Source of the DNA: an uncultured Pseudomonadota bacterium
GTDB lineage: Bacteria; Pseudomonadota; Alphaproteobacteria; Acetobacterales; Acetobacteraceae
Reading direction: 5' to 3'
DNA length: 64,000 bases
Assembly (NCBI GenBank): GCA_963838805.1
Contig: CAWISK010000010.1
Coordinates: 291,335 to 355,334 of the forward strand
In this document: piece after piece, positions 1 through 64,000 of the stretch
How positions within the stretch are numbered: position 1 is the first letter of the stretch
Layout of the letters: the number at the start of each line of letters is the position of its first letter
The notes under the pieces: model-generated
Told to the model about the DNA's origin: nothing
What the model saw: only the letters and a program-made list of their open reading frames with translations
Databases searched by the model: none
Translations under genes and position numbers: made by a program

Positions 1-376
1 GTGGCTGGTGACGATGATCGGCCTGTGCTTCGGCGGCGGCTGGTATGCGCTCGGCTGCGCCGCCACGGCACTCGCGCTGGCGACACTCTGGCCGCTGCGC
101 GCGCTGGAAAAGCGCTTGCGCCTGCATCGCAGGGGAATGCTGCTGCTGGAATCGGTGGCGGACGGGCCGGACGCGGATCGCGTGCTGGCGCTGCTGTCCG
201 CGCGCGGCTTTTCCCTGCGCTCCCGCCAGGTCGCGGTGGAGCCGCAGGGGGAGCGTCGGTCCCTGCAATGCAGCGGCCGCTATCGCGGCGCCTATCCCGG
301 CTGGTCGGAGGCGGTCATCGCCGAACTGACCAACCTGCCCGGCGTGCTGAAGGTGGAATGGCACGACATGGATTAG
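1..376 (+). CDS. MgtC/SapB family protein, C-terminal part (5' end outside window)
   Basis: The frame of track ORF 8..376 is open from the window edge. A hydrophobic helix IGLCFGGGWYALGCAATALALATLW is followed by a soluble tail typical of the MgtC family. Confidence 0.65.
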   Translation, partial: WLVTMIGLCFGGGWYALGCAATALALATLWPLRALEKRLRLHRRGMLLLESVADGPDADRVLALLSARGFSLRSRQVAVEPQGERRSLQCSGRYRGAYPGWSEAVIAELTNLPGVLKVEWHDMD

Positions 377-391
377 GCACTCCGCCGGCCA

Positions 392-658
392 CTACGCCTT
401 GCGGCGCAGGCGCTGCGCGTTGGCGGTGGCGCGACGGTGCCACGGGCGCAGCACCGCATCGTGGCCCGCTCCGGTCATCATGGCCAGCGTGGAGATCTGG
501 GCCGCGCGGATCTTCTCGGCCATCATGCGCTGGTATTCCGCGGCGCTGCAGGCGCCCTGCGCCATCAGGCTGGTGCGGCGCCAGATGGTCTCCCACGAGG
601 CAAGCGACAGCTCGGCCAGCATCATCGGAAGCGGCTTCAGGGTGTTCTTACGCGCCAT
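392..658 (-). CDS. hypothetical small protein (88 aa)
   Basis: Internal ATG of track ORF 392..715 (MARKNTLKPLPMMLAEL...) with a GGAG about 9 nt upstream. No recognisable family. Confidence 0.5.
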   Translation of the reverse strand: MARKNTLKPLPMMLAELSLASWETIWRRTSLMAQGACSAAEYQRMMAEKIRAAQISTLAMMTGAGHDAVLRPWHRRATANAQRLRRKA

Positions 659-687
659 GTCGGCATCTCCGGAAAAGGGGCGGCTGG

Positions 688-1401
688 CTAGGCACGGACA
701 GCGTCCATCAGCCATCGCATCCGCCGCACAACGCTGGTGATGCCGTCCAGTATCGCCTCGCCAATCAGGAAATGACCGATATTGAGTTCGACCACCTCCG
801 GCAGCGCCGCGACCGCGCCGACATTGTCATAGGTCAGTCCGTGACCGGCATGGCATTCCAGCCCGAGTGCGGTCGTGCGTGAGGCTGCATCGCGCAGCCG
901 GTCCAGCTCGCCCGCACGGCCTTCGGCATAGGCGCCGGTATGCAGCTCGACCACGGCGGCGCCGATTTCGGCACTCGCCCGTAGCTGGCGCGGCTCGGGA
1001 TCGACGAACATCGAGACGCGGATGCCGGCGTCGCACAGCGCGGCCACGCGGTCGCGCAAGATCGCCACCTGACCGGCCACGTCCAGCCCACCCTCGGTGG
1101 TGATCTCGGCCCGCCGTTCCGGCACCAGGCAGCAGGCGTGCGGCCGCAGATCGCAGGCGATGCGCACCATCTCCTCGGTCGCGGCCATCTCCATGTTGAG
1201 CGGGACGGGCAGCGCGCGCAGGGCCGCCATGTCGGCGTCGCGCATGTGCCGCCGGTCCTCGCGCAAATGCGCGGTGATGCCATCGACGCCTGCCGCGATC
1301 GCGGCAGCCGCCACCGCGACCGGATCGGGGTGCAGGCCGCCGCGCGCATTGCGGATCGTGGCGACGTGATCGACGTTCAGCCCCAGCCGCAATTGCGGCA
1401 T
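688..1401 (-). CDS. pdxJ: pyridoxine 5'-phosphate synthase
   Basis: [22 protein letters not shown]...HLREDRRH...ELHTGAYA...GHGL matches PdxJ. The ATG at 1399-1401 shares one base with the lpdA stop (TGATG). The rest of track ORF 688..2463 is an artefactual upstream extension. Confidence 0.93.
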
Positions 1402-2792
1402 CAGATGTGCAGCGCGCGGCCGTCCGCTGCCAGCGCCGCCTCCTTCACCGCCTCGCTCAAGGTGGGATGGGCGTGGCAGGTGCGCGCGATGTCCTCGGCG
1501 CTGGCGCCAAACTCCATTGCGGTTGCGATCTCCGCGATCAGCGTGCCGGCATCGGGGCCGATGATGTGCGCGCCCAGCACGCGATCGCTGCTCTTGTCGG
1601 CCAGGATCTTCACGAACCCGTCGGTGCTGCCCATCGCCCGCGCGCGCCCGTTCGCGGTGAACGGGAATTTTCCCGCGTTGTAGGACACGCCATCCTGCTT
1701 GAGCTGCTCCTCGGTGCGGCCGATCGAGGCGACCTCCGGCCACGTGTACACCACGCCGGGAATCACGTCGTAGTTCACGTGGCCCGCCTGGCCCGCCAGG
1801 GTTTCCGCCAACGCCACGCCCTCGTCCTCGGCCTTGTGCGCCAGCATCGGTCCGGCCACGACATCGCCGATCGCGTAGATTCCGGCAACGTTGGTGGCGA
1901 AATGCGGGTCGATCACGACACGCCCGCGCTCGTCGGTGCGCACGCCCACCGCATCCAGGCCCAGATCTTCGGTGGAGGCGCGCCGGCCGATCGCCACCAG
2001 AACGACATTCGCGCGCAGCTCCTCGCCGGCACCGCCGGCGGCGGGTTCCAGGGTCAACGTCACGCCATCGCCCTCGACGCGCGCGGCCGTGACCTTGGTG
2101 GACAGGCGGAACCTGATTCCCTGCTTGCCCAGGATGCGCTCGAACGCGCGGGCGATCTCGCCATCCATGCCCGGCACCAGCCGGTCGAGGAACTCGACCA
2201 CAGTGACCTCGGCGCCGAGCCTGCGCCAGACGCTGCCCAGCTCCAGCCCGATATAGCCGCCGCCGATCACCACGAGGCCTTTCGGCACCGCATCCAGCTC
2301 CAGCGCCCCGGTCGAGGTGACGATCCGGCGCTCGTCCACCTCGACACCCGGCAGCGGGATGCTTTCGCTGCCGGTGGCGATGACGATGTTTTTTGTTTCG
2401 TATTCCGTGCCGTCCACCTGCACGCGGCCCGGTGCGGTGATGCGGCCTGTGCCTTTCAGCCACGTCACCTTGTTCTTGCGGAACAGGAACTCGACACCCT
2501 TCACGTTCGCCGAGACCACCTCGGCCTTGCGCGCCTGCATCCGGGCCAGATCGACGCGCACGCCGTCCACGTCGATGCCGTGCTGGGCGAAATCGTGCTG
2601 CACCGCGTGAACGTTCTCGCTCGATTGCAGCAGCGCCTTGGACGGGATGCAGCCGATGTTGAGACAGGTGCCCCCCAGCGTCGCGCGCTTCTCCACGCAG
2701 GCGACCTTCATGCCGAGCTGGGCCGCGCGCAACGCACAGACATAGCCGCCGGGGCCGGAGCCGATGATGATGACGTCGAAGCTGTCGGCCAT
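1401..2792 (-). CDS. lpdA: dihydrolipoyl dehydrogenase (E3)
   Basis: 463 aa. FAD motif [10 protein letters not shown], redox-active disulfide [13 protein letters not shown] and C-terminal HAHPTLSE interface motif. Confidence 0.96.
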
Positions 2793-2796
2793 GACG

Positions 2797-4090
2797 TCAG
2801 ATCTCCAGCAGCAGCCGGCGCGGATCCTCGATGCATTCCTTGACGCGCACCAGGAAGCTCACGGCCTCCTTGCCATCGACGATGCGGTGGTCGTACCGAC
2901 AGGGCGAGATACATCATCGGCCGGATCTCGATGCTCTTGCCGATTGCCACGGGGCGGTCCTGGATCTTGTGCATCCCCAGGATCGCCGATTGCGGCGGGT
3001 TGAGGATCGGCGTGCTCATCAGGCTGCCATAGACGCCGCCATTGGTGATGCTGAACGTGCCGCCGGTCAGCTCCTCCAGCTTCAAGGCACCGTCACGGGC
3101 GCGACGGCCGAGTTCGGCGACGGACCGCTCGATCTCGGCGAAGCTCATCGTGTCGGCATGGCGTACCACCGGCACCACAAGGCCGGTGGCACCGCCCACG
3201 GCGATGCCCATGTGGACGTGGCGCTTATAGACGATGTCCTCGCCGTCGATCTCGGCGTTGACGGCCGGAAACTCCTTCAACGCAGCACAGCAGGCGCGCA
3301 CGAAAAAGCCCATGTAGCCGAGCCGCACGCCGCCATGCTTCTTCTCGAACGCTTCGCGGTACTCGGCGCGCAGCGCCATCGCCGCACTCATGTCCACCTC
3401 GTTGAAGGTGGTCAGCATGGCGGCGGTGTTCTGCGCCTCCTTCAGTCGGGCGGCGATGGTGCGACGCAGCCGCGTCATGCGCACGCGCTCCTCGCCCTCC
3501 TCGGCCACGCGCGGCGGCCGTGCCGCCTGTGCCGGTGCCGGTGGGGCGGGGCGGGAGAGGAACTCCAGCACGTCGCCCTTGGTGATGCGTCCGTCCTTGC
3601 CGCTGCCGTCGCCAAGCTCCGAGACGGAGAGGCCACGCTCGGCCATGATCTTGGCCGCCGCCGGCAGTGGCGCGGGCGCCTCGCCGGCGGGGGGTGCTGC
3701 GGGCCGCGCGACCGGGCCGCTGGGCGGCGGCGGCGGATTCACGCCGGGCGGCGGGTTGGCGGCGGGTGCGGCCGGTCTCGCCGGCGGCTCCTTGGCAGGG
3801 GTGGCGGCGGTGCTGGGCGCGGCGGGCTTCGGTGCCGGTGCGGCCGCTCCGCCGCCCTCGCCCAGCAAGCCCAGCACGGCTCCGACGGCGACCTCGGCAC
3901 CTTCGGCGGCGGCCACGCTCTGCAAGGTGCCGGCGGCGGGCGCGTTGACCTCGACCGTGACCTTGTCGGTCTCCAGCTCGACGAGCGGCTCGTCCTGCGC
4001 CACCGCCTCGCCGGCTTGTTTGAGCCAGCGGGCGACCGTGGCCGATGTCACGCTCTCGCCCAGCGTGGGCACCTTGATCTCGACAGGCAT
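2797..4090 (-). pseudogene. sucB: 2-oxoglutarate dehydrogenase E2, dihydrolipoyllysine succinyltransferase (frame broken by a 1-nt insertion near 2896-2897)
   Basis: Lipoyl domain [14 protein letters not shown], Pro/Ala linker and catalytic core [30 protein letters not shown]. After ...MMYLALS the track frame turns to nonsense. The adjacent frame reads [32 protein letters not shown] and stops at 2797-2799. There is an extra C in gtaCCgac. Confidence 0.9.
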
Positions 4091-4113
4091 CGGAGGCCCC
4101 TTGCTCGGTTGCG

Positions 4114-6966
4114 CTATGCCAGGCCCAGCGCCTGGCGCACCAGCTGGGTTTGTTCCGCCGCGTGCTTGCGCGCAAGCCCCGTGGCCGGACTCGCCGCCTC
4201 CTCGCGCCCGACATAGCGCGGCCGCTTCGCCCGCAAATCCAGGCCGCTCAGCACGTCCTCAATGCGGCGATCGACGAAGCTCCAGGCGCCCATGTTGCGC
4301 GGCTCTTCCTGACACCAGATCACGTCGGCATTCGGATAGTGCGCCAGCACCTTCGGCAGCGACTTGGTGGGGAACGGATAGAGCTGCTCGACGCGCACCA
4401 GCGCCACGTCGTTCACCCCCTGCTCGCGCCGTTCCGCCAGCAGATCGTAGTACACCTTGCCGCTGCACAGCACGACGCGCTTGACCTCGGCACTCGGCTC
4501 GATCGGATCGGTCTCGCCGATCACCGGACGGAACGCGCTGCCAGTCGCGAACTCGGCCAGCGTGGAGACGGCGAGCTTGTGGCGCAGCAGCGATTTCGGC
4601 GTCATCAGCACCAGCGGCTTGCGGAAATTGCGCGCGAGCTGCCGGCGGAGCGCGTGGAAATAGTTGGCGGGCGTGGTCAGGTTCCCAACCACCATGTTGC
4701 GCTCGGCGCAGAGTTGCAGATAGCGCTCCAGCCGCGCGGAGGAGTGCTCCGGCCCCTGCCCCTCGTAGCCGTGCGGCAGCAGCAGCACGAGGCCGGACAT
4801 GCGCAGCCATTTGGTCTCGCCGCTCGCCAGGAACTGATCGATCACCACCTGCGCGCCATTGGCGAAGTCGCCGAACTGTGCTTCCCACAAGACCAGCGTG
4901 CGCGGATCCGCAAGCGTGTAGCCGTATTCGAAGCCCAGCACGCCCTGTTCGGACAGCAGGGAGTTGTAGATCTCGATCTTCGCCTGGTGCGGGGCGATGT
5001 TGTTCAGCGGCACGTATTCGTGCTGCGTCTCCTGATCGACCAGCACGGCATGGCGCTGGCTGAACGTGCCACGCTGCGAATCCTCGCCGGAGAACCGCAC
5101 GCGGTGGCCGTCCAGCAGGAGCGCGCCGAAGGCCAGCGCCTCGCCGGTGGACCAGTCGATGCCCTCGCCGCTCTCGATCATGGTGCGCTTGGCATCGAGC
5201 TGACGGGCGATTTTCGGATTGATGTTGAAGCCGTCCGGCACGGTGGCGAGCGCCGCGCCGATCTCCTTCAGTTGCGCCGGCGCTGCCGCGGTCTCGCCTT
5301 CCTCGTCCTCGCCCGCCTCGGTCGGCTGCTTGATGCCCGACCAGTGACCCTCCAGCCAGTCGGCCTTGTTGACGCGGTAGGATTGCGCACCCTTGTAGGC
5401 GTCATCGAGCGTTTTCGCGAAACCGTCCCACATCGCCTGCGCCTCCGCGGCAGGCAGCACGCCCTCGCGCTCCAGCCGCTCGGCGTACAGCGTGCGCGTG
5501 GTGCGCCGGTCGCGGATGGCGCGGTACATGATCGGCTGCGTGAAAGCCGGCTCGTCGGTCTCGTTATGGCCGTGGCGACGGTAGCAGACGATATCGAGCA
5601 CGATGTCGCAGCCGAAGCGTTGGCGGTACTCCGCCGCCGTACGTGCGCACCACACCACAGCCTCCGGGTCGTCGCCGTTCACGTGCAGGATCGGCACCTG
5701 GATCGCCTTGGCGACATCGGTGCAGTACAGGCCGGAATAGGCGTGCGCCGGAACGGTCGTGAAGCCGATCTGGTTGTTGACGATCAGATGGATCGTGCCG
5801 CCGGTGCGGTAGCCGATGAGCTGGCTCATCGCCAACGTCTCATACACCAGGCCCTGACCCGCGAACGCCGCGTCGCCGTGCATCAGCACGCCCATCACCG
5901 AATGGCGGCCCTGCGTGTCGCCACGCATGTCCTGGCGCGCGCGCACCTTGCCCACCACCACCGGATCGACCGCCTCCAGATGCGACGGGTTCGGCTGCAG
6001 CGACAGGTGGACGGAGCGGCCCTTGATCTCGACATCGGTCGAGGTGCCGAGATGGTATTTCACGTCACCTGAGCCCTGCACGTCGTCGGGCTTGAAGCTC
6101 TCGCCGCCGAACTCGGAAAAGACGGCGGTGAACGGCTTGCGCACGATGTTGACCAGCGTGTTGAGCCGGCCGCGATGCGGCATGCCGATGCAGATCTCGC
6201 GCACGCCGGCCGCAGCCGCCGTGCCGATGATGGCATGCAGCGCCGGGATGCTGCTCTCGCCCCCCTCCAGCCCGAAACGCTTGGTGGTGACGTAGCGCTT
6301 CTGGCAGAACGCCTCGAAGCCTTCGGCCTCTGTCAATTGCCGCAGGATGCATTTCTTCGCCTCGGCATCGAAGGTGCGGCGCCACGGCGCGCCCTCCACG
6401 CGGCGCTGGATCCAGGCCTTCTGCTCGGGATCCTGGATGTGCATGAACTCGACGCCGATCGGCCCGCAATAGGTCTCGCGCAGCACGTCGAGAATCTGGC
6501 GGACCGTGGCGGTCTCCAGCCCCAGCACGTGATCGATGAAGATCTCGCGGTCGTAATCCGCTTCGGTGAAGCCATAGGTGGCGGGGTCCAGCTCGGAGTG
6601 GTGGCGGCGCTCGGCCAGGCCCAACGGGTCGAGCTTCGCCTCCAGATGGCCGCGCACCCGGTAGGCACGGATCAGCATCAGTGCGCGCAGACTGTCCTTG
6701 GTGGCGGCGCGGAGCTGCTCGGCGCTGGGGGCTGCGCGCACGCCGGCCGGCCTCGCCGGCCTCGGCTCGGCCGGGTGATGCGGTGCCCAGGAGGCGCCGG
6801 CAGCGTCGCCCAGCACCGCCCGCGCATCGTCGTCCATCGCCGCGAACAGGTCGGCGAAGCTCGGATCGACACTGTCGGGGTCGTCAACCCACCGTGCGTA
6901 GGTGTCGGCGATGAACGCCGCATTGGCTCCGCTGAACGCGCTGGCTAGGACATCGACGCCGGCCAT
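4114..6966 (-). CDS. sucA: 2-oxoglutarate dehydrogenase E1 component
   Basis: About 950 aa with E1o hallmarks ([38 protein letters not shown]). Start taken at [11 protein letters not shown] (ATG 6964-6966) inside track ORF 4114..7002. Confidence 0.95.
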
Positions 6967-6980
6967 GTGCCTGTCTCCAA

Positions 6981-7042
6981 ACCCGTGCCGTTGCCGGCAC
7001 AACTCCGCTAACCCCGTGCCGCTACCGGCACAACTCCGCTAA
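6981..7042. repeat. tandem 31-nt repeat (2 copies), each containing a 6-bp stem hairpin, in the sucD-sucA intergenic spacer
   Basis: Copy 1 is acccgtgccgTTGccggcacaactccgctaa (6981-7011). Copy 2 is ccccgtgccgCTAccggcacaactccgctaa (7012-7042). The gtgccg/cggcac stems are conserved while the loops differ. Confidence 0.85.
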
Positions 7043-7112
7043 CATAGTCACAATGCGGCCGCACCGCCCGCGCGTTGCATGGGGGCGGGCATGAGGCGGA
7101 CGCACGCCTCGA

Positions 7113-7991
7113 TCAGCCGCGCAACACCCTCAGCATGGTGCTGCCCAGTGCGGCCGGGCTGTCGGCGACATGGACCCCGGCCTGGCGCAGCGCCTCCATC
7201 TTGGCTGCGGCGGTGTCGCGCCCGCCGCTGATCACCGCACCGGCATGGCCCATGCGCCGGCCGGGCGGTGCCGTGGTTCCGGCGATGAACCCCACCACCG
7301 GCTTGCCGCCACGGTTCTGCGAGGCCAAAAACTCCGCAGCCTCGATCTCGCTCTCGCCGCCGATCTCGCCGATCATGACGATCGCCTCGGTCTGGCTGTC
7401 GGCCAGGAACAGCGCCAGCACATCGACGAAATCCGTCCCCTTCACCGGATCGCCGCCAATGCCCACGCAACTGCTCTGCCCCAGGCCCGCAGCCGTGGTC
7501 TGCGCCACCGCCTCGTAGGTCAGCGTGCCCGAGCGCGACACGATCCCCACCCGCCCGGGCCGGTGGATGTGCCCCGGCATGATGCCGATCTTGCAGGCAT
7601 CCGGCGTGATCACCCCGGGACAGTTCGGCCCGATCAGCCGCGAGCCCGAGCCGTCCAGCGCCCGCGCGACCCGCACCATGTCCAGCACCGGAATGCCCTC
7701 GGTGATGCAGACGATCAGGCCCACCCCGGCATCCACCGCCTCCAGGATCGCGTCCGCCGCAAACGCCGGCGGCACGTAGATCGCACTCGCCGTGGCCCCC
7801 GTCGCCGCCACCGCCTCGGCCACCGTGTCGAACACCGGCAGATCCAAATGCCGGCTGCCGCCCTTGCCCGGCGTCACGCCGCCCACGATCTTGGTGCCAT
7901 AGGCGATCGCCTGCTCGGAATGGAACGTGCCCTGCGCCCCGGTAAAACCCTGCGTGAGCACCTTGGTGCGGCCATCGACCAGGATCGCCAT
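7113..7991 (-). CDS. sucD: succinate--CoA ligase subunit alpha
   Basis: [45 protein letters not shown]...; start at the internal ATG 7989-7991 of track ORF 7113..8066. Confidence 0.95.
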
Positions 7992-8007
7992 CAGCCGCCC
8001 TCCCCCA

Positions 8008-10241
<2,234 letters not shown>

Positions 10242-10291
10242 CTAGCCGATCGGCCCGGGAGCGGCAAGATCGGCCCCGGCTCCGGCCAATT

Positions 10292-11458
10292 TCACGTCAG
10301 ATGCGGCAGCGCCAGCCAAGCCTCGCCCTGCATCTCGACCAGCCGCGAGGCGGTGCGCAGGAACGGCACCGCCCATTCCCCGTCGCGGCACAGCGCGTCC
10401 GGCTCGGCCGCGGCCGAGGCCACCAGCTTCACCCGATGGTCGTACAGCGCATCGACCAGGACCATGAAGCGGCGGGTGGCGTCGCGCCGCTCGGCGCCCA
10501 GCAGCGGCACGTCGTCGAGCACGAGCGCGTGGAAATGGGTGGCGATCGCCAGGTAGTCGCCCGGACCCACCGGCATCTCGCACAGCCCCGTAAAGTCGAA
10601 CCGTGCAGCCGTGCCGGCGGCGAGCGGGATGCGCACGCGCCGCCCGCTCACCATCAGCCGCCGCGGCTCCGGCAGGGCGCGCTGCGACAGCTCGGCGAAG
10701 GCGGCATCCAGCGCCTCCCTGGCCCGCGCGTCCGTCGGAACGTGCCAGCGGCGCAGCCCGCGCAAGCCGGAGCGGCGGAAATCCCGATCCCCGTCCAGCA
10801 CCAGCACGTCGAGATTCTGCTCCAGCAGGTCGATGAAGGGCAGGAACGCATCGCGCCCCGGCTGGCCCTCGAACAGCCGGCGCGGCGGCGTGTTCGAGGT
10901 CGCGACCACGACCACGCCGCGCGCGAACAGCGCCTGGAACAGGCGTCCCAGCAGCATCGCATCGGCGATGTCGGTGATCTGGAACTCGTCGAAGCACAGC
11001 AGCACGGCTTCGGCGGCGATGGTGTCGGCTAGCGGCGGGATCGGGTCCGCGCCCTCCGGGTGTGCCTGCCGCCAGGCGTGGATGCGGGCATGCGCATCCT
11101 GCATGAACCGGTGGAAATGGACGCGGCGACGGCGGACGACGGGCGCCTGCTCGAAGAACAGGTCCATCAGCATGGATTTGCCGCGGCCGACTTCGCCCAC
11201 CAGATACAGGCCGTGCGGCCGCTTCTCGTCCCCGCCCTCGCTCGCCCGGCGCAGCAGGCGCCCGAACAGGCCTGCGGCTCCATTTTCCGCCCGTGGCGGC
11301 GGATCGTAGCCGCGCAGCGCCGCCCACAGGGATTGCAGCCGCTCAGCCGCCGCAAGCTGGACCGGATCGGCCTGAAGCCGGCCCGCCCGCACCAGCGCGC
11401 GCAGGGCCGGTAGCGGGCCGGAGGCGAGCCGGTCGGGCGGCGCGGGCGACGAATCCAT
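10292..11458 (-). CDS. zapE: AFG1/ZapE family ATPase (cell division protein ZapE)
   Basis: Walker A GEVGRGKS, Walker B LLCFDEFQITDIADA, ATSNTPP motif. Start at MDSSPAPP (ATG 11456-11458) within track ORF 10292..11560. Confidence 0.88.
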   Translation of the reverse strand: MDSSPAPPDRLASGPLPALRALVRAGRLQADPVQLAAAERLQSLWAALRGYDPPPRAENGAAGLFGRLLRRASEGGDEKRPHGLYLVGEVGRGKSMLMDLFFEQAPVVRRRRVHFHRFMQDAHARIHAWRQAHPEGADPIPPLADTIAAEAVLLCFDEFQITDIADAMLLGRLFQALFARGVVVVATSNTPPRRLFEGQPGRDAFLPFIDLLEQNLDVLVLDGDRDFRRSGLRGLRRWHVPTDARAREALDAAFAELSQRALPEPRRLMVSGRRVRIPLAAGTAARFDFTGLCEMPVGPGDYLAIATHFHALVLDDVPLLGAERRDATRRFMVLVDALYDHRVKLVASAAAEPDALCRDGEWAVPFLRTASRLVEMQGEAWLALPHLT

Positions 11459-11580
11459 ACGGGGCGGGCGCTTATCCCGATTGGCGGGCGGCGGCAACAC
11501 CGTGGCTTGCCCCGGCTCCCGCCGTGCAACCCCCCCGTTCCTGTGCCGTTGGCGCAACACGCAAGGAAAAACTCAAGACC

Positions 11581-11790
11581 ATGATGAAATACATCCCGCC
11601 GCTGATCGCTCTCGCCCTTGCCTGCCCCGCGCCGACATGGGCGGCGTCCGCGCCGGCCTCGCCGCATCCGCAGGCGATCTGCCATGCGGGGGTGATGCAT
11701 GCGGCATTCGCGTCTGCTGAGCAGCTTTGCCCCCGGCCGCTCGCCATGGCCCGCGTCGAGAAGCCGCATCGCCGCCCGCCGCGCACCTGA
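11581..11790 (+). CDS. hypothetical small secreted protein (69 aa)
   Basis: An AAGGA lies upstream of the ATG at 11581. Signal-peptide-like MMKYIPPLIALALACPAPTWAAS. No family recognised. Confidence 0.4.
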   Translation: MMKYIPPLIALALACPAPTWAASAPASPHPQAICHAGVMHAAFASAEQLCPRPLAMARVEKPHRRPPRT

Positions 11791-11856
11791 AGCGGGCTGA
11801 CAGACGGGTTGGCAGACGGACTGGCAGATGGGCCGGCCGGCGCCTATCATGTGGGA

Positions 11857-12486
11857 ATGACCCTCGACTACGCGGCCCTGCGCGCCACCCCGATCGCGAC
11901 CGAGCCTTTCCCTCACGTGGTTGTGCCGCATTTCGTCCCGGCAGCCTCCCTGTCGCGCGTCGTCGCCGATCTGCCGGAAATCTCCTCCCGCGGCTCGTTC
12001 CCGCCCTCGGCCTTGCGGCTCGGAGCAGCCGCGCGGGCGCTGATGTCGGAGCTGGAGGCACCCAGGCTGCGCACAGCCATTGCCGAGAAATTCGAGCTCG
12101 ATCTGGACGGCGCCGCGACGATGGTGACGTTGCGCGGCCAGACGAACGAGAGGGATGGCCGCATCCACTGCGACTCCGCCACGAAGCGGGTGACGGTGCT
12201 GCTGTATCTAAACCCGGGCAGCGCGCAATGGGCCGAGCAAGGCGGCAGCCTGCGCCTGCTGCGCGGCCCGGACGACATAGACGATTACGTGGTCGAGGTT
12301 CCGCCCGTGGACGGCACGCTGCTGGTCTTTCCCAACGGTCCCGGCACCTGGCACGGCCATCGCCGCTATATCGGACGGCGCTACGTGGTGCAGCTCAACT
12401 ACATGACGGCCGATGCCGCCGCGCGCTCCGAGTTGCGGCGGCACCGGATCAGCGCGGTCGTGAAACGGCTGACGCGCGCCGCATGA
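11857..12486 (+). CDS. 2OG-Fe(II) oxygenase superfamily protein
   Basis: HxD triad element RIHCDS, distal His in TWHGH, LLYLN...GGSLRL core. ATG 11857 preferred over the TTG that heads track ORF 11809..12486. Confidence 0.75.
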   Translation: MTLDYAALRATPIATEPFPHVVVPHFVPAASLSRVVADLPEISSRGSFPPSALRLGAAARALMSELEAPRLRTAIAEKFELDLDGAATMVTLRGQTNERDGRIHCDSATKRVTVLLYLNPGSAQWAEQGGSLRLLRGPDDIDDYVVEVPPVDGTLLVFPNGPGTWHGHRRYIGRRYVVQLNYMTADAAARSELRRHRISAVVKRLTRAA

Positions 12487-12914
12487 GCACGCCCGAGCGC
12501 GAAGCCGCGCAGCACCTGGTGCGCGCCTATTATGCCGCATTCGAGTCCGGCGACCGGAACTCCTTCCTGGCCCTGCTGACCGAGGACGTGGTGCATGAGA
12601 TCAGCCAGGGTGGGCGCGAGACCGGTCGCGATGCGTTCCGCCGCTTCATGGCGCACATGGACCGCTGCTACCGCGAGCGCGTCGCCGATCTGGTGGTGAT
12701 GGCGGACGAGACGGGCACCCGCGCCGCCGCCGAGTTCACCGTGCATGGCGAATATCTCGCAACCGATCCGGGCGTGCCGGCCGGCACGCCGGGGGCGGCC
12801 GGACAGCGCTACGTGCTGCCCGCCGGCGCGTTCTTCACGCTGCGCGACGGGCGGGTGGCGCGCATCAGCAACCATTACAATCTGGGCGACTGGGTCCGGC
12901 AGGTCGGCGGCTGA
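12483..12914 (+). CDS. SnoaL-like / NTF2-fold (ketosteroid isomerase-related) protein
   Basis: 143 aa: MSTPEREAAQHLVRAYYAAFESGDRNSFLALLTEDVVHE... The ATG overlaps the stop of the upstream oxygenase (ATGA). Confidence 0.7.
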   Translation: MSTPEREAAQHLVRAYYAAFESGDRNSFLALLTEDVVHEISQGGRETGRDAFRRFMAHMDRCYRERVADLVVMADETGTRAAAEFTVHGEYLATDPGVPAGTPGAAGQRYVLPAGAFFTLRDGRVARISNHYNLGDWVRQVGG

Positions 12915-12918
12915 GGGC

Positions 12919-14478
12919 CTAGCCGGCCAGCGTCTCGGCCAGTTCGGCAAGCTGCGTCTTCAGCACCTTTCCGGTCGGGCCGCAGGGCAGCGACGGCATC
13001 AGCGCGATGCGCGACGGGCGCTTGTACGGGGCCAGTTGCCGCGCCGCCCATTCGGCCAGCTCGGCCGGAGTGATGGCGGCGCCGGAAGTGGGCTGCACGA
13101 AGGCCAGGATCTCCTCGTTGCCTTCGGTCCGATGGCCGATCACCGCCGATTGCAGGACGCACGGATGCGCGGTCAGCACCGCCTCGACCTCCGCCGGATA
13201 GACGTTGAAGCCGTAGCGGATGATCAGCTCCTTGCTGCGGCCGACGATGGAGAGGTGGCCGTGGCGCATGCAGGCCAGGTCGCCGGTCCTGAACCAGCCT
13301 TCGGCGTCGATCGCGGCGCGGGTCGCCGCCACGTCCTTGTAGTATCCCCGCATCACGTTCGGGCCGCGCACCTGCAACTCGCCGACATCGCCATCGGCCG
13401 CGACCACGCCGCCATCGGCACCGACCAGCCGGATCTCCACGCCGGGCAGCACGCGCCCGACATTGCAATCCGACTGCGGCTGGTCCACGCGGGTCTGGGC
13501 GATGGTGGGCGAGCATTCGGTGATGCCGTAGCCGTTGTGCAGGACCAGACCGAAGGCGCGCTCGACATCGTCCTTGATCGCCTGGTCGAGCGGCGCGCCG
13601 CAGGCACCGAGCAGGCGCAGGCCCGGCGCCTCGATCGTGGCGAGGCGCTTGGCCTTCGCATACTCCAGCAGCAGCGCGAACATCGCCGGCGCGCCGAGCA
13701 GGATCGTCACGCGGTCCTGTTGCAGCGCCTTCAGCGCCGCGGCCGGGTTGAAGCGCAGGCAGAGCTGCAAGGTGGCTCCGTAAAGCAGCGTGCCCAGCAC
13801 GACCACCGCGAGCCCCACGATGTGCGAGACCGGCAGCACGCCATAGAAGCGGTCGTCGGGGCCGAGCGAGCGGACCGCGCCCGAGCTGCGCGCCATAAAC
13901 AGCAGGTTGCGATGCGTCAGCATGACGGCCTTGGGCGAACCGGTGCTGCCCGACGTATAAACCAGCGCCGCCACCTGGTCGGACGGGTCGTGCGCCACCG
14001 GCGATGGCTCGGCGCGGTCGTCCGGCTCGACAACGGCGACGGAGCCGAGGCCGGGCACGTCCTCGTCCACAGCGCCTATCCGGGTTGCGTGCGCGCGGGC
14101 CTGCGGCGAGGCCGAGGCGGTCAGAATGAGCAGCCGCGGCTGGCAGTGGCCGCAAATCTCCTGGAGTTCGCGCTCCGACAGCCGGGCATTCACCGCGACC
14201 ACCCAGGCGTCCAGCTCGGCCACGGCCAGGATCAGGGCGACGGCCGCGCGGCAGTTCTCGGTGACGATCACCACCCGGTCGCCGCCGCGCACGCCTTTTC
14301 CCGCGAGCCACCTCGCCGTGCCGGTCATCACCTCGGCCAACCGGCCATAGGACCAGGCGCCGTCGTGATCCACGATCGCCAGCCGGTCAGGGCAGCGCGC
14401 GGCCCAGGGGGCCACGACCTGGCTGATGCGCGATGGCGGTGTCGCAGGCCCCTCCCTTGCCTCCAGGCCGGAGAGCAT
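12919..14478 (-). CDS. class I adenylate-forming enzyme (acyl-CoA synthetase / fatty-acyl-AMP ligase-like)
   Basis: Core motifs YTSGSTGSPKAVMLTHRNL, GYGITECSP, WFRTGDLA, GRSKELIIRYGFNVYPAEVE, PTGKVLK. Start at MLSGLEA (ATG 14476-14478) inside track ORF 12919..14916. Confidence 0.88.
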   Translation of the reverse strand: MLSGLEAREGPATPPSRISQVVAPWAARCPDRLAIVDHDGAWSYGRLAEVMTGTARWLAGKGVRGGDRVVIVTENCRAAVALILAVAELDAWVVAVNARLSERELQEICGHCQPRLLILTASASPQARAHATRIGAVDEDVPGLGSVAVVEPDDRAEPSPVAHDPSDQVAALVYTSGSTGSPKAVMLTHRNLLFMARSSGAVRSLGPDDRFYGVLPVSHIVGLAVVVLGTLLYGATLQLCLRFNPAAALKALQQDRVTILLGAPAMFALLLEYAKAKRLATIEAPGLRLLGACGAPLDQAIKDDVERAFGLVLHNGYGITECSPTIAQTRVDQPQSDCNVGRVLPGVEIRLVGADGGVVAADGDVGELQVRGPNVMRGYYKDVAATRAAIDAEGWFRTGDLACMRHGHLSIVGRSKELIIRYGFNVYPAEVEAVLTAHPCVLQSAVIGHRTEGNEEILAFVQPTSGAAITPAELAEWAARQLAPYKRPSRIALMPSLPCGPTGKVLKTQLAELAETLAG

Positions 14479-14498
14479 CCGCGTGTTCCCGCCTGAGG

Positions 14499-15323
14499 CT
14501 ATTGCAGGACCAGACGCGAGTCCGCGGGCTTGCCGTGCTGCGGCACCTGCCGGGTCCGCCCGACCGCCTCGGAGATCGCCGTCCAGAACTCGATGCGCGC
14601 GGTGAGGGCGCGCACGGCGGCGTCCGCCGCCTCGGCCCATTTCTGCGCGTCGTCGCCGCAGAGATCGGCCAGCATGGCGATCGCCATCGGCGCGTGCTCG
14701 CCCTCGTCCAGATGGATGTGCCGGTCGAGATACTGCTCGAAAGTGCGCAGCGCGTCGCCGCGATCCGGAATGTTGTCGATGATCGGGCGGAACATGTTGG
14801 GAATGGCTTCCTCGCGCCCGAAGGTGAAGGCGGCGGCCACGACATGCGGCTTGTTGCTGGCGATGAAATCGAAGGTCGTGCGCACGAAAGCCCGGGCCAA
14901 TTCCGGCGCGCCGCAATCGCGCAGCGCCGTCTCCAGGTCGATGCCCTCGCCGATCAGCACGAAGAGGTCGTCGAGCTGCGACACATCGGCGCCCAATTCG
15001 GCCATCGCCCGGCGATAGAACTCCAGATGGCTGGTCGGCATCCCGTCGATCTCATCGGACTCTTCCTCCAGCACCATCTGGTTGATCAGCCGCCGCGCCC
15101 GCGCGCTGGGTGTGGGGCGCCACATCGAGTCGGTGCAGGTCAGGTGCCGCTGCAATGCCTTCAGCAGCGACATGAAATCCCACACTGCGAAGATGTGGTG
15201 CTCCATGAACACGCGCACATCGGCGACCGACGCCAGGCGGCCGTACATCTCGTGCGATGCCAGCTCGGCGCGCACGGGCTCGATGCGACGCAGCAGATTG
15301 TACACCCCGACGGCTGCCGACAT
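14499..15323 (-). CDS. DUF3050 (heme-oxygenase-like fold, MgoB-like) protein
   Basis: 274 aa with the family hallmark VFMEHHIFAVWDFMSLLKALQ and LEEESDE...SHLEFYRRAMAELGAD. It lies 20 nt upstream of the ligase gene on the same strand. Confidence 0.8.
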   Translation of the reverse strand: MSAAVGVYNLLRRIEPVRAELASHEMYGRLASVADVRVFMEHHIFAVWDFMSLLKALQRHLTCTDSMWRPTPSARARRLINQMVLEEESDEIDGMPTSHLEFYRRAMAELGADVSQLDDLFVLIGEGIDLETALRDCGAPELARAFVRTTFDFIASNKPHVVAAAFTFGREEAIPNMFRPIIDNIPDRGDALRTFEQYLDRHIHLDEGEHAPMAIAMLADLCGDDAQKWAEAADAAVRALTARIEFWTAISEAVGRTRQVPQHGKPADSRLVLQ

Positions 15324-15527
15324 GAGACTACCCCTCCAACTTCAATCGCTGGCGAGGCAAGGGGCGTGCCAGGAGGAAAAACTGTCCAGGTCAGCGGCTT
15401 AGCCGGAACCCTAGATCACGTCGTAAAATTTTCCGACGTCTGCTCCGCCGAGCAAGACACCGATCTGGACGCCAGCCTGGACCGCGTGCGAGACAACGAT
15501 GCTCCTCTCTGAAAGGGAGGCTAGCCC

Positions 15528-16335
15528 ATGTCGCGCATCATTCCGGCCCTCGGCGGTGTGCCGGAGACCATGCTCTGGACGCTCTACGCCCGCGCCAGCG
15601 AGGCGAAGCGCGAGGCGGGCATCCTGCGCGACCCGGAGGCGGTGCAACTCCTCGAACTCGCTCGACTATGATTTTGAACGCAAGTTCGGCGAGCCGAGCG
15701 TGCTTTACGCCGTGCGCGCAGCCCTGATGGACGGCGCGCTGCGGGCATGGCTCAGGCGGCATCCTGATGGCCTCGTCGTCTCGCTCGGCGAGGGCCTGGA
15801 GACCCAGGCCTGGCGCGTGGACAACGGCCGGATGCGCTGGCTTTCGGTCGATCTGCCGGAGGCGATCGAGGTGCGGGCGCGGCTATTGCCGCCGACCCCG
15901 CGCCTGTCTCATGTGGCCGCAAGCGTGCTGGAGCCGGCTTGGATGGAGGCAGTCGATGCGGCCGCCGGGCTATTCATCGTGGCTCAGGGGCTGTTCATGT
16001 ATCTTGACCCATCGCAGGTCGAACGACTGTTCAAGGATCTCGCGCGGCGCTTCCCGGAAGCAGAGTTGCTGTTCGACATCGTGCCGCGCCGGCTCTCGGA
16101 ATCGACCCTGCGCGGGCACGCGCACACGCAGGATTATGTGCTTCCGCCAATGCCGTGGGGCCTGGACCACGACGAGGTCGCGCCGACTCTGCGGCGGTGG
16201 CACCCCGGTCTCCGCGCCCTGCGGTTCCTGCCCTATCGCTACCCGACCCGGCGCCCCGCCTTGATCGAGGATTTGCTGGACCGGATCGTACCCGGCCGAA
16301 CGCCGCCCGCGAGCCTGGTCCAGGTTACGCTCTAG
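15528..16335 (+). pseudogene. class I SAM-dependent methyltransferase, TcmP / leucine carboxyl methyltransferase family (frame broken by a 1-nt insertion near 15654-15660)
   Basis: AAGGGAGG Shine-Dalgarno before ATG 15528. Frame A reads MSRIIPALGGVPETMLWTLYARASEAKREAGILRDPEAVQLLE and stops at 15669-15671. Frame B (track ORF 15499..16335) continues LDYDFERKFGEPS...VVSLGEGLETQ.... Confidence 0.8.
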
Positions 16336-16351
16336 GCATCCGCGCGCGGAT

Positions 16352-17437
16352 TCAGTCCGCCCGGCTCGCGGCATGCAGGCAATCAGATAACGTCGCGCCC
16401 AAGGCGCCCGCGTGCTCGGCGATCATGTCCAGATGGTCGCCGCTGACCGGCCTGACCACGAGACTCTGCGCCATCCTGCCCCAGATGATGTCCGGATGGG
16501 CCGGCAGATCATGATTGCCCACCGCCTCGATGAACGTGATCGTGCCGGGATAGAATCGCCGGCGGTAATGCGCGGCCGCGATGAATCCGGCCTCGATCAC
16601 CCGCTGCGTCGCCTGCGGCACGATATGCAGGTTCCTCTTCTGGCGAGCCTCGCCGCGGGCGCGGCCGCCGGCACCGAAATCGCTCAGCACCCCGCGTATG
16701 CGACTGATCAGATACGGCAGCGCCTCACCGGCCCGCAGCTCGCGCAGCCGGCCCGCGTGGTGACGGGCGCGCCGTCCCCAGATGCGGGCCTTGACCCCGA
16801 GCGGAAGATCCTTGGGATGGATGATGGTGTCGAGCAGCACCAGCAGCGCCACATTTTCCCCCGCCTGCATGAGCGCGCGCGCAATCTCCAGCGCGGTCAG
16901 GCCGCCCATGGAATAGCCGGCGAGGACATACGGGCCGTGCGGCTGCACGTCGCGGATCAGCGGCAGGTAGTGCGCGACCATCGCCTCGATCCGGTCGAGC
17001 GGGATTTCGCGTTCCGCGAGGCCCGGTGCCCGCAGGCCGTAGATCGGCCCACTCGCCTGGGTCGCCCGGGCCAGGGGCAGCAGGTCGATCGCCGAGCCGC
17101 TGACGCCCGGGGTGATGAACAGCGCCGGCCCCTCGCCGCCCGCTTTCAGCCGCACGATGAAGGACGGTCCTGCCGCCTGTTCCTCTTGGTCGAGCAGTTC
17201 CGCGAGAGTCGAGACGGTCGGCGCGTCGAACAGGGCCGTGGTCGGCAGCCGGACCCCTGTCGCCTCCTCGATCTCGACCGTCAGCCCCACCGCCATGATC
17301 GAGTCCCCGCCGAGATCGAAGAAATCGTCCTCCGCCCCGATCGAAGGGCATTGCAGCACCCGACTGAAGATGTCGGTCAGCAGCGAGACGGTTCCCGCGC
17401 GCTGCCCACGCCCCGGCACCTCCCCGACAGCCGTCAT
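16352..17437 (-). CDS. stand-alone carrier protein (PCP/ACP)-thioesterase didomain protein
   Basis: Phosphopantetheine site DDFFDLGGDSIMAV and alpha/beta-hydrolase TE with GYSMGG. Start at MTAVGEV (ATG 17435-17437, AAGGA about 9 nt upstream); alternative ATG at 17467. Confidence 0.85.
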   Translation of the reverse strand: MTAVGEVPGRGQRAGTVSLLTDIFSRVLQCPSIGAEDDFFDLGGDSIMAVGLTVEIEEATGVRLPTTALFDAPTVSTLAELLDQEEQAAGPSFIVRLKAGGEGPALFITPGVSGSAIDLLPLARATQASGPIYGLRAPGLAEREIPLDRIEAMVAHYLPLIRDVQPHGPYVLAGYSMGGLTALEIARALMQAGENVALLVLLDTIIHPKDLPLGVKARIWGRRARHHAGRLRELRAGEALPYLISRIRGVLSDFGAGGRARGEARQKRNLHIVPQATQRVIEAGFIAAAHYRRRFYPGTITFIEAVGNHDLPAHPDIIWGRMAQSLVVRPVSGDHLDMIAEHAGALGATLSDCLHAASRAD

Positions 17438-17827
17438 CGCCGGCGTCCTTTCCCGATCGAGCGTCATCACCGAGCACATTCCCACGCCCCGCCCTGAAGA
17501 CGCCACGTACAAGCAACTCACGTGCCGGCCACGGTGCCCAGACATTTTCGCGGTTGCTTCAGCGGCTTGCGACCAGCCCCGTCGCGCCGGTACGGACAGT
17601 CCGGCCAGACCTGTCAAGAATTCCGACACCTGCACCCGACATGTGACGGTGAATTTTACACACCGCCGATGCCCATGCCGGTTGAGCGTGGGCTCGGCCG
17701 GCCAAGACCTTGGCCGGGGCCGCTAATCCGTCTCGACCAGAAAATGGCATGTCAGTTGCTTATCCCGTGTCGAGCGCCGCGCCCCGGGCCGATCCCGCGG
17801 CACGGGCGCGATCCCGCAGGAGGCGAC

Positions 17828-19147
17828 GTGAAGCTCGAGACCCTGGCCATCCACGGCGGCTTCGATGGCGATCCGACCACCAAGGCGGTCGCCGTGCCGA
17901 TCTACCAGACCGTCGCCTTCTCCTTCGACAGCGCCGAGCACGGGGCCGCCCTGTTCGACCTCGCGGTGGAAGGCAACATCTACAGCCGCATCGGCAATCC
18001 GACCAATGCCGTGCTGGAACGCCGCGTCACGGAAATGGAGGGCGGCGTCGGCGCGCTCACCGTCCCCTCCGGGGCCGCCGCCGTGCATTACGCGGTCGCC
18101 AACATCATCGAGTCCGGCACCAACATCGTCTCGGTACCGCAGCTCTACGGCGCCACCTACACGCTGTTCGCGCATCTGCTGCCCAAGCAGGGGGTCGAGG
18201 CACGCTTCGCCGCGAGCGACAGTCCCGCCGATATCGAGGCGCTGATCGATGCCAAGACCCGCGCCGTCTATTGCGAGAGCGTCGGCAATCCGGCAGGCAA
18301 CATCGCCGATCTCGCGGGGCTCGCCGCGGTCGCGCACAAGCATGGCGTGCCGCTGATCGTGGACAACACGGTGGCGACACCGATCCTGCTGCGCCCGTTC
18401 GAGCACGGCGCCGACATCGTGATCCACGCCATGACCAAGTTCATCGGCGGCCACGGCACGACGCTGGGGGGCATCATCGTCGATAGCGGCCGGTTCGACT
18501 GGGCCGCGCATCGCGACCGCTTCGCCTTCATGAGCGAGCCGGAGCCGTCCTATCACGGCGTCGTCTATACTGAGCAGTTCGGCAACGCCGCCTATATCGC
18601 CCGCTGCCGCACCGTCTGCCAGCGCAACACCGGCTCCATGCTGGAACCGCTTGGCGCGTTCCTGCTGCTGCTGGGGCTGGAGACGCTGCCGCTGCGGATG
18701 CAGCGCCATCTCGAGAACGCGGCCGCCGTCGCCGATTTCCTGCGCCGCGATCCGCGCGTGGGCTGGGTGCAGTGGGCGGGCTTCCCGGACAGCCCTTACC
18801 ACGCGCTGGCACAACGCTACCTCGGCGGGCGCGGCGTCTCGATCCTGACTTTCGGCGTCAAGGGCGGGTTCGAGGCTGGGCGGCGCACCTTCAACGCGCT
18901 GGGGCTGTTCAAGCGCATGGTGAACATGGGCGACGCCAAGTCGCTCGCCACGCACCCGGCCTCGACCACGCACCGCCAGCTCTCGCCCGAGGAACATCGC
19001 CGGGCCGGTGTCACGCCGGACATGATCCGCCTGTCCGTGGGCATCGAGCATATCGACGACCTGCTGGCCGATCTCGACCAGGCGCTGGACGCGGCCGGCG
19101 CCGCGAACGGGCAGCCGGCAAACCGGCTCGCGGATGCGGCGGACTGA
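17828..19147 (+). CDS. metY: O-acetylhomoserine aminocarboxypropyltransferase / sulfhydrylase
   Basis: GTG start after GCAGGAGG. KLETLAIHGG...NPT...; PLP lysine context HAMTKFIGGHG. Cys/Met-metabolism PLP family. Confidence 0.92.
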   Translation: MKLETLAIHGGFDGDPTTKAVAVPIYQTVAFSFDSAEHGAALFDLAVEGNIYSRIGNPTNAVLERRVTEMEGGVGALTVPSGAAAVHYAVANIIESGTNIVSVPQLYGATYTLFAHLLPKQGVEARFAASDSPADIEALIDAKTRAVYCESVGNPAGNIADLAGLAAVAHKHGVPLIVDNTVATPILLRPFEHGADIVIHAMTKFIGGHGTTLGGIIVDSGRFDWAAHRDRFAFMSEPEPSYHGVVYTEQFGNAAYIARCRTVCQRNTGSMLEPLGAFLLLLGLETLPLRMQRHLENAAAVADFLRRDPRVGWVQWAGFPDSPYHALAQRYLGGRGVSILTFGVKGGFEAGRRTFNALGLFKRMVNMGDAKSLATHPASTTHRQLSPEEHRRAGVTPDMIRLSVGIEHIDDLLADLDQALDAAGAANGQPANRLADAAD

Positions 19148-19169
19148 TGCCCCGGCAGGAGCAGAAGCG

Positions 19170-20147
19170 ATGAGCGATCGCATCGACATCGGGCTGGTGA
19201 ACAACATGCCGGATTCGGCGCTCAAGGGCACCGAACGGCAGTTCCGGCATCTGCTGGAACAGGCGGCGGATGGGCTCGCCGTCCGGCTGCATCTGTTCAC
19301 GCTACCGGAAATCGCCCGCTCCGAGCGCGCCCGCCAGCACTGCCGCGAAAGCTACGGCAGCCTCGGCGATCTGCTGTCCAGCCGGCTCGACGCGCTGATC
19401 GTCACCGGTGCCGAGCCGCAGACGGCGCGCCTGCGCGACGAGCCGTACTGGCGGTCGCTCACCGCGGTCTTCGACTGGGCGGCCGACACGACCGTGTCCA
19501 CCATCCTGTCCTGTCTCGCTGCACACGCGGGCGTGCTGCATTTCGACGGGATCGAGCGCACGAAGCTACCGCAAAAATGCCTCGGCCGTTTCGACCTGTC
19601 CTGCGTCGCCGAACATCCCCTGACCCGCGGCGCGCCGACACCGTGGCGCGTGCCGCATTCGCGCTGCAACGAGGTGGGCGAGGCGGCGCTCGTCGCCTCC
19701 GGCTACACCGTGCTGAGCCGCTCTGAACAGGCCGGGATCGATCTGTTCGCGAAGCAGCGGGGCAGCCTGTTCCTGTTCTGCCAGGGCCATCCCGAATACG
19801 GACGCGAAACGCTGTACAAGGAGTATCAGCGCGACATACGCCGCTACCTGACCGGCGAACGCGACACCTATCCCGCGACTCCCTCGGGCTATTTCGACAG
19901 GGACAGCGAAATGCTGCTCGCGCAATTCGCGGCGCGTGCCACGCAACAGCGCGATCTTGATGTGCTGCGTGCCTTCCCGCCCGTTCTGCTCGACGGCGCA
20001 CGGGCATCCGGCTGGTCGTCGGTGGCGAACTGCGTCTATGGCAACTGGCTTAGTCATATCGCCGCGGAGAAGGCCGCCCGTCTCGCCGCCGTGAGCAGCG
20101 CGCCGCCGCGTGCGGTCGCGCTGCGCGAGCCGATGCTGGCGGCGTAG
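19170..20147 (+). CDS. metA: homoserine O-acyltransferase, MetA (HTS) family
   Basis: IDIGLVNNMPDSALKGTERQF..., CQGHPEY motif. Lies 22 nt downstream of metY. Confidence 0.85.
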   Translation: MSDRIDIGLVNNMPDSALKGTERQFRHLLEQAADGLAVRLHLFTLPEIARSERARQHCRESYGSLGDLLSSRLDALIVTGAEPQTARLRDEPYWRSLTAVFDWAADTTVSTILSCLAAHAGVLHFDGIERTKLPQKCLGRFDLSCVAEHPLTRGAPTPWRVPHSRCNEVGEAALVASGYTVLSRSEQAGIDLFAKQRGSLFLFCQGHPEYGRETLYKEYQRDIRRYLTGERDTYPATPSGYFDRDSEMLLAQFAARATQQRDLDVLRAFPPVLLDGARASGWSSVANCVYGNWLSHIAAEKAARLAAVSSAPPRAVALREPMLAA

Positions 20148-20277
20148 GCGACCGCTGCCGCCGTTCAAGCGGCGCACGCGAGTGCTGCTATGACGGCTCG
20201 CAACAAGCCGGCGATCTCCGGGCTCGTCCCAATTCGCGCGCCGCCGGCTCCGGAGGGGCCGGCGGCGGTTGCGGGTC

Positions 20278-21144
20278 TCAGGCCAACCAGGCGTTCACCA
20301 CGTCCGCGTGCTGATCGACCCAGGCCGCCGCGGTCTTTGCGGGGTCGGCGCCCTTCTTCTCGTTCTCGAGCATCACCGCCTGCTCTTCCGGCAGGGTCAG
20401 CTTGAACTTGGACATGATGGCGTAGGCTTCCGGCATGTCCTTCTTCAATCCCTTGCGGGCCACGGTGTTGACCGTCTCCTCGCCGCCCAGCGCGCCCTTC
20501 GGGTCCGCCAGGTATTTCAGCTTATAGGCGGCCCACATCCAATGCGGCGTCCACGAGGTCACGACGATGTCTTTCTTGCGGTCGATCGCGTCCTTCAGCG
20601 CCCCCACCATCGTCGCATCGCTGCCGTCGACCAGCGTGATGTTGGACAGGTCGTACACCTTGATCGCCTTTTCGGAGGCGCGCATCAGCCCGGCGCCGGG
20701 ATCGATGCCGATCACCTTGTTGTCCACCAGACCGCCCTTCGTCTTGAGGTCGGCGATCAAGTCCAGCTTGGTGTAGTCCGGCACGGCCCAGCCCAGCCGG
20801 GCGCCGGTCAGGTTCACGCCGACCAGGTCCACCTGATCCTTGAGCTTGGCGTAATAGGCGGCGTGCGTGGTGGGCAACCAGCCGGCCGCCATCGCGTCGG
20901 CATCGCCGGTTGCCACCGCCTGCCACATCGCCGCACCCGAGACCGGCGTGAGCGTCACGGTGTAGCCTGCCTTCCTGAGTGCCGCCGCCAGGATGTTGGT
21001 CGCGACGATGGTGTCGGACCACTCCACATAGGCCAGGCGAACCGTGCCTTTCCCGGCCGCGAAAGCGCCGCGCCCGAATGTCGCGGCACCTGCCGCGGCG
21101 CCGGTAAGGGCAGCGGCGCCCAGCAAAACTTGTCTGCGTCGCAT
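20278..21144 (-). CDS. proX: glycine betaine/proline betaine ABC transporter substrate-binding protein
   Basis: Tat-like signal MRRRQVLLGAAALTGAAAG. OpuAC-type core VRLAYVEWSD...GWLPTTH...IGIDPGAGLM. Confidence 0.9.
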   Translation of the reverse strand: MRRRQVLLGAAALTGAAAGAATFGRGAFAAGKGTVRLAYVEWSDTIVATNILAAALRKAGYTVTLTPVSGAAMWQAVATGDADAMAAGWLPTTHAAYYAKLKDQVDLVGVNLTGARLGWAVPDYTKLDLIADLKTKGGLVDNKVIGIDPGAGLMRASEKAIKVYDLSNITLVDGSDATMVGALKDAIDRKKDIVVTSWTPHWMWAAYKLKYLADPKGALGGEETVNTVARKGLKKDMPEAYAIMSKFKLTLPEEQAVMLENEKKGADPAKTAAAWVDQHADVVNAWLA

Positions 21145-21176
21145 CTATCATTCCTCCGAGTTATTGGCCCAACCGC

Positions 21177-22019
21177 TCAATGCGGCTGCGCGCGCCTGGA
21201 AATCTGCTGCGTGATGCGGTCGAGGATGACCGCCAGCACCGCAATGGCGATGCCGGCCTGGAAGCCGCGCCCGGCCTCCAGCCGCTGGATGGCGCCCCAC
21301 ACTTCGCGCCCCAGGCCGCCCGCGCCAATCATCGCCGCAATGACCACCATCGACAGCGACAGCATGATGGTCTGGTTGATGCCCGCCATGATGGTCGGCA
21401 GCGCCATCGGCAACTGCACCTTCATCAGCTTCTGCCAGGGCGTCGTGCCGAAGGCGTCGGCGGCCTCGGTCATCTCGCTCGGCACCTGCAATATCCCCAG
21501 CGCCGTCAGGCGGATCGTCGGCGGCATCGAGAAGATCACGGTGGCAAAGCAGGCGGACACTGCGCCGAGCCCGAAGAACGGGATAGCCGGGATCAGATAG
21601 ACGAAGCTCGGCATGGTCTGCATCATGTCCATGCACGGCGCCACCCCGCGCCACAGGCGCCGGTTCAGCGCCGCGGCGATGCCGAGCGGCAAGCCGATCA
21701 GCACTGCCGCGAAGGTGGCGATCACCACCAGCACCAGCGTCGAGATCATCGGGTCCCACAGGCGCAGATTCCACAGGAATCCCAGCCCCACCAGGGCCAG
21801 CAATCCCAGCCGCCAGCCGGCGAACCGCCAGGCGGCCAGGCAGAAGACGAGGATGAACGCCCAGGGCGGCACCGCCTGCAACCCGGTCGTCAGGCCACCG
21901 ATCCAGGCAGAGACCACGTGGCTCACCACGCGGGTGACGCCGGCGCCGTGCGCGGTCAGCCAGTTCAGGGCATTGTCGCAGATGTCGTCCAGCGGGAATC
22001 TGGGGATGGACCAGTTCAT
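21177..22019 (-). CDS. proW: glycine betaine/proline ABC transporter permease
   Basis: Starts MNWSIPRFPLDDICDNALNWL (ATG 22017-22019) inside track ORF 21177..22691. EAA-loop region SEMTEAADAFGTTPWQKL. Confidence 0.9.
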   Translation of the reverse strand: MNWSIPRFPLDDICDNALNWLTAHGAGVTRVVSHVVSAWIGGLTTGLQAVPPWAFILVFCLAAWRFAGWRLGLLALVGLGFLWNLRLWDPMISTLVLVVIATFAAVLIGLPLGIAAALNRRLWRGVAPCMDMMQTMPSFVYLIPAIPFFGLGAVSACFATVIFSMPPTIRLTALGILQVPSEMTEAADAFGTTPWQKLMKVQLPMALPTIMAGINQTIMLSLSMVVIAAMIGAGGLGREVWGAIQRLEAGRGFQAGIAIAVLAVILDRITQQISRRAQPH

Positions 22020-23276
22020 GCCGCCTCCGCTCCGCCCAGTGCCGGGACCGGAACGGTTTTCCGCGCCCGCGCCAGCGCGTTCAGCGCCATGGTGCGGTCG
22101 AGCGTGCCGAGCAGCACGCCGCTCGCGTCCACCACCGCGACGTGGCGCGCCTCCGCGGCGATGACCGACAGCGCCTGGCGCAGCGTGAGTCCCGCCTCGA
22201 GACGGGCGCACGGCTCGACCGCGTCCTGCACGAGCGCGCCGCTGCGGCACGCATGTTCCAGCGCGCCGCGCGCCACGCGCCCCAGCAGGCGGCCATCGGG
22301 TGCGGTCGCGAACAGCGCGTCGCAGCCGTGCGCCGCCATGCAGTCGAGCCCCTTCGACGGCTCGTCGGACAGTTGCAGGCGCGGCGCGTGCGGGTTGGCG
22401 AGCCCGGCGAGGGTGAGCACGCTGGACACGTCGATATGCTCGACGAAGCGTTCGACATAGTCGGTGGCCGGGGCGGTCAGGATCTGCTCGGCGGTGCCCA
22501 CCTGCACGATGGCGCCGTCCTTCATCAGCACGATGCGGCCGCCCAGCGCGATCGCTTCGTCCAAATCGTGACTGACGAACACGATGGTCTTGCGCAGCCG
22601 CTCCTGCAGCGCCACGAGTTCCTGCTGCATGTCGCGGCGGATCAGCGGATCGAGCGCGCTGAACGCTTCGTCCATCAGCAGGATGCGGCATCGGCCGCGA
22701 GCGCGCGGGCCAGGCCCGCGCGCTGCTTCATGCCGCCGGAGAGCTGCGCCGGGGGTCTTCGACTCCCAGCCATCCAGGCCGACCAGCTTGATCGCCGTCA
22801 TCGCGGCATCGCGGCGCTGGGCCGGGGGTCGCGCCCTGCACTTCCAGTCCGAATTCGACGTTCTCCAGCACCGTGCGGTGCGGAAACAGCGCGAAGTGCT
22901 GGAACACCATGCCGAAGGTGCGGCGGCGGAAGTCGCGAAGTTCGCGCACGCCCATGCGCGTCACATCCTCGCCGCCCACGCGGATGCTGCCGTGCGACGG
23001 TTCGACCAGGCGGTTGAGGCAGCGCAGCAGCGTCGACTTGCCGCTGCCCGACAGGCCCATCACCACCAGGATCTCGCCCCGCGTCACGTCGAAGCTGACC
23101 TGGTGCAGCGCGATCACGGTGCCGGTGCGTTCCAGGATGCCGGCCCGGTCCGCGCCCGCCTGCAACAGGCGCAGCGCCTCCTTCTCGCGCGCGCCGAACA
23201 CCCGGGTCACTTCGCGGACCTCGATGAGCGGCTTTGCGTCCGCGGCACCGGGCGCTTCAGCCACGGCGGGCGACAT
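22016..23276 (-). pseudogene. proV: glycine betaine/proline ABC transporter ATP-binding protein (three indels near 22826, 22753 and 22685)
   Basis: Walker A GLSGSGKST and Q-loop lie in track ORF 22728..23366. The ABC signature LSGGMKQRAGLARALA is readable only in a third frame. Walker B ILLMDEAFSALDP and the CBS-pair tail lie in ORF 22016..22801. Two of the shifts coincide with G5 runs at 22824-22828 and 22751-22755. Confidence 0.88.
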
Positions 23277-23515
23277 CGCGCGGGCTTGCTGAACGACTGG
23301 CGCCGGCCCGGATATGTTCAAGCCAAACCCTCCCCAGGGCGCCGCTGCTTTTTCGGCTTGTTTCACTCGGCAGGTCCCGCGCCAACGAGGCCAGCCTGCT
23401 GCGGCCGCGGAATGTCAAATTCCGGCGACCGCTGCAACCTAGCAGGTATCGGCGCAAATGCCACACCGCCGACACCGGCGGTCGCCGATCCACATCATGC
23501 CTTTTTCGATGTCGA

Positions 23516-23951
23516 TCATGATGCGGCCCCTTTTGCGCCCGCCGTCCAGCCGCCGAGCTTGCAGATATGCCGCCAATGGACCGGCGATACGGGCACCACC
23601 GACAGCCGGGATTGCCGCAGCAACTCGAAGCCCTCAAGCCGCGGATCGGCTTTCATCTGGGCAAGGCTTATCGGCCGTGGCATCGGTGCCATGGCGCGCA
23701 TGTCGACGGCAGACCCAGTTGCCGCTCTGCGCCGTCGGGATCCGGATAGGCCTCGCGGGCCACCTCGACGACGCCCACGACCTCCTTCCCATATTGGAAT
23801 GGTAGAAGAACGCGCGATCGCCCAGGCGCATGGCGCGCAGATTGTTCGCAGCGGCGTGGTTGCGCACGCCGGTCCAGGGCTCGACGCACGTTGGCGACCT
23901 GCTGCGCCCACGAGAACCGTCCGGCTCGGACTTGACCAGCCAGACCGCCAT
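23516..23951 (-). pseudogene. EVE (DUF55, PUA-like) domain protein, about 5 frame changes in 436 nt
   Basis: A consensus-like reading needs three frames. In order: MAVWLVKSEPDG / FSWAQQVANV / VEPWTGVRNHAAANNLRAMRLGDRAFFYHSN / GKEVVGVVEVAREAYPDPDGAE / SGNWVC / VDMRAMAPMPRPISLAQMKADPRLEGFELLRQSRLSVVPV. Confidence 0.75.
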
Positions 23952-23956
23952 CCGCT

Positions 23957-24250
23957 TCAGCCAGCCTTGGCGCCGTCCTTGAACACGGCGCGGAACGGAC
24001 GGATCACGGTCGCCTCGAACAACCCGGCCTTGGCATAGGGATCGGCGGCGGCGAAGGCCTCGGCGGCCGCCCGGTCGGCCACGTCGATCAGCAGCAGCGA
24101 GCCGCAGGGCTTGCCGTCCGCGTCCAGCATGGCACCGCCCTCGACCAGTTCGGCGACGCGGCTCTCCAGATAGGCCAGATGCGCCGGGCGGTTCGCCGTG
24201 CGGGTCTCGGACGCGGCCGGGCGGTCTGTGCATATCAGCGCGAACAACAT
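23957..24250 (-). CDS. YciI family protein
   Basis: 97 aa: MLFALICTDRPAASETRTANRPAHLAYLE...GGAMLDADGKPCGSLLLIDV. Only the 3' end of track ORF 23957..25108 is genuine. Confidence 0.85.
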   Translation of the reverse strand: MLFALICTDRPAASETRTANRPAHLAYLESRVAELVEGGAMLDADGKPCGSLLLIDVADRAAAEAFAAADPYAKAGLFEATVIRPFRAVFKDGAKAG

Positions 24251-24337
24251 GAAAACCTCTCCATAGGGGACGGGAGCGCAGCCTACGCGACCGGCCGCGC
24301 GCTTCAAACTTGGCGCGGCCTGCCGTAGTCTCTGCTC

Positions 24338-25117
24338 ATGGATGCCAGTTCCGCGCTCGCGGCGCCGCCGCCGCTGCCGGCGGGTGGCCGCGGCCTGCAC
24401 CGCTTCGCCAATCCCGGCCGGTTCCTGCGGCTCTCCGGGCGCGTGCTGCCGCCGCTCACGGGCTTCGCGGTCGCGGTCAGTGCCATCGGACTCGGCTGGG
24501 GGCTGTTCTTCTCGCCGGCCGACTGGCAGCAGGGCGACGTGGTGCGGATCATGTACCTGCACGTGCCCTGCGCCTGGCTTGCCTCGGGTGGCTATGCGGC
24601 TCTGGCGGCCTGCTCGGCGGCCTCGCTGATCTGGCGGCATCCGCTGGCCGATCTGGCCGCCGTCGAGATCGGGCCGGTGGGGGCGGCGGCGACCGGACTG
24701 TGCCTCGCCAGCGGCAGCCTGTGGGGCAAGCCCACCTGGGGCACCTGGTGGGTGTGGGACGCGCGGCTGACCTCGGTGCTGGTGCTGTTCTTCCTGTATC
24801 TGGGGCATATCGCCCTGGTGCGCGCCTTCGACGACCCGCAGCGCGGCTATCGCGCTGGGGCGATCCTGGCGCTGGTGGGCGTCATCAACCTGCCGATCAT
24901 CAAATATTCGGTCGATTGGTGGAACACGCTGCACCAGCCGGCCAGCATCACGTTGACCGGGGCACCCACCATGTATGTCGGAATGCTCTGGCCGCTGCTT
25001 ATCTCCGCCCTGGGCCTCTCGGCCGGCTTCGCCGCCCTGGTCGTGGCACGGCTGCGCGCGGCGATCATGGAGCGGCGCATCCGCGCCCTGCTGATGGCGC
25101 GTGCGCATTCGGCATGA
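24338..25117 (+). CDS. ccmC: heme exporter protein C (cytochrome c maturation system I)
   Basis: WWVWDARLTS Trp-rich motif, conserved His context MYLHVP, 259 aa polytopic. Confidence 0.94.
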   Translation: MDASSALAAPPPLPAGGRGLHRFANPGRFLRLSGRVLPPLTGFAVAVSAIGLGWGLFFSPADWQQGDVVRIMYLHVPCAWLASGGYAALAACSAASLIWRHPLADLAAVEIGPVGAAATGLCLASGSLWGKPTWGTWWVWDARLTSVLVLFFLYLGHIALVRAFDDPQRGYRAGAILALVGVINLPIIKYSVDWWNTLHQPASITLTGAPTMYVGMLWPLLISALGLSAGFAALVVARLRAAIMERRIRALLMARAHSA

Positions 25118-25130
25118 CAGGCGGGACCGA

Positions 25131-25274
25131 ATGAACCATCTGCCCTACATCGCCGCCGCCTATGGCCTCGCACTCGCGGTCATCCTGTTTCTATCGGTCG
25201 ATGCCGCCTTGCGGACGATGCGAGCGCGGCGGCGCCTGGCAGCCATCGACCCGCGCGCGGGTGGCGAGGCATGA
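25131..25274 (+). CDS. ccmD: heme exporter protein D
   Basis: Not in the ORF track (47 aa): MNHLPYIAAAYGLALAVILFLSVDAALRTMRARRRLAAIDP.... The stop overlaps the ccmE ATG (ATGA). Position between ccmC and ccmE is canonical. Confidence 0.8.
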   Translation: MNHLPYIAAAYGLALAVILFLSVDAALRTMRARRRLAAIDPRAGGEA

Positions 25275-25786
25275 CGCGCAAGCACCGGCGCATGGTCATG
25301 CTGCTGGCCTGCGGCCTGGGCCTGGGGTCGGCGGCGGCGCTGACACTTTCGGCCCTCGGCAGCAGCATGACGTTCTTCCTGGCCCCGGCCGAGATCGCCG
25401 CCAAGGCGCCGCCGCCCGGCCGGGAATTCCGCCTGGGCGGGCTGGTGAAGGAAGGCAGCCTGACGCGGCACGAGCAGGACGGCACGCCCACCGCCCGCTT
25501 CACCCTCACCGACGGCAAGGGAAGCGTGACCGTCGAATATGCCGGCATCCTGCCCGACTTGTTCCGCGAGGGTCAGGGCATCGTGGCCCTCGGCACCCTG
25601 GACCGCAGCGGCGTGTTCCGCGCGAACGAGGTGCTGGCCAAGCACGACGAGACCTACATGCCCAAGGAAGTGGTGGAAGCGTTGAAGAAATCCGGCCACT
25701 GGGATCCCGCCGCGGGCAAGCCGCCTCCCGCTGCCACCTGGAACGATCTCTCGCTCGCCAAGGCCGGCGCCCAGGCTGGCGGATGA
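25271..25786 (+). CDS. ccmE: cytochrome c maturation heme chaperone CcmE
   Basis: FRLGGLVKEGS..., LAKHDETYMPKE heme-binding His motif, 171 aa. Confidence 0.94.
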   Translation: MTRKHRRMVMLLACGLGLGSAAALTLSALGSSMTFFLAPAEIAAKAPPPGREFRLGGLVKEGSLTRHEQDGTPTARFTLTDGKGSVTVEYAGILPDLFREGQGIVALGTLDRSGVFRANEVLAKHDETYMPKEVVEALKKSGHWDPAAGKPPPAATWNDLSLAKAGAQAGG

Positions 25787-27765
25787 CCCAGCCCTCGGTT
25801 CCCGAACTCGGGCATTTCGCGCTGGCGCTGGCGGTGGCCTTCGGCTTCGCGCAGGCGATCCTGCCGCTCTGGGGCGCGCAGCGGCGCGACGCGCGACTGA
25901 TCGCGGCAGCACCCGCCATCGCGCTCGGCACGTTCATCTGCCTCGCCACGGCGTTCCTGTGCCTGATGTACAGCTCTGTGACGGACGATTTCTCGGTGCT
26001 GAACATCGCCGAGAACAGCCACAGCCTGAAGCCGCTGCTCTACAAGATCACCGGCGTCTGGGGCGACCACGAAGGCTCGATCCTGCTGTGGTGCCTGATC
26101 CTGTCGGTGTGCGGGGCCGCCGTCGCGATCTTCGGGACGAACCTGCCCTCGGCATTGCGAGCGCGCGTGCTGGGGGTGATGGGCCTGTCGTCCTGCGGCT
26201 TCATGCTGTTCGCGCTGTTGGCGAGCAACCCGTTCCTACGCATCTGGCCGCCGCCGATCGACGGGCGGGACATGAACCCGCTGCTGCAGGATCCCGGTCT
26301 CGCCTTCCACCCGCCGATCCTCTATCTCGGCTATGTCGGCATGTCGGTGCCGTTCGCCTTCGCGGTGGCGGCGCTGATCGAGGGCCGTGTCGATGCCGCC
26401 TGGGGCCGTTGGGTGCGGCCCTGGACCTTGGCCGCCTGGTGCTGCCTGACCGGCGGCATCGCGCTCGGCTCGTGGTGGGCGTATTACGAGCTGGGCTGGG
26501 GCGGGTTCTGGTTCTGGGATCCGGTGGAGAACGCCTCGCTGCTGCCCTGGCTGACCGGCACGGCGCTGCTGCATTCGGCGATCGTGGTGGAAAAGCGCGA
26601 ATCGCTGAAGGTCTGGACCACGCTGCTCGCCATCGGCACGTTCTCGCTCAGCTTGTCGGGGACGTTCCTGGTGCGCTCCGGCATTCTCAACTCGGTCCAC
26701 TCCTTCGCGCAGGATCCGGCGCGCGGCGTGTTCATCCTGGGGCTGCTGGCGCTGGTGATCGGCGGCTCGCTGGCATTGTTCGCCTGGCGGGCGCCCTTGC
26801 TTGCCGCCTCCGGCATTTTCGCACCGCTGTCGCGCGAGGGCGCGTTGGTGCTGAACAATATCCTGCTCTGCTCCATCGCCGCCGTGGTGCTGACCGGCAC
26901 CACCTTCCCGTTGTTTTCCGACCTGCTGTTCGGCCAGAAATTCTCGGTGGGGGCACCGTTTTTCAACGCGACCGTCCTGCCGCTGGCCGTGCCGGTGTTC
27001 ATCGCCATGTCGATCGGGCCGACATTGGCCTGGAAGCGCGCTTCGCTGCGCCCCGCCCTGTCGCGGCTGTGGTGGGCGGCGCTGGCGGCGCTCGCGATCG
27101 CCCTGTTCGCCTCGCTGCGCGCGAAACTGCTGCCGACGCTGGCGTTTGGTGCGGCAGCCTGGCTGATCCTGGGGGCGGCGGCGGAGGTGATCGGCCGCAT
27201 CCGGCTGTTCCGCGTCCCGTTGCGCGCGAGCCTCGCCCGGCTGGGCAGCCTGCCGCGCGGCTCGTTCGGTACCACCATCGCCCATGCCGGGCTGGGCGTG
27301 ACCATCGCCGGCATCGCCGGGATGTCGCTCGCCAGCAGCCGCGTGGTGCTGCTGCATCCCGGCCAGTCCACCACCATTGCCGGCTATACCTGGACCTTGG
27401 AGGGCGTGCGCGACGCTCCCGGCCCGAACTATGCGGCGCGGGTCGCGACCGTCGATATCAGCCGCCACGGCCACCATATCGTCACACTGGAGCCGGCGCG
27501 GCGCAGCTTCCCGGTGCAGCAGGTGACGACGACCGAGGCGCGCATCAGCACCAACGGTTTCCGTGACCTCTATGCCGTGCTGGGCGATGAGCGTGACGGG
27601 GCGGCGGTGATGCGGTTGCACGTCAACCCGCTGGCACCCTGGATCTGGCTCGGTGCCCTGATCATGGCGGCCGGCGGTATGCTGTCGCTGTCCGATCGGC
27701 GGCTGCGGGTCGGGGCGCCCGCCCGCCGCGGGCTGCCGGCAGCGCCCCCGGTGCCGGCCGAATAA
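25783..27765 (+). CDS. ccmF: heme lyase CcmF/NrfE family subunit
   Basis: MTQPSVPELGHFALALA... inside track ORF 25162..27765. WGGFWFWDPVENAS Trp-rich motif. ATGA overlap with ccmE. Confidence 0.95.
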   Translation: MTQPSVPELGHFALALAVAFGFAQAILPLWGAQRRDARLIAAAPAIALGTFICLATAFLCLMYSSVTDDFSVLNIAENSHSLKPLLYKITGVWGDHEGSILLWCLILSVCGAAVAIFGTNLPSALRARVLGVMGLSSCGFMLFALLASNPFLRIWPPPIDGRDMNPLLQDPGLAFHPPILYLGYVGMSVPFAFAVAALIEGRVDAAWGRWVRPWTLAAWCCLTGGIALGSWWAYYELGWGGFWFWDPVENASLLPWLTGTALLHSAIVVEKRESLKVWTTLLAIGTFSLSLSGTFLVRSGILNSVHSFAQDPARGVFILGLLALVIGGSLALFAWRAPLLAASGIFAPLSREGALVLNNILLCSIAAVVLTGTTFPLFSDLLFGQKFSVGAPFFNATVLPLAVPVFIAMSIGPTLAWKRASLRPALSRLWWAALAALAIALFASLRAKLLPTLAFGAAAWLILGAAAEVIGRIRLFRVPLRASLARLGSLPRGSFGTTIAHAGLGVTIAGIAGMSLASSRVVLLHPGQSTTIAGYTWTLEGVRDAPGPNYAARVATVDISRHGHHIVTLEPARRSFPVQQVTTTEARISTNGFRDLYAVLGDERDGAAVMRLHVNPLAPWIWLGALIMAAGGMLSLSDRRLRVGAPARRGLPAAPPVPAE

Positions 27766-28295
27766 TGGAACGGCGCCGTCTGCTGATGCTGGCGCCGCTC
27801 GGCATCGCCGGCGTCGTCGGCGTGTCGTTCTTCGCCATGCTGCGCGGGCTGCAAAGCGGGGAGTTCAACCCGCGCGGCGTACCCTCGCCGCTCCTGGGCC
27901 ACCACGTGCCGCCATTCCGGCTGCCGGGTCTGACCGATGCCGATCTGGTCACCGGCCGGCCAATCCTGGTCAATTTCTTCGCGTCCTGGTGCGTACCCTG
28001 CGTCGAGGAAACGCCTGTGCTGCTCGACCTCAAGCAGGGCGGTGTCACGCTGATCGGCATCGCCTACAAGGACAAGCCGCGGGCCACCGCCGCCTTTCTC
28101 GCGCGCCACGGCGACCCCTATGCACGGGTCTCGGCCGACGCGCCGGGAACGGTTGCGATCGACTGGGGGGTGAGCGGCGTGCCCGAGACCTACCTGGTCG
28201 ATCCGCGCGGCATCGTCCGCTGGCACTACGCCCTGCCGCTCACCGAATCGGTGGTGGCCGACGAGTTGGCGCCGCTGCTGCGGCACTACGCATGA
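27765..28295 (+). CDS. ccmG: thiol:disulfide interchange protein DsbE/CcmG
   Basis: Thioredoxin motif WCVPC and GVPETYLVD. TAATG overlap with ccmF. Confidence 0.93.
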   Translation: MERRRLLMLAPLGIAGVVGVSFFAMLRGLQSGEFNPRGVPSPLLGHHVPPFRLPGLTDADLVTGRPILVNFFASWCVPCVEETPVLLDLKQGGVTLIGIAYKDKPRATAAFLARHGDPYARVSADAPGTVAIDWGVSGVPETYLVDPRGIVRWHYALPLTESVVADELAPLLRHYA

Positions 28296-28753
28296 AGGCG
28301 ATCCTGCTGCTGCTGGCCTTGAGCTTCGCGCCTATCCTGGCCGGGAGCGCGCCAGCCTGGGCCATCTCCGACCCCGCCGAGGCGCTGCCAAATCCGGCGC
28401 AGGAGGCGCGGGCGGAGCGCATCGGCAGCCAACTGCGCTGCCTCGTCTGCCAGAACGAGAGCATCGAGGACAGCCAGGCCGATCTGGCGCGCGATCTGCG
28501 CAAGATCGTCCGCGAACAGGTGGCCGCCGGCAAGACCGACCGGCAGGTGATCGCGTGGCTGGTGGCCCGCTACGGCAATTTCGTCCGGCTGCGGCCGCCG
28601 CTGGATGCGGCGACGCTGCTGCTGTGGGGGTCGCCCGTGATCGCCCTGCTCGTGGGATTCGCGGCGGTGCTGTTGTCGCGGCGGCGTTCGGCCCCGCCGC
28701 CGCCGCTGGACGCAGCCGAACAGGCACGGCTGGACCGGCTGCTCGGCGCGTGA
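28292..28753 (+). CDS. ccmH: cytochrome c-type biogenesis protein CcmH
   Basis: Signal peptide plus LRCLVCQNESIEDS motif. Starts MKAILLLLALSF (ATG 28292), ATGA overlap with ccmG. Confidence 0.92.
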   Translation: MKAILLLLALSFAPILAGSAPAWAISDPAEALPNPAQEARAERIGSQLRCLVCQNESIEDSQADLARDLRKIVREQVAAGKTDRQVIAWLVARYGNFVRLRPPLDAATLLLWGSPVIALLVGFAAVLLSRRRSAPPPPLDAAEQARLDRLLGA

Positions 28754-29463
28754 CGATCGCGGCGCTGATCCTGCTGGCGGCGGTGGCCCTTGCCCCGCTG
28801 GCTCTGGCCCTCCGCCGCCTCGCTCCCGGGCGCGGCCGGCGCGAGGCGGCGCTGGCGCTGCATCGGGCGCAACTGGCCGAACTGGAACGCGACCGCGCCG
28901 AGGGGCGGATCAATGCCAGCGAGCACGCAACCGCGCTGATCGAGGTGCAGCGGCGCCTGCTCGCGGCTGACGCCCTCCCGCAGGCCGCCTCTGTTCCGGC
29001 GGCACGGCGCGCGCCGGTGATCGCGGCACTCGTGCTGGTGCCGCTGCTGGGCGCCGGCCTCTATCTTGTGCATGGCCGCCCCGATCTGCCTTCGGCCCCG
29101 TTGGCCGCGCGCATCCGCGCCGCGCACCAGACCGATGTGCTGCTGGCGATGCTGCGCGAACGCCTGGCGGTGCCCGGCCTGGATCCGGAGCGCGCACGCC
29201 GGGGATACGTGCTCCTCGGCAATGCCGAGGATTCGACCGGGCATCTGGCCCAGGCCGCCGCCGCCTGGCGCGAGGCGGTGCGGCTGCGCTTCGAGCCGGA
29301 CCTCGCGGCATTGGCCGCAGAGGCGCAGACCAGGGTGGATGGCGGCAAGGTCAGCGCCAATTCCGCGGCTCTGTTCACGCGCGCGCTGGCCGAGGGTGCC
29401 AAGGATGCCCCCTGGCGGGGCATCGCCGAGCAGCGGCTGCGGCAGGTCTCCGCCAAGCCGTAG
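28750..29463 (+). CDS. ccmI: c-type cytochrome biogenesis protein CcmI (CycH-like)
   Basis: GTG at 28750 overlaps the ccmH stop (GTGA). N-terminal TM VTIAALILLAAVALAPLALAL followed by a TPR-like tail. Position is canonical. Confidence 0.72.
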   Translation: MTIAALILLAAVALAPLALALRRLAPGRGRREAALALHRAQLAELERDRAEGRINASEHATALIEVQRRLLAADALPQAASVPAARRAPVIAALVLVPLLGAGLYLVHGRPDLPSAPLAARIRAAHQTDVLLAMLRERLAVPGLDPERARRGYVLLGNAEDSTGHLAQAAAAWREAVRLRFEPDLAALAAEAQTRVDGGKVSANSAALFTRALAEGAKDAPWRGIAEQRLRQVSAKP

Positions 29464-29467
29464 TGCC

Positions 29468-30760
29468 CTATTCCGTGAAACGCGCTGGCGCGCTGAGCGC
29501 CGCCTGGAGCATCGCCTGCAGCGCCACGCCGATCGAGGCGGCATCGTTTGCCTGGAAGGCAAAGCTGGGCGAGGAGGCACAGGCTTGCAAATCGGCGGCA
29601 AGAGATCCTGCGAACGGCGCCACGTTGCTTACGTAGAAACTGTTGGCTGTCGGGACGTTCGGGGGCACCAGCGGAAAATACTGCGTGTACAGCGTGAGGA
29701 TCTGCACCCCCTTGGCTTTCAGGGCACTGCACTGCGCGGGGTCGAGCGGTGCGATCACCCTGTGCCCGCTGCTGTTGAAGTAGTCGGCCACGCCGTCACT
29801 GACGATGAACAGGAAGCGCCGGGGGGCGCTCGCGGTCGATCCGTCTCCGGCCACCGGCGTCAGTGTGGTGATCTGCTGCAAAGCCAGAGGGATGTTGGTA
29901 TCGGCATCACCGCCATTGGTCGTCACGGGGACCGCCATCGCTCCGACGGCGGCGGCGGCTCCTGCCAGATTGGTGCTCGGCGCATAGACGGTGCCGAAGC
30001 TCGCGTTGAAGCTGTAGAGCCCGATCTGGAACTGGGCTGCCGCGGGCGACGCGGCGATGGTGTTGATCACGTTCTGCACCGCCTGGGTCAGCACGTTGAT
30101 CCGCAGCGGCACTCCGTTCGCTTGGGCAAGGCCATAGAAATCGTTGTTCCTGGCGTCGAAATGGCAGCCGAACGCGCAATTCTGGCCTTGCCCCCAGGTG
30201 GCGAATAACGGGCTCTTGCGGACCAGCGCACCGAGCCGCGCCATGTCGGCGGGTGACGCCGCGATGGCCATCGACGAGGAATCGTCCATCAGGATGCTGA
30301 TCGCGAAGAACGGGCTGTTGGTCCGGCTCGCTGTGGCCGAACCCGAGGCAGGCAGGGACGGGAAGCCGAACAGGCCCGCGAATTGCGTCGTGTATTTTGC
30401 GCTGTAGGCGACCGCCGCCGTAATCGTGCCGCCGTTGCGCGTGACACCGACGCTGAGGGAGGTCGTGATGACACCGGGCAGATTGCCGGCCTGAGCATCG
30501 AACCGCTTCACGCCCGCGTCCTGCGCCGGCTGCAGCGAGGTGCCCGGATTGGCGGCGAAATCGTTGGCCCCGGTGATCGCGGCGCTGAGTGCCGCGGCAT
30601 CGGCCGCGAGATCGAGCTGCGAGCGGGCCCGCACCGCCGAGCCGATATCGTAGGCCAGCGCCACAAAGCCGATGACAGGCGTGATCGCCAGCGCGAACAG
30701 CACCGCCGTCGCGGCCCGCCTGTCGCCCCGCCATCGGCGCCATCCGCGGCGCCGGCTCAT
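29468..30760 (-). CDS. TadG-like pilus assembly protein with von Willebrand factor A domain
   Basis: Starts MSRRRGWRRWRGDRRAATAVLFALAITPVIGF (TadE/G N-terminal helix). MIDAS-like ILMDDSSSM. Real start ATG 30758-30760 within track ORF 29468..31489. Confidence 0.8.
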   Translation of the reverse strand: MSRRRGWRRWRGDRRAATAVLFALAITPVIGFVALAYDIGSAVRARSQLDLAADAAALSAAITGANDFAANPGTSLQPAQDAGVKRFDAQAGNLPGVITTSLSVGVTRNGGTITAAVAYSAKYTTQFAGLFGFPSLPASGSATASRTNSPFFAISILMDDSSSMAIAASPADMARLGALVRKSPLFATWGQGQNCAFGCHFDARNNDFYGLAQANGVPLRINVLTQAVQNVINTIAASPAAAQFQIGLYSFNASFGTVYAPSTNLAGAAAAVGAMAVPVTTNGGDADTNIPLALQQITTLTPVAGDGSTASAPRRFLFIVSDGVADYFNSSGHRVIAPLDPAQCSALKAKGVQILTLYTQYFPLVPPNVPTANSFYVSNVAPFAGSLAADLQACASSPSFAFQANDAASIGVALQAMLQAALSAPARFTE

Positions 30761-31422
30761 CCGGTATAGCCCGGGCATTGCGCGTGGGCGGCAGTCGGTC
30801 CCGTCAGATGCACCCAGTCGCCATTGCCGCCGGTGCGCGCGGGCATGTACGCCGTCTCCATGAAACGCAGGCCCGAACCGAACAGGGAGGTGAACAGCGG
30901 GGTGAAATCGTAGGTCACATCGACCGCCAGCACGGGCGCCGCAGTGAATGCATCGACGGGCAAGGTGGAAACCGACGGCGGCGCGCCGTCCGCCACGGCG
31001 ACCAGGGTGCCGCAGGGCCGGGCCGCGGCGATGCCTTGCAGCGCCACGCTCCACGCGGTGTTCGCGACATAGGTGCAGCCGCTGGTGCAATTGCTGCTTG
31101 TCGCCGCCATGACGATGCTGGAGAGCGTGACGCCGTAGCGTGACAGCGGCGCGGTACTGAGCGCCGGCATCACGGCGAACACGGCAGTACTCGCCGTCGC
31201 GGCCTGGGCGGTCGTGAGGCTGTTGCTGTTGTTTTGCGTGGCCGCGTAGGTCGTGGCGATGCGCCCGATGGCGTCGGCCGCGGCCGCCAGTTGCCACCAG
31301 GCGATGATCGCGTTGGTGACGTCGAAGAGCGACATCGCAATGACGATCAGGACCGGCGCCAGCAGCGCGAACTCCAGCGCCGCCACGCCGCGCTGATCCG
31401 TCCCGATGGACACGCGCCGCAT
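30757..31422 (-). CDS. TadE/TadG family pilus assembly protein
   Basis: MRRVSIGTDQRGVAALEFALLAPVLIVIAMSLFD (TadE-like N-terminus). The 3' end overlaps the next gene's start (ATGA). Confidence 0.8.
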   Translation of the reverse strand: MRRVSIGTDQRGVAALEFALLAPVLIVIAMSLFDVTNAIIAWWQLAAAADAIGRIATTYAATQNNSNSLTTAQAATASTAVFAVMPALSTAPLSRYGVTLSSIVMAATSSNCTSGCTYVANTAWSVALQGIAAARPCGTLVAVADGAPPSVSTLPVDAFTAAPVLAVDVTYDFTPLFTSLFGSGLRFMETAYMPARTGGNGDWVHLTGPTAAHAQCPGYTG

Positions 31423-31916
31423 CAATACTCGTTCTGGTAAGGATAGTCGGCGGTGACGGAAGCGCCTGCGAACCCGCCCGAGGCGCCACGCCCAGATGGC
31501 AGCGGCCAGCCCAGCCCCGGCAAGCGGTAGGTCGCCTGGAGCAGCATCAGGCTGCCGCTCTGCCCGGAGGTGAAGGGAAGCGGGCCGGAGCCGCCGATGG
31601 ATGAACTGTTGTGGTAGTCGGTCACGCTCACCAGCGCGATGCTGATGTTCGAGCAGGCGAGGAACGCCGACAGCAGTGGGCAGAACGTGACCGTCTGAAA
31701 GCTGTTCGCATTTCGCGAAAGCGACTGCGTGCTGTCCACCGCCAGCATCCGGGCGGCGCGGCCGCTGGCATAGTCCAGTGCCACCTGCACATAGAGACGG
31801 AAGCCGAGAGCGATCGAGAACAGGATGAGGCCGAAACAGGCGAGGCCGGTGAGCGCGAACTCCAGCGCGGTCGTGCCACGCCGATCGCGCAGGGCGGATC
31901 GCAGGCAGGACCGCAC
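31422..31916 (-). CDS. TadE-like protein
   Basis: RDRRGTTALEFALTGLACFGLILFSIALGF motif. GTG 31914-31916 gives a normal short N-terminus; the track ORF ATG at 32027 would add 37 residues. Confidence 0.6.
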   Translation of the reverse strand: MRSCLRSALRDRRGTTALEFALTGLACFGLILFSIALGFRLYVQVALDYASGRAARMLAVDSTQSLSRNANSFQTVTFCPLLSAFLACSNISIALVSVTDYHNSSSIGGSGPLPFTSGQSGSLMLLQATYRLPGLGWPLPSGRGASGGFAGASVTADYPYQNEY

Positions 31917-32032
31917 GCGATGCGTCGCTGTGGCCAATCCGGCTGGTCTCCACGGAATTGCCGCGCGCGGCCGCAGGACCGCCCCATCCGATGTAGGGGA
32001 TGAGCGTAACCCGGAGCTTAACGGCACATCCG

Positions 32033-32815
32033 TTACAGAGCTGCGGCCAGGGCTGCGACATCGGCGGCGGCGGGACTGCCAGGCGCGTGATCGAGCAGCG
32101 GGGTCTGCCGGCGGATGGCCGCGCGCACCTGTTCGTCGCGCCGCACCACGCCCGCGAGTGCGGGTGCAGCACCCAGGAAGGTGCCGCAGGCCGCGGCCAG
32201 GGCGCGATAGGTGCGCTGCCCGGCCGACAGCGACGCGGCCTGATTGACCACGACATGCGCCGTCCCGGCAAAACCGCCGTCGCGACGGTCAGCGGCGTAG
32301 AGCTTCAGCACGGCATACGCATCCGTGAGGCTCGTGGGCTCGTCGGTCAGCAGCACCAGCAATGTGTCGGCCAACACCGCCATGCGCCGCACGCCCGAAT
32401 CCAGCCCTGCGCCGAGATCGAGAATCACCCGATCATAGCCCCGCCCCAACTCGGCGAGGCCAAGCAGCAATCCATCGAGTGCCTGCGGCGGCAAGGCGGC
32501 CAGCGATCCGGCCCCGGAGCATCCAGCCAGAATGTCGAATCCGGAAGGGTGGCGCGCCACGGCCTGCGCCAGCGTCATGTGACCGCCCAGCACGGCGCCA
32601 AGCTCGCCGCGCGGCGACAGGCCGAGCTGCACATCGACATTGGCGAGGCCCAGATCGCCGTCGCACAGCAGCACCCGCGCCCCTTGCCGCGCCCAGGCAT
32701 GGGCCAGGGTGATGGCGAACCAGGTCTTGCCCACGCCCCCCTTGCCGGATGCAATGGCCAGCAGGCCGCCAGGCTTCGGGTGCGAGCCTTGCGCCGCCTG
32801 GACCGGACCGTTCAT
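32033..32815 (-). CDS. flhG: MinD/ParA-family ATPase, flagellar number regulator FlhG (MotR-like)
   Basis: Deviant Walker A ASGKGGVGKTW. ATGA overlap with the flhF stop. Start MNGPVQAAQ (ATG 32813-32815). Confidence 0.82.
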   Translation of the reverse strand: MNGPVQAAQGSHPKPGGLLAIASGKGGVGKTWFAITLAHAWARQGARVLLCDGDLGLANVDVQLGLSPRGELGAVLGGHMTLAQAVARHPSGFDILAGCSGAGSLAALPPQALDGLLLGLAELGRGYDRVILDLGAGLDSGVRRMAVLADTLLVLLTDEPTSLTDAYAVLKLYAADRRDGGFAGTAHVVVNQAASLSAGQRTYRALAAACGTFLGAAPALAGVVRRDEQVRAAIRRQTPLLDHAPGSPAAADVAALAAAL

Positions 32816-33741
32816 GCGCGCGTCTCCCGGGGCCGAGCCGAATGAAGCGAGGCGGACTCGATGCGTTGCGCCAACTGTGCGGGTGTCGCGGGTACCAGGC
32901 CGTCGGCGGCGCCGGGGCCTATCCCGAACTCGGCCAGGGCGAGGCCCGCCTGTGCCGCCGCGAGCACGCTGCCCAGCCGGCGCACCAGATCGAGCCGCGT
33001 CGCCACCAGCAGGCGAATGCCGTGGGACAGGTAGATCTCGGCCATGTCGGCTGCCTCCTGTGCGTCCAGCCCCGCAGGTAGCACCGCCACCATCGCGGCG
33101 CCGGCGGCCTGCGCCAGCGCCGCCAGTGCCGATTGCTCCGCCGGATCGAATGGGCTGGCCCCTTGCGTGTCGATCAGCACCGGCGCGCCGTCCTGGCGGC
33201 GCCCAAGCGCCCGGGCCAGGGTGTCCGGCTGGTTGGCTGCCAGCAATTCGAGGCCGAGGACGCGCGTGAAGGCGGCCAGTTGCTCGGCCGATCCCGCGCG
33301 GGCGGCATCGGCGGTGACGACGACCGGCGTGACCCCCGCCAGCACCAGGCGGGTGGCCAACCGCGCCACGGTCAGGGTCTTGCCGGCACCTGGAGGCCCC
33401 ACCAGCAGCAGCGGCTGCGCCCCCTGATGCAGCGTCAGCGCGGCGAAGCGAAGGGTGACGGACAGGGCAAAGGGCAGCGGTCCGGCTTGCAGCCTGGACG
33501 CAATTGGTGCCGGGATGCCGTGCCACGCGAGGCAGGTGTCGCGATCATGCGGCGCCTCCGCGACCGGATGGCGCGTGGCGAGCGGTTCTGCCGCGCGGAT
33601 TTCCGGCTCGATGCCAGCCGTGACCTCGACCCCGCCGGCAACCCGGCGGGTGGACAGGATCAGCGCGTCGGCGCCAAGCTCGCCGCGCATCTGCGCCATC
33701 GCCGCCGCCATCGTGGCGGCACGGAACACCCGCAGCCGCAC
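32812..33741 (-). CDS. flhF: flagellar biosynthesis GTPase FlhF (SRP-type)
   Basis: LVGPPGAGKTLTVARLA, VVTADAARAG, LIDTQG. The GTG start abuts the flhA stop codon with no gap. Confidence 0.85.
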   Translation of the reverse strand: MRLRVFRAATMAAAMAQMRGELGADALILSTRRVAGGVEVTAGIEPEIRAAEPLATRHPVAEAPHDRDTCLAWHGIPAPIASRLQAGPLPFALSVTLRFAALTLHQGAQPLLLVGPPGAGKTLTVARLATRLVLAGVTPVVVTADAARAGSAEQLAAFTRVLGLELLAANQPDTLARALGRRQDGAPVLIDTQGASPFDPAEQSALAALAQAAGAAMVAVLPAGLDAQEAADMAEIYLSHGIRLLVATRLDLVRRLGSVLAAAQAGLALAEFGIGPGAADGLVPATPAQLAQRIESASLHSARPRETRA

Positions 33742-35860
33742 CTAGAGCGTGCCCACGGTGCGGATGCGCGCGCGGGCGAAGATCTCGCTTTGCGCCAGCA
33801 CCGGCGTATTCGGGCGCGCCCGATCGACGATGGCGCGCACGTGAAACCGGATCGGCGTGCTGGTCAGCAGCACCGCCTGCTCGCCTGCCGCCGCGGCGGC
33901 GTCGAAGGCGGCCCGCAGCCGGGCCATGAACTCGGTCAGGCGCGAGGGCGCCATCGCCAACTGGCGGTCCTCCGGCGGTCCGACCAGGGCCTCGGCGAAG
34001 GCCGCCTCCCATTCCGTCGACAGCGTCACCAGCGGCAGATAGCCGCCGGCGCCCATGTGACTGTCACTGATCTGTCGGGCGAGGCGCGCCCGCACATGGC
34101 CGGCCAGCGCCGGCACCGACCGCGCGGGCCCGGCGCAGGCCTCCTGCAACCCCTCCAGAATGGTCGGCAGGTCGCGGATCGACACCCGCTCGGCCAGCAG
34201 GGCTTGCAGCACGCGCTGCACGCCGCCCACGGAAATCTGCGACGGGATGAGGTCGGAGACGAGCTTCTGCTGCTCGCGCGGCAGATCGTCGAGCAGCTTC
34301 TGCGTCTCGGCGTAGGACAGCAGCTCGGCCATCGTCTGCTTGACGATCTCGGTCAGGTGCGTGGACAGCACGCTCGGCGGATCGACCACGGTGCAGCCGC
34401 GCAGCGTGGCCTCGTCGCGCTGTGCCGCGTCGATCCACAGGGCGGGCAGGCCAAAGGCAGGTTCGGTCGTGCGCTCGCCCGCGAGCCGGGGCAGTTCGCC
34501 CGACGGATGCATGGCGAGCAGGCGCTGCGGCCGCAATTCGCCCGTGCCGGCCTCGATCTCCTTGATGCGGACCGAGTAGGAGTCGGCGCCGAGCTGCATG
34601 TTGTCCTGGATGCGCACGGGCGGCAGCACGAAGCCCATCTCGGCGGCGATACCGCGGCGCAGGCCCTTGATCTGCTCCGTCAGGCGCGGGCTGTCGCCGC
34701 CGGCCAGGACCAGCAGCCCGTAACCCAGTTCCAGCCGGATCATGTCGATGCGCAGCGCCTCGCCGATCGGCGGCTCCGTGGGCAGAAGTTGCCGCCGCCG
34801 GCGCTGCCTCGCCGCCGGGCTGCGTGGCGGGCAGCGGATGGCGCGCGCGCATCCAGGCGCCGCCGCCGGCCAACCCCGCCAAAGCCAGGAACGGCAGCGC
34901 CGGCAGGCCGGGCATCAGCGCCAGTACCGTCGCGGCCCCCGCCGCCATCGCCAGCGGCTTGGGACCGGAGCCGAGCTGGCGGACCAGGGCGGCGTCGGTC
35001 GATCCCTCCGTGCCGCCCTTGGTCACGACGATGCCGGCGGCGGTGGACACCAGGAGCGCCGGGATCTGGCTGACCAGCCCATCTCCCACGGTGAGCGTGG
35101 TGTAGGTGTGGGCCGCGTCGGCAAAGGCCATGCCGTGGCGGATCAGGCCGATCCCAAGGCCGCCGATGATGTTGATGCTGGTGATGAGCAGTCCCGCCAC
35201 CGCGTCGCCGCGCACGAATTTCGCGGCCCCGTCCATCGCCCCGTAGAAAGCGCTCTCCTCCTCCAGCTCGCGGCGGCGGCGGCGGGCGGATGTCTCGTCG
35301 AGCGTGCCGGTTTGCAGCTCAGCGTCGATGGCCATCTGCTTGCCCGGCATGGCGTCCAGGCTGAACCGGGCCGCGACCTCGGCGATGCGCCCCGAGCCCT
35401 TGGTGATGACCATGAAGTTCACCACCAGCAGGATGGCGAACAGGATCAGCCCGATCACCACGTCGCCGCCCATGAGGAATCCGCCGAACGCTGCCACCAC
35501 ATGCCCGGCCGCGGTCGGCCCGTCCTGCCCGCGGCTCAGGATCAGTCGCGTGGTAGCCACGTTGAGCGACAGGCGCAGCAGCGTGGTCAGCAGCAGCAGC
35601 GTGGGGAAGCTCGTGAAGTCGAGCGGCCGGCGCAGGAAGATCGCCACCATCAGCACCAGCACCGAAGCGGTGATCGACAGCGACAGCCCGCAATCGAGGA
35701 TGAATCCGGGCAGCGGCACGATCAGCACCGACAGCAGCACGATCACGCCCAGCGCCAGGCCGATATCGGTACCGGGCGCGTACGGCGCAGACGCGCGCGC
35801 AGCGGCTGTCGGCACAAGACCCGACAGGAACGGTCCGAACGCTGCGAGGGATGCCGGCAT
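33742..35860 (-). pseudogene. flhA: flagellar export apparatus protein FlhA (frame broken by a 1-nt insertion near 34788-34800)
   Basis: The N-terminal TM domain with [34 protein letters not shown] lies in track ORF 34064..35860. The cytoplasmic domain, from [26 protein letters not shown], lies in ORF 33742..34743. Confidence 0.9.
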
Positions 35861-35868
35861 CAGAATGG

Positions 35869-37236
35869 TCAGACGGCGGCGTACGCTGCCAATGCCTGTG
35901 CCGCGATGCCGGATGGCGGCGGCGGCACCGCTTCACCCTGCGCCGCGTAGTCGCGCAGCTTGTTGCGCAGCGCGCGGATGGAAATGCCGAGGATCGTCGC
36001 CGCATGGGTGCGGTTGCCCAGCGTGTGCGCGAGCGTCTGCAGAATCAGGCTGCGCTCCACCTGATCCAGGGTCTGCCCGACCAGCGCAGGCGAGCCAGCC
36101 GCCGGCGCGCCCGGCCGAGCGGGCGCGCGGTCGTCGCAGCCAAGCTCGATCGCCTCCCCGCCGATGCGATCGCCCTCGGCCAGCAGGACCGCGCGGTGCA
36201 TCGTGTTCTCCAGCTCGCGCACATTGCCGCGCCAGCCATGCGCGAGCAGGCGCGACAATGCCTCCGGCGTCAACGGACGCTGCGCCAGCCCGTTCACCTC
36301 GGCGTAATGGCGCACGAAATGCTCGGCGAGCGCCGCGATATCCCCCGGCCGCTCGCGCAGCGGCGGCACGCGCAAGGTCACGACATTGAGGCGGAAGAAC
36401 AGATCTTCGCGAAAGCGGCCCGAAGCCGCCTCCGCCGCCATGTCGCGATTGCTGGTCGCCAGGATGCGCACATCCACCGGCACCGGCCCGGTTCCGCCCA
36501 GCCGGTCGATCTCGCGTTCCTGCAGCGCGCGCAGCAGCTTGGCTTGCAGGCGCACATCCATCTCGCTGATCTCGTCGAGCAGCAGGGTGCCGCCATTCGC
36601 CGCCTCGAACTTGCCGAGACGGCGCGCGACAGCACCGCTGAACGCGCCCTTCTCGTGACCGAACAACTCGCTTTCCAGCAGATTGTCCGGGATCGCCGCG
36701 CAATTGAGGGCGACGAACGGACCGGCGCCCCGCCGCGAGCGGCGATGGATATGGCGCGCCAGGATTTCCTTGCCGGTGCCGCTCTCGCCGGTGATCAGCA
36801 CCGATGCCTCGGCAGCGGCCACCTGTTCGGCGCGCCGCACCGCCTGCGCCATCCCCGGATCGCGCACCACCAGAACATGCCGTTCGCCGGATGCAGCGTG
36901 CAGGATTGCCGCGATCAGGTCGGGATCGGGCGGCAGCGGCAGGAATTCGCGCGCACCCTCGCGGATCGCGCGCAGAGCGGCGTCGGCATCGGCGCCGATG
37001 CCGACAGCGCAGGCGACCACCGGCACGCTCATGCGCTCGGCCGCCAGCGCACGGACCAGCCCGCCCACGTCATGGGCGATATCGCACAAGACGAGATCGG
37101 CCAACGCGCCGCCCCGCAGGCGCGTCAGCGCCGCCGTCGCGTTGTCTGCCTGATCCAGCCGCGCGCCGCGCGCGATCGCCATGCGTGCGGCAGCACCCAG
37201 TTCGCCCGCGAGCGACCCTACGATCAGAACGCGCAT
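35869..37236 (-). CDS. flbD: sigma-54-dependent transcriptional activator, FlbD-like
   Basis: AAA+ [23 protein letters not shown] (GAFTGA-type loop) and C-terminal Fis HTH. The receiver-like N-terminus lacks the acidic pocket (VLIVGSLAG). Embedded in the flagellar operon. Confidence 0.88.
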
Positions 37237-37258
37237 GAGCCGGTCCTCGCCCGATTCC

Positions 37259-37615
37259 TCACGTCGTCCGCTCGGCCTTGACGATCTCCGTCATGGTGAC
37301 ACCCAGGCGATTGTCATCGACCATCACCACCTCGCCGCGCGCGACCAGGCGGTTGTTCACGTAGATGTCGATCGCCTCGCCGAGCTTGCGATCCAGCTCG
37401 ACCACGGCGCCGCGCCCGAGCTTGAGCAACTGGCTGACCTGCATGGTCGCCTTGCCGAGCACCGCGCTGACCGTCACCGGGATGTCATAGACGGCCTCCA
37501 GCTCCCGCGCGCCCACCCGCGGACCGGCATCGTCGCCTGGCCGCGGCGATGCGGTCCCGAACGGATTCGGCTCGGGTGGCGCTTCAAGCTCATTGAGTTC
37601 CATCTCAGCCGCCAT
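37259..37615 (-). CDS. fliN: flagellar motor switch protein FliN
   Basis: SpoA domain VSAVLGKATMQVSQLLKLGRGAVVELDRKLGEAIDIYVNNRLVARGEVV. Confidence 0.92.
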   Translation of the reverse strand: MAAEMELNELEAPPEPNPFGTASPRPGDDAGPRVGARELEAVYDIPVTVSAVLGKATMQVSQLLKLGRGAVVELDRKLGEAIDIYVNNRLVARGEVVMVDDNRLGVTMTEIVKAERTT

Positions 37616-37621
37616 CGCCGG

Positions 37622-38308
37622 TCAGGCCGCCCGCGCGAGCGGTAGCGCGCCCGCGTCCAGGAGGTCGAGCGGAGACAGAATGGCCGCCACATCCGCCCAC
37701 AGCGCTGCCGTGTCGCGCACCGCGGCACCGTCGTCCCACTCGATCCTGACATCCCCGGGCAGCATTGCGGGAGCCTCCACGAAGCGCATCCGCGCGCAGA
37801 GTTCGGGGTCGAGATCGCGAAGCGCCTCGGTCATGGCCGCGGCGATCGGCGCGCATGTGCGCGGGTGGGCGCGGACGCAGATCGCGGGCTGATGCCGCAA
37901 TCCAGGCCGCAGCGCCAGGGCGATCGCGGCGGCCTCCTCGGCCCCGAACCGGTCGCTCAGCCGCGGCAGCAGGGCGCCAAGGGTGGCCAGCAGCAGGGCC
38001 GCCACGGCCTTCGCATGGCTCTCGGCGGCACGGGCCGCCGTTTCGCCGACCGAGTGCATGAAGGCGGCGATCGTCTCCAGCGCCCGGCCGGTTGCCTCGG
38101 CGCCTTCGGAACGGGCCTGTGCCAGACCTTGCTCATACCCCTCGGCATGCGCGGCCTCACGGGCCCGCGCCAGATCGGCGTCGGTGAGTGCCGGGGCCGG
38201 GGCCACCGGAGCAGGCGCCGGCGGTGCCTCTCCCGGCTCGAAGTCCTCAAGGAACAGGATGCCGGACAATGGCGTGACCGGCTGGTGGCCATGCGTACCT
38301 GCGTGCAT
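37622..38308 (-). CDS. fliH: FliH/FlbE-like flagellar assembly protein
   Basis: Sits between fliG and fli[11 protein letters not shown]-terminal motif and Ala/Glu-rich coiled segment. Start at MHAGTHGHQ (ATG 38306-38308) is uncertain and overlaps the fliG 3' end. Confidence 0.6.
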
Positions 38309-39329
38309 GTCGGTACACCAGCTCTTCGTCCTGGCGCTCGGCAATCTCGATCTGGCCCTGTGCCGCCAGATCCTTGGCCAGGGACACGATAGCCGCCTGC
38401 GCCTCATCCACATCGCGCAGCCTGACCGGACCCAGCGCCTCGATCTCCTCGCGCAGCATCTTGCCCGCACGCTCCGACAAATTGGCGAAGAACAGGTCGC
38501 GCAGATGCTCCGACGCGCCCTTCAAAGCGAGCGGCAGCCGCTCGCGCTCGACCGTGCGCAGCAGCACCTGCATCGCCGGACCCGACAGCCGTCCCAAATC
38601 GTCGAACGTGAACATCAGCGCCTTGATCCGCTCGGCGGCCTCGCGATTGCGCTCCTCCAGCGCCGCGACGAAGCGCGTTTCGGACTGTCGGTCGAGATTG
38701 TTGAAGATTTCCGCCATCATCTCGTGCGCGTCGCGGCGCGCACTGCGCGCGAGGTTGGACATGAACTCGGCCCGCAAGGTGCGCTCGACGCCATCGATCA
38801 CCTCTTTCTGCACGCTTTCCATGCGCAGCATCCGCATGACGACCTCCATGGCAAAGCTGTCGGGCAGGATCGCCAGCACCCGTGCCGCATGCTCCGCGCG
38901 GATCTTCGACAGCACGACCGCGACGGTCTGCGGATATTCGTTCTTGAGGTAATTCGCGAGCACCGCCTCATGCACGTTGCCGAGCTTGTCCCACATGGTG
39001 CGCCCGGCAGGCCCACGGATTTCCTCCATGATCTGCGAGACGCGCTCACGCGGCATCGCCTTCAGCAGCATGCGTTCCGTGTTCTCGAAGCTGCCGATCA
39101 GATTTCCGCTGCCGCCCACGCTGTCGGCGAACTCGGTGCAGAGCCGCTCGACCTGCTCGGAGCGCACCGGACCGAGCTGTGCCATCGCCTGCGAGATTTC
39201 CTTGATCTCGTCTTCCTGCATCATGCCGAGCAGGCGGCCGGACTGCTCCTCGCCCAAGGCCAGCATCAGCACGGCGGCGCGCTGCGGCCCGTTCAGCGGG
39301 CGGTGTTCGGGCGCGGACGCGGCGGCCAT
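38247..39329 (-). CDS. fliG: flagellar motor switch protein FliG
   Basis: [28 protein letters not shown], torque helix region. 360 aa, including an unusual 20-aa tail after ...DEELVY. Confidence 0.93.
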
Positions 39330-40996
39330 CAGGCCGCCTCCTGCTGCATCCAGGAGCGCACGATCGAGAGACTCTCTTCCGGGTGGCGGTCGACCAGATC
39401 GGCGACGCGCCGGACCGACGATGCCCGCAATTGTCCCTGCACATTGGCAAGCCCGATCATCACCTCCTCCTCGGTCGCATCGGCGCCCAGTACGGAAGCG
39501 GGTGCCGGGAGCTGCGGATAGGCAACCGGCTGGCTGCCGAGCGCCCGCCCCGAATCGGACGTGGCGGCAAGGACCGGCATCCCGGCCAGTGCCGCTGCCT
39601 CCCCCGGCACGGAACTGAGGCGCAACACCATCGGCCGCAGCACCAGCAGCAGCGCCAGCACGCCCAGCAGCCCGAACAGGCCCGATTGTGCGAGATGCAT
39701 CAGATCGGCGCTGTCGAGCGGCACGCCAAGCAGCCGATGCGCCGCCGCCGCCGCAGGCTCATCATCGGCGGCGAAGTGCATGGTCGCCACCTCGATCGTG
39801 TCGCCGCGCTTGGCGTCGTAACCGATTGCGCTGCGCACGAGGGCGGTGATCTGGCTCAACTCCGCGGGCGAGCGCGGCGTCCAGACGGGCTTGCCGTCGG
39901 GGCCAGAAATCGTCTTGCCGTCGACCATCACCGCAAGGCTGATGCGCCGGATCTCCGGCTGGGCGCGGATGATCGTCCGCACGGTCTTGCCGATCTCGTA
40001 ATTGGTGGTTTCCTCCTGCCGCTGGCTCTGGCTGCCCGGACCGTCCTTCGCACCCGCGTTCGCATTCGGCAGATTGTTCTGCACCGTGACCGTGGCGCCC
40101 GGCTCCGTGCTCTTGCTGCTGTCGGTAACCGTCTGCGTGCTGCGCGCCACCTGCCCGTCCGGATCGAAGCGCTCCTGCGTTTCATGCACCTGGGCAAAAT
40201 CCAGATCGACCGACGCCTCCGCGCGCACGCGCCCCGGCCCGAGGCTGCGCTCCAGCATCTCCTCCACGGCCCGCGACAGACGCAGCTCAGTGCTGTGCTT
40301 GATGTCCTCCAGCCCTTGCGCCGGCCCGCCCGGACTGGTCGGCTCACCGGCGCGCGCCAGGACATCGCCGCGACTGTCGATGATGGCGATGTTCTGCGGC
40401 CGCAATCCCGGCACCGCCGCCGCCACAAGGTTCAGCACGGCCTGCACCCCTTCGGGATCGAGCCGCCGCTCGCCCACCATCGTCAGCATCACCGATGCCT
40501 GGGCTTCCTGCTGCTCGCGCGCGAAGGGTTCGCGTCTCGGCAGCACCAGATGCACGCGCGCGGCACGCACGCCGGAGATGTCGCGGATCGTGCGCACCAG
40601 CTCGCCCTCGAGCGCGCGGGTTTCGTTGATGCGCTGCTCGAAGGAGCTGGCGGTCAGCCCGTCGCCGCGATCGAACAGCTCGTAGCCGATCGAACCGCCG
40701 GACGGCAGGCCCTGGCGCGCCAGCATCAGGCGAGCGCGACCGACATCACCCTGCGGCACCATGATCCGGTCGCCCGAGGGCGAGACCTCGTGCGGAATGT
40801 GCTGGCTCGAGAGCTGCTCGGCAATCTGCGCCGCCTCGCGCATGTCGAGATCGGCATAGAGCAGCGCCATGCTGCTCCCCGTGCCTCCATGCGTCGCCAC
40901 GATCGCCAGCAACGCGATCAGGGACAGCGCCACCGCCGCCATTGCCACGAGCCGGCCGGCGCCGAGCATCTTCATCCCGTCGAGCAGCGCACTCAT
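39329..40996 (-). CDS. fliF: flagellar M-ring protein FliF
   Basis: 555 aa. N-terminal TM, YscJ/FliF core ([27 protein letters not shown]...) and C-terminal TM. The stop shares one base with the fliG ATG. Confidence 0.94.
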
Positions 40997-41119
40997 GGAT
41001 GAAGCGCCCTCGTGGCCCTGGTCCTCATCACCGCGCTCCCGCCGCCCGCGTCGTGGCTGACAGGCAGGGTGCGGCGCGGGCGCTTTCCCGACAGTTAATG
41101 CCGGGCGCCCCGAACGCGC

Positions 41120-41356
41120 CTAGCTTGCGCGGCGCAAGCGATGCATCACGCGCCAGGACGATTTGCCCACCTGCCGACCGAGCGATGCCGCGAGGCGCGC
41201 GGCGTTCGCTACCCGCTCGCGCGGCTCGGGCGTGACAGGATCGTGAACTTCCGCGTCCTGAAAGACGAGCGTCCAGCGCGGCCGCACGATGAACGCCTGC
41301 TCCTCGCCCGGCATCGCCGCGTGTCGTCGGCCGCCAAAGCGCACTATCTTGTTCAT
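41120..41356 (-). CDS. hypothetical protein (78 aa)
   Basis: AAGGAGA Shine-Dalgarno 7 nt before the ATG. MNKIVRFGGRRHAAMPGEEQAFIVRPRWTLVFQD...; no family recognised. Confidence 0.5.
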   Translation of the reverse strand: MNKIVRFGGRRHAAMPGEEQAFIVRPRWTLVFQDAEVHDPVTPEPRERVANAARLAASLGRQVGKSSWRVMHRLRRAS

Positions 41357-41665
41357 GCCATTCTCTCCTTCTCGCCGACCGGGGCTCGCCGCGGCGAGCG
41401 TCCAGCCATCGTGAACCGGCTTGCAACGCGGACTCTGGTGCTTTAGCTCTCCAAGCGACTAATCCACATTCATCAGATATGGAATACGCCATAGATGACG
41501 GCCCGCGATCAACAGAAATCGTCGATGCCGCGATAACGAGTTTGAGAGACGGCGAGATGCCCTGCCGCGCTCGCGCGCCCCGAGCGGGCGCTGTGGAACG
41601 CCGCTGGCGAAACTGCTACGCAGGGTCGGCTTGCGGCAATGCGCTACCACCCTGGTCAGGAGACC

Positions 41666-42457
41666 ATGATGAACGTTCTATTGCCCATTCATGGCTTGTA
41701 CACCGCGTCCGGTTTCGCGGTCGGTCTTCTGGTCGGCCTGACCGGCGTCGGCGGCGGCTCGCTGATGACACCTTTGCTGGTGCTGCTGTTCGGTTTCCAT
41801 CCGTCAACCGCGGTCGGCACGGATCTGCTGTACGCGGCGGCGACGAAGACCGTTGGCAGTGCCATGCATGGCTTCCGCAACACGATCGACTGGCGCGTGG
41901 TGCGCCGTCTCGCGAGCGGCAGCGTTCCGGGTGCGGTGATCACGTTGCTGATCCTGTACCTGTCAGGCGTGCAATCGCGCGCAACGACGCATGCCATCTC
42001 GTTGATTCTCGGCATTGCCTTGCTTCTCACCGCCGTTTCGCTCTTGTTCCGGCCGCAGATCGTGGCCTTCATCGGCAAGCGCCTGGGCGAGCCGTCGAAG
42101 GGCAAGGTATCCACGCTCACCGTGATCACCGGGCTGGTGCTGGGCGTGCTGGTGTCGCTCACCTCGGTAGGGGCGGGCGCATTGGGCGTCACCGCATTGC
42201 TGCTGCTCTATCCGCGGCTGCCGACAGCGCGCATCGTCGGCTCGGACATCGCCCACGCGGTGCCGCTGACCCTGGTGGCCGGCATCGGCCATTGGCTGCT
42301 GGGCACCGTGGACTGGCCGCTGCTGGGCTCGCTGCTGGTCGGCTCGGTGCCCGGCGTGGTGATCGGCAGCTATCTGGCCGCGCGCACCCCGGATCTCGTG
42401 CTGCGGCCGCTCCTGGCGGTGACACTCATCCTCGCCGGCGGGCGTCTCGTCTGGTGA
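41666..42457 (+). CDS. TSUP family transporter (TauE/SafE sulfite exporter-like)
   Basis: GLLVGLTGVGGGSLMTPLL and a second-half repeat LTSVGAGALGVTALLL. CAGGAG lies before ATG 41666. Confidence 0.85.
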   Translation: MMNVLLPIHGLYTASGFAVGLLVGLTGVGGGSLMTPLLVLLFGFHPSTAVGTDLLYAAATKTVGSAMHGFRNTIDWRVVRRLASGSVPGAVITLLILYLSGVQSRATTHAISLILGIALLLTAVSLLFRPQIVAFIGKRLGEPSKGKVSTLTVITGLVLGVLVSLTSVGAGALGVTALLLLYPRLPTARIVGSDIAHAVPLTLVAGIGHWLLGTVDWPLLGSLLVGSVPGVVIGSYLAARTPDLVLRPLLAVTLILAGGRLVW

Positions 42458-42528
42458 GGCGGCGGCCCGGCTGGCTGCTCCGCATGGAGCGCTCCGGGCG
42501 CCAACGCTCGCAACCCATCCGGCCGGGA

Positions 42529-43041
42529 TCAGGACATCTTGACGGAGCCGGGCGCGGCCCGGCGCCCGGCGCGGCGCGCGGCGACGGTTCTGGGTGCGGC
42601 CCGCGGCGGCGCCCTCGTCGCGGTCCTGGGCGCGGGCATGTCGGCCAGCGAGCAGGTATCGAGCACCGCCGCCACCGCGTCGCGCGCCCGCAGCATGACG
42701 TGGCGCAGCCGGCACGAGTCGATGGTCACGCAATCGGCACAGGCGCGGAACTGGCGGCGGCTGGAGCAGGGTGTCAGCGCCAACTGGCCCTCGACGATGC
42801 GGATGATGTCACCCACCATGATCTCCGAGGCGCTCCTGGCCAGCCGATGTCCGCCGCCGGGACCGCGCCGGCTGGCGACCAGTCCCTGATCGCGCAGTTG
42901 CACCAGGATGGCTTCGAGGAACTTGCGCGGGATGTCGCCCTGCGCGGCCAGGACGGCGGTCTGGGTCCAGCTCTCCTCGGCGTCGCGATCGGCCAGCAGC
43001 AGCGCCGCGCGCACCGCGTATTTTGCCTTGCTGGACATCAT
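42529..43041 (-). CDS. Rrf2 family transcriptional regulator
   Basis: MMSSKAKYAVRAALLLA...IPRKFLEAILVQLRDQGLVASRRGPGGGHRLA wHTH, then a Cys cluster CSSRRQFRACADCVTIDSC. Confidence 0.88.
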   Translation of the reverse strand: MMSSKAKYAVRAALLLADRDAEESWTQTAVLAAQGDIPRKFLEAILVQLRDQGLVASRRGPGGGHRLARSASEIMVGDIIRIVEGQLALTPCSSRRQFRACADCVTIDSCRLRHVMLRARDAVAAVLDTCSLADMPAPRTATRAPPRAAPRTVAARRAGRRAAPGSVKMS

Positions 43042-43242
43042 TGGCGGGCCGCTCGCATCACCACTCCGGGTCGCATCCCATAGCGGGAAAACCATTTGAC
43101 TTCAAAGGCCGGGCGTCGCAGCCTTGCGGAAGCGAAATGCTGGCCGCGGCAGGAGAGAACATATCTCTTGAGCGGGCAGTCCATCCGCGGCCGGCTCCGC
43201 TGAACCCGAGCCGTCCGCATCCGCAGCGCGAGAGAGGGCACC

Positions 43243-43809
43243 ATGTCATCAAGCCTGGCCGGCGGCAGCGCCGTCGGACCGAACATCTCGACGAGATGGG
43301 GGTGGTTCGTCGTTCTCGGCATCGTGCTGATCATCCTTGGCGTGATCGCCTGGCTCGATGTCGTCGCGGTGACGCTCGCCAGCACGATCATCATCGGCGC
43401 CATGCTGCTCGTGGGCGGCGCGTTCCAGATCATCCATGCGTTCATGAGCAAGGGGTGGCGCGGCTTCGTCTTCGGTCTGCTCAGCGGCGTGCTCTACGTC
43501 ATCGCCGGCCTGATGATCATGAACGAGCCCGTGGGCGGCGCGATCCTGCTGACCATCCTGATCGCAGCGGCGCTCTTTGTCGGCGGGATCGTGCGCATCG
43601 TGCTCGCGTTCCGGCACCGGGACATGCGGGCCTGGGGCCTGCTGCTGCTGAGCGGCATCATCGGTGTGGTCGTAGGCATCGTGCTCTACGCCAGCATGCC
43701 CTGGTCCGGGCTGTGGGTTCTCGGCACCCTGATCGCCGTGGAACTGATCGTGCAGGGGTTCAGCTGGCTGTATTTCGGGTTCGCCCTGCGGAGCGTCCAG
43801 CACGCCTGA
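43243..43809 (+). CDS. HdeD (DUF308) family membrane protein
   Basis: Six predicted TM helices with repeated GxxxIxxG pattern (WFVVLGIVLIILGVIAW..., ILLTILIAAALFVGGIVRIVLAF). Confidence 0.8.
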   Translation: MSSSLAGGSAVGPNISTRWGWFVVLGIVLIILGVIAWLDVVAVTLASTIIIGAMLLVGGAFQIIHAFMSKGWRGFVFGLLSGVLYVIAGLMIMNEPVGGAILLTILIAAALFVGGIVRIVLAFRHRDMRAWGLLLLSGIIGVVVGIVLYASMPWSGLWVLGTLIAVELIVQGFSWLYFGFALRSVQHA

Positions 43810-43855
43810 ACCGGTTCCGGCGCCTGGACACGCGTCCGACGCCGGCACGTACAGC

Positions 43856-45742
43856 ATGACGGCTCGCCCATCCTTCGTGGGCACGCTGCGCCGCGCCCTG
43901 TGGCCGCTGCTGGTGTTCGAGGCGGCGTTCGAGCTCGCCACGCTGGTCGCCCTCGACCCGCTGCTGGTGCTGCTGCTGGACCGCGTCGTGGCGTTGGGCG
44001 GCGATCCTTTCGTGGGCAACACCGCGCTGGTGTCGTTCCTGCTGTCTCCCGCCGGGATGCTCGCACTGCCGAGTGCGGCGATCGGCGTGATCTTCGTGGG
44101 TGCAGTCGCGTCAGGCGGCGCGAGCCTGATCCTGTGGCGCGCGCAGGGACCCGGGCCGTCCCGCCACCTTGCGGTCTGGCGGGCGGTGTTCGCCCGCGTT
44201 CCGAGCCTGCTGGCACTCAGCGCCTATGCGTTCGCGGCGGCGCTGCTGCTGGTCGTCCCGGTGCTCGCGATCGCGTTCGCCGGGCGGCGCTGGTGGCTTT
44301 CGGGTGGCGATGTCTATTTCTACCTGACGACACGGCCGCCCGAATTCATCCTGGTGGCCGCGCTGGTCGCCGCCGTCGCCGCCGGCGCGCTGGTGGCTGG
44401 CCTCGTGCTGCTCCTGCGCACCGCCCTTGCCGTGCCGATCTGCCTGCTGCGTCCGGTCGGCGTGCATCAGGCGTTGCGCATGGCCGTTCGCGCGACACAC
44501 GGGCGGACGCGCGCGCTGCTGCCGAGACTGCTCGCGGCGGTGCTGGGCACGGCGGCGCTTTGGGCGATCTTTTTCGCGGTATTGTCGGCTCTGCTCGACT
44601 GGCTCCTTGCGCGTCCGATGCAGCAGGCAGCATTGCATGGCGCCGGCCTGGGTGTCGCCATCGCCGCCGCCCTGGCGTTTGCGGCGCTCGCCGCCGTCTC
44701 ACGCGGCGCGGTGCTGCTGCCGCTGCTTCGGGACAAGGCGGCCGAGGAGGTGCTGCCGCGAGGCGCCGAGCCGATTCCAGCCCGCGCGCGCCTCGCCCGG
44801 CTCCGACCGCTGGCGCTGCTTGCGCTGTGCGTCGCGATCCCCATTGCCGCCGCCATCAAGATCGCCACGGCCGGCGGGGCGGCGCCGCACCCGATCGCCA
44901 TCACCGCGCATCGCGCAGGCTCTGCCCGCGCCCCCGAGAACACGCTGGCGGCGCTGGACAATGCCATTGCCGAAGGGGCCGACGTCGTCGAGATCGACGT
45001 GCAGGAGACGGCGGATGGAAAAATCGTCCTGCTGCACGACACGGATCTCCGCCGCGTGGCCGGCGTGGCGCGCCCCATCTGGCAGATGCGGGCCGACGAG
45101 CTGCTTCGGCTCGATGTCGGCTCCTGGTTCGCGCCACATTTCCGCGGCGAGCGCATCCCCACCCTGCGCGCCTTCGCCGAGGCTGCGCGGGGGCGGGTTC
45201 GGCTGAATGTCGAAGTCAAGAATAACGGGCATGGCGAAGACCTGGCGGCGCGCACGGTCGCCATCCTGCGCGAAGCCGGCTCGGCCGACCATGCGGCGAT
45301 TTCGTCGCTCGATATCGGTCTGCTGCGCGAGGTGCGGCGCATCGCGCCAGAGATCAAGCTGGGTCTCATCCTGGCGACCGGTATCGGCAATCTGCACAGC
45401 GTCGATGTCGATTTCGTGGCGCTGTCGCGGCGTCTGGCGACGCGCGCGCTCATCCAGCAACTCACCGCGCGCGGGCGGGAGGTGCATGTCTGGACACTGG
45501 ACGACGATGCGAGCATCGCCCGCGCCATGCTGAACGGCGCCGACAACATCATCACCGGCGACACGCTGCGCGCGGTGCGAATGCGGCACTGGTTCGACAG
45601 CCTGAGCGAACCGGAAAGGATCCTGCTGCGCGTCGGCTATTCGTTCAGCTCGACCTGGTTCCGGATCGTCGGCCGGACCGGCTGGAGCAGCAGCGGGATC
45701 AATGGCCCGGGCGCGGATCACTCCGGCCCGGACGATTTCTGA
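43856..45742 (+). CDS. membrane-anchored glycerophosphodiester phosphodiesterase
   Basis: Polytopic N-terminal domain, then a GDPD domain: ITAHRAGSARAPENTLAA, EIDVQETADGKIVLLHD, VHVWTLDD. Confidence 0.88.
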   Translation: MTARPSFVGTLRRALWPLLVFEAAFELATLVALDPLLVLLLDRVVALGGDPFVGNTALVSFLLSPAGMLALPSAAIGVIFVGAVASGGASLILWRAQGPGPSRHLAVWRAVFARVPSLLALSAYAFAAALLLVVPVLAIAFAGRRWWLSGGDVYFYLTTRPPEFILVAALVAAVAAGALVAGLVLLLRTALAVPICLLRPVGVHQALRMAVRATHGRTRALLPRLLAAVLGTAALWAIFFAVLSALLDWLLARPMQQAALHGAGLGVAIAAALAFAALAAVSRGAVLLPLLRDKAAEEVLPRGAEPIPARARLARLRPLALLALCVAIPIAAAIKIATAGGAAPHPIAITAHRAGSARAPENTLAALDNAIAEGADVVEIDVQETADGKIVLLHDTDLRRVAGVARPIWQMRADELLRLDVGSWFAPHFRGERIPTLRAFAEAARGRVRLNVEVKNNGHGEDLAARTVAILREAGSADHAAISSLDIGLLREVRRIAPEIKLGLILATGIGNLHSVDVDFVALSRRLATRALIQQLTARGREVHVWTLDDDASIARAMLNGADNIITGDTLRAVRMRHWFDSLSEPERILLRVGYSFSSTWFRIVGRTGWSSSGINGPGADHSGPDDF

Positions 45743-45763
45743 AGCGACGCCGGCCCGGCGGGA

Positions 45764-46216
45764 TCAGCGACGGAAACCGGGCACCGAATTGCCGCGCGAG
45801 AACATGCATTGCGAAAACGCGATGTTATACTGGTCCTGGATCGATCGCTGGGCATTGGAGCTGGTCGCGGCACCGATCCCCGCCCCACCGAGCGCGCCGC
45901 CCGCGGCACCAATTCCGGCGCCGCTGCCGCCGCCAATCGCGGCCCCCAGCCCGGCACCGAGTGCCGTGGTCACGGCCGCTGCGCCGACGCCGCGCAGATT
46001 GGCGTTCCGCGCCTGGCCGGCGACCGACTGCTCGGCGAACTGCCTGCAAACAGCCTGATCGTTCTGGAACGCGGCAAAGGATTTGTTCGACCCCGGCATG
46101 ACCTGGACGGTCGGGCCCATCGGTGTCTGCGCGCAACCCGCGAGCAGCAACGCCGCAGCACCGATGCCGAGGAAAACCCGATGACGAAAAGAACCACCGC
46201 TCATTGTCGATCCCAT
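45764..46216 (-). CDS. glycine-zipper lipoprotein
   Basis: Lipobox LLLAGC and Gly-zipper GAGLGAAIGGGSGAGIGAAGGALGGAGIGAA. Confidence 0.75.
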   Translation of the reverse strand: MGSTMSGGSFRHRVFLGIGAAALLLAGCAQTPMGPTVQVMPGSNKSFAAFQNDQAVCRQFAEQSVAGQARNANLRGVGAAAVTTALGAGLGAAIGGGSGAGIGAAGGALGGAGIGAATSSNAQRSIQDQYNIAFSQCMFSRGNSVPGFRR

Positions 46217-46368
46217 TCACCGATGTTGCGCAGGCCGCGCGATGCGTGGGCGTCGTCCCGATGTCTGCATGGTTCGGAACGCGCCACCATCGTTTTTGTA
46301 GGCTTGCAACGGCCCCGGTTGCAAGCCGCGCGCCCCACCCTCCGGGCCCCGACCACGGGCGCGCCGGA

Positions 46369-47811
46369 TCACGGGCGGGCCGCGACCGCGAGCGGGCGAG
46401 GCGGATAGTCCTCGAGAAATTTCCGCAGCGGCTCCGAGGTCACCACCGCGTCCTGCCCCGCCTGGATCAGCGCATCCACATCGGCGCGCCTGAGCGTGAG
46501 GCCCGTAGGGATGGCCAGCAATTGGGCCTTGCGCGGGCTTGGCGGCATGGCGGCGAGGGAGATCGGTATCAGCTCGGATTGCACGTCGTCGCATGGCGTG
46601 CCGTCGATCACCCTTCCCTGCGCGCACCGCGCGGCGCGGATCGCCTTCGTGACCTCCTCCAATTGCTGGTTCACGGTGATCATGGTCTCGAAATTGAAGC
46701 GGTCGATCTGCGCGCCCGTCACGAGCCCCAGCATCGCAAACAGGCCACCGACCACCCGGCGCTGCGATACGGTGGGATCCTGCGCGCCCTGGCCATCCAC
46801 CGAGATCACCAGGATCCGGCGCACGCGATCGAAGCCGTCGGTGGCAAGCGTCGCCGGCGATTGCGCCAGATTTTGCATCATGCTGCCGGCCACGCGCATC
46901 GCCATGTTGTCGGAAATGCCGCCATCGGCCAGGTGAAGATAGTGCATCCGCTTGGGATCGAGATAGCGCGACACCGCATTCGCCTGCGCGCCGGGACGGG
47001 AGAGCGGGTCGAGCCGCTGGTCCTCGCTGACGCGGCGCAGCCAGCCGGGTTCGCGGCCGCCGCACTGGCTGGCGCGGTTGGTCAGCGTGATCGGCGAGAA
47101 CAGGCCGGGGAAGCCGTTCGACGCCGCCACCGCGCGCGCCACCGGAAACTCGCCAAGATCGGAGCAGATGAGATCGAAGGTTTCCTGCGTGAAGATGAAC
47201 GGCGTGCCGTCGCTGATCTCGGTGGCGCCGATGGCGACCAGCGGCCGGCCCTGCGCTGCCAGATCCTTGAACCGCGCGCCATGAAACATCGTGCGGTCAT
47301 AGACCCGCTCCATGTAGTCGTTGGTGCCGACCGAGGGATCGACGAGCCACAGCCAGTTCCACGGCAGCAGATAGATCCCCCAGATCGCGGCGTTGGTATC
47401 GCGGTAAAGAAAATCCGTTTCGAACCGGCCGAACGCCGAATCGCGGTAGAGGCCGTAATAGGCGGCCGTGAAGCTGCCCCCCGAGACTCCGGATATGGCG
47501 TCCAGGGCGTGCAGCAGAGGCTCGGGGCCGTGCGGCGTCGGCACGGAAACCTCCCGCATCCCCTTCAGCACGCCATAGGACCAGGCGGCAGAGCGCTTGC
47601 CGCCGCCCGATATGGCGACCAGCACGAGGAGGTCGGGAGTCGCCTTGGCGGTTGACATGGCGGTAAGCCGCATGCCGCCCCGGGAAATGGTCTCGCTGCC
47701 GGGCGGGTTCAGTTGGGTCGGGGACAAGGGTTTCGTGTCGGCGACGATCAGCGACGCGCAACCCGTGAGGAGCACCGCCATCAACAGCACGATCGGCGCC
47801 CGCGACCACAT
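46369..47811 (-). CDS. patatin-like phospholipase family lipoprotein
   Basis: Lipobox VLLTGCAS, oxyanion ISGGGKRS, nucleophile GVSGGS, Asp dyad LADGGISDN. Start ATG 47809-47811 inside track ORF 46369..47964. Confidence 0.85.
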   Translation of the reverse strand: MWSRAPIVLLMAVLLTGCASLIVADTKPLSPTQLNPPGSETISRGGMRLTAMSTAKATPDLLVLVAISGGGKRSAAWSYGVLKGMREVSVPTPHGPEPLLHALDAISGVSGGSFTAAYYGLYRDSAFGRFETDFLYRDTNAAIWGIYLLPWNWLWLVDPSVGTNDYMERVYDRTMFHGARFKDLAAQGRPLVAIGATEISDGTPFIFTQETFDLICSDLGEFPVARAVAASNGFPGLFSPITLTNRASQCGGREPGWLRRVSEDQRLDPLSRPGAQANAVSRYLDPKRMHYLHLADGGISDNMAMRVAGSMMQNLAQSPATLATDGFDRVRRILVISVDGQGAQDPTVSQRRVVGGLFAMLGLVTGAQIDRFNFETMITVNQQLEEVTKAIRAARCAQGRVIDGTPCDDVQSELIPISLAAMPPSPRKAQLLAIPTGLTLRRADVDALIQAGQDAVVTSEPLRKFLEDYPPRPLAVAARP

Positions 47812-48079
47812 CCTGTTCACCTCGGGTGCCCTCCGCGCTGCAAATGGCACGCGCCATTCCGCCAAAACTGGCTGCGCATCCGGAGGGCTGTCAATCTCTG
47901 TGGCCGAGCGGCGCTGCCGCCACGCCGTGTTGCAATCCCCGGTTCTGTTCGTGCGAAGCGGCATCGGCCGCGTCGATCGCCATTGCGGCAGAGAATGTCA
48001 GCGGCGCGATTGGCGTCCGCGAGCGACACCGCACGCCGTTGTCCCGTCAGCCGGGACAGCGCCGTGCGATGCCGGCCGG

Positions 48080-48580
48080 CTAGGACGGCGAAGCCGCATG
48101 GCCGGCGAGTGCTGCCTGCAATGCCTCGTCCTTCGTCTCGTCGAAGGAGGTGTGCATGACCGTGCCCCCGACCCCGTGCAGGGCCGCCAGCACCTTTTCC
48201 GCGGTCATCTTGCGGATCAGCAGGAACAGCCCGGCCGTCCCGGGCGCCAGCGCCTCGGCGGCATTCTTCATGAAATCGTCGCTGATGCCGAAATCGGTCA
48301 GCCGGCCGCTGATCGCTCCCGAGGCGGCACCAACGGCAGCGCCCACCAGCGGATTGAGGAAGATCAGGCCGATCAGCGAACCCCACACAGCCCCCGAGAG
48401 CGCCCCGGATCTCGTCGTATTGACCAACTGATTGAGCCCGACGCGACCGGCCGAATCCTTGGTCGCGATCACCGCGTCGCCGAGTTCGATCAGATACTCC
48501 TTCTGCATCGAGAGCAGCTTGCTGCGGACTTCCTCGGCCTGCTGCTCGGTCGGAAAGGCGATGAAGACGAGATCGCTCAT
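48080..48580 (-). CDS. DUF1269 domain membrane protein
   Basis: MSDLVFIAFPTEQQAEEVRSKLLSMQKEYLIELGDAVIATKD..., followed by a Gly-rich TM pair. Confidence 0.78.
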   Translation of the reverse strand: MSDLVFIAFPTEQQAEEVRSKLLSMQKEYLIELGDAVIATKDSAGRVGLNQLVNTTRSGALSGAVWGSLIGLIFLNPLVGAAVGAASGAISGRLTDFGISDDFMKNAAEALAPGTAGLFLLIRKMTAEKVLAALHGVGGTVMHTSFDETKDEALQAALAGHAASPS

Positions 48581-48668
48581 GGCGCTGGTTCGCTCCTGGA
48601 CATCCGGTTGGCCGGGCAGCCTCTCTATACCGGGCCGTGTGTCGGCGCCATCCGTGCTCCTGCTCCCG

Positions 48669-49391
48669 TCACTCCCAGAACGCCGCGACGATCGTGTCGT
48701 CGTCGCCCAGCATGAGGGTCAGGCGATTGGGATTGAGCCTGGCGCCCCGAACGCCGTCGGTCGGCTTGATCACGCGCAGCAGCCTCGGCAGATCCTGCTG
48801 GCGGATACTGCCCTGCTGGCCCGGCTGCGTCGCACCTGCTCCCACCAGCTTCTTGCCGACGCAATCCGCGCAATCGTTCGTGCTGATCGTGGCCTGGCTC
48901 ACGCCCGGGATCTGCTTCACGGTCAGCGCATTCTCGGCGCCGCGGACGCGCACGCCGTTGAATGGATGACCTTCCTCGAGCGCGAACACCGCATCGACCG
49001 GCACGAAGCCTTCTGCGTCCTGTGACAATCTGGGCGGCGCGGCCACGAATTGCAGATCGACGATGCCGTCAGCGGGCTTGCCTGCGTAGCTGGGGACCAG
49101 TTGCGGTGCGCCCCACCCGCCGGAGGCCGCAAGTCCCGTCACGCGGACGATGTCGCGCTTCGGTTCGGCGGAGGTGCGAAAGACCTCGACGCTGGTGACG
49201 TACAGCACCGGCCGGTCCGCCGCGGGCGACAGCTCGGGTGCCGCCAGTTCGCCCAGCGCCTCCTGTCCGCCCGGCATCTCCTGTCCCATCGGACCGGGCG
49301 AGGCAGCACTGCCCTGGGCCGATGCGAGGCCGCACAGGCCCAGTTGCACCGTGGCGCCGATCGCGAATGCCGCCAATACTCGGAACGTCAT
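48669..49391 (-). CDS. secreted hypothetical protein with peptidase-inhibitor-I78-like C-terminus
   Basis: Signal peptide MTFRVLAAFAIGATVQLGLCGLASAQG. The tail LRVIKPTDGVRGARLNPNRLTLMLGDDDTIVAAFWE resembles the I78 family (inference). Lies 28 nt downstream of the rSAM gene. Confidence 0.6.
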   Translation of the reverse strand: MTFRVLAAFAIGATVQLGLCGLASAQGSAASPGPMGQEMPGGQEALGELAAPELSPAADRPVLYVTSVEVFRTSAEPKRDIVRVTGLAASGGWGAPQLVPSYAGKPADGIVDLQFVAAPPRLSQDAEGFVPVDAVFALEEGHPFNGVRVRGAENALTVKQIPGVSQATISTNDCADCVGKKLVGAGATQPGQQGSIRQQDLPRLLRVIKPTDGVRGARLNPNRLTLMLGDDDTIVAAFWE

Positions 49392-49419
49392 GCTCGTCCT
49401 CCCTCCGGATCGACGGGTC

Positions 49420-50583
49420 TCACCCGTACAGGCGTGTCTCGACAGGTTGGCCTGGCATCGGCAGGCGTTCCGGCACCCGCTCGATCGCGTCGAGCACCAG
49501 ATCGGTTCCGCGCATCTTGACCAGCCGGCAATAGCGCGTCTCGGTGCTGGCGAAGCTGCCGTTCTCCGCCAGCTTGTTGACCGGCTCGCCGCCGCCGCAG
49601 ACGCTGAAATACTCGCAGGTCTCGCGACACATCGCGACCCCCGCGCGAATGTCGCGCAGCATCCGCGCAAGGGGCGCGCTGTCCTGCATCTCCAGCAGCG
49701 TGTCGCGGTTGATGTTGCCCAGCACGAAATCGCCGTATTCCGCGTTCTTCAGCCCGAGCAGTTCCGGCGAAAACGTCGAGACGTTTCCCGCCCAGTCCAT
49801 GCTGGTCAAGGCGAACGGCTCGACCAGTTGATTGGCGAACGCCGCATCGTTCGGCCGCACGATCTGCCGGATCGCGTGCTCGATCTCGCGGATGAAGGTG
49901 ATCCTGCCGGGAGAGGCCGCCGAGAGCCGCCAGAACTCGCGCAGGAAACTGGAATACGCCGCCTCGATATCGGCCGCCGCGAAGGATCGCGAGACGTGGC
50001 TGCCTTCGGATTCCTCGACGTTGAAGCAGACTTCCTCGATCCCTTCCTCGACATAGAAATCGAACATCTCGCCCGGACACGCCATGCTGGCGGCGGTCAG
50101 GACGGAAATGACATGAAACGGCACCCCGCTGCGCCGCAACTGGCGGATACCGGCGATCGTCCGGTCGAACGTGCCGCGGCCGGAGCGCGTGACACGGCTG
50201 CGGTCATGCACATGCCGCGGGCCATCGATGCTGACGCCGACATTCACCTGCTCCTCGGCGAAGAACGCGCACCATGCCTCGTCGATCAGCGTGCCGTTGG
50301 TCTGGAACGCATGGTCGATCGCAACGTGGGACGGCTTCAGCCGTTCGATGGTTCGAAACGCCTCTCGGTAGAACGCGACCGGCAGCACCATCGGCTCGCC
50401 CGCATGCCAGACGACGGAAAGCCCGTCCTGCACCCAGCCGGACGCGAAGACCTGCGAGAACAGATTGATCAGCGTCCCGGTCGAGATGACCGCTTTCTCG
50501 TTCCGGTTCGGCAGATAGCAGTATGTGCAATCGATGTTGCAGAACGGAGTGGGCTGGACCACCAGCAACTCGATCCTGGGCAT
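49420..50583 (-). CDS. radical SAM/SPASM peptide maturase, GrrM/three-residue-cyclophane-forming type
   Basis: 387 aa from MPRIELLVVQPTPFCNIDCTYCYL (CxxxCxxC). C-terminal SPASM CRETCEYFSVCGGGEPVNKLAENGSFASTETRYC. The upstream part of track ORF 49420..50985 is an out-of-frame overlap of the peptide gene. Confidence 0.85.
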   Translation of the reverse strand: MPRIELLVVQPTPFCNIDCTYCYLPNRNEKAVISTGTLINLFSQVFASGWVQDGLSVVWHAGEPMVLPVAFYREAFRTIERLKPSHVAIDHAFQTNGTLIDEAWCAFFAEEQVNVGVSIDGPRHVHDRSRVTRSGRGTFDRTIAGIRQLRRSGVPFHVISVLTAASMACPGEMFDFYVEEGIEEVCFNVEESEGSHVSRSFAAADIEAAYSSFLREFWRLSAASPGRITFIREIEHAIRQIVRPNDAAFANQLVEPFALTSMDWAGNVSTFSPELLGLKNAEYGDFVLGNINRDTLLEMQDSAPLARMLRDIRAGVAMCRETCEYFSVCGGGEPVNKLAENGSFASTETRYCRLVKMRGTDLVLDAIERVPERLPMPGQPVETRLYG

Positions 50584-50620
50584 GGCGCGGCTCAGTATCC
50601 GCCGAGACCGGGCGTATCCG

Positions 50621-50992
50621 TCACCAGTTGCGCCAGGCGTTGCGCCAGTTGTTCCAGCGGGGCCGGAAGTTGCGCCAGTTGTTCCACGCGGGCCGGCCCC
50701 AGCCGGGCCGCCCACCCCAGCCCCAGTTGTTCCACCGGTTGCCCCAGACCAGATGCAGGTCGGGATTGGGCTGCCGCGCCAGGTCGTCGGGCACGACCAC
50801 GACGGACACCGCTTCGCGGATGGCGGCCAACCGCTCCGACACGCCCGGCGCTGTGCTGGCCGGTGGGTCGATTGGGGCGGGGCGGTCGATCGCCGCCCTG
50901 GCGACGGCGGAGCCGAGCAGCATCGCCGCGCCGACCGCTCCCGCCGGGACCAGCCGCGACATGATGGCGAGGTATCTTTGCCCAAGCCGCAT
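50621..50992 (-). CDS. Trp/Asn/Arg-repeat RiPP precursor peptide (GrrA-like) with Sec-type signal peptide
   Basis: GGGGAG about 8 nt before ATG 50992. The C-terminus is VWGNRWNNWGWGGRPGWGRPAWNNWRNFRPRWNNWRNAWRNW. The stop lies 37 nt from the rSAM start. Confidence 0.8.
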   Translation of the reverse strand: MRLGQRYLAIMSRLVPAGAVGAAMLLGSAVARAAIDRPAPIDPPASTAPGVSERLAAIREAVSVVVVPDDLARQPNPDLHLVWGNRWNNWGWGGRPGWGRPAWNNWRNFRPRWNNWRNAWRNW

Positions 50993-51094
50993 AGGAACTG
51001 CTCCCCGTCGCTGCCCGGACCCGAAATTCGCAGCGTGGCACCCGGACTGTCAACCGGATCGTGAGGGGAGCGTGAAAGATCAGTGGGTTAGGAC

Positions 51095-51185
51095 TGGCGG
51101 ATGGAGTGGGATTCGAACCCACGGTACGCTATTAACGTACACACGCTTTCCAAGCGTGCGCCTTAAGCCGCTCGGCCATCCATCC
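51095..51185 (-). tRNA. tRNA-Ser (anticodon GGA)
   Basis: The reverse complement folds as acceptor GGATGGA/TCCATCC, anticodon stem CACGC/GCGTG with loop TTGGAAA, a long variable arm, T-arm GTGGG-TTCGAAT-CCCAC, discriminator G and encoded CCA. Confidence 0.92.
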
Positions 51186-51220
51186 TCTGCCGCCCTTTTT
51201 AGCAAGGCGTCGGCGGGCCG

Positions 51221-53028
51221 TCACGCATCCATCTTCAGCGCCGCGAGGAAGGCGCTTTGCGGGATCTCGACCTTGCCGAACTGGCGCATCCGCTTCTTGC
51301 CCTCCTTCTGCTTCTCCAGCAGCTTGCGCTTGCGGGTGATGTCGCCGCCGTAGCATTTGGCGGTGACATCCTTGGACAGCGCGCTGATGGTCTCGCGCGC
51401 GATCACCCGCCCGCCGATCGCCGCCTGGATGGCGATCTTGAAGAGCTGCTTCGGGATCAGCTCCTTCAGCTTCGCACAGATCGAGCGGCCGCGCGCGTCG
51501 GCGGCGCTGCGGTGGGCGATGAACGAGAGCGCGTCCACCGGATCGTGGTTGACCAGGATCGAGATGCGCACGAGATCGCTCTCGGCATAGCCGTCCATCG
51601 CGTAGTCGAAGCTCGCATAGCCGCGGCTCACCGATTTCAGCCGGTCGTAGAAATCGAACACCACCTCGTTCAGCGGCAGGCGATACACCGCCATCGCCCG
51701 GTTGCCGACATAGGTCAGATCCGCCTGCTGCCCGCGCCGCTCGTTGCATAGGGTCAGAACCGCGCCGAGATATTCGTCGGGCACCATGATCGTGGCCTTG
51801 ATCCACGGCTCCTCGATATGGTCGATCACGCTGCCGTCCGGCATGTCGGCCGGGTTGTGCAACTCCTCCATCGTGCCGTTGGTGCGGTGGACGCGATAGA
51901 CGACGCTGGGGGCGGTCGCGATCAGGTCGAGGTCGAACTCGCGCGCTCAGGCGTTCCTGGATGATTTCCAGGTGCAGCAGCCCGAGGAAGCCGCAGCGAT
52001 AGCCGAAACCGAGGGCCGCCGATGTTTCCGCCTCGTAGTGGAACGAGGAATCGTTCAGCCGCAGTTTCGCCAGGCTGTCGCGCAGCTTCTCGAAATCGTC
52101 GGCATCGACCGGGAACAGGCCGCACCACACCACGGGCACCGAGGGCTTGAAGCCGGGCAGCGGCGCCGCGGCAGGATGACGGTCGTCGGTGATCGTATCG
52201 CCCACGTTGCAGTCGGCCACGGTCTTGATGGCGGCCGTGATGTAGCCGATCTCGCCCGGCCCCAGATCGTCCAGCGGCACCAGGCGCGGGGTGAACACGC
52301 CTACCTGTTCGACGCTGTGAACGGCCCCCGTGCTCATCATGCGGATCTTCTGGCCTCGCCTGATGCGGCCGTCCTTGACGCGCAGCAGGATGACAACGCC
52401 GAGATACTGGTCGTACCAGCTATCGACCAGCAGCGCGGTGAGCGGCGCTGCTCTCGTCACCCTTGGGCGGCGGCAGGCGGGTGACGAGCGCTTCCAGCAC
52501 GCCCTCGATATTGAGCCCGGTCTTGGCGCTGATCTCCACCGCATCGGAAGCATCGAGGCCGATCACGTCCTCGATCTGCTGGCGGACGCGCTCGGGCTCG
52601 GCGGCCGGCAGGTCGATCTTGTTGAGCACCGGGACGATTTCGTGATTGGCGTCGATCGCCTGATACACATTGGCGAGCGTCTGCGCCTCGACGCCCTGGG
52701 AGGCATCGACCACCAGCAGCGAGCCTTCGCAGGCAGCCAGGCTGCGCGAGACCTCGTAGGCGAAATCGACATGGCCGGGCGTGTCCATCAGGTTCAGGAC
52801 ATAGATCTCGCCGTCCTGCGCCGGATAGGCGAGGCGCACCGTCTGCGCCTTGATGGTGATGCCGCGCTCGCGCTCCAGCTCCATGTTGTCGAGCACCTGC
52901 TCGGTCATGTCGCGCGCGGCGACCGCACCCGTGGCCTGGATCAGCCGGTCGGCGAGCGTGGACTTGCCGTGGTCGATATGGGCGATGATCGCGAAGTTGC
53001 GGATGCGAGAGAGGGGGGTGGCGGTCAT
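51221..53028 (-). pseudogene. lepA: translation elongation factor 4 (LepA), two 1-nt insertions near 52453 and 51945
   Basis: G domain [16 protein letters not shown]...DTPGHVDF...NKIDL in track ORF 52420..53028. Domain II/III ...[14 protein letters not shown]...[15 protein letters not shown] in ORF 51132..52553. C-terminal ...[11 protein letters not shown]...[15 protein letters not shown] in ORF 51221..51871. Confidence 0.92.
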
Positions 53029-53059
53029 TCGGGCGGGCCGATCTTGGCGTGGTCAAGGC

Positions 53060-53395
53060 TCATATGCGTCCGGAGCGGCCAAAGTAGTAGCCCAGGATGA
53101 GGGTGACAACGGGAAGCACGGCTGAGCGGATTAGATCGAGGACTTGGGCGGAGACCGCGAGCCAATTACCTGTCCGCCCTCCCTCAACTCCCATGACTAT
53201 GAAGGCCGTGAGGATCGCCAAGCCGAAGATTACAATGACCCAGCGTGCTATCCACGAGCGATCTCTCGCCTCCCGTTCAGAAACGAGATGCTCAATGCCT
53301 TCGGGTGTAACGGCACGCCGCCTCTCGTCGTTTAGACGTCGTTCCAGAACATCAAGATCAGGCTCTGGCGGCGCAGGCGCTGAGGTGTCGCTCAA
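53060..53395 (-). CDS. hypothetical two-TM membrane protein (111 aa), low-GC islet
   Basis: The TTG start overlaps the upstream stop (TTGA). Charged N-terminus, then helices [23 protein letters not shown] and [22 protein letters not shown]. Local GC is about 55-60%. Confidence 0.5.
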
Positions 53396-53622
53396 TCCAG
53401 CTCCGCATGAGCTAAGTCCTTAGCAGCCTCGATCAGCTTCAGGAGTGCGTCGTTATTATTCACAGTTACCTTGAGGTACTTCGTAATTTGATTCTGAAGC
53501 TTTTGCGCGACTGTCTTATCAGAAACCTCTCGCGTGATCTCAACGAGTTGGAGCGTGGTTTCGATCAGCTCGCCGTTTCCTGCGGCAAGTCGTGTGGGCG
53601 TGTCATATGTGTGCTGTAGCAT
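53392..53622 (-). CDS. hypothetical helical protein (76 aa), low-GC islet
   Basis: [76 protein letters not shown]. Local GC drops to about 42-55%. Confidence 0.5.
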   Translation of the reverse strand: MLQHTYDTPTRLAAGNGELIETTLQLVEITREVSDKTVAQKLQNQITKYLKVTVNNNDALLKLIEAAKDLAHAELD

Positions 53623-53649
53623 CTGGCCCCACGGGCTTGCTCATGCGGA

Positions 53650-56120
53650 TCACCGTAGGGTGCCGCCGGTAGCCTTGCCCACCGCCGCCACGACCTTCGC
53701 GCAGGCGGCCTCGATCTCCGCGTCGGTCAGCGTCCGCTCGCGCGGCTGGAACGTCACCTCGACACCGAGCGATTTCTGTCCCGCCGGCACCTTCTCGCCC
53801 TCATAGGCATCGAACAGCAGCACGCCGGCCACCAGCGCGCGGTCGGTACCGCGAGCGGCACGCAGCACCATCTCGGCCGGCACGTCGCGCGCCACCAGAA
53901 ACGCGAAATCGCGGCGCACCGGCTGGAACGCCGGCAGGTCCGGGGGTGCCCGGCGCCGGCGCTTCGGCTCGGCGATAGCGGCCAGGAAGACCTGCATCGC
54001 CACCACCGGCCCGGTCAGGTCGAGGGCGGCCAGCACGCGCGGATGCAGCTCGCCGAAAATTGCCAGCACCATCTTCGGTCCCTGGCGGATGACCCCCGAG
54101 CGGCCGGGATGGTAGTAAGCCGGGCGCGTCGGCCGTCGTGGACAGCGCCTCGCATCGGCACGCCGAGCGCCGCGAGCACCGAGCCAGCGCGTCGCCGCGT
54201 GCGTCCATCGCGTCGACCGCACGGGCAGGTGCGATCCAGCTGCGCGGCGTCTGCCCGGCACGCAGACTGGCCGCCACATGCGCCTGCCCCACCGCGTCCG
54301 TGCCGACAAAGGCCGGGCCGATTTCGAACAGGCCGATATCGGCGAAGCCGCGCGCGGCATTGCGCGCGGCGGCCAGCGCCAGGGTGGCGATCGGCGTCGG
54401 GCGCAACTGATCCAGATCGGCGGCGATCGGGTTCTCCAGGGTCAGCGCCGGATCGCCGCCGCCGAACAGCACCGCCTGCCCGCGCGCCATGAAGCTGAAG
54501 GTGACGCATTCGGCCAGACCCGCCGCCGCCAGCGTGCGCCGCGCCAGCGCCGCGCGACCCTGGCGCGGCACCAGGCTCGGCGCCGGCACTGGCGCCAGCA
54601 CGGGCATCGAGGCCGGCGGGATGCGGTCGAGGCCATGCAGGCGCAGCACCTCCTCGATCAGGTCCATCTCCGGCTCGGCCTCGAGACGTCCCTCCGCGGC
54701 AACGGCAGCCTGGCGCGGTTCCAGGGACGCCGCCGGGTCGAGATCGCTGATTCCGGCGACGTCGTTGCGCCAGGCCGGCACCTCGACCGTCACCGCCGCC
54801 GCGTCCCGCGCCACGACACCGAACCCCAGGCCCTCCAGCGAGGCCAAAGCCGCCTCGGGTGCGATCTCCACACCCCCCAGCCCGGCAAGCCGGGAGAAGC
54901 GCAGCGTCGCGCGCCGCTGCCAGGCGGGTTCGGCGCCGGCCGACACCAATTCGCTCGCCTCGCCGCCGCACAGATCCTGGATCATGCGCGTCGCCGCCTC
55001 GATCGCGTCCGGCAGGAACGACGGGTCGATGCCGCGCTCGTTGCGCTGGCGGGCATCCGAGGTGATCTGGTGCCGCCGCCCGGTCAGCGCCACCCGCACC
55101 GGGTCGAACAGGGCACATTCCACGAAGACGCTCGTGGTCGCCTCGGTGCAGCCGGTCGCCACCCCGCCGATCACCCCTGCCAGCGACTGCACGCCGGCGG
55201 CGTCGGCGATGACGCAATCCTCCGGCGAGACCGTGTACGACTTGCCGTTCAGTGCCGCGAGGCTCTCGCCCGCGCCCGGGCGCAATGTCAGCGCCCCGCC
55301 TGCGATGCGCGCCGCGTCGAACACATGCAGAGGACGGCACAAATCGATGGTGAAGAAGTTGGTCACATCGACCAGCGCGTTGATGGGCCGCAGGCCGATC
55401 GACAGCAGCCGGTCGGCCAGCCAGCGCGGGCTCGGCCCGTTGCGCAGGCCGCGAATGGTGCGGCCCAGAACCCATGTGCAGGCCTCCGGCATGTCGTTGA
55501 CCCAGCGCACCGGGCTGGCAAAGCGGCCCGGCACCGGATCGGCCCGCCACGGCTTCAGCCGGCCGATGCCGGCCGCTGCGAGGTCGCGCGCCACGCCACG
55601 CACGCCCAGCGCGTCGCCGCGATTGGGCGTCACCGCGATCTCGATCACCGGATCATCGAGACCGGCCCAGGCCGCGTAAGCCGCACCGACCGGCGCGTCG
55701 TTCGGGCAGTTCGACGATGCCGGTGTGGTCCTCGCCCAGCGCCATCTCGCGATAGCTGAGCAGCATTCCCGCACTCTGCACGCCGCGAATCTCGCCCACC
55801 TTCAGCGTGATCCCGGTGCCCGGGATGTACGCGCCGGGTGCCGCGAACACCGCCTTCATGCCGGTGCGCGCGTTGGGCGCGCCGCAGACCACCGAGACCA
55901 GCGTGCCGTCGCCCGCATCGACGCGGCAGGCGCGCAGCCGGTCGGCGTTCGGGTGCGGCACCGCCTCGACCACGCGGGCGATGCGGAACGGTGCGAGTGG
56001 GGCACCGCGATCCTCGACGCCCTCCACCTCCAGCCCGATGGCGCTCAGCGTGTCGGTGATGCCCGCCAGATCGGCGTCGGTATCGAGATGCGAGCGCAGC
56101 CAGGAGAGCGAGAACTTCAT
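53650..56120 (-). pseudogene. pheT: phenylalanine--tRNA ligase beta subunit (at least 4 indels near 55705, 54181, 54152 and 54120)
   Basis: The N-terminal tRNA-binding domain MKFSLSWLRSHLD... is in track ORF 55653..56120. The B3/4-B5 core is in ORF 53801..55774. VLAALGVPM is readable only in a third frame. The C-terminal AYYHPGRSGVIRQGPKMVLAIFGELHP...FDAYEGEKVPAGQKSL is in ORF 53650..54360. Confidence 0.92.
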
Positions 56121-56121
56121 C

Positions 56122-57190
56122 TCACAGCCCCTCGTGCAAGATCGCCGGCGCCAGCGGGCTCGATCCGTAATGGCGCAGCCAGCGTATGTCGCTCTCGTAG
56201 AACGGGCGCAGGTCGGGGATGCCGTGCTTCAGCATCGTCACCCGCTCGACACCCATGCCGAAGGCGAAGCCCTGCCACTCGCGCGGATCGATGCCGCAAT
56301 TGGCGAGCACTTTCGGATGCACCATGCCGCTGCCGAGAATCTCCAGCCAGTCACCGCCGCCCCCAAGTTCGCCGGTGCGTCGGTTCCAGCCGATATCCAC
56401 TTCCATCGACGGCTCGGTGAACGGGAAATAGGACGAGCGGAAGCGCACCGGCAGCGTGGCTGATGCCGAAGAAGGCGCGCAGGAAATCGATCAGGCAGCC
56501 TTTCAGGTGCGCCAGCGTGATGTTCCGGTCGATCGCGATGCCCTCGCATTGATGGAACATCGGGCTGTGCGTGGCGTCGTGGTCGGCGCGGTAGGTGCGG
56601 CCGGGTGCGATCACGCGCAGCGGCGGCGGGTTTTCCAGCATGGAGATGATCTGCACGTCCGAGGTCTGCGTCCGCAGCAGCAGCGGCCGGCCGTCGCGCG
56701 TGCCGGGCATGTAGAACGTGTCGTGATCGGCGCGCGCCGGGTGGTGTGCCGGGATGTTCAGCGCGGCGAAGTTGAACCAGTCGGTCTGCACGTCCAGGCC
56801 CTCGCCCACCGTGAAGCCCATCGCGCCGAAGATCGCCGCCATCTCCTCCATCGTGCGGCTGATCGGGTGGATCAGGCCGGCCGGCGCCGGGCGCGGCGGC
56901 AGGGTCATGTCCAGGCGCTCGGCGGCGAGCCGCGCCTCGAGCGCCGCCGCTTCCAGCGCCACACGGCGGGTTTCGATGGCCTGTTCCAGCTCGGCCTTGA
57001 GCCGGTTGAGCGCCGCACCCCGCTCGCGCCGCTCCTCGGGCGAGGCACGGCCGAGTTCCTTGAGCAGCGTGGTCAGGCGGCCCGACTTGCCCAGCACGGA
57101 GACGCGCACCGCGTCCCACGCGCGCAGATCGGCCGCACCCGCCAGGGCCGCGTCGGTGTCCGCCCGCAAGGCGGCGAGGTCGTCGGTCAT
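56122..57190 (-). pseudogene. pheS: phenylalanine--tRNA ligase alpha subunit (1-nt insertion near 56458)
   Basis: N-terminal and motif 1/2 region ...HPISRTMEEM...FRTQTS-like LLRTQTSDVQ...RADHDATHSPMFHQCEG is in track ORF 56351..57190. Motif 3 [17 protein letters not shown]...[11 protein letters not shown] is in ORF 56122..56448. Confidence 0.93.
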
Positions 57191-57223
57191 GGCTGCTCCG
57201 CAAGCCTCTCACGTTGCAGTACC

Positions 57224-57311
57224 GTCATGGCCGGGCTTGACCCGGCCATCCAGCGCCACACGCGAGATCGTCGTTGCGGGACCGGATGGCCGGGTCAAGC
57301 CCGGCCATGAC
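57224..57311. repeat. perfect 28-bp inverted repeat (32-nt spacer) with each arm itself palindromic; REP/MITE-like element
   Basis: Left arm gtcatggccgggcttgacccggccatcc (57224-57251) and right arm ggatggccgggtcaagcccggccatgac (57284-57311). Each arm has an inner palindrome atggccggg...cccggccat. Lies between the rplT stop and the pheS start. Confidence 0.85.
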
Positions 57312-57334
57312 GCTTGGGGTAGCCGGTCCCCCGC

Positions 57335-57710
57335 TCAGCCGGCCGCGGCCGGCTCCGGCGCTGCCGCCTGCACCTGCCTCACGATCGCGGCGAAGCTCGC
57401 CGGGTCGTCATAGGCGATGGCGGCCAAGCACCTTGCGATCCATCTCGATGCCGGCGCGCTTCAGCCCGTCGATGAAGCGGCTATAGGTCATGCCGTGCTC
57501 GCGGACGGCCGCGTTGATGCGCTGGATCCACAGGCCGCGGAACTCGCGCTTCTTCACCCGCCGGTCGCGATAGGCGTATTGCAGCGACTTCTCCAGCCGC
57601 TCCAGCGCGATCCGATAGTTGGTCGAGCTGCGGCCGACGAAGCCCTTGCTGGCGTCGAGGACCTTCTTGTGGCGGGCGTGGGTGGTCACACCCCGCTTGA
57701 CACGTGCCAT
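57335..57710 (-). pseudogene. rplT: 50S ribosomal protein L20 (1-nt insertion near 57424)
   Basis: [24 protein letters not shown]...IDRKVL is in track ORF 57408..57710. Removing one C/G from cttGGCCgcc restores [29 protein letters not shown], with a stop at 57335-57337. Confidence 0.93.
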
Positions 57711-57727
57711 CTGGTGCTACTCCCCGC

Positions 57728-57931
57728 TCAACCGAGACCGTACGGCGCCCATTGCTTGACGGTCAGCCCGTCCGCATGGGTCAGCACCTGGCTGCCGCGA
57801 TTCTGCCGCTTCATCTTCTGCGGCCGGTTGATCAGCCCGTGGCGCTTCATGCCTGGCCCGGCCAGCACCTTGCCGGTGGCGGTGATCTTGAAGCGCTTCT
57901 TGACCGATGACTTGGTCTTCAGCTTGGGCAT
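57728..57931 (-). CDS. rpmI: 50S ribosomal protein L35
   Basis: [46 protein letters not shown], 67 aa. Confidence 0.95.
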
Positions 57932-58051
57932 TTTTGTCTCCTATAGGTCATGCGCCGCGGCCGGGCATGCCCATTCCAGGCCCGGCGCGCAGACGAAGCG
58001 CCGGGGTATAGGGGCAGCGCCATGGCGGCGCAAGCCGCCCGCTTCTCCCGC

Positions 58052-58531
58052 TCAGAGATCGACAGCGGCAGCGCGCTGCCGTCCTTCAACCGCTCCAGCC
58101 CCACCAGCGAGCGCACCTCGGCGACACTCGGATGCGGCAGCAGCACCTCGTTGACCAGCGCCGACAGGCCGTGCAGGTCCGCCACCACCACCTTCAGCAG
58201 GTAATCCGCACCGCCGGTCACGGCATAGGCGAGCTGGATCGCGGGATGCGCGCTCGACCAGGGCACGGAACTGCTTGGCATTGTCCGGTGAGTGCCGCGC
58301 CAGCCGCACCTCGATGAAGGCCGCGACCCCCAGACCCAGCCGCTCCGGGTCGAGCGCCGCGTGGTAGCCCGCGATCACGCCCTGCTCCTCCAGCCGCGCG
58401 CGGCGGCGCGAGCATTGCGAGGCCGATAGCCCGACCGCCTCCGCCAGCGCCAGCACCGATAGCCGCCCGTCCCGCTGCAAGGCGGCGAGCAGGCGCAGGT
58501 CGAACTGATCGAGCACGGCGGTTTCGTGCAT
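58052..58531 (-). pseudogene. Lrp/AsnC family transcriptional regulator (frame change near 58250-58256; 3' end uncertain)
   Basis: HTH LDQFDLRLLAALQRDGRLSVLALAEAVGLSASQCSRRRARLEEQGVI is in track ORF 58052..58651. The RAM domain HPAIQLAYAVTGGADYLLKVVVADLHGLSALV...ALPL is in ORF 57919..58281. Divergent from hppD. Confidence 0.82.
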
Positions 58532-58649
58532 CCGCCCTCCCCGACACGCACGGCCCATGCGCCGCGACCGGCGAAAGAGGCCGCGAATGCACGCATCTTG
58601 CGACGGATGCGTGCGACTCTCCAGGCATCCAGAAAGGGAGGATTGGATC

Positions 58650-59777
58650 ATGGGTCCCTATCCGCAGGACACCGCCCCGGCGGCGATCACCGAACAGAAC
58701 CCGATGGGCACCGATGGCTTCGCCTTCGTGGAGTTCGCCCATCCGGAGCCCCGCGCGCTGCATCGGCTGATGCGGCTGATGGGCTTCAGCCCGGTCGCCC
58801 GTCATCGCACGCGCAGGATCACCGTCTATCGCCAGGGCGACGTGACCTATCTGGTGAACGAGGACGAGGCGAGCCATGCCGGCCGTTTCGCGCAGGCGCA
58901 CGGGCCCTGCGCGCCCGCGATGGGCTTTCGCGTGGTTGACGCAGCCGCAGCCTATGCCCGCGCGCTCAGCCTGGGCGCGGAACCGGCTGATCCGGCCGCC
59001 GGCCAACTCACCCTGTCCGTCCCCACGCTCAAGGGCATCGGCGGCAGCCTGATCTATCTGGTGGACCGCTATGGCGCGAAGGGTTCGGTGTTCGACCAGG
59101 ATTTCGTCTGGCTGGGCGCCCCCGATCCCACGCCCGACGGGGTAGGTCTGCTGCATATCGATCACCTGACGCACAATGTCCGGCGCGGCCGGATGGCGGT
59201 CTGGGCCGGGTTCTACGAGCGCCTGTTCAATTTCCGCCAGATCCGCTTCTTCAACATCGAGGGCCACCAGACCGGCCTGATCAGCAAGGCGCTGACCAGC
59301 CCGTGCGGCAAGATCCGCATCCCGATCAACGAGAGCGCCGACGATCGCAGCCAGATCGAGGAATACCTGCACGCCTATCACGGCGAGGGCATCCAGCACA
59401 TCGCCTGCGGCTGCCGCGACATCTTCCAGACAATCGAGCACCTGCGCGCCGACGGGCTGCCCTTCATGCCCTCGCCGCCCGACACCTATTACGGGCGCGT
59501 GGATCAGCGCGTGCCGGGGCACGGCGAGGATCTGGCCCGGCTGCGTGCCTGTGGCATCCTGATCGACGGCGAGGGTCGCGTGCCGCACGCCGCCGACCCC
59601 GGTGGCATGACCAAGGTGCTGCTGCAAATCTTTTCGGCCAACGCCATCGGGCCGATCTTCTTCGAGTTCATCCAGCGCAAGGGCGACGAGGGATTCGGCG
59701 AAGGCAATTTCCGCGCACTGTTCCTCTCGATCGAGGAGGACCAGATCCGCCGCGGCGTCCTGGAACCGGCCCACTAG
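58650..59777 (+). CDS. hppD: 4-hydroxyphenylpyruvate dioxygenase
   Basis: AAGGGAGG before ATG 58650. GTDGFAFVEFA..., HIDHLTHNV, GIQHIA, FFEFIQRKGDEGFGEGNFRALF. Confidence 0.94.
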   Translation: MGPYPQDTAPAAITEQNPMGTDGFAFVEFAHPEPRALHRLMRLMGFSPVARHRTRRITVYRQGDVTYLVNEDEASHAGRFAQAHGPCAPAMGFRVVDAAAAYARALSLGAEPADPAAGQLTLSVPTLKGIGGSLIYLVDRYGAKGSVFDQDFVWLGAPDPTPDGVGLLHIDHLTHNVRRGRMAVWAGFYERLFNFRQIRFFNIEGHQTGLISKALTSPCGKIRIPINESADDRSQIEEYLHAYHGEGIQHIACGCRDIFQTIEHLRADGLPFMPSPPDTYYGRVDQRVPGHGEDLARLRACGILIDGEGRVPHAADPGGMTKVLLQIFSANAIGPIFFEFIQRKGDEGFGEGNFRALFLSIEEDQIRRGVLEPAH

Positions 59778-59796
59778 ACCCGGCGGGAACGGCCCG

Positions 59797-60429
59797 ATGC
59801 GCCTGCACGGCTATTTCCGCTCCTCGGCGGCGTGGCGGGTGCGCATCGCGCTCAACCTCAAGGGCCTGTCCGTGCAGCACGTGAGCCATCACCTGCGCCG
59901 CGGCGAGCAGCACGACGCGGACTACAAGCGGCTCAACCCGCAAGGGCTGGTGCCGGCGCTCGAGACCGATGACGGTGCCGTGCTCACGCAATCGCTGGCG
60001 ATCTGCGAGTGGCTGGACGAGACCTGGCCGCAACCGCGCCTGCTGCCGGGCGATGCGCTGCTGCGGGCGCGCATCCGCGCCTTCGCCGAGGTGATTGCCT
60101 GCGACATCCATCCGTTGCAGAACCTGAGAGTCCTGGACCGGCTGCGCGCGAGCCTTCCGTCGCCGGAGGTGAAGGCCTGGGCGCGCTGGATCATCGAGGA
60201 TGGTCTCGAAGCCTGCGAGGTGCTGGTGCAGGATCAAGGGCGGCCGTTCTGTTTCGGCGGCTCTCCCACCCTGGCTGACATTTGCCTCGTGCCCCAGCTT
60301 GCCAACGCGCGCCGCTTCGGCTGCGATCTGTCACCCTATCCGAGCCTGCTGGCCACCGAGGCCGCCTGCCAGACCGTGCCCGCCTTCATCGATGCCGCAC
60401 CCGAGCACCAGCCGGACCGCGAGCCCTGA
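59797..60429 (+). CDS. maiA: maleylacetoacetate isomerase (GST zeta class)
   Basis: [23 protein letters not shown]...NPQGLVPAL...[10 protein letters not shown], 210 aa. Confidence 0.92.
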
Positions 60430-60443
60430 GGAGGAGATCAGCG

Positions 60444-61799
60444 ATGGACGTGCCCTCGCCAACCGCAAGCCGGCAAGCCGCAAACCCGCCTGTCGTGCAG
60501 GAGCGGCGCTACATGTCGGGCTTCGGCAACGGCTTCGAGACCGAGGCGCTGCCGGGCGCCTTGCCGGTCGGCCGCAATTCGCCGCAGCGCTGCGCCTACG
60601 GCCTGTATGCCGAGCAGCTCAGCGGCTCGCCCTTCACGGCACCCCGCGCGAACAACACCCGCTCATGGCTGTACCGGATCCGTCCGACCGTAGCCCACTG
60701 GGGCGATTTCTCGCGGGTGGACAGCAGGCTTTGGCGCACCGCACCCACGCCCATGCCGGATGTGCCGTTGGCACCGCTGCGCTGGGATCCGATCGCCCTG
60801 CCGTCAGAGCTGTGCAGCTTCGTCGAGGGCGTGCGCACCATCACGACAGCGGGTGACGCCGGGACGCGGGCCGGCATGGCGGCGCATGTCTATCTCGCCA
60901 CCCGCTCCATGCAGCGCGAGTATTTCTACAACGCCGACGGCGAAATGCTGATCGTCCCGCAGCAGGGCGCGCTGCGGCTGTGGACCGAGTTCGGCATCAT
61001 CGACATCGGGCCGGCCGAGATCGCGGTGATCCCGCGCGGCGTGAAACTGCGCGTGGAGCTGACGCAAGGCCCCGCGCGCGGCTATCTCTGCGAGAATTAC
61101 GGCGCCGCCTTTACCCTGCCGGAACGTGGGCCGATCGGCGCCAATTGCCTGGCCAACCCGCGCGACTTCCAGACGCCCGTCGCCGCCTACGAGGATGCGG
61201 ACGAACCCGGCACGCTGTTCGTCAAATGGGGTGGCGCGCTGTGGGCGGCCGAGATCGCGCAATCGCCGCTCGACGTGGTCGCCTGGCACGGCAATTACGC
61301 ACCCTGCAAATACGATCTGCGCCGTTTCTCGCCGGTGGGGCCGATCCTGTTCGACCACGCCGATCCGTCGATCTATACGGTGCTGACGGCGCAATCGGAG
61401 ACGCACGGCACGGCGAACGTCGATTTCGTGCTGTTCTCGGATCGCTGGCTGGTGGCCGAGGACACGTTCCGCCCGCCCTGGTACCACATGAACGTGATGA
61501 GCGAGTTCATGGGTCTCATCCACGGCGTCTATGACGCAAAGCCCGGCGGCGGCTTCGTTCCGGGCGGCATGTCGCTGCACAACGCGATGCTGCCGCACGG
61601 TCCGGATGCCGAGGCGTTCGCGCGCGCCAGCAGTGCCGAACTCCAGCCGCAGAAGCTGGAAGGGACGATGGCCTTCATGTTCGAAACGCGCTTTCCGCAG
61701 CACGTGACCGAATACGCGGCCGAGGCGCCGGAGCGGCAGCGCGACTACGCCGCCTATGGGAGCCGGCTGCAAAAGCGCTTCGATCCGACGCGGCGGTGA
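60444..61799 (+). CDS. hmgA: homogentisate 1,2-dioxygenase
   Basis: GAGGAGGAG before ATG 60444. [26 protein letters not shown]..., [21 protein letters not shown]. Confidence 0.95.
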
Positions 61800-63112
61800 C
61801 GGATCCGCTGCCTGCCATCGATGAGACGCACGATCCCGCACTGCGAAGCTGGGTGGCCTCGGCGAATGGCCATCCGGATTTCCCGGTGCAGAACCTGCCG
61901 CTGGGCGTCTTCGCGCCGCCCGGCGGAGGCGCGCCGCGCGGCGGTGTTGCCATCGGCGATCACATTCTCGACTTGGCCGCTGTGGCCGGAGCTGATGTCA
62001 GGCGAGCGCCGCGCGTGCGGCGCGGGCGGCAGCCGAACCGGCGCTGAACGCCCTGTTCGCGCTGGGCGCTCGGCCGCGCCAGGCTTTGCGCACGCGGCTG
62101 TCGGAGTTGCTGACCGATCCAGCGGCGCGCGAGCGAGTGGCCCCCGCTCTGCATCCGGCGGCGGATTGCGTGATGCATCTGCCTGCGCGCATCGGCGACT
62201 ACACGGATTTCTACGCGGGCATCCATCACGCCATCAATGTCGGCAAGCTGTTCCGTCCCGACACTCCGCTGCTGCCGAACTATAAATACGTCCCGATCGG
62301 CTATCACGGCCGGGCGGGTTCGGTCGTCGTCTCGGGGCGGGCGATCCGGCGGCCTCGCGGGCAGCGCAAATCCGCGGCCGAAACGGTGCCGCGCTTCGGC
62401 GCCTCCGACCGGCTCGACTACGAGCTGGAACTCGGTGTGTGGATCGGCCCCGGCAACGCGCTCGGCGAGCCGGTTCCCATCGCCGAGGCGTCCGCGCATG
62501 TGGCCGGGTTCTGCCTGCTGAACGACTGGTCGGCACGCGATATCCAGGCCTGGGAGTACCAGCCGCTCGGCCCGTTCCTGGCCAAGAACTTCGCGACCAC
62601 CGTCAGCCCCTGGGTCATCACCCCCGAGGCGCTGGCGCCGTTTCGCGCGGCCGGGTCGCCCAGGCCCGAGGGCGATCCGGAGCCTCTGCCTTATCTGTCG
62701 GACGAGGCCGACCGGCGATACGGCGGCCTCGCCCTCACGCTCGAGGTCCGGCTGCTGACCCGGATCATGCGCGAGCGCGGTCTGCCGCCGCACCTTCTGT
62801 CGGTAGAGCGACGCGCGGCACCTGTACTGGACGCCGGCGCAGCTCGTGGCGCATCACACCAGCAACGGCTGCAATCTGCGGCCGGGCGACCTGCTCGGCA
62901 CCGGCACCATCTCGGCACCCGGAGAGGGCGGCACGGGCAGCCTGCTGGAGGCGACGCAGGGCGGCAAGACGCCCATCATCCTGCCCTCCGGCGAGCAGCG
63001 CCGGTTTCTCGAAGACGGCGACGAGGTGATCCTGCACGCCCGCGCCTCGCGCGACGGGTGCGTGTCGATCGGTTTTGGCGAGTGCCGCGGCACGATCCTG
63101 CGCGCCCCTTGA
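61796..63112 (+). pseudogene. fahA: fumarylacetoacetase (two indels near 61997 and 62805)
   Basis: The GTG start overlaps the hmgA stop. SWVASANGHPDFPVQNLPLGVF is in track ORF 61796..62047. IGDYTDFYAGIHHA...YHGRA...LDYELELG...LLNDWSARDIQAWEYQPLGPF is in ORF 62086..63261. HLYWTPAQLVAHHTSNGCNLRPGDLLGTGTIS is in the frame of ORF 62846..63112. Confidence 0.9.
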
Positions 63113-63127
63113 GCGCAGCCGGAACGC

Positions 63128-63538
63128 TCAGCGCTGCCATCGGCGAGCCGCCATATCGTCGATCAGCGCCTGATCCGACCGCGCCGCATGCGCCCGCGCC
63201 GCGTCGGCGCGGCGCTCGATCAGCGTGTCGAGGGCCGCCTTCGCCACGTCGGCAGCCGTGAGGTCCGAGCGGGCCTGCCGCACTGCGTGCTCGGCATCGA
63301 CCCGCAGCGCCCGCACCCGTTCGACGTGCAGCCGTGCCGCCGCCAGCCACGCGGCGAAGGCGTCGGCGCCCGGTCCCGTACTCCCCGCGCGGATTTCGCG
63401 GGCGACCCCGTCCCGCGCCGCCGCCTCGGCCCGAACCGTCTCGTTCTCGGCGGCATGGCGCCGCGCCAGCTCCGCCTGCGCCCGCAACACGGCGAAGCGG
63501 CGCAGCTTCGCGACCGTCCGCAAGCCGTGCGGCGTCAC
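63128..63538 (-). CDS. fliJ: flagellar export chaperone FliJ
   Basis: 136-aa Arg/Ala-rich coiled-coil protein. Its ATG overlaps the fliI stop (ATGA-type), the canonical fliI-fliJ arrangement. Confidence 0.7.
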   Translation of the reverse strand: MTPHGLRTVAKLRRFAVLRAQAELARRHAAENETVRAEAAARDGVAREIRAGSTGPGADAFAAWLAAARLHVERVRALRVDAEHAVRQARSDLTAADVAKAALDTLIERRADAARAHAARSDQALIDDMAARRWQR

Positions 63539-64000
63539 GCCAGCACCTCGGCCAATCCCGCGAAGATCGCCTCCAGCGACACGCGCACGGCCTTGTCCTG
63601 GCCCAACAACGCCTCGATCCTCGGCGCCAGCGCCAGCGACTCGTCCGCCGCCGCGTCGGCGCCCGGCTGGTATGCGCCCAGTCGCACAAGATCGGCCAGC
63701 TCCGCCTGCCGCCCCAAAATCGCCCGCGCACGGCGCATGAGGCGCGTTTCCTGGTCCGACAGGCAGCCCGGCACCGTGCGCGACAGCGAGCGCAGGATAT
63801 CCACGGCCGGGAACCGCCCGGCCTCGGCGATGCGCCGATCCAGCACCACATGCCCGTCGAGCAGCCCGCGCACTGCGTCCGCCACCGGCTCGTCGTGATC
63901 GTCCCCTTCGACCAGCACGGTGAAGATGCCCGTGATCTGGCCGCTCCCCTCAGGTCCGGGGCCGGCGCGTTCCAGCAATCGCGGCAACTCGCTGAACACG
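63535..64000 (-). CDS. fliI: flagellum-specific ATPase FliI, C-terminal part (5' end outside window)
   Basis: [55 protein letters not shown] is the conserved F1/T3SS-ATPase C-terminal region. The frame is open to the window edge. Confidence 0.9.
   Translation of the reverse strand, partial: [154 protein letters not shown]

What the first reader, a model, noticed from the sequence alone, without database searches (positions are those of the whole stretch)
11857..17437. Orphan six-gene locus: stand-alone adenylating enzyme, carrier-protein/thioesterase didomain, DUF3050 (MgoB-like) protein, TcmP-type methyltransferase, SnoaL-like protein and 2OG oxygenase
Six genes in 5.6 kb look like a minimal non-canonical thiotemplate pathway:
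- A FadD/FAAL-like ligase with all adenylation core motifs (12919-14478).
- A DUF3050 heme-oxygenase-fold protein translationally close to the ligase (14499-15323, 20-nt gap).
- A free-standing PCP-TE (DDFFDLGGDS plus GYSMGG, 16352-17437).
- A TcmP/LCM-family methyltransferase.
- A 2OG-Fe(II) oxygenase and a SnoaL-like protein, whose start and stop overlap (ATGA).

There is no condensation or KS domain. DUF3050 is, from memory, the family of MgoB in the Pseudomonas mgo (mangotoxin-generating) operon, where it accompanies an NRPS. Its chemistry is poorly defined.

The SnoaL gene and the ligase gene converge with only 4 nt between their stops (12914 and 12919). The methionine genes metY-metA flank the locus on the right.
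Basis: partly seen in the sequence, partly recalled or inferred. Interest (0 to 1): 0.65.

Follow-up and report, generated by a model that had tools for sequence, protein, structure and literature searches.

The report
Carrier-protein oxidation cassette tied to methionine genes
The six genes are real, but the conserved unit is a three-gene operon (carrier protein-thioesterase, HamA-type iron oxygenase, adenylating enzyme) that travels with, and seems to share sigma-54 promoters with, the methionine genes metY-metA; this link is undescribed and its product is unknown.

Summary
All six genes are present at the stated coordinates and belong to the stated families. The locus boundary is wrong, however.

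- **Lineage-specific genes.** The 2OG oxygenase and SnoaL genes occur only in the two closest syntenic relatives. An orthologous methyltransferase occurs in only one.
- **Conserved core.** PCP-TE, a DUF3050 (HamA-family) oxygenase and an adenylating enzyme sit next to metY-metA in six different genomic contexts and three gene orders.
- **Reach beyond the family.** An apparently unrelated soil lineage has orthologues of the ligase (56%), PCP-TE, MetY and MetA, but no HamA.
- **Shared regulation.** In the window, metY, PCP-TE and HamA each have a sigma-54-type promoter 50-100 nt downstream of a GTCGG-N5-TTTACA site. This layout is conserved in relatives.
- **Sister cassette.** It replaces the acyl-CoA-synthetase-like ligase with a true NRPS amino-acid adenylation domain.
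- **Methyltransferase frameshift.** It is one extra A at 15655, absent from two other sequencing runs, so probably an assembly error.

Best reading: a substrate from the homoserine/homocysteine branch is loaded on the carrier, oxidised there by the HamA-like Fe/2OG enzyme, and released by the thioesterase. The product and its role are not established.

The parts
16352..17437 (-). Free-standing PCP-thioesterase didomain. Carrier Ser in GGDS; thioesterase Ser (GYSMGG), Asp (+27) and His (GDH).
   Evidence: Pfam PP-binding 65 bits and Thioesterase 84 bits. EntF PCP-TE and Pks13 TE are the best PDB matches. Orthologues at 40-65% identity lie next to a HamA-like gene in L081-L084, L087, L121 and L123.
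14499..15323 (-). HamA-family (DUF3050/PF11251) heme-oxygenase-like oxygenase
   Evidence: PF11251 298 bits, full length. E=1.6e-54 to the HamA crystal structure 9VWB. H43, E87, H99, R170, H202, E209 and R243 align with HamA H40, E84, H96, R167, H199, E206 and R240. All except E209 are invariant in the 30-sequence alignment.
12919..14478 (-). Type-1 adenylating enzyme, acyl-CoA-synthetase/4CL-like. A4 motif LPVSHIVG, with no Asp235 equivalent.
   Evidence: AMP-binding 277 bits. Best NCBIfam and PDB matches are CoA ligases. 55-73% identical orthologues occur in L081-L083, L087, L121, L123 and L124. Pocket positions are conserved as IV[SA]LGCGPTK, except T at the first position in L121.
17828..19147 (+). 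metY, O-acetylhomoserine sulfhydrylase (GTG start)
   Evidence: TIGR01326 590.7 bits against a cut-off of 495.1. 70-87% identical copies are linked to the cassette in every related locus examined.
19170..20147 (+). metA, homoserine O-acyltransferase (start at 19170, or 19134)
   Evidence: NF003776 405.8 bits against a cut-off of 358. The database copy is 325 aa. It is linked with metY and the cassette in L081-L084, L087, L121, L123, L004 and L124.
17745..17759 (+). Sigma-54-type promoter (-24/-12), TGGCATGTCAGTTGC, upstream of metY
   Evidence: One of only two exact matches in 64 kb, where 0.34 are expected. An equivalent element occurs in L081, L082, L083 and L121.
17645..17660 (+). UAS-like site GACGGTGAATTTTACA, about 100 nt upstream of the metY promoter
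   Evidence: Conserved in L081, L082, L083, L087 and L121, and more loosely in L123.
17612..17627 (-). UAS-like site GTCGGAATTCTTGACA, facing the PCP-TE gene
   Evidence: It lies back to back with the metY-side site, and the same arrangement is seen in relatives.
17513..17527 (-). Sigma-54-type promoter CGGCACGTGAGTTGC (one mismatch), upstream of PCP-TE
   Evidence: Exact counterparts lie at the same relative place in L081, L082, L083, L087 and L121.
15357..15371 (-). Sigma-54-type promoter TGGCACGCCCCTTGC, upstream of the HamA-like gene
   Evidence: The second exact match in the window. Counterparts lie before HamA in L083 (exact) and L081 (one mismatch).
15422..15437 (-). UAS-like site GTCGGAAAATTTTACG, upstream of the HamA promoter
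15528..16335 (+). TcmP/LCM-family methyltransferase. Accessory; the apparent frameshift is an extra A at 15655.
   Evidence: PF04072 37 bits. Single-base difference in runs X1 and X2. The corrected 268-aa protein aligns end to end with the L081 orthologue. No sigma-54 promoter precedes it.
11857..12486 (+). 2OG-Fe(II) oxygenase (PF13640). Lineage-specific neighbour, probably a separate unit.
   Evidence: Present only in the window, L081 and L082. No shared promoter motif.
12483..12914 (+). SnoaL-like / ketosteroid-isomerase-related protein, translationally coupled to the 2OG oxygenase
   Evidence: Same distribution as the 2OG oxygenase.

Best explanation
The functional unit is a five-gene module: metA, metY, PCP-TE, a HamA-like oxygenase and an adenylating enzyme. 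In the window and its closest relatives it appears to be expressed from sigma-54 promoters that share one upstream activator site.

Proposed mechanism:
1. MetA and MetY make homocysteine, or a related gamma-substituted 2-aminobutyrate, from homoserine. This step is inferred from family membership.
2. The adenylating enzyme activates a carboxylate from this branch and loads it as a thioester on the phosphopantetheine arm of the PCP. The enzyme class is shown. The acceptor and the substrate are inferred.
3. The HamA-like mononuclear Fe/2-oxoglutarate heme-oxygenase-like enzyme oxidises the tethered substrate. This is inferred from the one characterised member, which acts only on a carrier-bound amino acid.
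4. The fused thioesterase releases the oxidised product. Its catalytic triad is shown to be intact.

The methyltransferase in this genome, and the decarboxylase, Asn-synthase-like and ATP-grasp genes in other genomes, would be lineage-specific tailoring steps. The 2OG oxygenase and SnoaL pair is probably unrelated. The product is most likely a small, oxidised (possibly N-oxygenated) methionine- or homocysteine-derived metabolite or signal.
For: **Linkage**
- The order metA<-metY<- | ->PCP-TE->HamA->ligase occurs in the window and in L081, L082, L083, L087/L088, L121 and L123, with different outer flanks.
- L084/L001 has one operon: PCP-TE-HamA-metY-metA-adenylating enzyme.
- L004 has HamA-adenylating enzyme-metY-metA.
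- L124/L125 has orthologues of the ligase (56%), PCP-TE (41%), MetY (71%) and MetA (48%). MetY, MetA and the ligase share one same-strand gene run; the two PCP-TE genes lie on the other strand. There is no HamA.

**Shared regulation**
- The only two exact TGGCAY-N5-TTGC matches in 64 kb (0.34 expected) lie just upstream of HamA and metY, in the right orientation.
- A one-mismatch copy lies before PCP-TE.
- Each is 50-100 nt downstream of a GTCGG-N5-TTTACA site.
- The layout recurs in L081, L082, L083, L121 and partly L087.

**Carrier-dependent oxidation**
- HamA (9VWB) did not modify free valine. It added oxygen to T-domain-bound N-hydroxyvaline in the presence of 2OG; an R240A mutant gave no product (PMC12522199).
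- The window protein keeps all the named ligands.

**Amino-acid substrate in the sister cassette**
- The L084 and L004 enzymes are NRPS-type A domains: L084 scores 295 bits on TIGR01733, and both carry FDVHVWE and NGKVDR/GGKVDR.
- Both have the identical specificity code DVWGLGSIAK.

**Common descent**
- All HamA-likes from cassettes with known context fall in one clade of a neighbour-joining tree without support values. The HamA-likes of radical-SAM clusters fall elsewhere.
Against: - No experiment or expression data exist. No RNA run holds the locus.
- The window's ligase lacks the Asp that binds an alpha-amino group. Its substrate may therefore not be an amino acid, and it could make a CoA thioester instead of loading the PCP.
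- Homocysteinyl thioesters cyclise readily to the thiolactone, which argues against homocysteine itself as the tethered substrate.
- MetY and MetA look like ordinary housekeeping enzymes. Both pass curated cut-offs, and MetY diverges like Mdh, SucC and SucD. I could not test whether other copies exist in these genomes.
- HamA's chemistry rests on a single paper, and in that system a separate N-oxygenase acts first. That enzyme is absent here.
- 55-57% identical DUF3050 proteins occur in clusters where no carrier-protein domain is annotated.
- The sigma-54 promoters are sequence matches only.
Confidence: 0.42

Rival explanations
1. A self-contained six-gene orphan pathway (ligase, DUF3050, PCP-TE, methyltransferase, 2OG oxygenase, SnoaL), with metY-metA as unrelated neighbours.
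For: All six genes are adjacent and intact once the sequence error is removed. All six are present in L081, and five of them in L082.
Against: - L081 and L082 are close relatives in the same chromosomal context, with Mdh 92-94% identical. Their synteny is therefore weak evidence.
- The 2OG oxygenase and SnoaL genes are absent from L083, L087, L121, L123, L084, L004 and L124.
- The methyltransferase is absent from L082, L087, L121, L123 and L084, and is non-orthologous in L083.
- Neither accessory unit has the sigma-54/UAS pair.
- metY-metA are always linked to the trio.
Confidence: 0.1
2. A sulfur- or methionine-limitation system. The ligase tethers an organosulfur carboxylic acid, for example a methylthio- or mercapto-acid. 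The HamA-like oxygenase cleaves the C-S bond oxidatively. The released sulfide or methanethiol is captured by MetY on the O-acyl-homoserine made by MetA, and the thioesterase clears the carbon skeleton.
For: - The trio is co-regulated and co-located with the sulfur-fixing step of methionine synthesis.
- The ligase is of the carboxylic-acid (CoA-ligase) type, not an amino-acid A domain.
- From general knowledge: DmdB-type ligases feed methanethiol to MetY-type enzymes during DMSP catabolism. Sulfur-starvation genes include Fe/2OG oxygenases. The sigma-54 activator SfnR controls organosulfur use in Pseudomonas.
Against: - No DUF3050 member is known to cleave C-S bonds.
- Catabolic pathways normally use CoA, not a dedicated PCP-TE.
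- The sister cassette uses an NRPS-type amino-acid A domain.
- The variable tailoring genes (methyltransferase, decarboxylase, AsnB-like, ATP-grasp) look biosynthetic.
Confidence: 0.15
3. An acyl-donor cycle for homoserine activation. The ligase and PCP regenerate an acyl-thioester that MetA uses in place of acetyl- or succinyl-CoA. MetY then releases the acid again. HamA and the thioesterase would have editing or accessory roles.
For: - Ligase, PCP-TE, MetA and MetY are exactly the four components shared by the Acetobacteraceae cassettes and L124.
- This MetA belongs to a divergent clade. It scores only 126-135 bits on the canonical succinyl and acetyl MetA models.
Against: - There is no precedent for a carrier-protein-dependent MetA.
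- The model gives no role to the oxygenase, which is always present in Acetobacteraceae.
- It gives no role to an NRPS-type amino-acid A domain in L084 and L004.
- A fused thioesterase would waste the donor.
Confidence: 0.06
4. The adjacency to metY-metA is inherited synteny without functional meaning. The trio is an ordinary small NRPS-like cluster of unknown product.
For: All HamA-containing cassettes seen so far that could be assigned to a taxon come from one family, Acetobacteraceae, and all are MAGs. MetY evolves like a housekeeping gene.
Against: - The linkage survives three different gene orders and at least six different flanking contexts.
- metY-metA sit inside the operon in L084 and L004.
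- The link recurs with orthologous ligase and PCP-TE genes in L124, which has no HamA.
- The transcription units share promoter and UAS motifs.
Confidence: 0.08

Closest known systems
ham / pvf / mgo clusters (HamA-G of Burkholderia cenocepacia, PvfA-D, MgoBCAD): diazeniumdiolate and pyrazine-N-oxide signal biosynthesis
   Same: - They contain a DUF3050/HamA-family heme-oxygenase-like enzyme together with a thiotemplate (adenylation plus carrier) system.
- HamA acts on the carrier-bound substrate (PMC12522199).
- The metal and 2OG ligands are conserved.
   Different: - There is no AurF-like N-oxygenase (HamC/PvfB/MgoC).
- There is no A-T-R NRPS. Here the adenylating enzyme stands alone and is CoA-ligase-like, and the carrier is fused to a thioesterase rather than a reductase.
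- There is no Polyketide_cyc2 protein (HamE/PvfD/MgoD).
- The link to metY-metA and to sigma-54 promoters is not reported for those clusters.
Isonitrile lipopeptide core (ScoA-E / Rv0096-0101 type): acyl-ACP ligase, ACP, thioesterase, Fe/2OG dioxygenase (from general knowledge)
   Same: The logic is the same: a stand-alone ANL ligase loads a small acid on a free carrier, a thioesterase processes and releases it, and a non-heme iron/2OG enzyme oxidises it. No condensation domain is needed for the core.
   Different: - The oxygenase family differs (TauD-like rather than heme-oxygenase-like).
- That thioesterase has a hotdog fold and is not fused to the carrier.
- There is no link to methionine genes.
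Bes pathway for terminal-alkyne amino acids (BesA-E) (from general knowledge)
   Same: It combines a heme-oxygenase-like oxidase, an enzyme of the Cys/Met-metabolism PLP family, Fe/2OG oxygenases and an ATP-grasp ligase, all acting on an amino acid.
   Different: - It works on free amino acids, with no carrier protein.
- BesB is a diverged PLP enzyme, whereas MetY here passes the curated O-acetylhomoserine sulfhydrylase threshold.
Protein-thiocarboxylate-dependent methionine synthesis (HcyS/HcyF/HcyD with MetY, Wolinella) (from general knowledge)
   Same: It is a precedent for MetY working together with an adenylating enzyme, a small carrier protein and a releasing hydrolase encoded beside it.
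   Different: The carrier there is ubiquitin-like with a C-terminal thiocarboxylate, and the activating enzyme is ThiF-like. There is no phosphopantetheine carrier, no ANL enzyme and no oxygenase.

Membership tests
HamA / DUF3050 (PF11251) heme-oxygenase-like oxygenases | Full-length match to the family profile | tested here: met
   PF11251 297.7 bits, profile 1-233 of 233. E=1.6e-54 to 9VWB over residues 10-260.
HamA / DUF3050 (PF11251) heme-oxygenase-like oxygenases | Iron ligands and 2OG-binding residues of HamA (H40, E84, H96, H199, R167, R240, E206) | tested here: met
   The aligned residues H43, E87, H99, H202, R170, R243 and E209 are all identical. All except E209 are invariant across 30 homologues. 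The residue list comes from PMC12522199. The paper's 'Glu184' could not be placed in the alignment.
HamA / DUF3050 (PF11251) heme-oxygenase-like oxygenases | Fe(II)/2OG-dependent oxidation of a carrier-protein-bound substrate | not testable with these tools
   Needs enzyme assays. Only the adjacency to a PCP is shown.
ham/pvf/mgo-type cluster | AurF-like diiron N-oxygenase (HamC/PvfB/MgoC) in the cluster | tested here: not met
   No such domain in the six genes or in any cassette locus.
ham/pvf/mgo-type cluster | NRPS with A-T-R architecture (HamD/PvfC/MgoA) | tested here: not met
   The adenylating enzyme stands alone and the carrier is fused to a thioesterase.
ham/pvf/mgo-type cluster | Polyketide_cyc2 protein (HamE/PvfD/MgoD) | tested here: not met
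   The only cyclase-like gene is SnoaL_2, a different family, found in three loci only.
Thiotemplate (NRPS-like) system | Carrier domain with a phosphopantetheinylation Ser in GGxS | tested here: met
   PP-binding 65 bits and DLGGDS.
Thiotemplate (NRPS-like) system | Type I thioesterase with a Ser-Asp-His triad | tested here: met
   PF00975 84 bits. GYSMGG, Asp 27 residues later as in EntF, and GDH near the C-terminus.
Thiotemplate (NRPS-like) system | NRPS-type adenylation domain with Asp235 and Lys517 | tested here: not met
   - The window enzyme has SHIVG at the A4 motif, with Ile at position 235. Lys517 is present.
- The feature is met in the sister cassettes L084 and L004: FDVHVWE in both, and TIGR01733 at 295 bits for L084.
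Thiotemplate (NRPS-like) system | Condensation or ketosynthase domain | tested here: not met
   None in the locus or in the cassette loci.
Fatty acyl-AMP ligase (FAAL) | FAAL-specific insertion and closest relatives being FAALs | tested here: inconclusive
   No FAAL appears among the 60 best PDB matches, which are CoA ligases, luciferases and A domains. The protein is 519 aa long. The insertion itself was not mapped.
MetY (O-acetylhomoserine sulfhydrylase) | Score above the curated family cut-off | tested here: met
   TIGR01326 590.7 against 495.1.
MetA (homoserine O-acyltransferase) | Score above the curated family cut-off | tested here: met
   NF003776 405.8 against 358. The protein scores only 126-135 bits on the canonical succinyl and acetyl MetA models.
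Sigma-54 (RpoN) promoter | -24 TGGCAC and -12 TTGC with 5-nt spacing, upstream of a gene, with an upstream activator site | tested here: met
   Exact matches at 15357-15371 (-) and 17745-17759 (+); 0.34 expected in 64 kb. They are conserved in relatives together with the UAS-like site. A sigma-54 activator gene in the window (35869-37236) shows that the organism uses RpoN.
Sigma-54 (RpoN) promoter | RpoN- and activator-dependent transcription | not testable with these tools
   No RNA data are available.

The most novel reading that the evidence does not exclude
The five-gene module is a previously undescribed, sigma-54-controlled, carrier-protein-dependent branch of methionine metabolism. Newly made homocysteine, methionine or a gamma-substituted analogue is tethered to a dedicated PCP. 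A HamA-type Fe/2OG enzyme then N-oxygenates or otherwise oxidises it without the usual partner N-oxygenase. The released product would be an oxime-, nitroso- or hydroxylamine-type signal or antimetabolite. The adenylating enzyme has been swapped at least once between an NRPS-type and a CoA-ligase-type protein.
Probability: 0.2. Interest if true: 0.75.

Novelty: new variant of a known kind. Interest (0 to 1): 0.58.

Why it matters
- **A minimal system for HamA chemistry.** DUF3050/HamA enzymes are thought to take part in N-N bond and diazeniumdiolate formation, but their chemistry is still poorly defined. Here a HamA-type enzyme works with only a carrier, a loader and a thioesterase, and without the partner N-oxygenase. 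That would be a clean system for working out what the family does.
- **An unreported link to primary metabolism.** The constant link to metY-metA, the apparent sigma-54 control of these methionine genes, and the non-orthologous replacement of the adenylating enzyme are not described in the literature I could search. They suggest that a branch of homoserine/homocysteine metabolism in soil Acetobacteraceae, and in an apparently unrelated soil lineage, feeds a carrier-bound pathway.
- **A lesson for annotation.** The primary-metabolism genes beside a small cluster can be its most conserved members.

Tried and rejected
- **Exact-protein look-up** of the window's HamA-like protein found nothing.
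- **Genome-collection scan for DUF3050** returned 80 loci, mostly Bacteroidota, Actinomycetota and Acidobacteriota. Only L001 and L004 had parts of the cassette.
- **Metagenome scan** gave no relative above 48% identity and no cassette.
- **Riboswitch search.** Rfam found nothing in 9-23 kb at E<=0.1, so there is no known SAM riboswitch before metY.
- **Hidden oxygenase in L124.** The unknown 310-aa protein there is not a heme-oxygenase-like enzyme: hhalign probability 0.3% and no Pfam hit.
- **FVG (gvg) cluster** was rejected as a relative. It has a heme-oxygenase-domain protein but no carrier, ligase or MetY.
- **Literature searches** for PF11251, the A-domain code, carrier protein plus O-acetylhomoserine, and sigma-54 plus metY found nothing relevant.
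- **Repeats** were ruled out as the cause of the two AT-skew dips. They coincide with genes for the membrane proteins CcmF and GDPD.
- **The last protein search (MetA)** showed a large cloud of 50-55% identical soil homologues and no cultured host. It did not settle whether these are housekeeping or dedicated copies.
- **Substrate of the type-1 ligase** could not be assigned from sequence.

Full report
**1. Observation**

| Gene | Coordinates | Strand |
|---|---|---|
| 2OG-FeII_Oxy_3 | 11857-12486 | + |
| SnoaL_2 / TIGR02096 | 12483-12914 | + |
| AMP-binding enzyme | 12919-14478 | - |
| DUF3050 (PF11251) | 14499-15323 | - |
| LCM/TcmP-type methyltransferase | 15528-16335 | + |
| PP-binding plus Thioesterase didomain | 16352-17437 | - |

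- The ATGA overlap, the 4-nt gap between the convergent stops and the 20-nt HamA-ligase gap are as described.
- The left flank holds sucD, sucC, mdh and zapE. The right flank holds metY (TIGR01326, above cut-off) and metA (NF003776, above cut-off).
- The samples that hold near-identical sequence are soil metagenomes. The closest relatives are uncultured Acetobacteraceae MAGs.

**2. The methyltransferase frameshift**

- The gene starts at 15528, after a GGGAGG ribosome-binding site, and changes frame near 15655.
- Contigs from two other runs, at least 99% identical, were laid over 8.7 kb. They show a single indel relative to the window: one base missing at 15655 in X2. X1's contig ends at that point with a tail that fits the same deletion.
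- Removing that A gives a 268-aa protein that aligns end to end with the 268-aa orthologue in L081.
- The essential flagellar gene flhA is likewise split into two frames in the window: FHIPEP profile positions 2-299 in 34064-35860 and 333-654 in 33742-34743. The assembly therefore seems to carry indel errors.
- The frameshift is thus most likely an artefact, not evidence of decay.

**3. What is conserved**

| Locus | HamA-like identity | Arrangement |
|---|---|---|
| L081 | 84% | All six genes, same chromosomal site |
| L082 | 81% | Same site, no methyltransferase |
| L083 | 80% | No 2OG oxygenase or SnoaL; a non-orthologous LCM enzyme and an ATP-grasp gene; different outer flanks |
| L087/L088 | 54% | metA<-metY<- divergent from PCP-TE->HamA->ligase, plus a PLP decarboxylase; unrelated housekeeping flanks |
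| L121 | 59% | Same core, plus a decarboxylase and an Asn-synthase-like gene; unrelated flanks |
| L123 | 58% | Same core, nothing extra; unrelated flanks |
| L084 (= L001) | 60% | One operon: PCP-TE, HamA, metY, metA, adenylating enzyme |
| L004 | 51% | HamA, adenylating enzyme, metY, metA in a row; no PCP-TE detected |

- The constant set is therefore PCP-TE, the HamA-like gene, an adenylating enzyme, metY and metA. The 2OG oxygenase/SnoaL pair and the methyltransferase are lineage-specific.
- In a neighbour-joining tree of the 120 best DUF3050 hits (no support values), all cassette proteins with known context fall in one clade of about 33 sequences.
- The 55-57% identical proteins of Bradyrhizobium-type genomes sit elsewhere in the tree. 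They belong to a quite different cluster with radical-SAM enzymes, split transketolase and a decarboxylase, in which no carrier-protein domain is annotated.
- Most DUF3050 genes in other phyla are not near PCP-TE or metY. An ANL ligase is, however, their commonest conserved neighbour, present in 19 of about 120 loci.

**4. Beyond Acetobacteraceae**

- The PCP-TE belongs to a large family of free-standing didomain proteins in soil bacteria. Many are labelled 'acetoacetyl-CoA synthetase' by one source, which looks like a misannotation.
- One such locus (L124/L125, forest soil) encodes the following:
  - a ligase 56% identical to the window's, as close as the ligases of the more distant Acetobacteraceae cassettes;
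  - PCP-TE at 41% identity, MetY at 71% and MetA at 48%;
  - a second PCP-TE, a branched-chain-type aminotransferase and an acetolactate-synthase-like TPP enzyme;
  - a cupin, a flavin N-hydroxylase-like gene and homoserine dehydrogenase;
  - no HamA.
- There metY and metA lie in one same-strand gene run with the ligase, with gaps of at most about 76 nt.
- The link between ligase, PCP-TE, MetY and MetA is thus not just inherited synteny within one family.

**5. Shared regulation**

- The 316-517-bp divergent region between metY and PCP-TE carries two back-to-back copies of GTCGG-N5-TTTACA (TGT-N11-ACA), one facing each gene. These are conserved in L081, L082, L083 and L121, as a single exact copy in L087, and more loosely in L123.
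- About 100 nt downstream of each lies a sigma-54-type -24/-12 element, TGGCAY-N5-TTGC.
- The window has only two exact matches to that element in 64 kb, against 0.34 expected:
  - 17745-17759 (+), before metY;
  - 15357-15371 (-), before the HamA-like gene, which has its own UAS-like copy at 15422-15437.
- A one-mismatch element at 17513-17527 (-) precedes PCP-TE.
- The same two-way layout occurs in L081, L082, L083 and L121, and on the PCP-TE side in L087.
- In L083 and L081, where other genes separate PCP-TE from HamA as in the window, HamA again has its own element.
- No such element precedes the methyltransferase or the 2OG oxygenase/SnoaL pair.
- The organism has at least one sigma-54 activator, a FlbD-like gene at 35869-37236 in the flagellar cluster. 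No activator gene is linked to the cassette.
- The L084 and L004 versions lack these motifs.
- These promoters are sequence predictions only. No RNA data exist.

**6. The proteins**

*HamA-like protein*
- It matches the only solved family member, HamA (9VWB), at E=1.6e-54. It keeps every residue the authors name as an iron or 2OG ligand, apart from one that I could not place.
- That paper reports a mononuclear iron site and 2OG binding. It found no activity on free valine. Oxygen was added to valine bound to the NRPS thiolation domain after the N-oxygenase HamC had acted.
- Earlier genetics gave the family no clear role.

*PCP-TE*
- It has the carrier Ser and an intact Ser-Asp-His triad, and resembles EntF and Pks13 termini.

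*Adenylating enzymes*

| | Type 1 | Type 2 |
|---|---|---|
| Found in | window, L081-L083, L087, L121, L123, L124 | L084, L004 |
| Class | acyl-CoA-synthetase/4CL-like | NRPS-type A domain |
| A4 motif | LPxSH[IT]VG; no Asp at the position that binds an alpha-amino group | FDVHVWE |
| Pocket residues | conserved | specificity code DVWGLGSIAK in both |
| Identity | 47-73% among themselves | 45% to each other, 25% to type 1 |
| Other | | L084: TIGR01733 295 bits, just under its 317.4 cut-off |

- From memory, the type-2 code shares six positions each with the Ser and Orn codes but lacks their polar and acidic specificity residues. That would fit a neutral, unbranched side chain of methionine or homocysteine size. 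This is a lead, not a test.
- The swap between two unrelated adenylating enzymes in otherwise homologous cassettes suggests that both load the same carrier.

**7. Interpretation**

- The best-supported model is a small thiotemplate pathway coupled to the homoserine-to-homocysteine branch.
  1. An acid from this branch is loaded on the PCP.
  2. The HamA-like Fe/2OG enzyme oxidises it while it is tethered.
  3. The fused thioesterase releases it.
  4. Lineage-specific tailoring follows.
- The parts, their conservation, their linkage to metY-metA and the shared promoter-like motifs are shown. The acceptor of the ligase, the substrate, the HamA reaction and the product are inferred.
- I give this model 0.42.
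- The rivals, each described with its evidence in its own section, are:
  - an organosulfur-scavenging system feeding MetY (0.15);
  - meaningless synteny (0.08);
  - an acyl-donor cycle for MetA (0.06).
- An open point I could not settle is whether the linked metY-metA are the only copies in these genomes. MetY diverges like Mdh, SucC and SucD between close relatives, and MetA has thousands of 50-55% identical soil homologues.

**8. Comparison and novelty**

- The locus works like the ham/pvf/mgo systems in pairing a HamA-family enzyme with a carrier-bound substrate.
- It fails three of their defining features: the AurF-like N-oxygenase, the A-T-R NRPS and the Polyketide_cyc2 protein. It should not be filed as a member.
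- Its logic (free ligase, free carrier, thioesterase, iron/2OG oxygenase, no condensation domain) also resembles the isonitrile-lipopeptide core.
- The constant partnership with metY-metA, the apparent sigma-54 control and the replacement of the adenylating enzyme are not described in the papers I could search.
- I rate it a new variant of a known kind, of moderate to good interest. The main limits are that every carrier is an uncultured MAG and that the product is unknown.

Noticed in passing
window 33742-35860 (- strand): The flagellar export gene flhA (FHIPEP) is split into two reading frames. Profile positions 2-299 lie in ORF 34064-35860 and positions 333-654 in ORF 33742-34743. This is a second apparent frameshift in the window, in a gene unlikely to be dead, so it points to indel errors in the assembly.
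   Followed up: partly
L124 1-15441 and L125 (same cluster): A soil-bacterium cluster with two PCP-TE genes, a branched-chain-type aminotransferase and an acetolactate-synthase-like TPP enzyme. It also has an orthologue of the window's ligase (56%), a cupin, an unknown 310-aa protein, metA, metY, a flavin N-hydroxylase-like gene and homoserine dehydrogenase. There is no DUF3050. It may be a second version of the same pathway idea.
   Followed up: partly
L126 / L127: An aminotransferase IV, PCP-TE, TPP enzyme, aldehyde dehydrogenase and a ligase 43% identical to the window's lie next to a hybrid PKS-NRPS and an Sfp-type phosphopantetheinyl transferase. No metY is seen within the piece held.
   Followed up: no
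L085, L086, L122: DUF3050 proteins 55-57% identical to the window's sit in a conserved Bradyrhizobium-type cluster. It contains a phosphodiesterase, a DegT aminotransferase, split transketolase, a SPASM radical-SAM enzyme, a B12 radical-SAM enzyme, an Orn/DAP decarboxylase and TldD/PmbA, and no carrier-protein domain is annotated. The family is therefore not always carrier-dependent.
   Followed up: no
L022, L040, L042, L060, L076 (actinomycetes); L008, L017, L032, L049 (Streptomyces): In actinomycetes, DUF3050 genes lie in clusters with ketosynthase-like genes, a pyruvate-dehydrogenase-E1-beta-like gene, an SDR and one or two ANL ligases. The ANL ligase is the commonest conserved neighbour of DUF3050 across the loci fetched (19 of about 120).
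   Followed up: partly
window 35869-37236 (- strand): A sigma-54 enhancer-binding protein (Sigma54_activat, HTH_8) lies inside the flagellar gene cluster and is probably FlbD-like. It shows that the organism uses RpoN. It is unlikely to be the activator of the met/HamA promoters, but this was not tested.
   Followed up: partly
window 11581-11790 (+ strand): A 69-aa ORF with a signal-peptide-like N-terminus (MMKYIPPLIALALACPAPTWAASAP...) lies just upstream of the 2OG oxygenase. It is weakly conserved at the same place in L081 and L082 (50-53% over the C-terminal 36-40 residues) and has no Pfam match.
   Followed up: partly
window 25000-28000 and 42000-45000: Two strong negative AT-skew dips coincide with genes for the membrane proteins CcmF (25162-27765) and a membrane-anchored glycerophosphodiester phosphodiesterase (43856-45742). 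They are not repeats.
   Followed up: yes
PCP-TE homologues P0138-P0240: Many free-standing PCP-TE proteins of soil metagenomes are named 'acetoacetyl-CoA synthetase' by one source, although they have only PP-binding and thioesterase domains. This is probably a propagated misannotation.
   Followed up: no
L084 7900-8457: In the single-operon version of the cassette, a 185-aa protein with a weak carboxymuconolactone-decarboxylase/AhpD-like match precedes PCP-TE. It may be a further accessory gene.
   Followed up: no

Follow-up and report, generated by a model that had tools for sequence, protein, structure and literature searches.

A Gly-poor Trp-Asn repeat precursor, a GrrM/OscB-type radical SAM enzyme and a secreted protein form a conserved, predicted three-gene cassette in an uncultured Acetobacteraceae bacterium

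Analysis of a 64,000-nucleotide stretch of DNA from an uncultured Acetobacteraceae bacterium (hereafter the window) revealed a three-gene cassette at 48669-50992 on the minus strand, which is predicted to encode a precursor peptide, a radical SAM enzyme of GrrM/OscB type and a secreted accessory protein, and whose linkage is conserved. By analogy with OscB, the Trp- and Asn-rich core of the precursor is most likely modified by the neighbouring enzyme into a string of small rings. Judged by homology, the RiPP class and the enzyme family are already known, and the precursor is a Gly-poor relative within that class. The features on which this analysis is based are collected in Table 1.

Table 1. 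Predicted features of the cassette, with positions in the window.
Feature	Position	Strand	Description
Precursor gene	50621..50992	(-)	123 aa; GrrA-like, Gly-poor 'WNNW/WRNW' subtype
Precursor N-terminus, aa 1-34, MRLGQRYLAIMSRLVPAGAVGAAMLLGSAVARAA	50891..50992	(-)	Signal-peptide-like; putative Sec signal
Leader helix, aa 50-63, GVSERLAAIREAVS	50804..50845	(-)	Putative recognition element for the radical SAM enzyme
Core, aa 81-123	50624..50752	(-)	11 Trp, 10 Asn, 8 Arg, no acidic residue
Shine-Dalgarno-like GGGGAG	51001..51006	(-)	8 nt ahead of the precursor ATG (50992); read off the sequence
17-nt exact DNA repeat, TTGCGCCAGTTGTTCCA	50640-50656 and 50670-50686	(.)	Encodes the duplicated WNNWRN
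GrrM/OscB-family radical SAM cyclophane synthase	49420..50583	(-)	387 aa; TIGR04261, Pfam Radical_SAM
Shine-Dalgarno, GGAGGGAGG	49398..49406	(-)	6 nt before the third-gene ATG; read off the sequence
Third gene	48669..49391	(-)	240-aa secreted protein (predicted); signal peptide, low-complexity linker, beta-rich domain, C-terminal domain with a CxxC pair

Composition, the pattern of codon changes and homologues together indicate that the precursor ORF is a real, conserved gene. All 11 Trp of its product are confined to the final 42 residues, a tail with WNNW motifs from aa 87, 103 and 113 and WRN motifs from aa 106, 116 and 120, and the sequence is exactly as quoted in a preliminary description of this DNA. 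That description had also noted a GGGGAG Shine-Dalgarno before the ATG and a gap of 37 nt between the stop codon and the radical SAM gene, both of which can be read off the sequence (stop codon at 50623-50621, enzyme ATG at 50583). The 17-nt repeat reported there exists, and its first copy was correctly located, whilst the second copy lies one base off the 50669-50685 originally given; the repeat had 0 matches in 100 shuffles. As a test against chance, we collected, from all six frames of the window, every segment without a stop codon that spans 42 aa or more (724 segments). Only the precursor segment reaches 11 Trp in 42 aa, the runner-up having 9, and it alone contains more than one W-x-N (seven in total); with no rival among the 724 segments, the tail is therefore not a chance product of GC-rich sequence.

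Precursor homologues fall into at least 200 clusters, and the 120 closest are all unnamed or labelled 'hypothetical'. Comparison with seven relatives gave 209, 139 and 378 differences at codon positions 1, 2 and 3, respectively, with synonymous changes about as numerous as non-synonymous ones, and this third-position bias, together with the counts of both kinds of change, points to purifying selection on the precursor frame. No second copy of the cassette was found within the window. Frameshifts in the neighbouring essential genes lepA, pheT and pheS suggest indel errors in the assembly of the contig, and single-base errors may also be present in the cassette; all three of its genes align full-length with their homologues.

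The enzyme encoded directly downstream of the precursor scored 423.6 bits against the NCBIfam model TIGR04261 (cutoff 310; E 6.3e-127; all 363 model positions covered), in agreement with the GrrM-type assignment made beforehand. This model is that of the 'cyclophane-forming radical SAM/SPASM peptide maturase GrrM/OscB', and IPR026357 is the InterPro entry of the same family. By its model score, the enzyme is a member of the known, biochemically characterised GrrM/OscB family. The Pfam Radical_SAM model also matches (E 2.5e-15), and the CX3CX2C motif at C15/C19/C22 is kept in 24 of 25 aligned relatives; as this motif already starts at residue 15, the enzyme has no room for an N-terminal RRE domain. 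Compared with a canonical seven-Cys SPASM domain with two auxiliary clusters, the only conserved Cys outside the SAM cluster are C319, C323, C329 and C352 (plus C105), the CX9-15GX4C motif is absent from the enzyme, 'GGE' stands where anSME has 'GGC', and the Pfam SPASM match is weak (E 0.1). This state of the SPASM region is common to the whole clade, TIGR04260-associated enzymes included, and is therefore no argument against GrrM/OscB membership.

The second-best family was AmcB, the maturase of the AmcA/AmcB multiple-cyclophane RiPP (NF041721, NF041718), whose model aligned with the enzyme over its full length at 308.8 bits, under the cutoff of 425. The AmcA model weakly matched one precursor homologue (E 0.033) and gave no match with the window precursor, and no mention of AmcB, or of the TIGR numbers, was found in the literature searched. 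Scores with the YhhB, FxsB and XyeB models were likewise under cutoff (445 bits for YhhB and 450 for XyeB), as were those with every remaining named maturase model. A darobactin or dynobactin maturase was rejected, as the enzyme reached 100.6 bits with DarE (NF038005; cutoff 650) and 159.9 with DynA (NF041298; cutoff 450).

The preliminary description had raised the prospect that the enzyme falls in a different clade, such as that of the anaerobic sulfatase maturases, and this candidate was rejected as well, with 168.2 bits against 349.45 for TIGR03942, 120.3 against 484 for NF010308 and 91.1 against 441 for NF010321. By sequence, the closest solved structures are those of anSME and the triceptide synthase ChlB. 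The match with anSME (PDB 4K36-4K39, E 6e-21) reflects a shared radical SAM core and CX2-3CX5C SPASM part, whereas the window enzyme is under the anSME family cutoffs and has no sulfatase substrate gene nearby. At what we presume to be the auxiliary-cluster-I ligand positions of anSME, it has no Cys. The likeness to sulfatase maturases, both in model score and in solved structure, is what could be cited for reading the Trp-rich ORF as an unmodified secreted protein, with the radical SAM enzyme acting elsewhere (on the third-gene product or on a sulfatase), and nothing in this likeness is specific. We regard such a reading as highly improbable: the scores fall far below the sulfatase maturase cutoffs and above that of GrrM/OscB, and the enzyme is tied to a W-x-N-rich upstream ORF in 67 of 80 loci encoding its relatives, including loci that have no third gene. 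These loci come mostly from soil alphaproteobacterial MAGs (Stellaceae, Acetobacteraceae, Reyranella), and the same count argues against the earlier concern that the ORF might be missing in relatives that keep the enzyme.

The precursor itself matched none of the NCBIfam and Pfam models, with the GrrA/OscA1 model TIGR04260 (cutoff 31 bits) remaining silent even at E<=10. A proposed check with the GrrA and GrrM models was thus borne out for the enzyme and not for the precursor, and in the absence of a curated-model match, the latter was placed via intermediates and profile-profile comparison. Using hhalign, the WNNW-type family aligned with TIGR04260-positive proteins (99.7%, E 1.3e-25, 125 columns) from the hydrophobic N-terminus through the leader helix into the core. 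Across the loci sampled, the ORFs that immediately precede the enzyme gene form a graded series, from WNNWRNW-type to classic Gly-rich WGNGGWHNGG cores. Gly-rich relatives pass the TIGR04260 cutoff, with 80.7 bits for L039, 48.1 for L046 and 33.4 for L043, and matches at E<=10, most of them under cutoff, occur in 36 of the 120 closest precursor homologues. In loci L082 and L083-86, Gly-rich and WNNW-type precursors stand in tandem before a single radical SAM gene. These three lines of evidence mark the precursor as a diverged GrrA, from a sister group of GrrA/OscA1 that is poor in Gly and rich in Arg. It departs from that family in two defining respects, the model cutoff and the Gly-rich repeat, and is clearly homologous to it.

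GrrA/GrrM, which is the same system as OscA/OscB (TIGR04260/TIGR04261), shows the same layout, with the precursor directly upstream of the enzyme, and has in common with the window precursor the N-terminal hydrophobic segment, the R-L-x-A-I-R leader helix and the W-x-N repeat core. In contrast to GrrA, the window precursor mostly lacks Gly-Gly spacers between its W-x-N units (core Gly of 15%, as compared to 21-44% in model-positive relatives), and the residue commonly found in the middle of or beside these units is Arg in place of His/Gly, which brings the net charge to +8. Trp content is similar to that of classic Gly-rich members (about 25-29%), and the window core holds 7 W-x-N units in 41 residues, where Gly-rich members have 8-13 such units spread over 43-69 residues. 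On average, the WNNW type has 11 Trp and 6.7 W/F-x-N units in ~38 residues, with 11-16 Trp in Gly-rich relatives. The core is therefore not unusually dense, contrary to what had been claimed. Nor does the view of a mainly cyanobacterial family hold, as it is abundant in soil Alphaproteobacteria (Stellaceae, Reyranella), and W-x-N units separated by little or no Gly are also present in Bradyrhizobium, Afipia, Bordetella and Alsobacter loci. Whilst the novelty claims of the preliminary description were overstated, its assignment of the system to the triceptide class stands up, given an enzyme above cutoff, a precursor homologous to GrrA, and W-x-N as the reported OscB motif.

Between the N-terminus and the core, a Pro/Ala-rich spacer of roughly 50 aa had been described. 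Such a segment is present (46 aa, with 8 Pro and 7 Ala), and it is more than a spacer, since it contains the conserved leader element VSERLAAIREA, the most conserved part of the precursor outside the core. Residues V51, R54, L55, A57, I58, R59 and A61 of this helix are invariant or nearly so, and the R-[LI]-x-A-I-R motif is found again in remote precursors whose cores are unrelated, such as a Scytonema ORF (L064) that combines it with three TTMVYPFHSSP repeats. Because the motif is shared despite such different cores, the helix is likely to be the element recognised by the radical SAM enzyme.

The core ends in WRNW, as do 110 of the 120 homologues, has a net charge of +8, and contains seven W-x-N units that do not overlap (Trp at aa 83, 87, 103, 106, 113, 116 and 120), most of which abut or lie 1-3 non-Gly residues apart. 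These seven units are the canonical candidates for crosslinking, in place of the roughly ten overlapping sites counted previously. At six of them (aa 83, 87, 103, 106, 116 and 120), W(i) is found in 113-120 and N(i+2) in 110-120 of the 120 homologues, and the middle residue is variable (N/F/R/G at aa 88, N/G at aa 104, N/R/P/H at aa 117). In triplets of other kinds (WGW, WGG, WGR and FRP), conservation at i+2 is much lower across these homologues, with the Arg of WGR conserved in just 63 of the 120.

OscB (IPR026357) links Trp C7 to the C-beta of Asn/Asp, and Phe C4 to the C-beta of Asn, in an i,i+2 arrangement that yields three-residue cyclophanes (review, PMC11002830), and the W-x-N units of the window precursor match the reported Trp-Asn(i+2) link. 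Near-invariant W(i) and N(i+2) around a variable middle residue fit this chemistry, such that six to seven Trp-Asn cyclophanes would be expected. The C7 regiochemistry and a tolerance of directly adjacent rings are extrapolated here from OscB, which is probably only about 40% identical; the enzyme of the cyanobacterial relative L064 is 40% identical. Going by the title of an OscB study cited in PMC11851443, the enzyme reportedly accepts diverse Gly-rich precursors. The darobactin and dynobactin maturases belong to a related enzyme superfamily, and their Trp/Asn-containing cores are crosslinked i,i+2 and have a C-terminal aromatic residue, as does the window core. Darobactin and dynobactin cores have just 7-9 residues, with both ether and C-C crosslinks, and rely on dedicated transporters for export, whereas the window core has 43 residues, seven repeats and no transporter.

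Crosslinks unlike the Trp C7 to Asn C-beta bond of OscB are conceivable for the same enzyme and precursor, and could involve other indole carbons, bonds between Trp and Arg within WGR or spanning WRN, or, as in darobactin, Trp-O-Trp ethers or else i,i+3 links that bridge WNNW. The W-N-x-W look of the core resembles the W-N-W of darobactin, and the enzyme is distantly similar to DynA and DarE, at the scores given above. Related chemistries are moreover on record, as XncB joins Trp C6 to the C-beta of Arg/Asn (PMC11002830) and WprB joins Trp C5 to the C-gamma of Arg (PMC11851443). We nonetheless consider a departure from OscB chemistry distinctly unlikely, because the DynA, DarE, XyeB and YhhB scores all lie far under their cutoffs whilst that of GrrM/OscB is exceeded, and because conservation picks out W(i) and N(i+2) and not the Arg of WGR. 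An OscB-like Trp-Asn linkage is therefore the chemistry that we favour.

The third gene was passed over in the preliminary description. Its ATG begins 28 nt past the radical SAM stop codon, and in 56 of the 80 loci the gene lies directly 3' of the radical SAM gene on the same strand, in cassettes of the WNNW and Gly-rich types alike. Reverse look-ups from two third-gene homologues always returned the order precursor, radical SAM enzyme, third gene, and in L083-86 the enzyme and third gene share a 4-nt overlap. The family comprises at least 1309 homologue clusters, labelled 'hypothetical protein' at most, with no Pfam domain. Relative to GrrA/GrrM as described, this conserved secreted partner is what accompanies the alphaproteobacterial clade. 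The spacings of 37 and 28 nt, together with strong Shine-Dalgarno sequences, are compatible with a single operon. A promoter and terminator scan around the cassette gave matches no commoner than in shuffles, and a regulatory hairpin between precursor and enzyme was unsupported (z = -0.69). A genomic island was rejected, as GC is unremarkable and proximity to a tRNA gene is not a shared trait of 40 relatives. Genes on either side of the cassette (lepA, DUF1269, patatin-like and others) differ between loci, and no conserved protease or transporter was found near the cassette, either among the window neighbours or in the reverse look-up loci.

By simple rules, the N-terminus of the third protein fits a Sec signal. 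Searches with this protein against Pfam (E<=10), NCBIfam and PDB sequences returned no match. An earlier AF2 model was poor (pLDDT 54.5), and modelling of residues 59-240 gave a pLDDT of 81.2 and a pTM of 0.72, with a beta-rich domain and a small C-terminal domain. Foldseek searches with the models returned nothing at E<=0.001, and no PDB match for the beta-rich domain. For the C-terminal domain, a peptidase inhibitor I78 or potato inhibitor I (CI-2) fold was considered. The top local match of both models was AFUEI (3w0d_A; prob 0.99-1.00, E 0.11-0.14), a fungal elastase inhibitor, superposed with an rmsd of 1.4-1.6 over 36-38 columns, and CI-2 came next. At an E of ~0.1 over so few columns, this likeness to AFUEI and CI-2 offers a lead and falls short of an assignment. 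No description of the third gene, or of signal peptides in triceptides, was found in the literature searched, the primary triceptide papers being outside its scope.

The N-terminus of the precursor was also described as resembling a Sec signal peptide, and by simple rules it fits one: aa 1-34 comprise a net positive n-region, a moderately hydrophobic stretch of ~17 residues (11-residue Kyte-Doolittle mean of ~1.2-1.75) and an A-R-A that immediately precedes position 34. TIGR04260-positive proteins have an N-terminus that can be aligned with this segment and, as it lies inside the footprint of the TIGR04260 model in relatives, it is a feature of the family. For a signal peptide it is unusually conserved, at P16, G18, G21, L25, L26 and G27, and it could have another role. 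One such role would be that of a membrane anchor, or of a part of the leader to which the enzyme or another partner binds, with no cleaved Sec signal, which would leave the product cytoplasmic or tethered and would alter the export step alone. The conservation of these residues in both the WNNW-type and Gly-rich subfamilies, as well as a G-x-x-G pattern within the segment, would be in keeping with this, and radical SAM modification has to occur in the cytoplasm. However, the modest length and hydrophobicity of the stretch, and its small-x-small end followed by Pro-rich sequence, are like those of cleavable signals; the sole conserved partner protein is itself secreted, and no other genes for export or cleavage are conserved. 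We therefore judge an anchor or leader role unlikely, and export via Sec, in line with the lack of a conserved protease or transporter, to be the likely route.

Taken together, this analysis suggests a scheme in which the precursor would be made in the cytoplasm and bound by the enzyme through the leader helix. By analogy with OscB, 5'-deoxyadenosyl radicals derived from SAM would then join the Trp indole (at C7 in OscB) to the C-beta of Asn(i+2), producing three-residue cyclophanes with a loss of 2 Da per ring. Six to seven rings would be expected, at W83, W87, W103, W106, (W113), W116 and W120, with several rings lying side by side and an overall mass shift of about -12 to -14 Da. Using its N-terminal signal-like segment, the stapled protein would leave the cell interior via Sec, and once outside the cytoplasm, whether in the periplasm or beyond the cell, the peptide would meet the co-encoded secreted protein, which may act on or with it. 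We consider this scheme as a whole, from the cassette and OscB-like stapling to Sec export and a secreted partner, to be likely.

The Trp/Arg-rich composition and the charge of the core suggest an interaction with the membrane or envelope. A bolder reading, which we offer tentatively and hold to be rather unlikely, is that the product would not be a small, leader-cleaved RiPP and would instead be a Sec-exported protein of ~9 kDa with a cationic stapled tail, having an envelope role together with a secreted partner of new fold, whose C-terminal domain may be inhibitor-like. The cassette would then represent a widespread three-component envelope system of soil Rhodospirillales-like Alphaproteobacteria that has gone unnoticed in work on triceptides. 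On this reading, the conserved WRNW-COOH end, which is reminiscent of the C-terminal signals of outer-membrane proteins, could target envelope machinery.

If the proposed modification is correct, the substrate range of GrrM/OscB enzymes would extend from Gly-spaced W-x-N units to units that follow one another without a spacer in a core rich in Arg, a breadth that would be useful for the engineering of stapled peptides. Attention would also be drawn to a large set of precursors that lack annotation and escape the curated GrrA model. Finally, with a Sec-type signal and a secreted protein family of this size as its only conserved companions, the cassette may have an as yet unstudied role in the envelope or the extracellular space.

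Beyond the 240-aa secreted protein encoded by the third gene of the cassette, the minus strand continues with a DUF1269/glycine-zipper gene, which is probably not a cassette member because just 3 of 80 related loci have it after the cassette. On the other side, the precursor ATG lies ~100 nt downstream of a tRNA-Ser(GGA) gene; this adjacency was not kept among 40 related loci, and GC content gave no sign of a genomic island at the cassette.

The essential genes lepA, pheT and pheS are split into three, three and two pieces, respectively, with successive Pfam domains of one protein spread over the pieces of each gene, and the genes are probably not pseudogenes but carry indel errors of a long-read assembly. 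The cassette is overlapped, in other frames and on the opposite strand, by long ORFs (up to 604 aa) of the spurious kind that is typical of DNA with 65-70% GC; codon-position statistics favour the annotated frame of the precursor.

Features of the cassette surroundings and of precursor genes in related loci
Feature	Locus	Position	Strand	Remark
Lipoprotein-like ORF	window	45764-46216	-	second glycine-zipper ORF; beyond DUF1269 gene
Patatin-like phospholipase	window	46369-47964		beyond DUF1269 gene
DUF1269/glycine-zipper membrane protein	window	48080-48580	-	88 nt downstream of third gene
Overlapping ORF	window	49150-50964	+	other frame/strand
Overlapping ORF	window	50523-51353	+	other frame/strand
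Overlapping ORF	window	50592-51122	-	other frame/strand
tRNA-Ser(GGA)	window	51095-51185	-	between lepA and precursor
lepA region	window	51221-53028	-	frame-split; consecutive Pfam domains
pheT region	window	53650-56120	-	frame-split; consecutive Pfam domains
pheS region	window	56122-57190	-	frame-split; consecutive Pfam domains
Precursor	L009	4131-4967
Tandem precursors	L082	2370-2747, 2860-3228
Tandem precursors	L083	2843-3187, 3296-3700
His-rich precursor	L055	4632-4913		Bradyrhizobium MAG
His-rich precursor	L056	4600-4911		Afipia MAG
73-aa ORF	L064	4737-4958		Scytonema hofmanni UTEX 2349; directly upstream of rSAM gene

From this enzyme clade, 25 radical SAM (rSAM) enzymes were aligned, from the window (49420-50583, minus strand) and from the 80 fetched loci encoding its relatives (L001-L080), and the only conserved cysteines were C15/C19/C22, C105, C319/C323/C329 and C352. 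Positions that correspond to the auxiliary-cluster-I ligands of the anaerobic sulfatase-maturating enzyme lack Cys in this clade (with 'GGE' in place of 'GGC'). The window enzyme matches Pfam SPASM weakly (E 0.1). Enzymes of this clade may hold a single auxiliary cluster instead of two.

In L082 and L083, retrieved by reverse look-ups with third-gene homologues, one Gly-rich (WRNGGWRNGG...) and one WNNW-type precursor gene stand in tandem; after them come just one rSAM gene and then the third gene. A further contig (CAVYZU010000004.1) carries two complete cassettes ~230 kb apart in one genome (L054 and L058), whose precursor cores differ.

The precursor of L009 holds about eleven WNN units in an unbroken row (…WNNWRNWNNWNNWNNWNN…WWRNW), suggesting that repeats have expanded within the precursor family. 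In L055 and L056, both without the third gene, the W-x-N cores are rich in His and end in HHH (HWHNWPNWNNWHDHWNNWHNHHWGNHHH), a composition that hints at metal binding. The ORF of L064, whose rSAM gene is 40% identical to that of the window, shares the leader motif common to precursors here (LNDRIAAIRAKA) and has a very unlike core of three TTMVYPFHSSP repeats; it may represent a different aromatic-x-x substrate for this rSAM enzyme clade.
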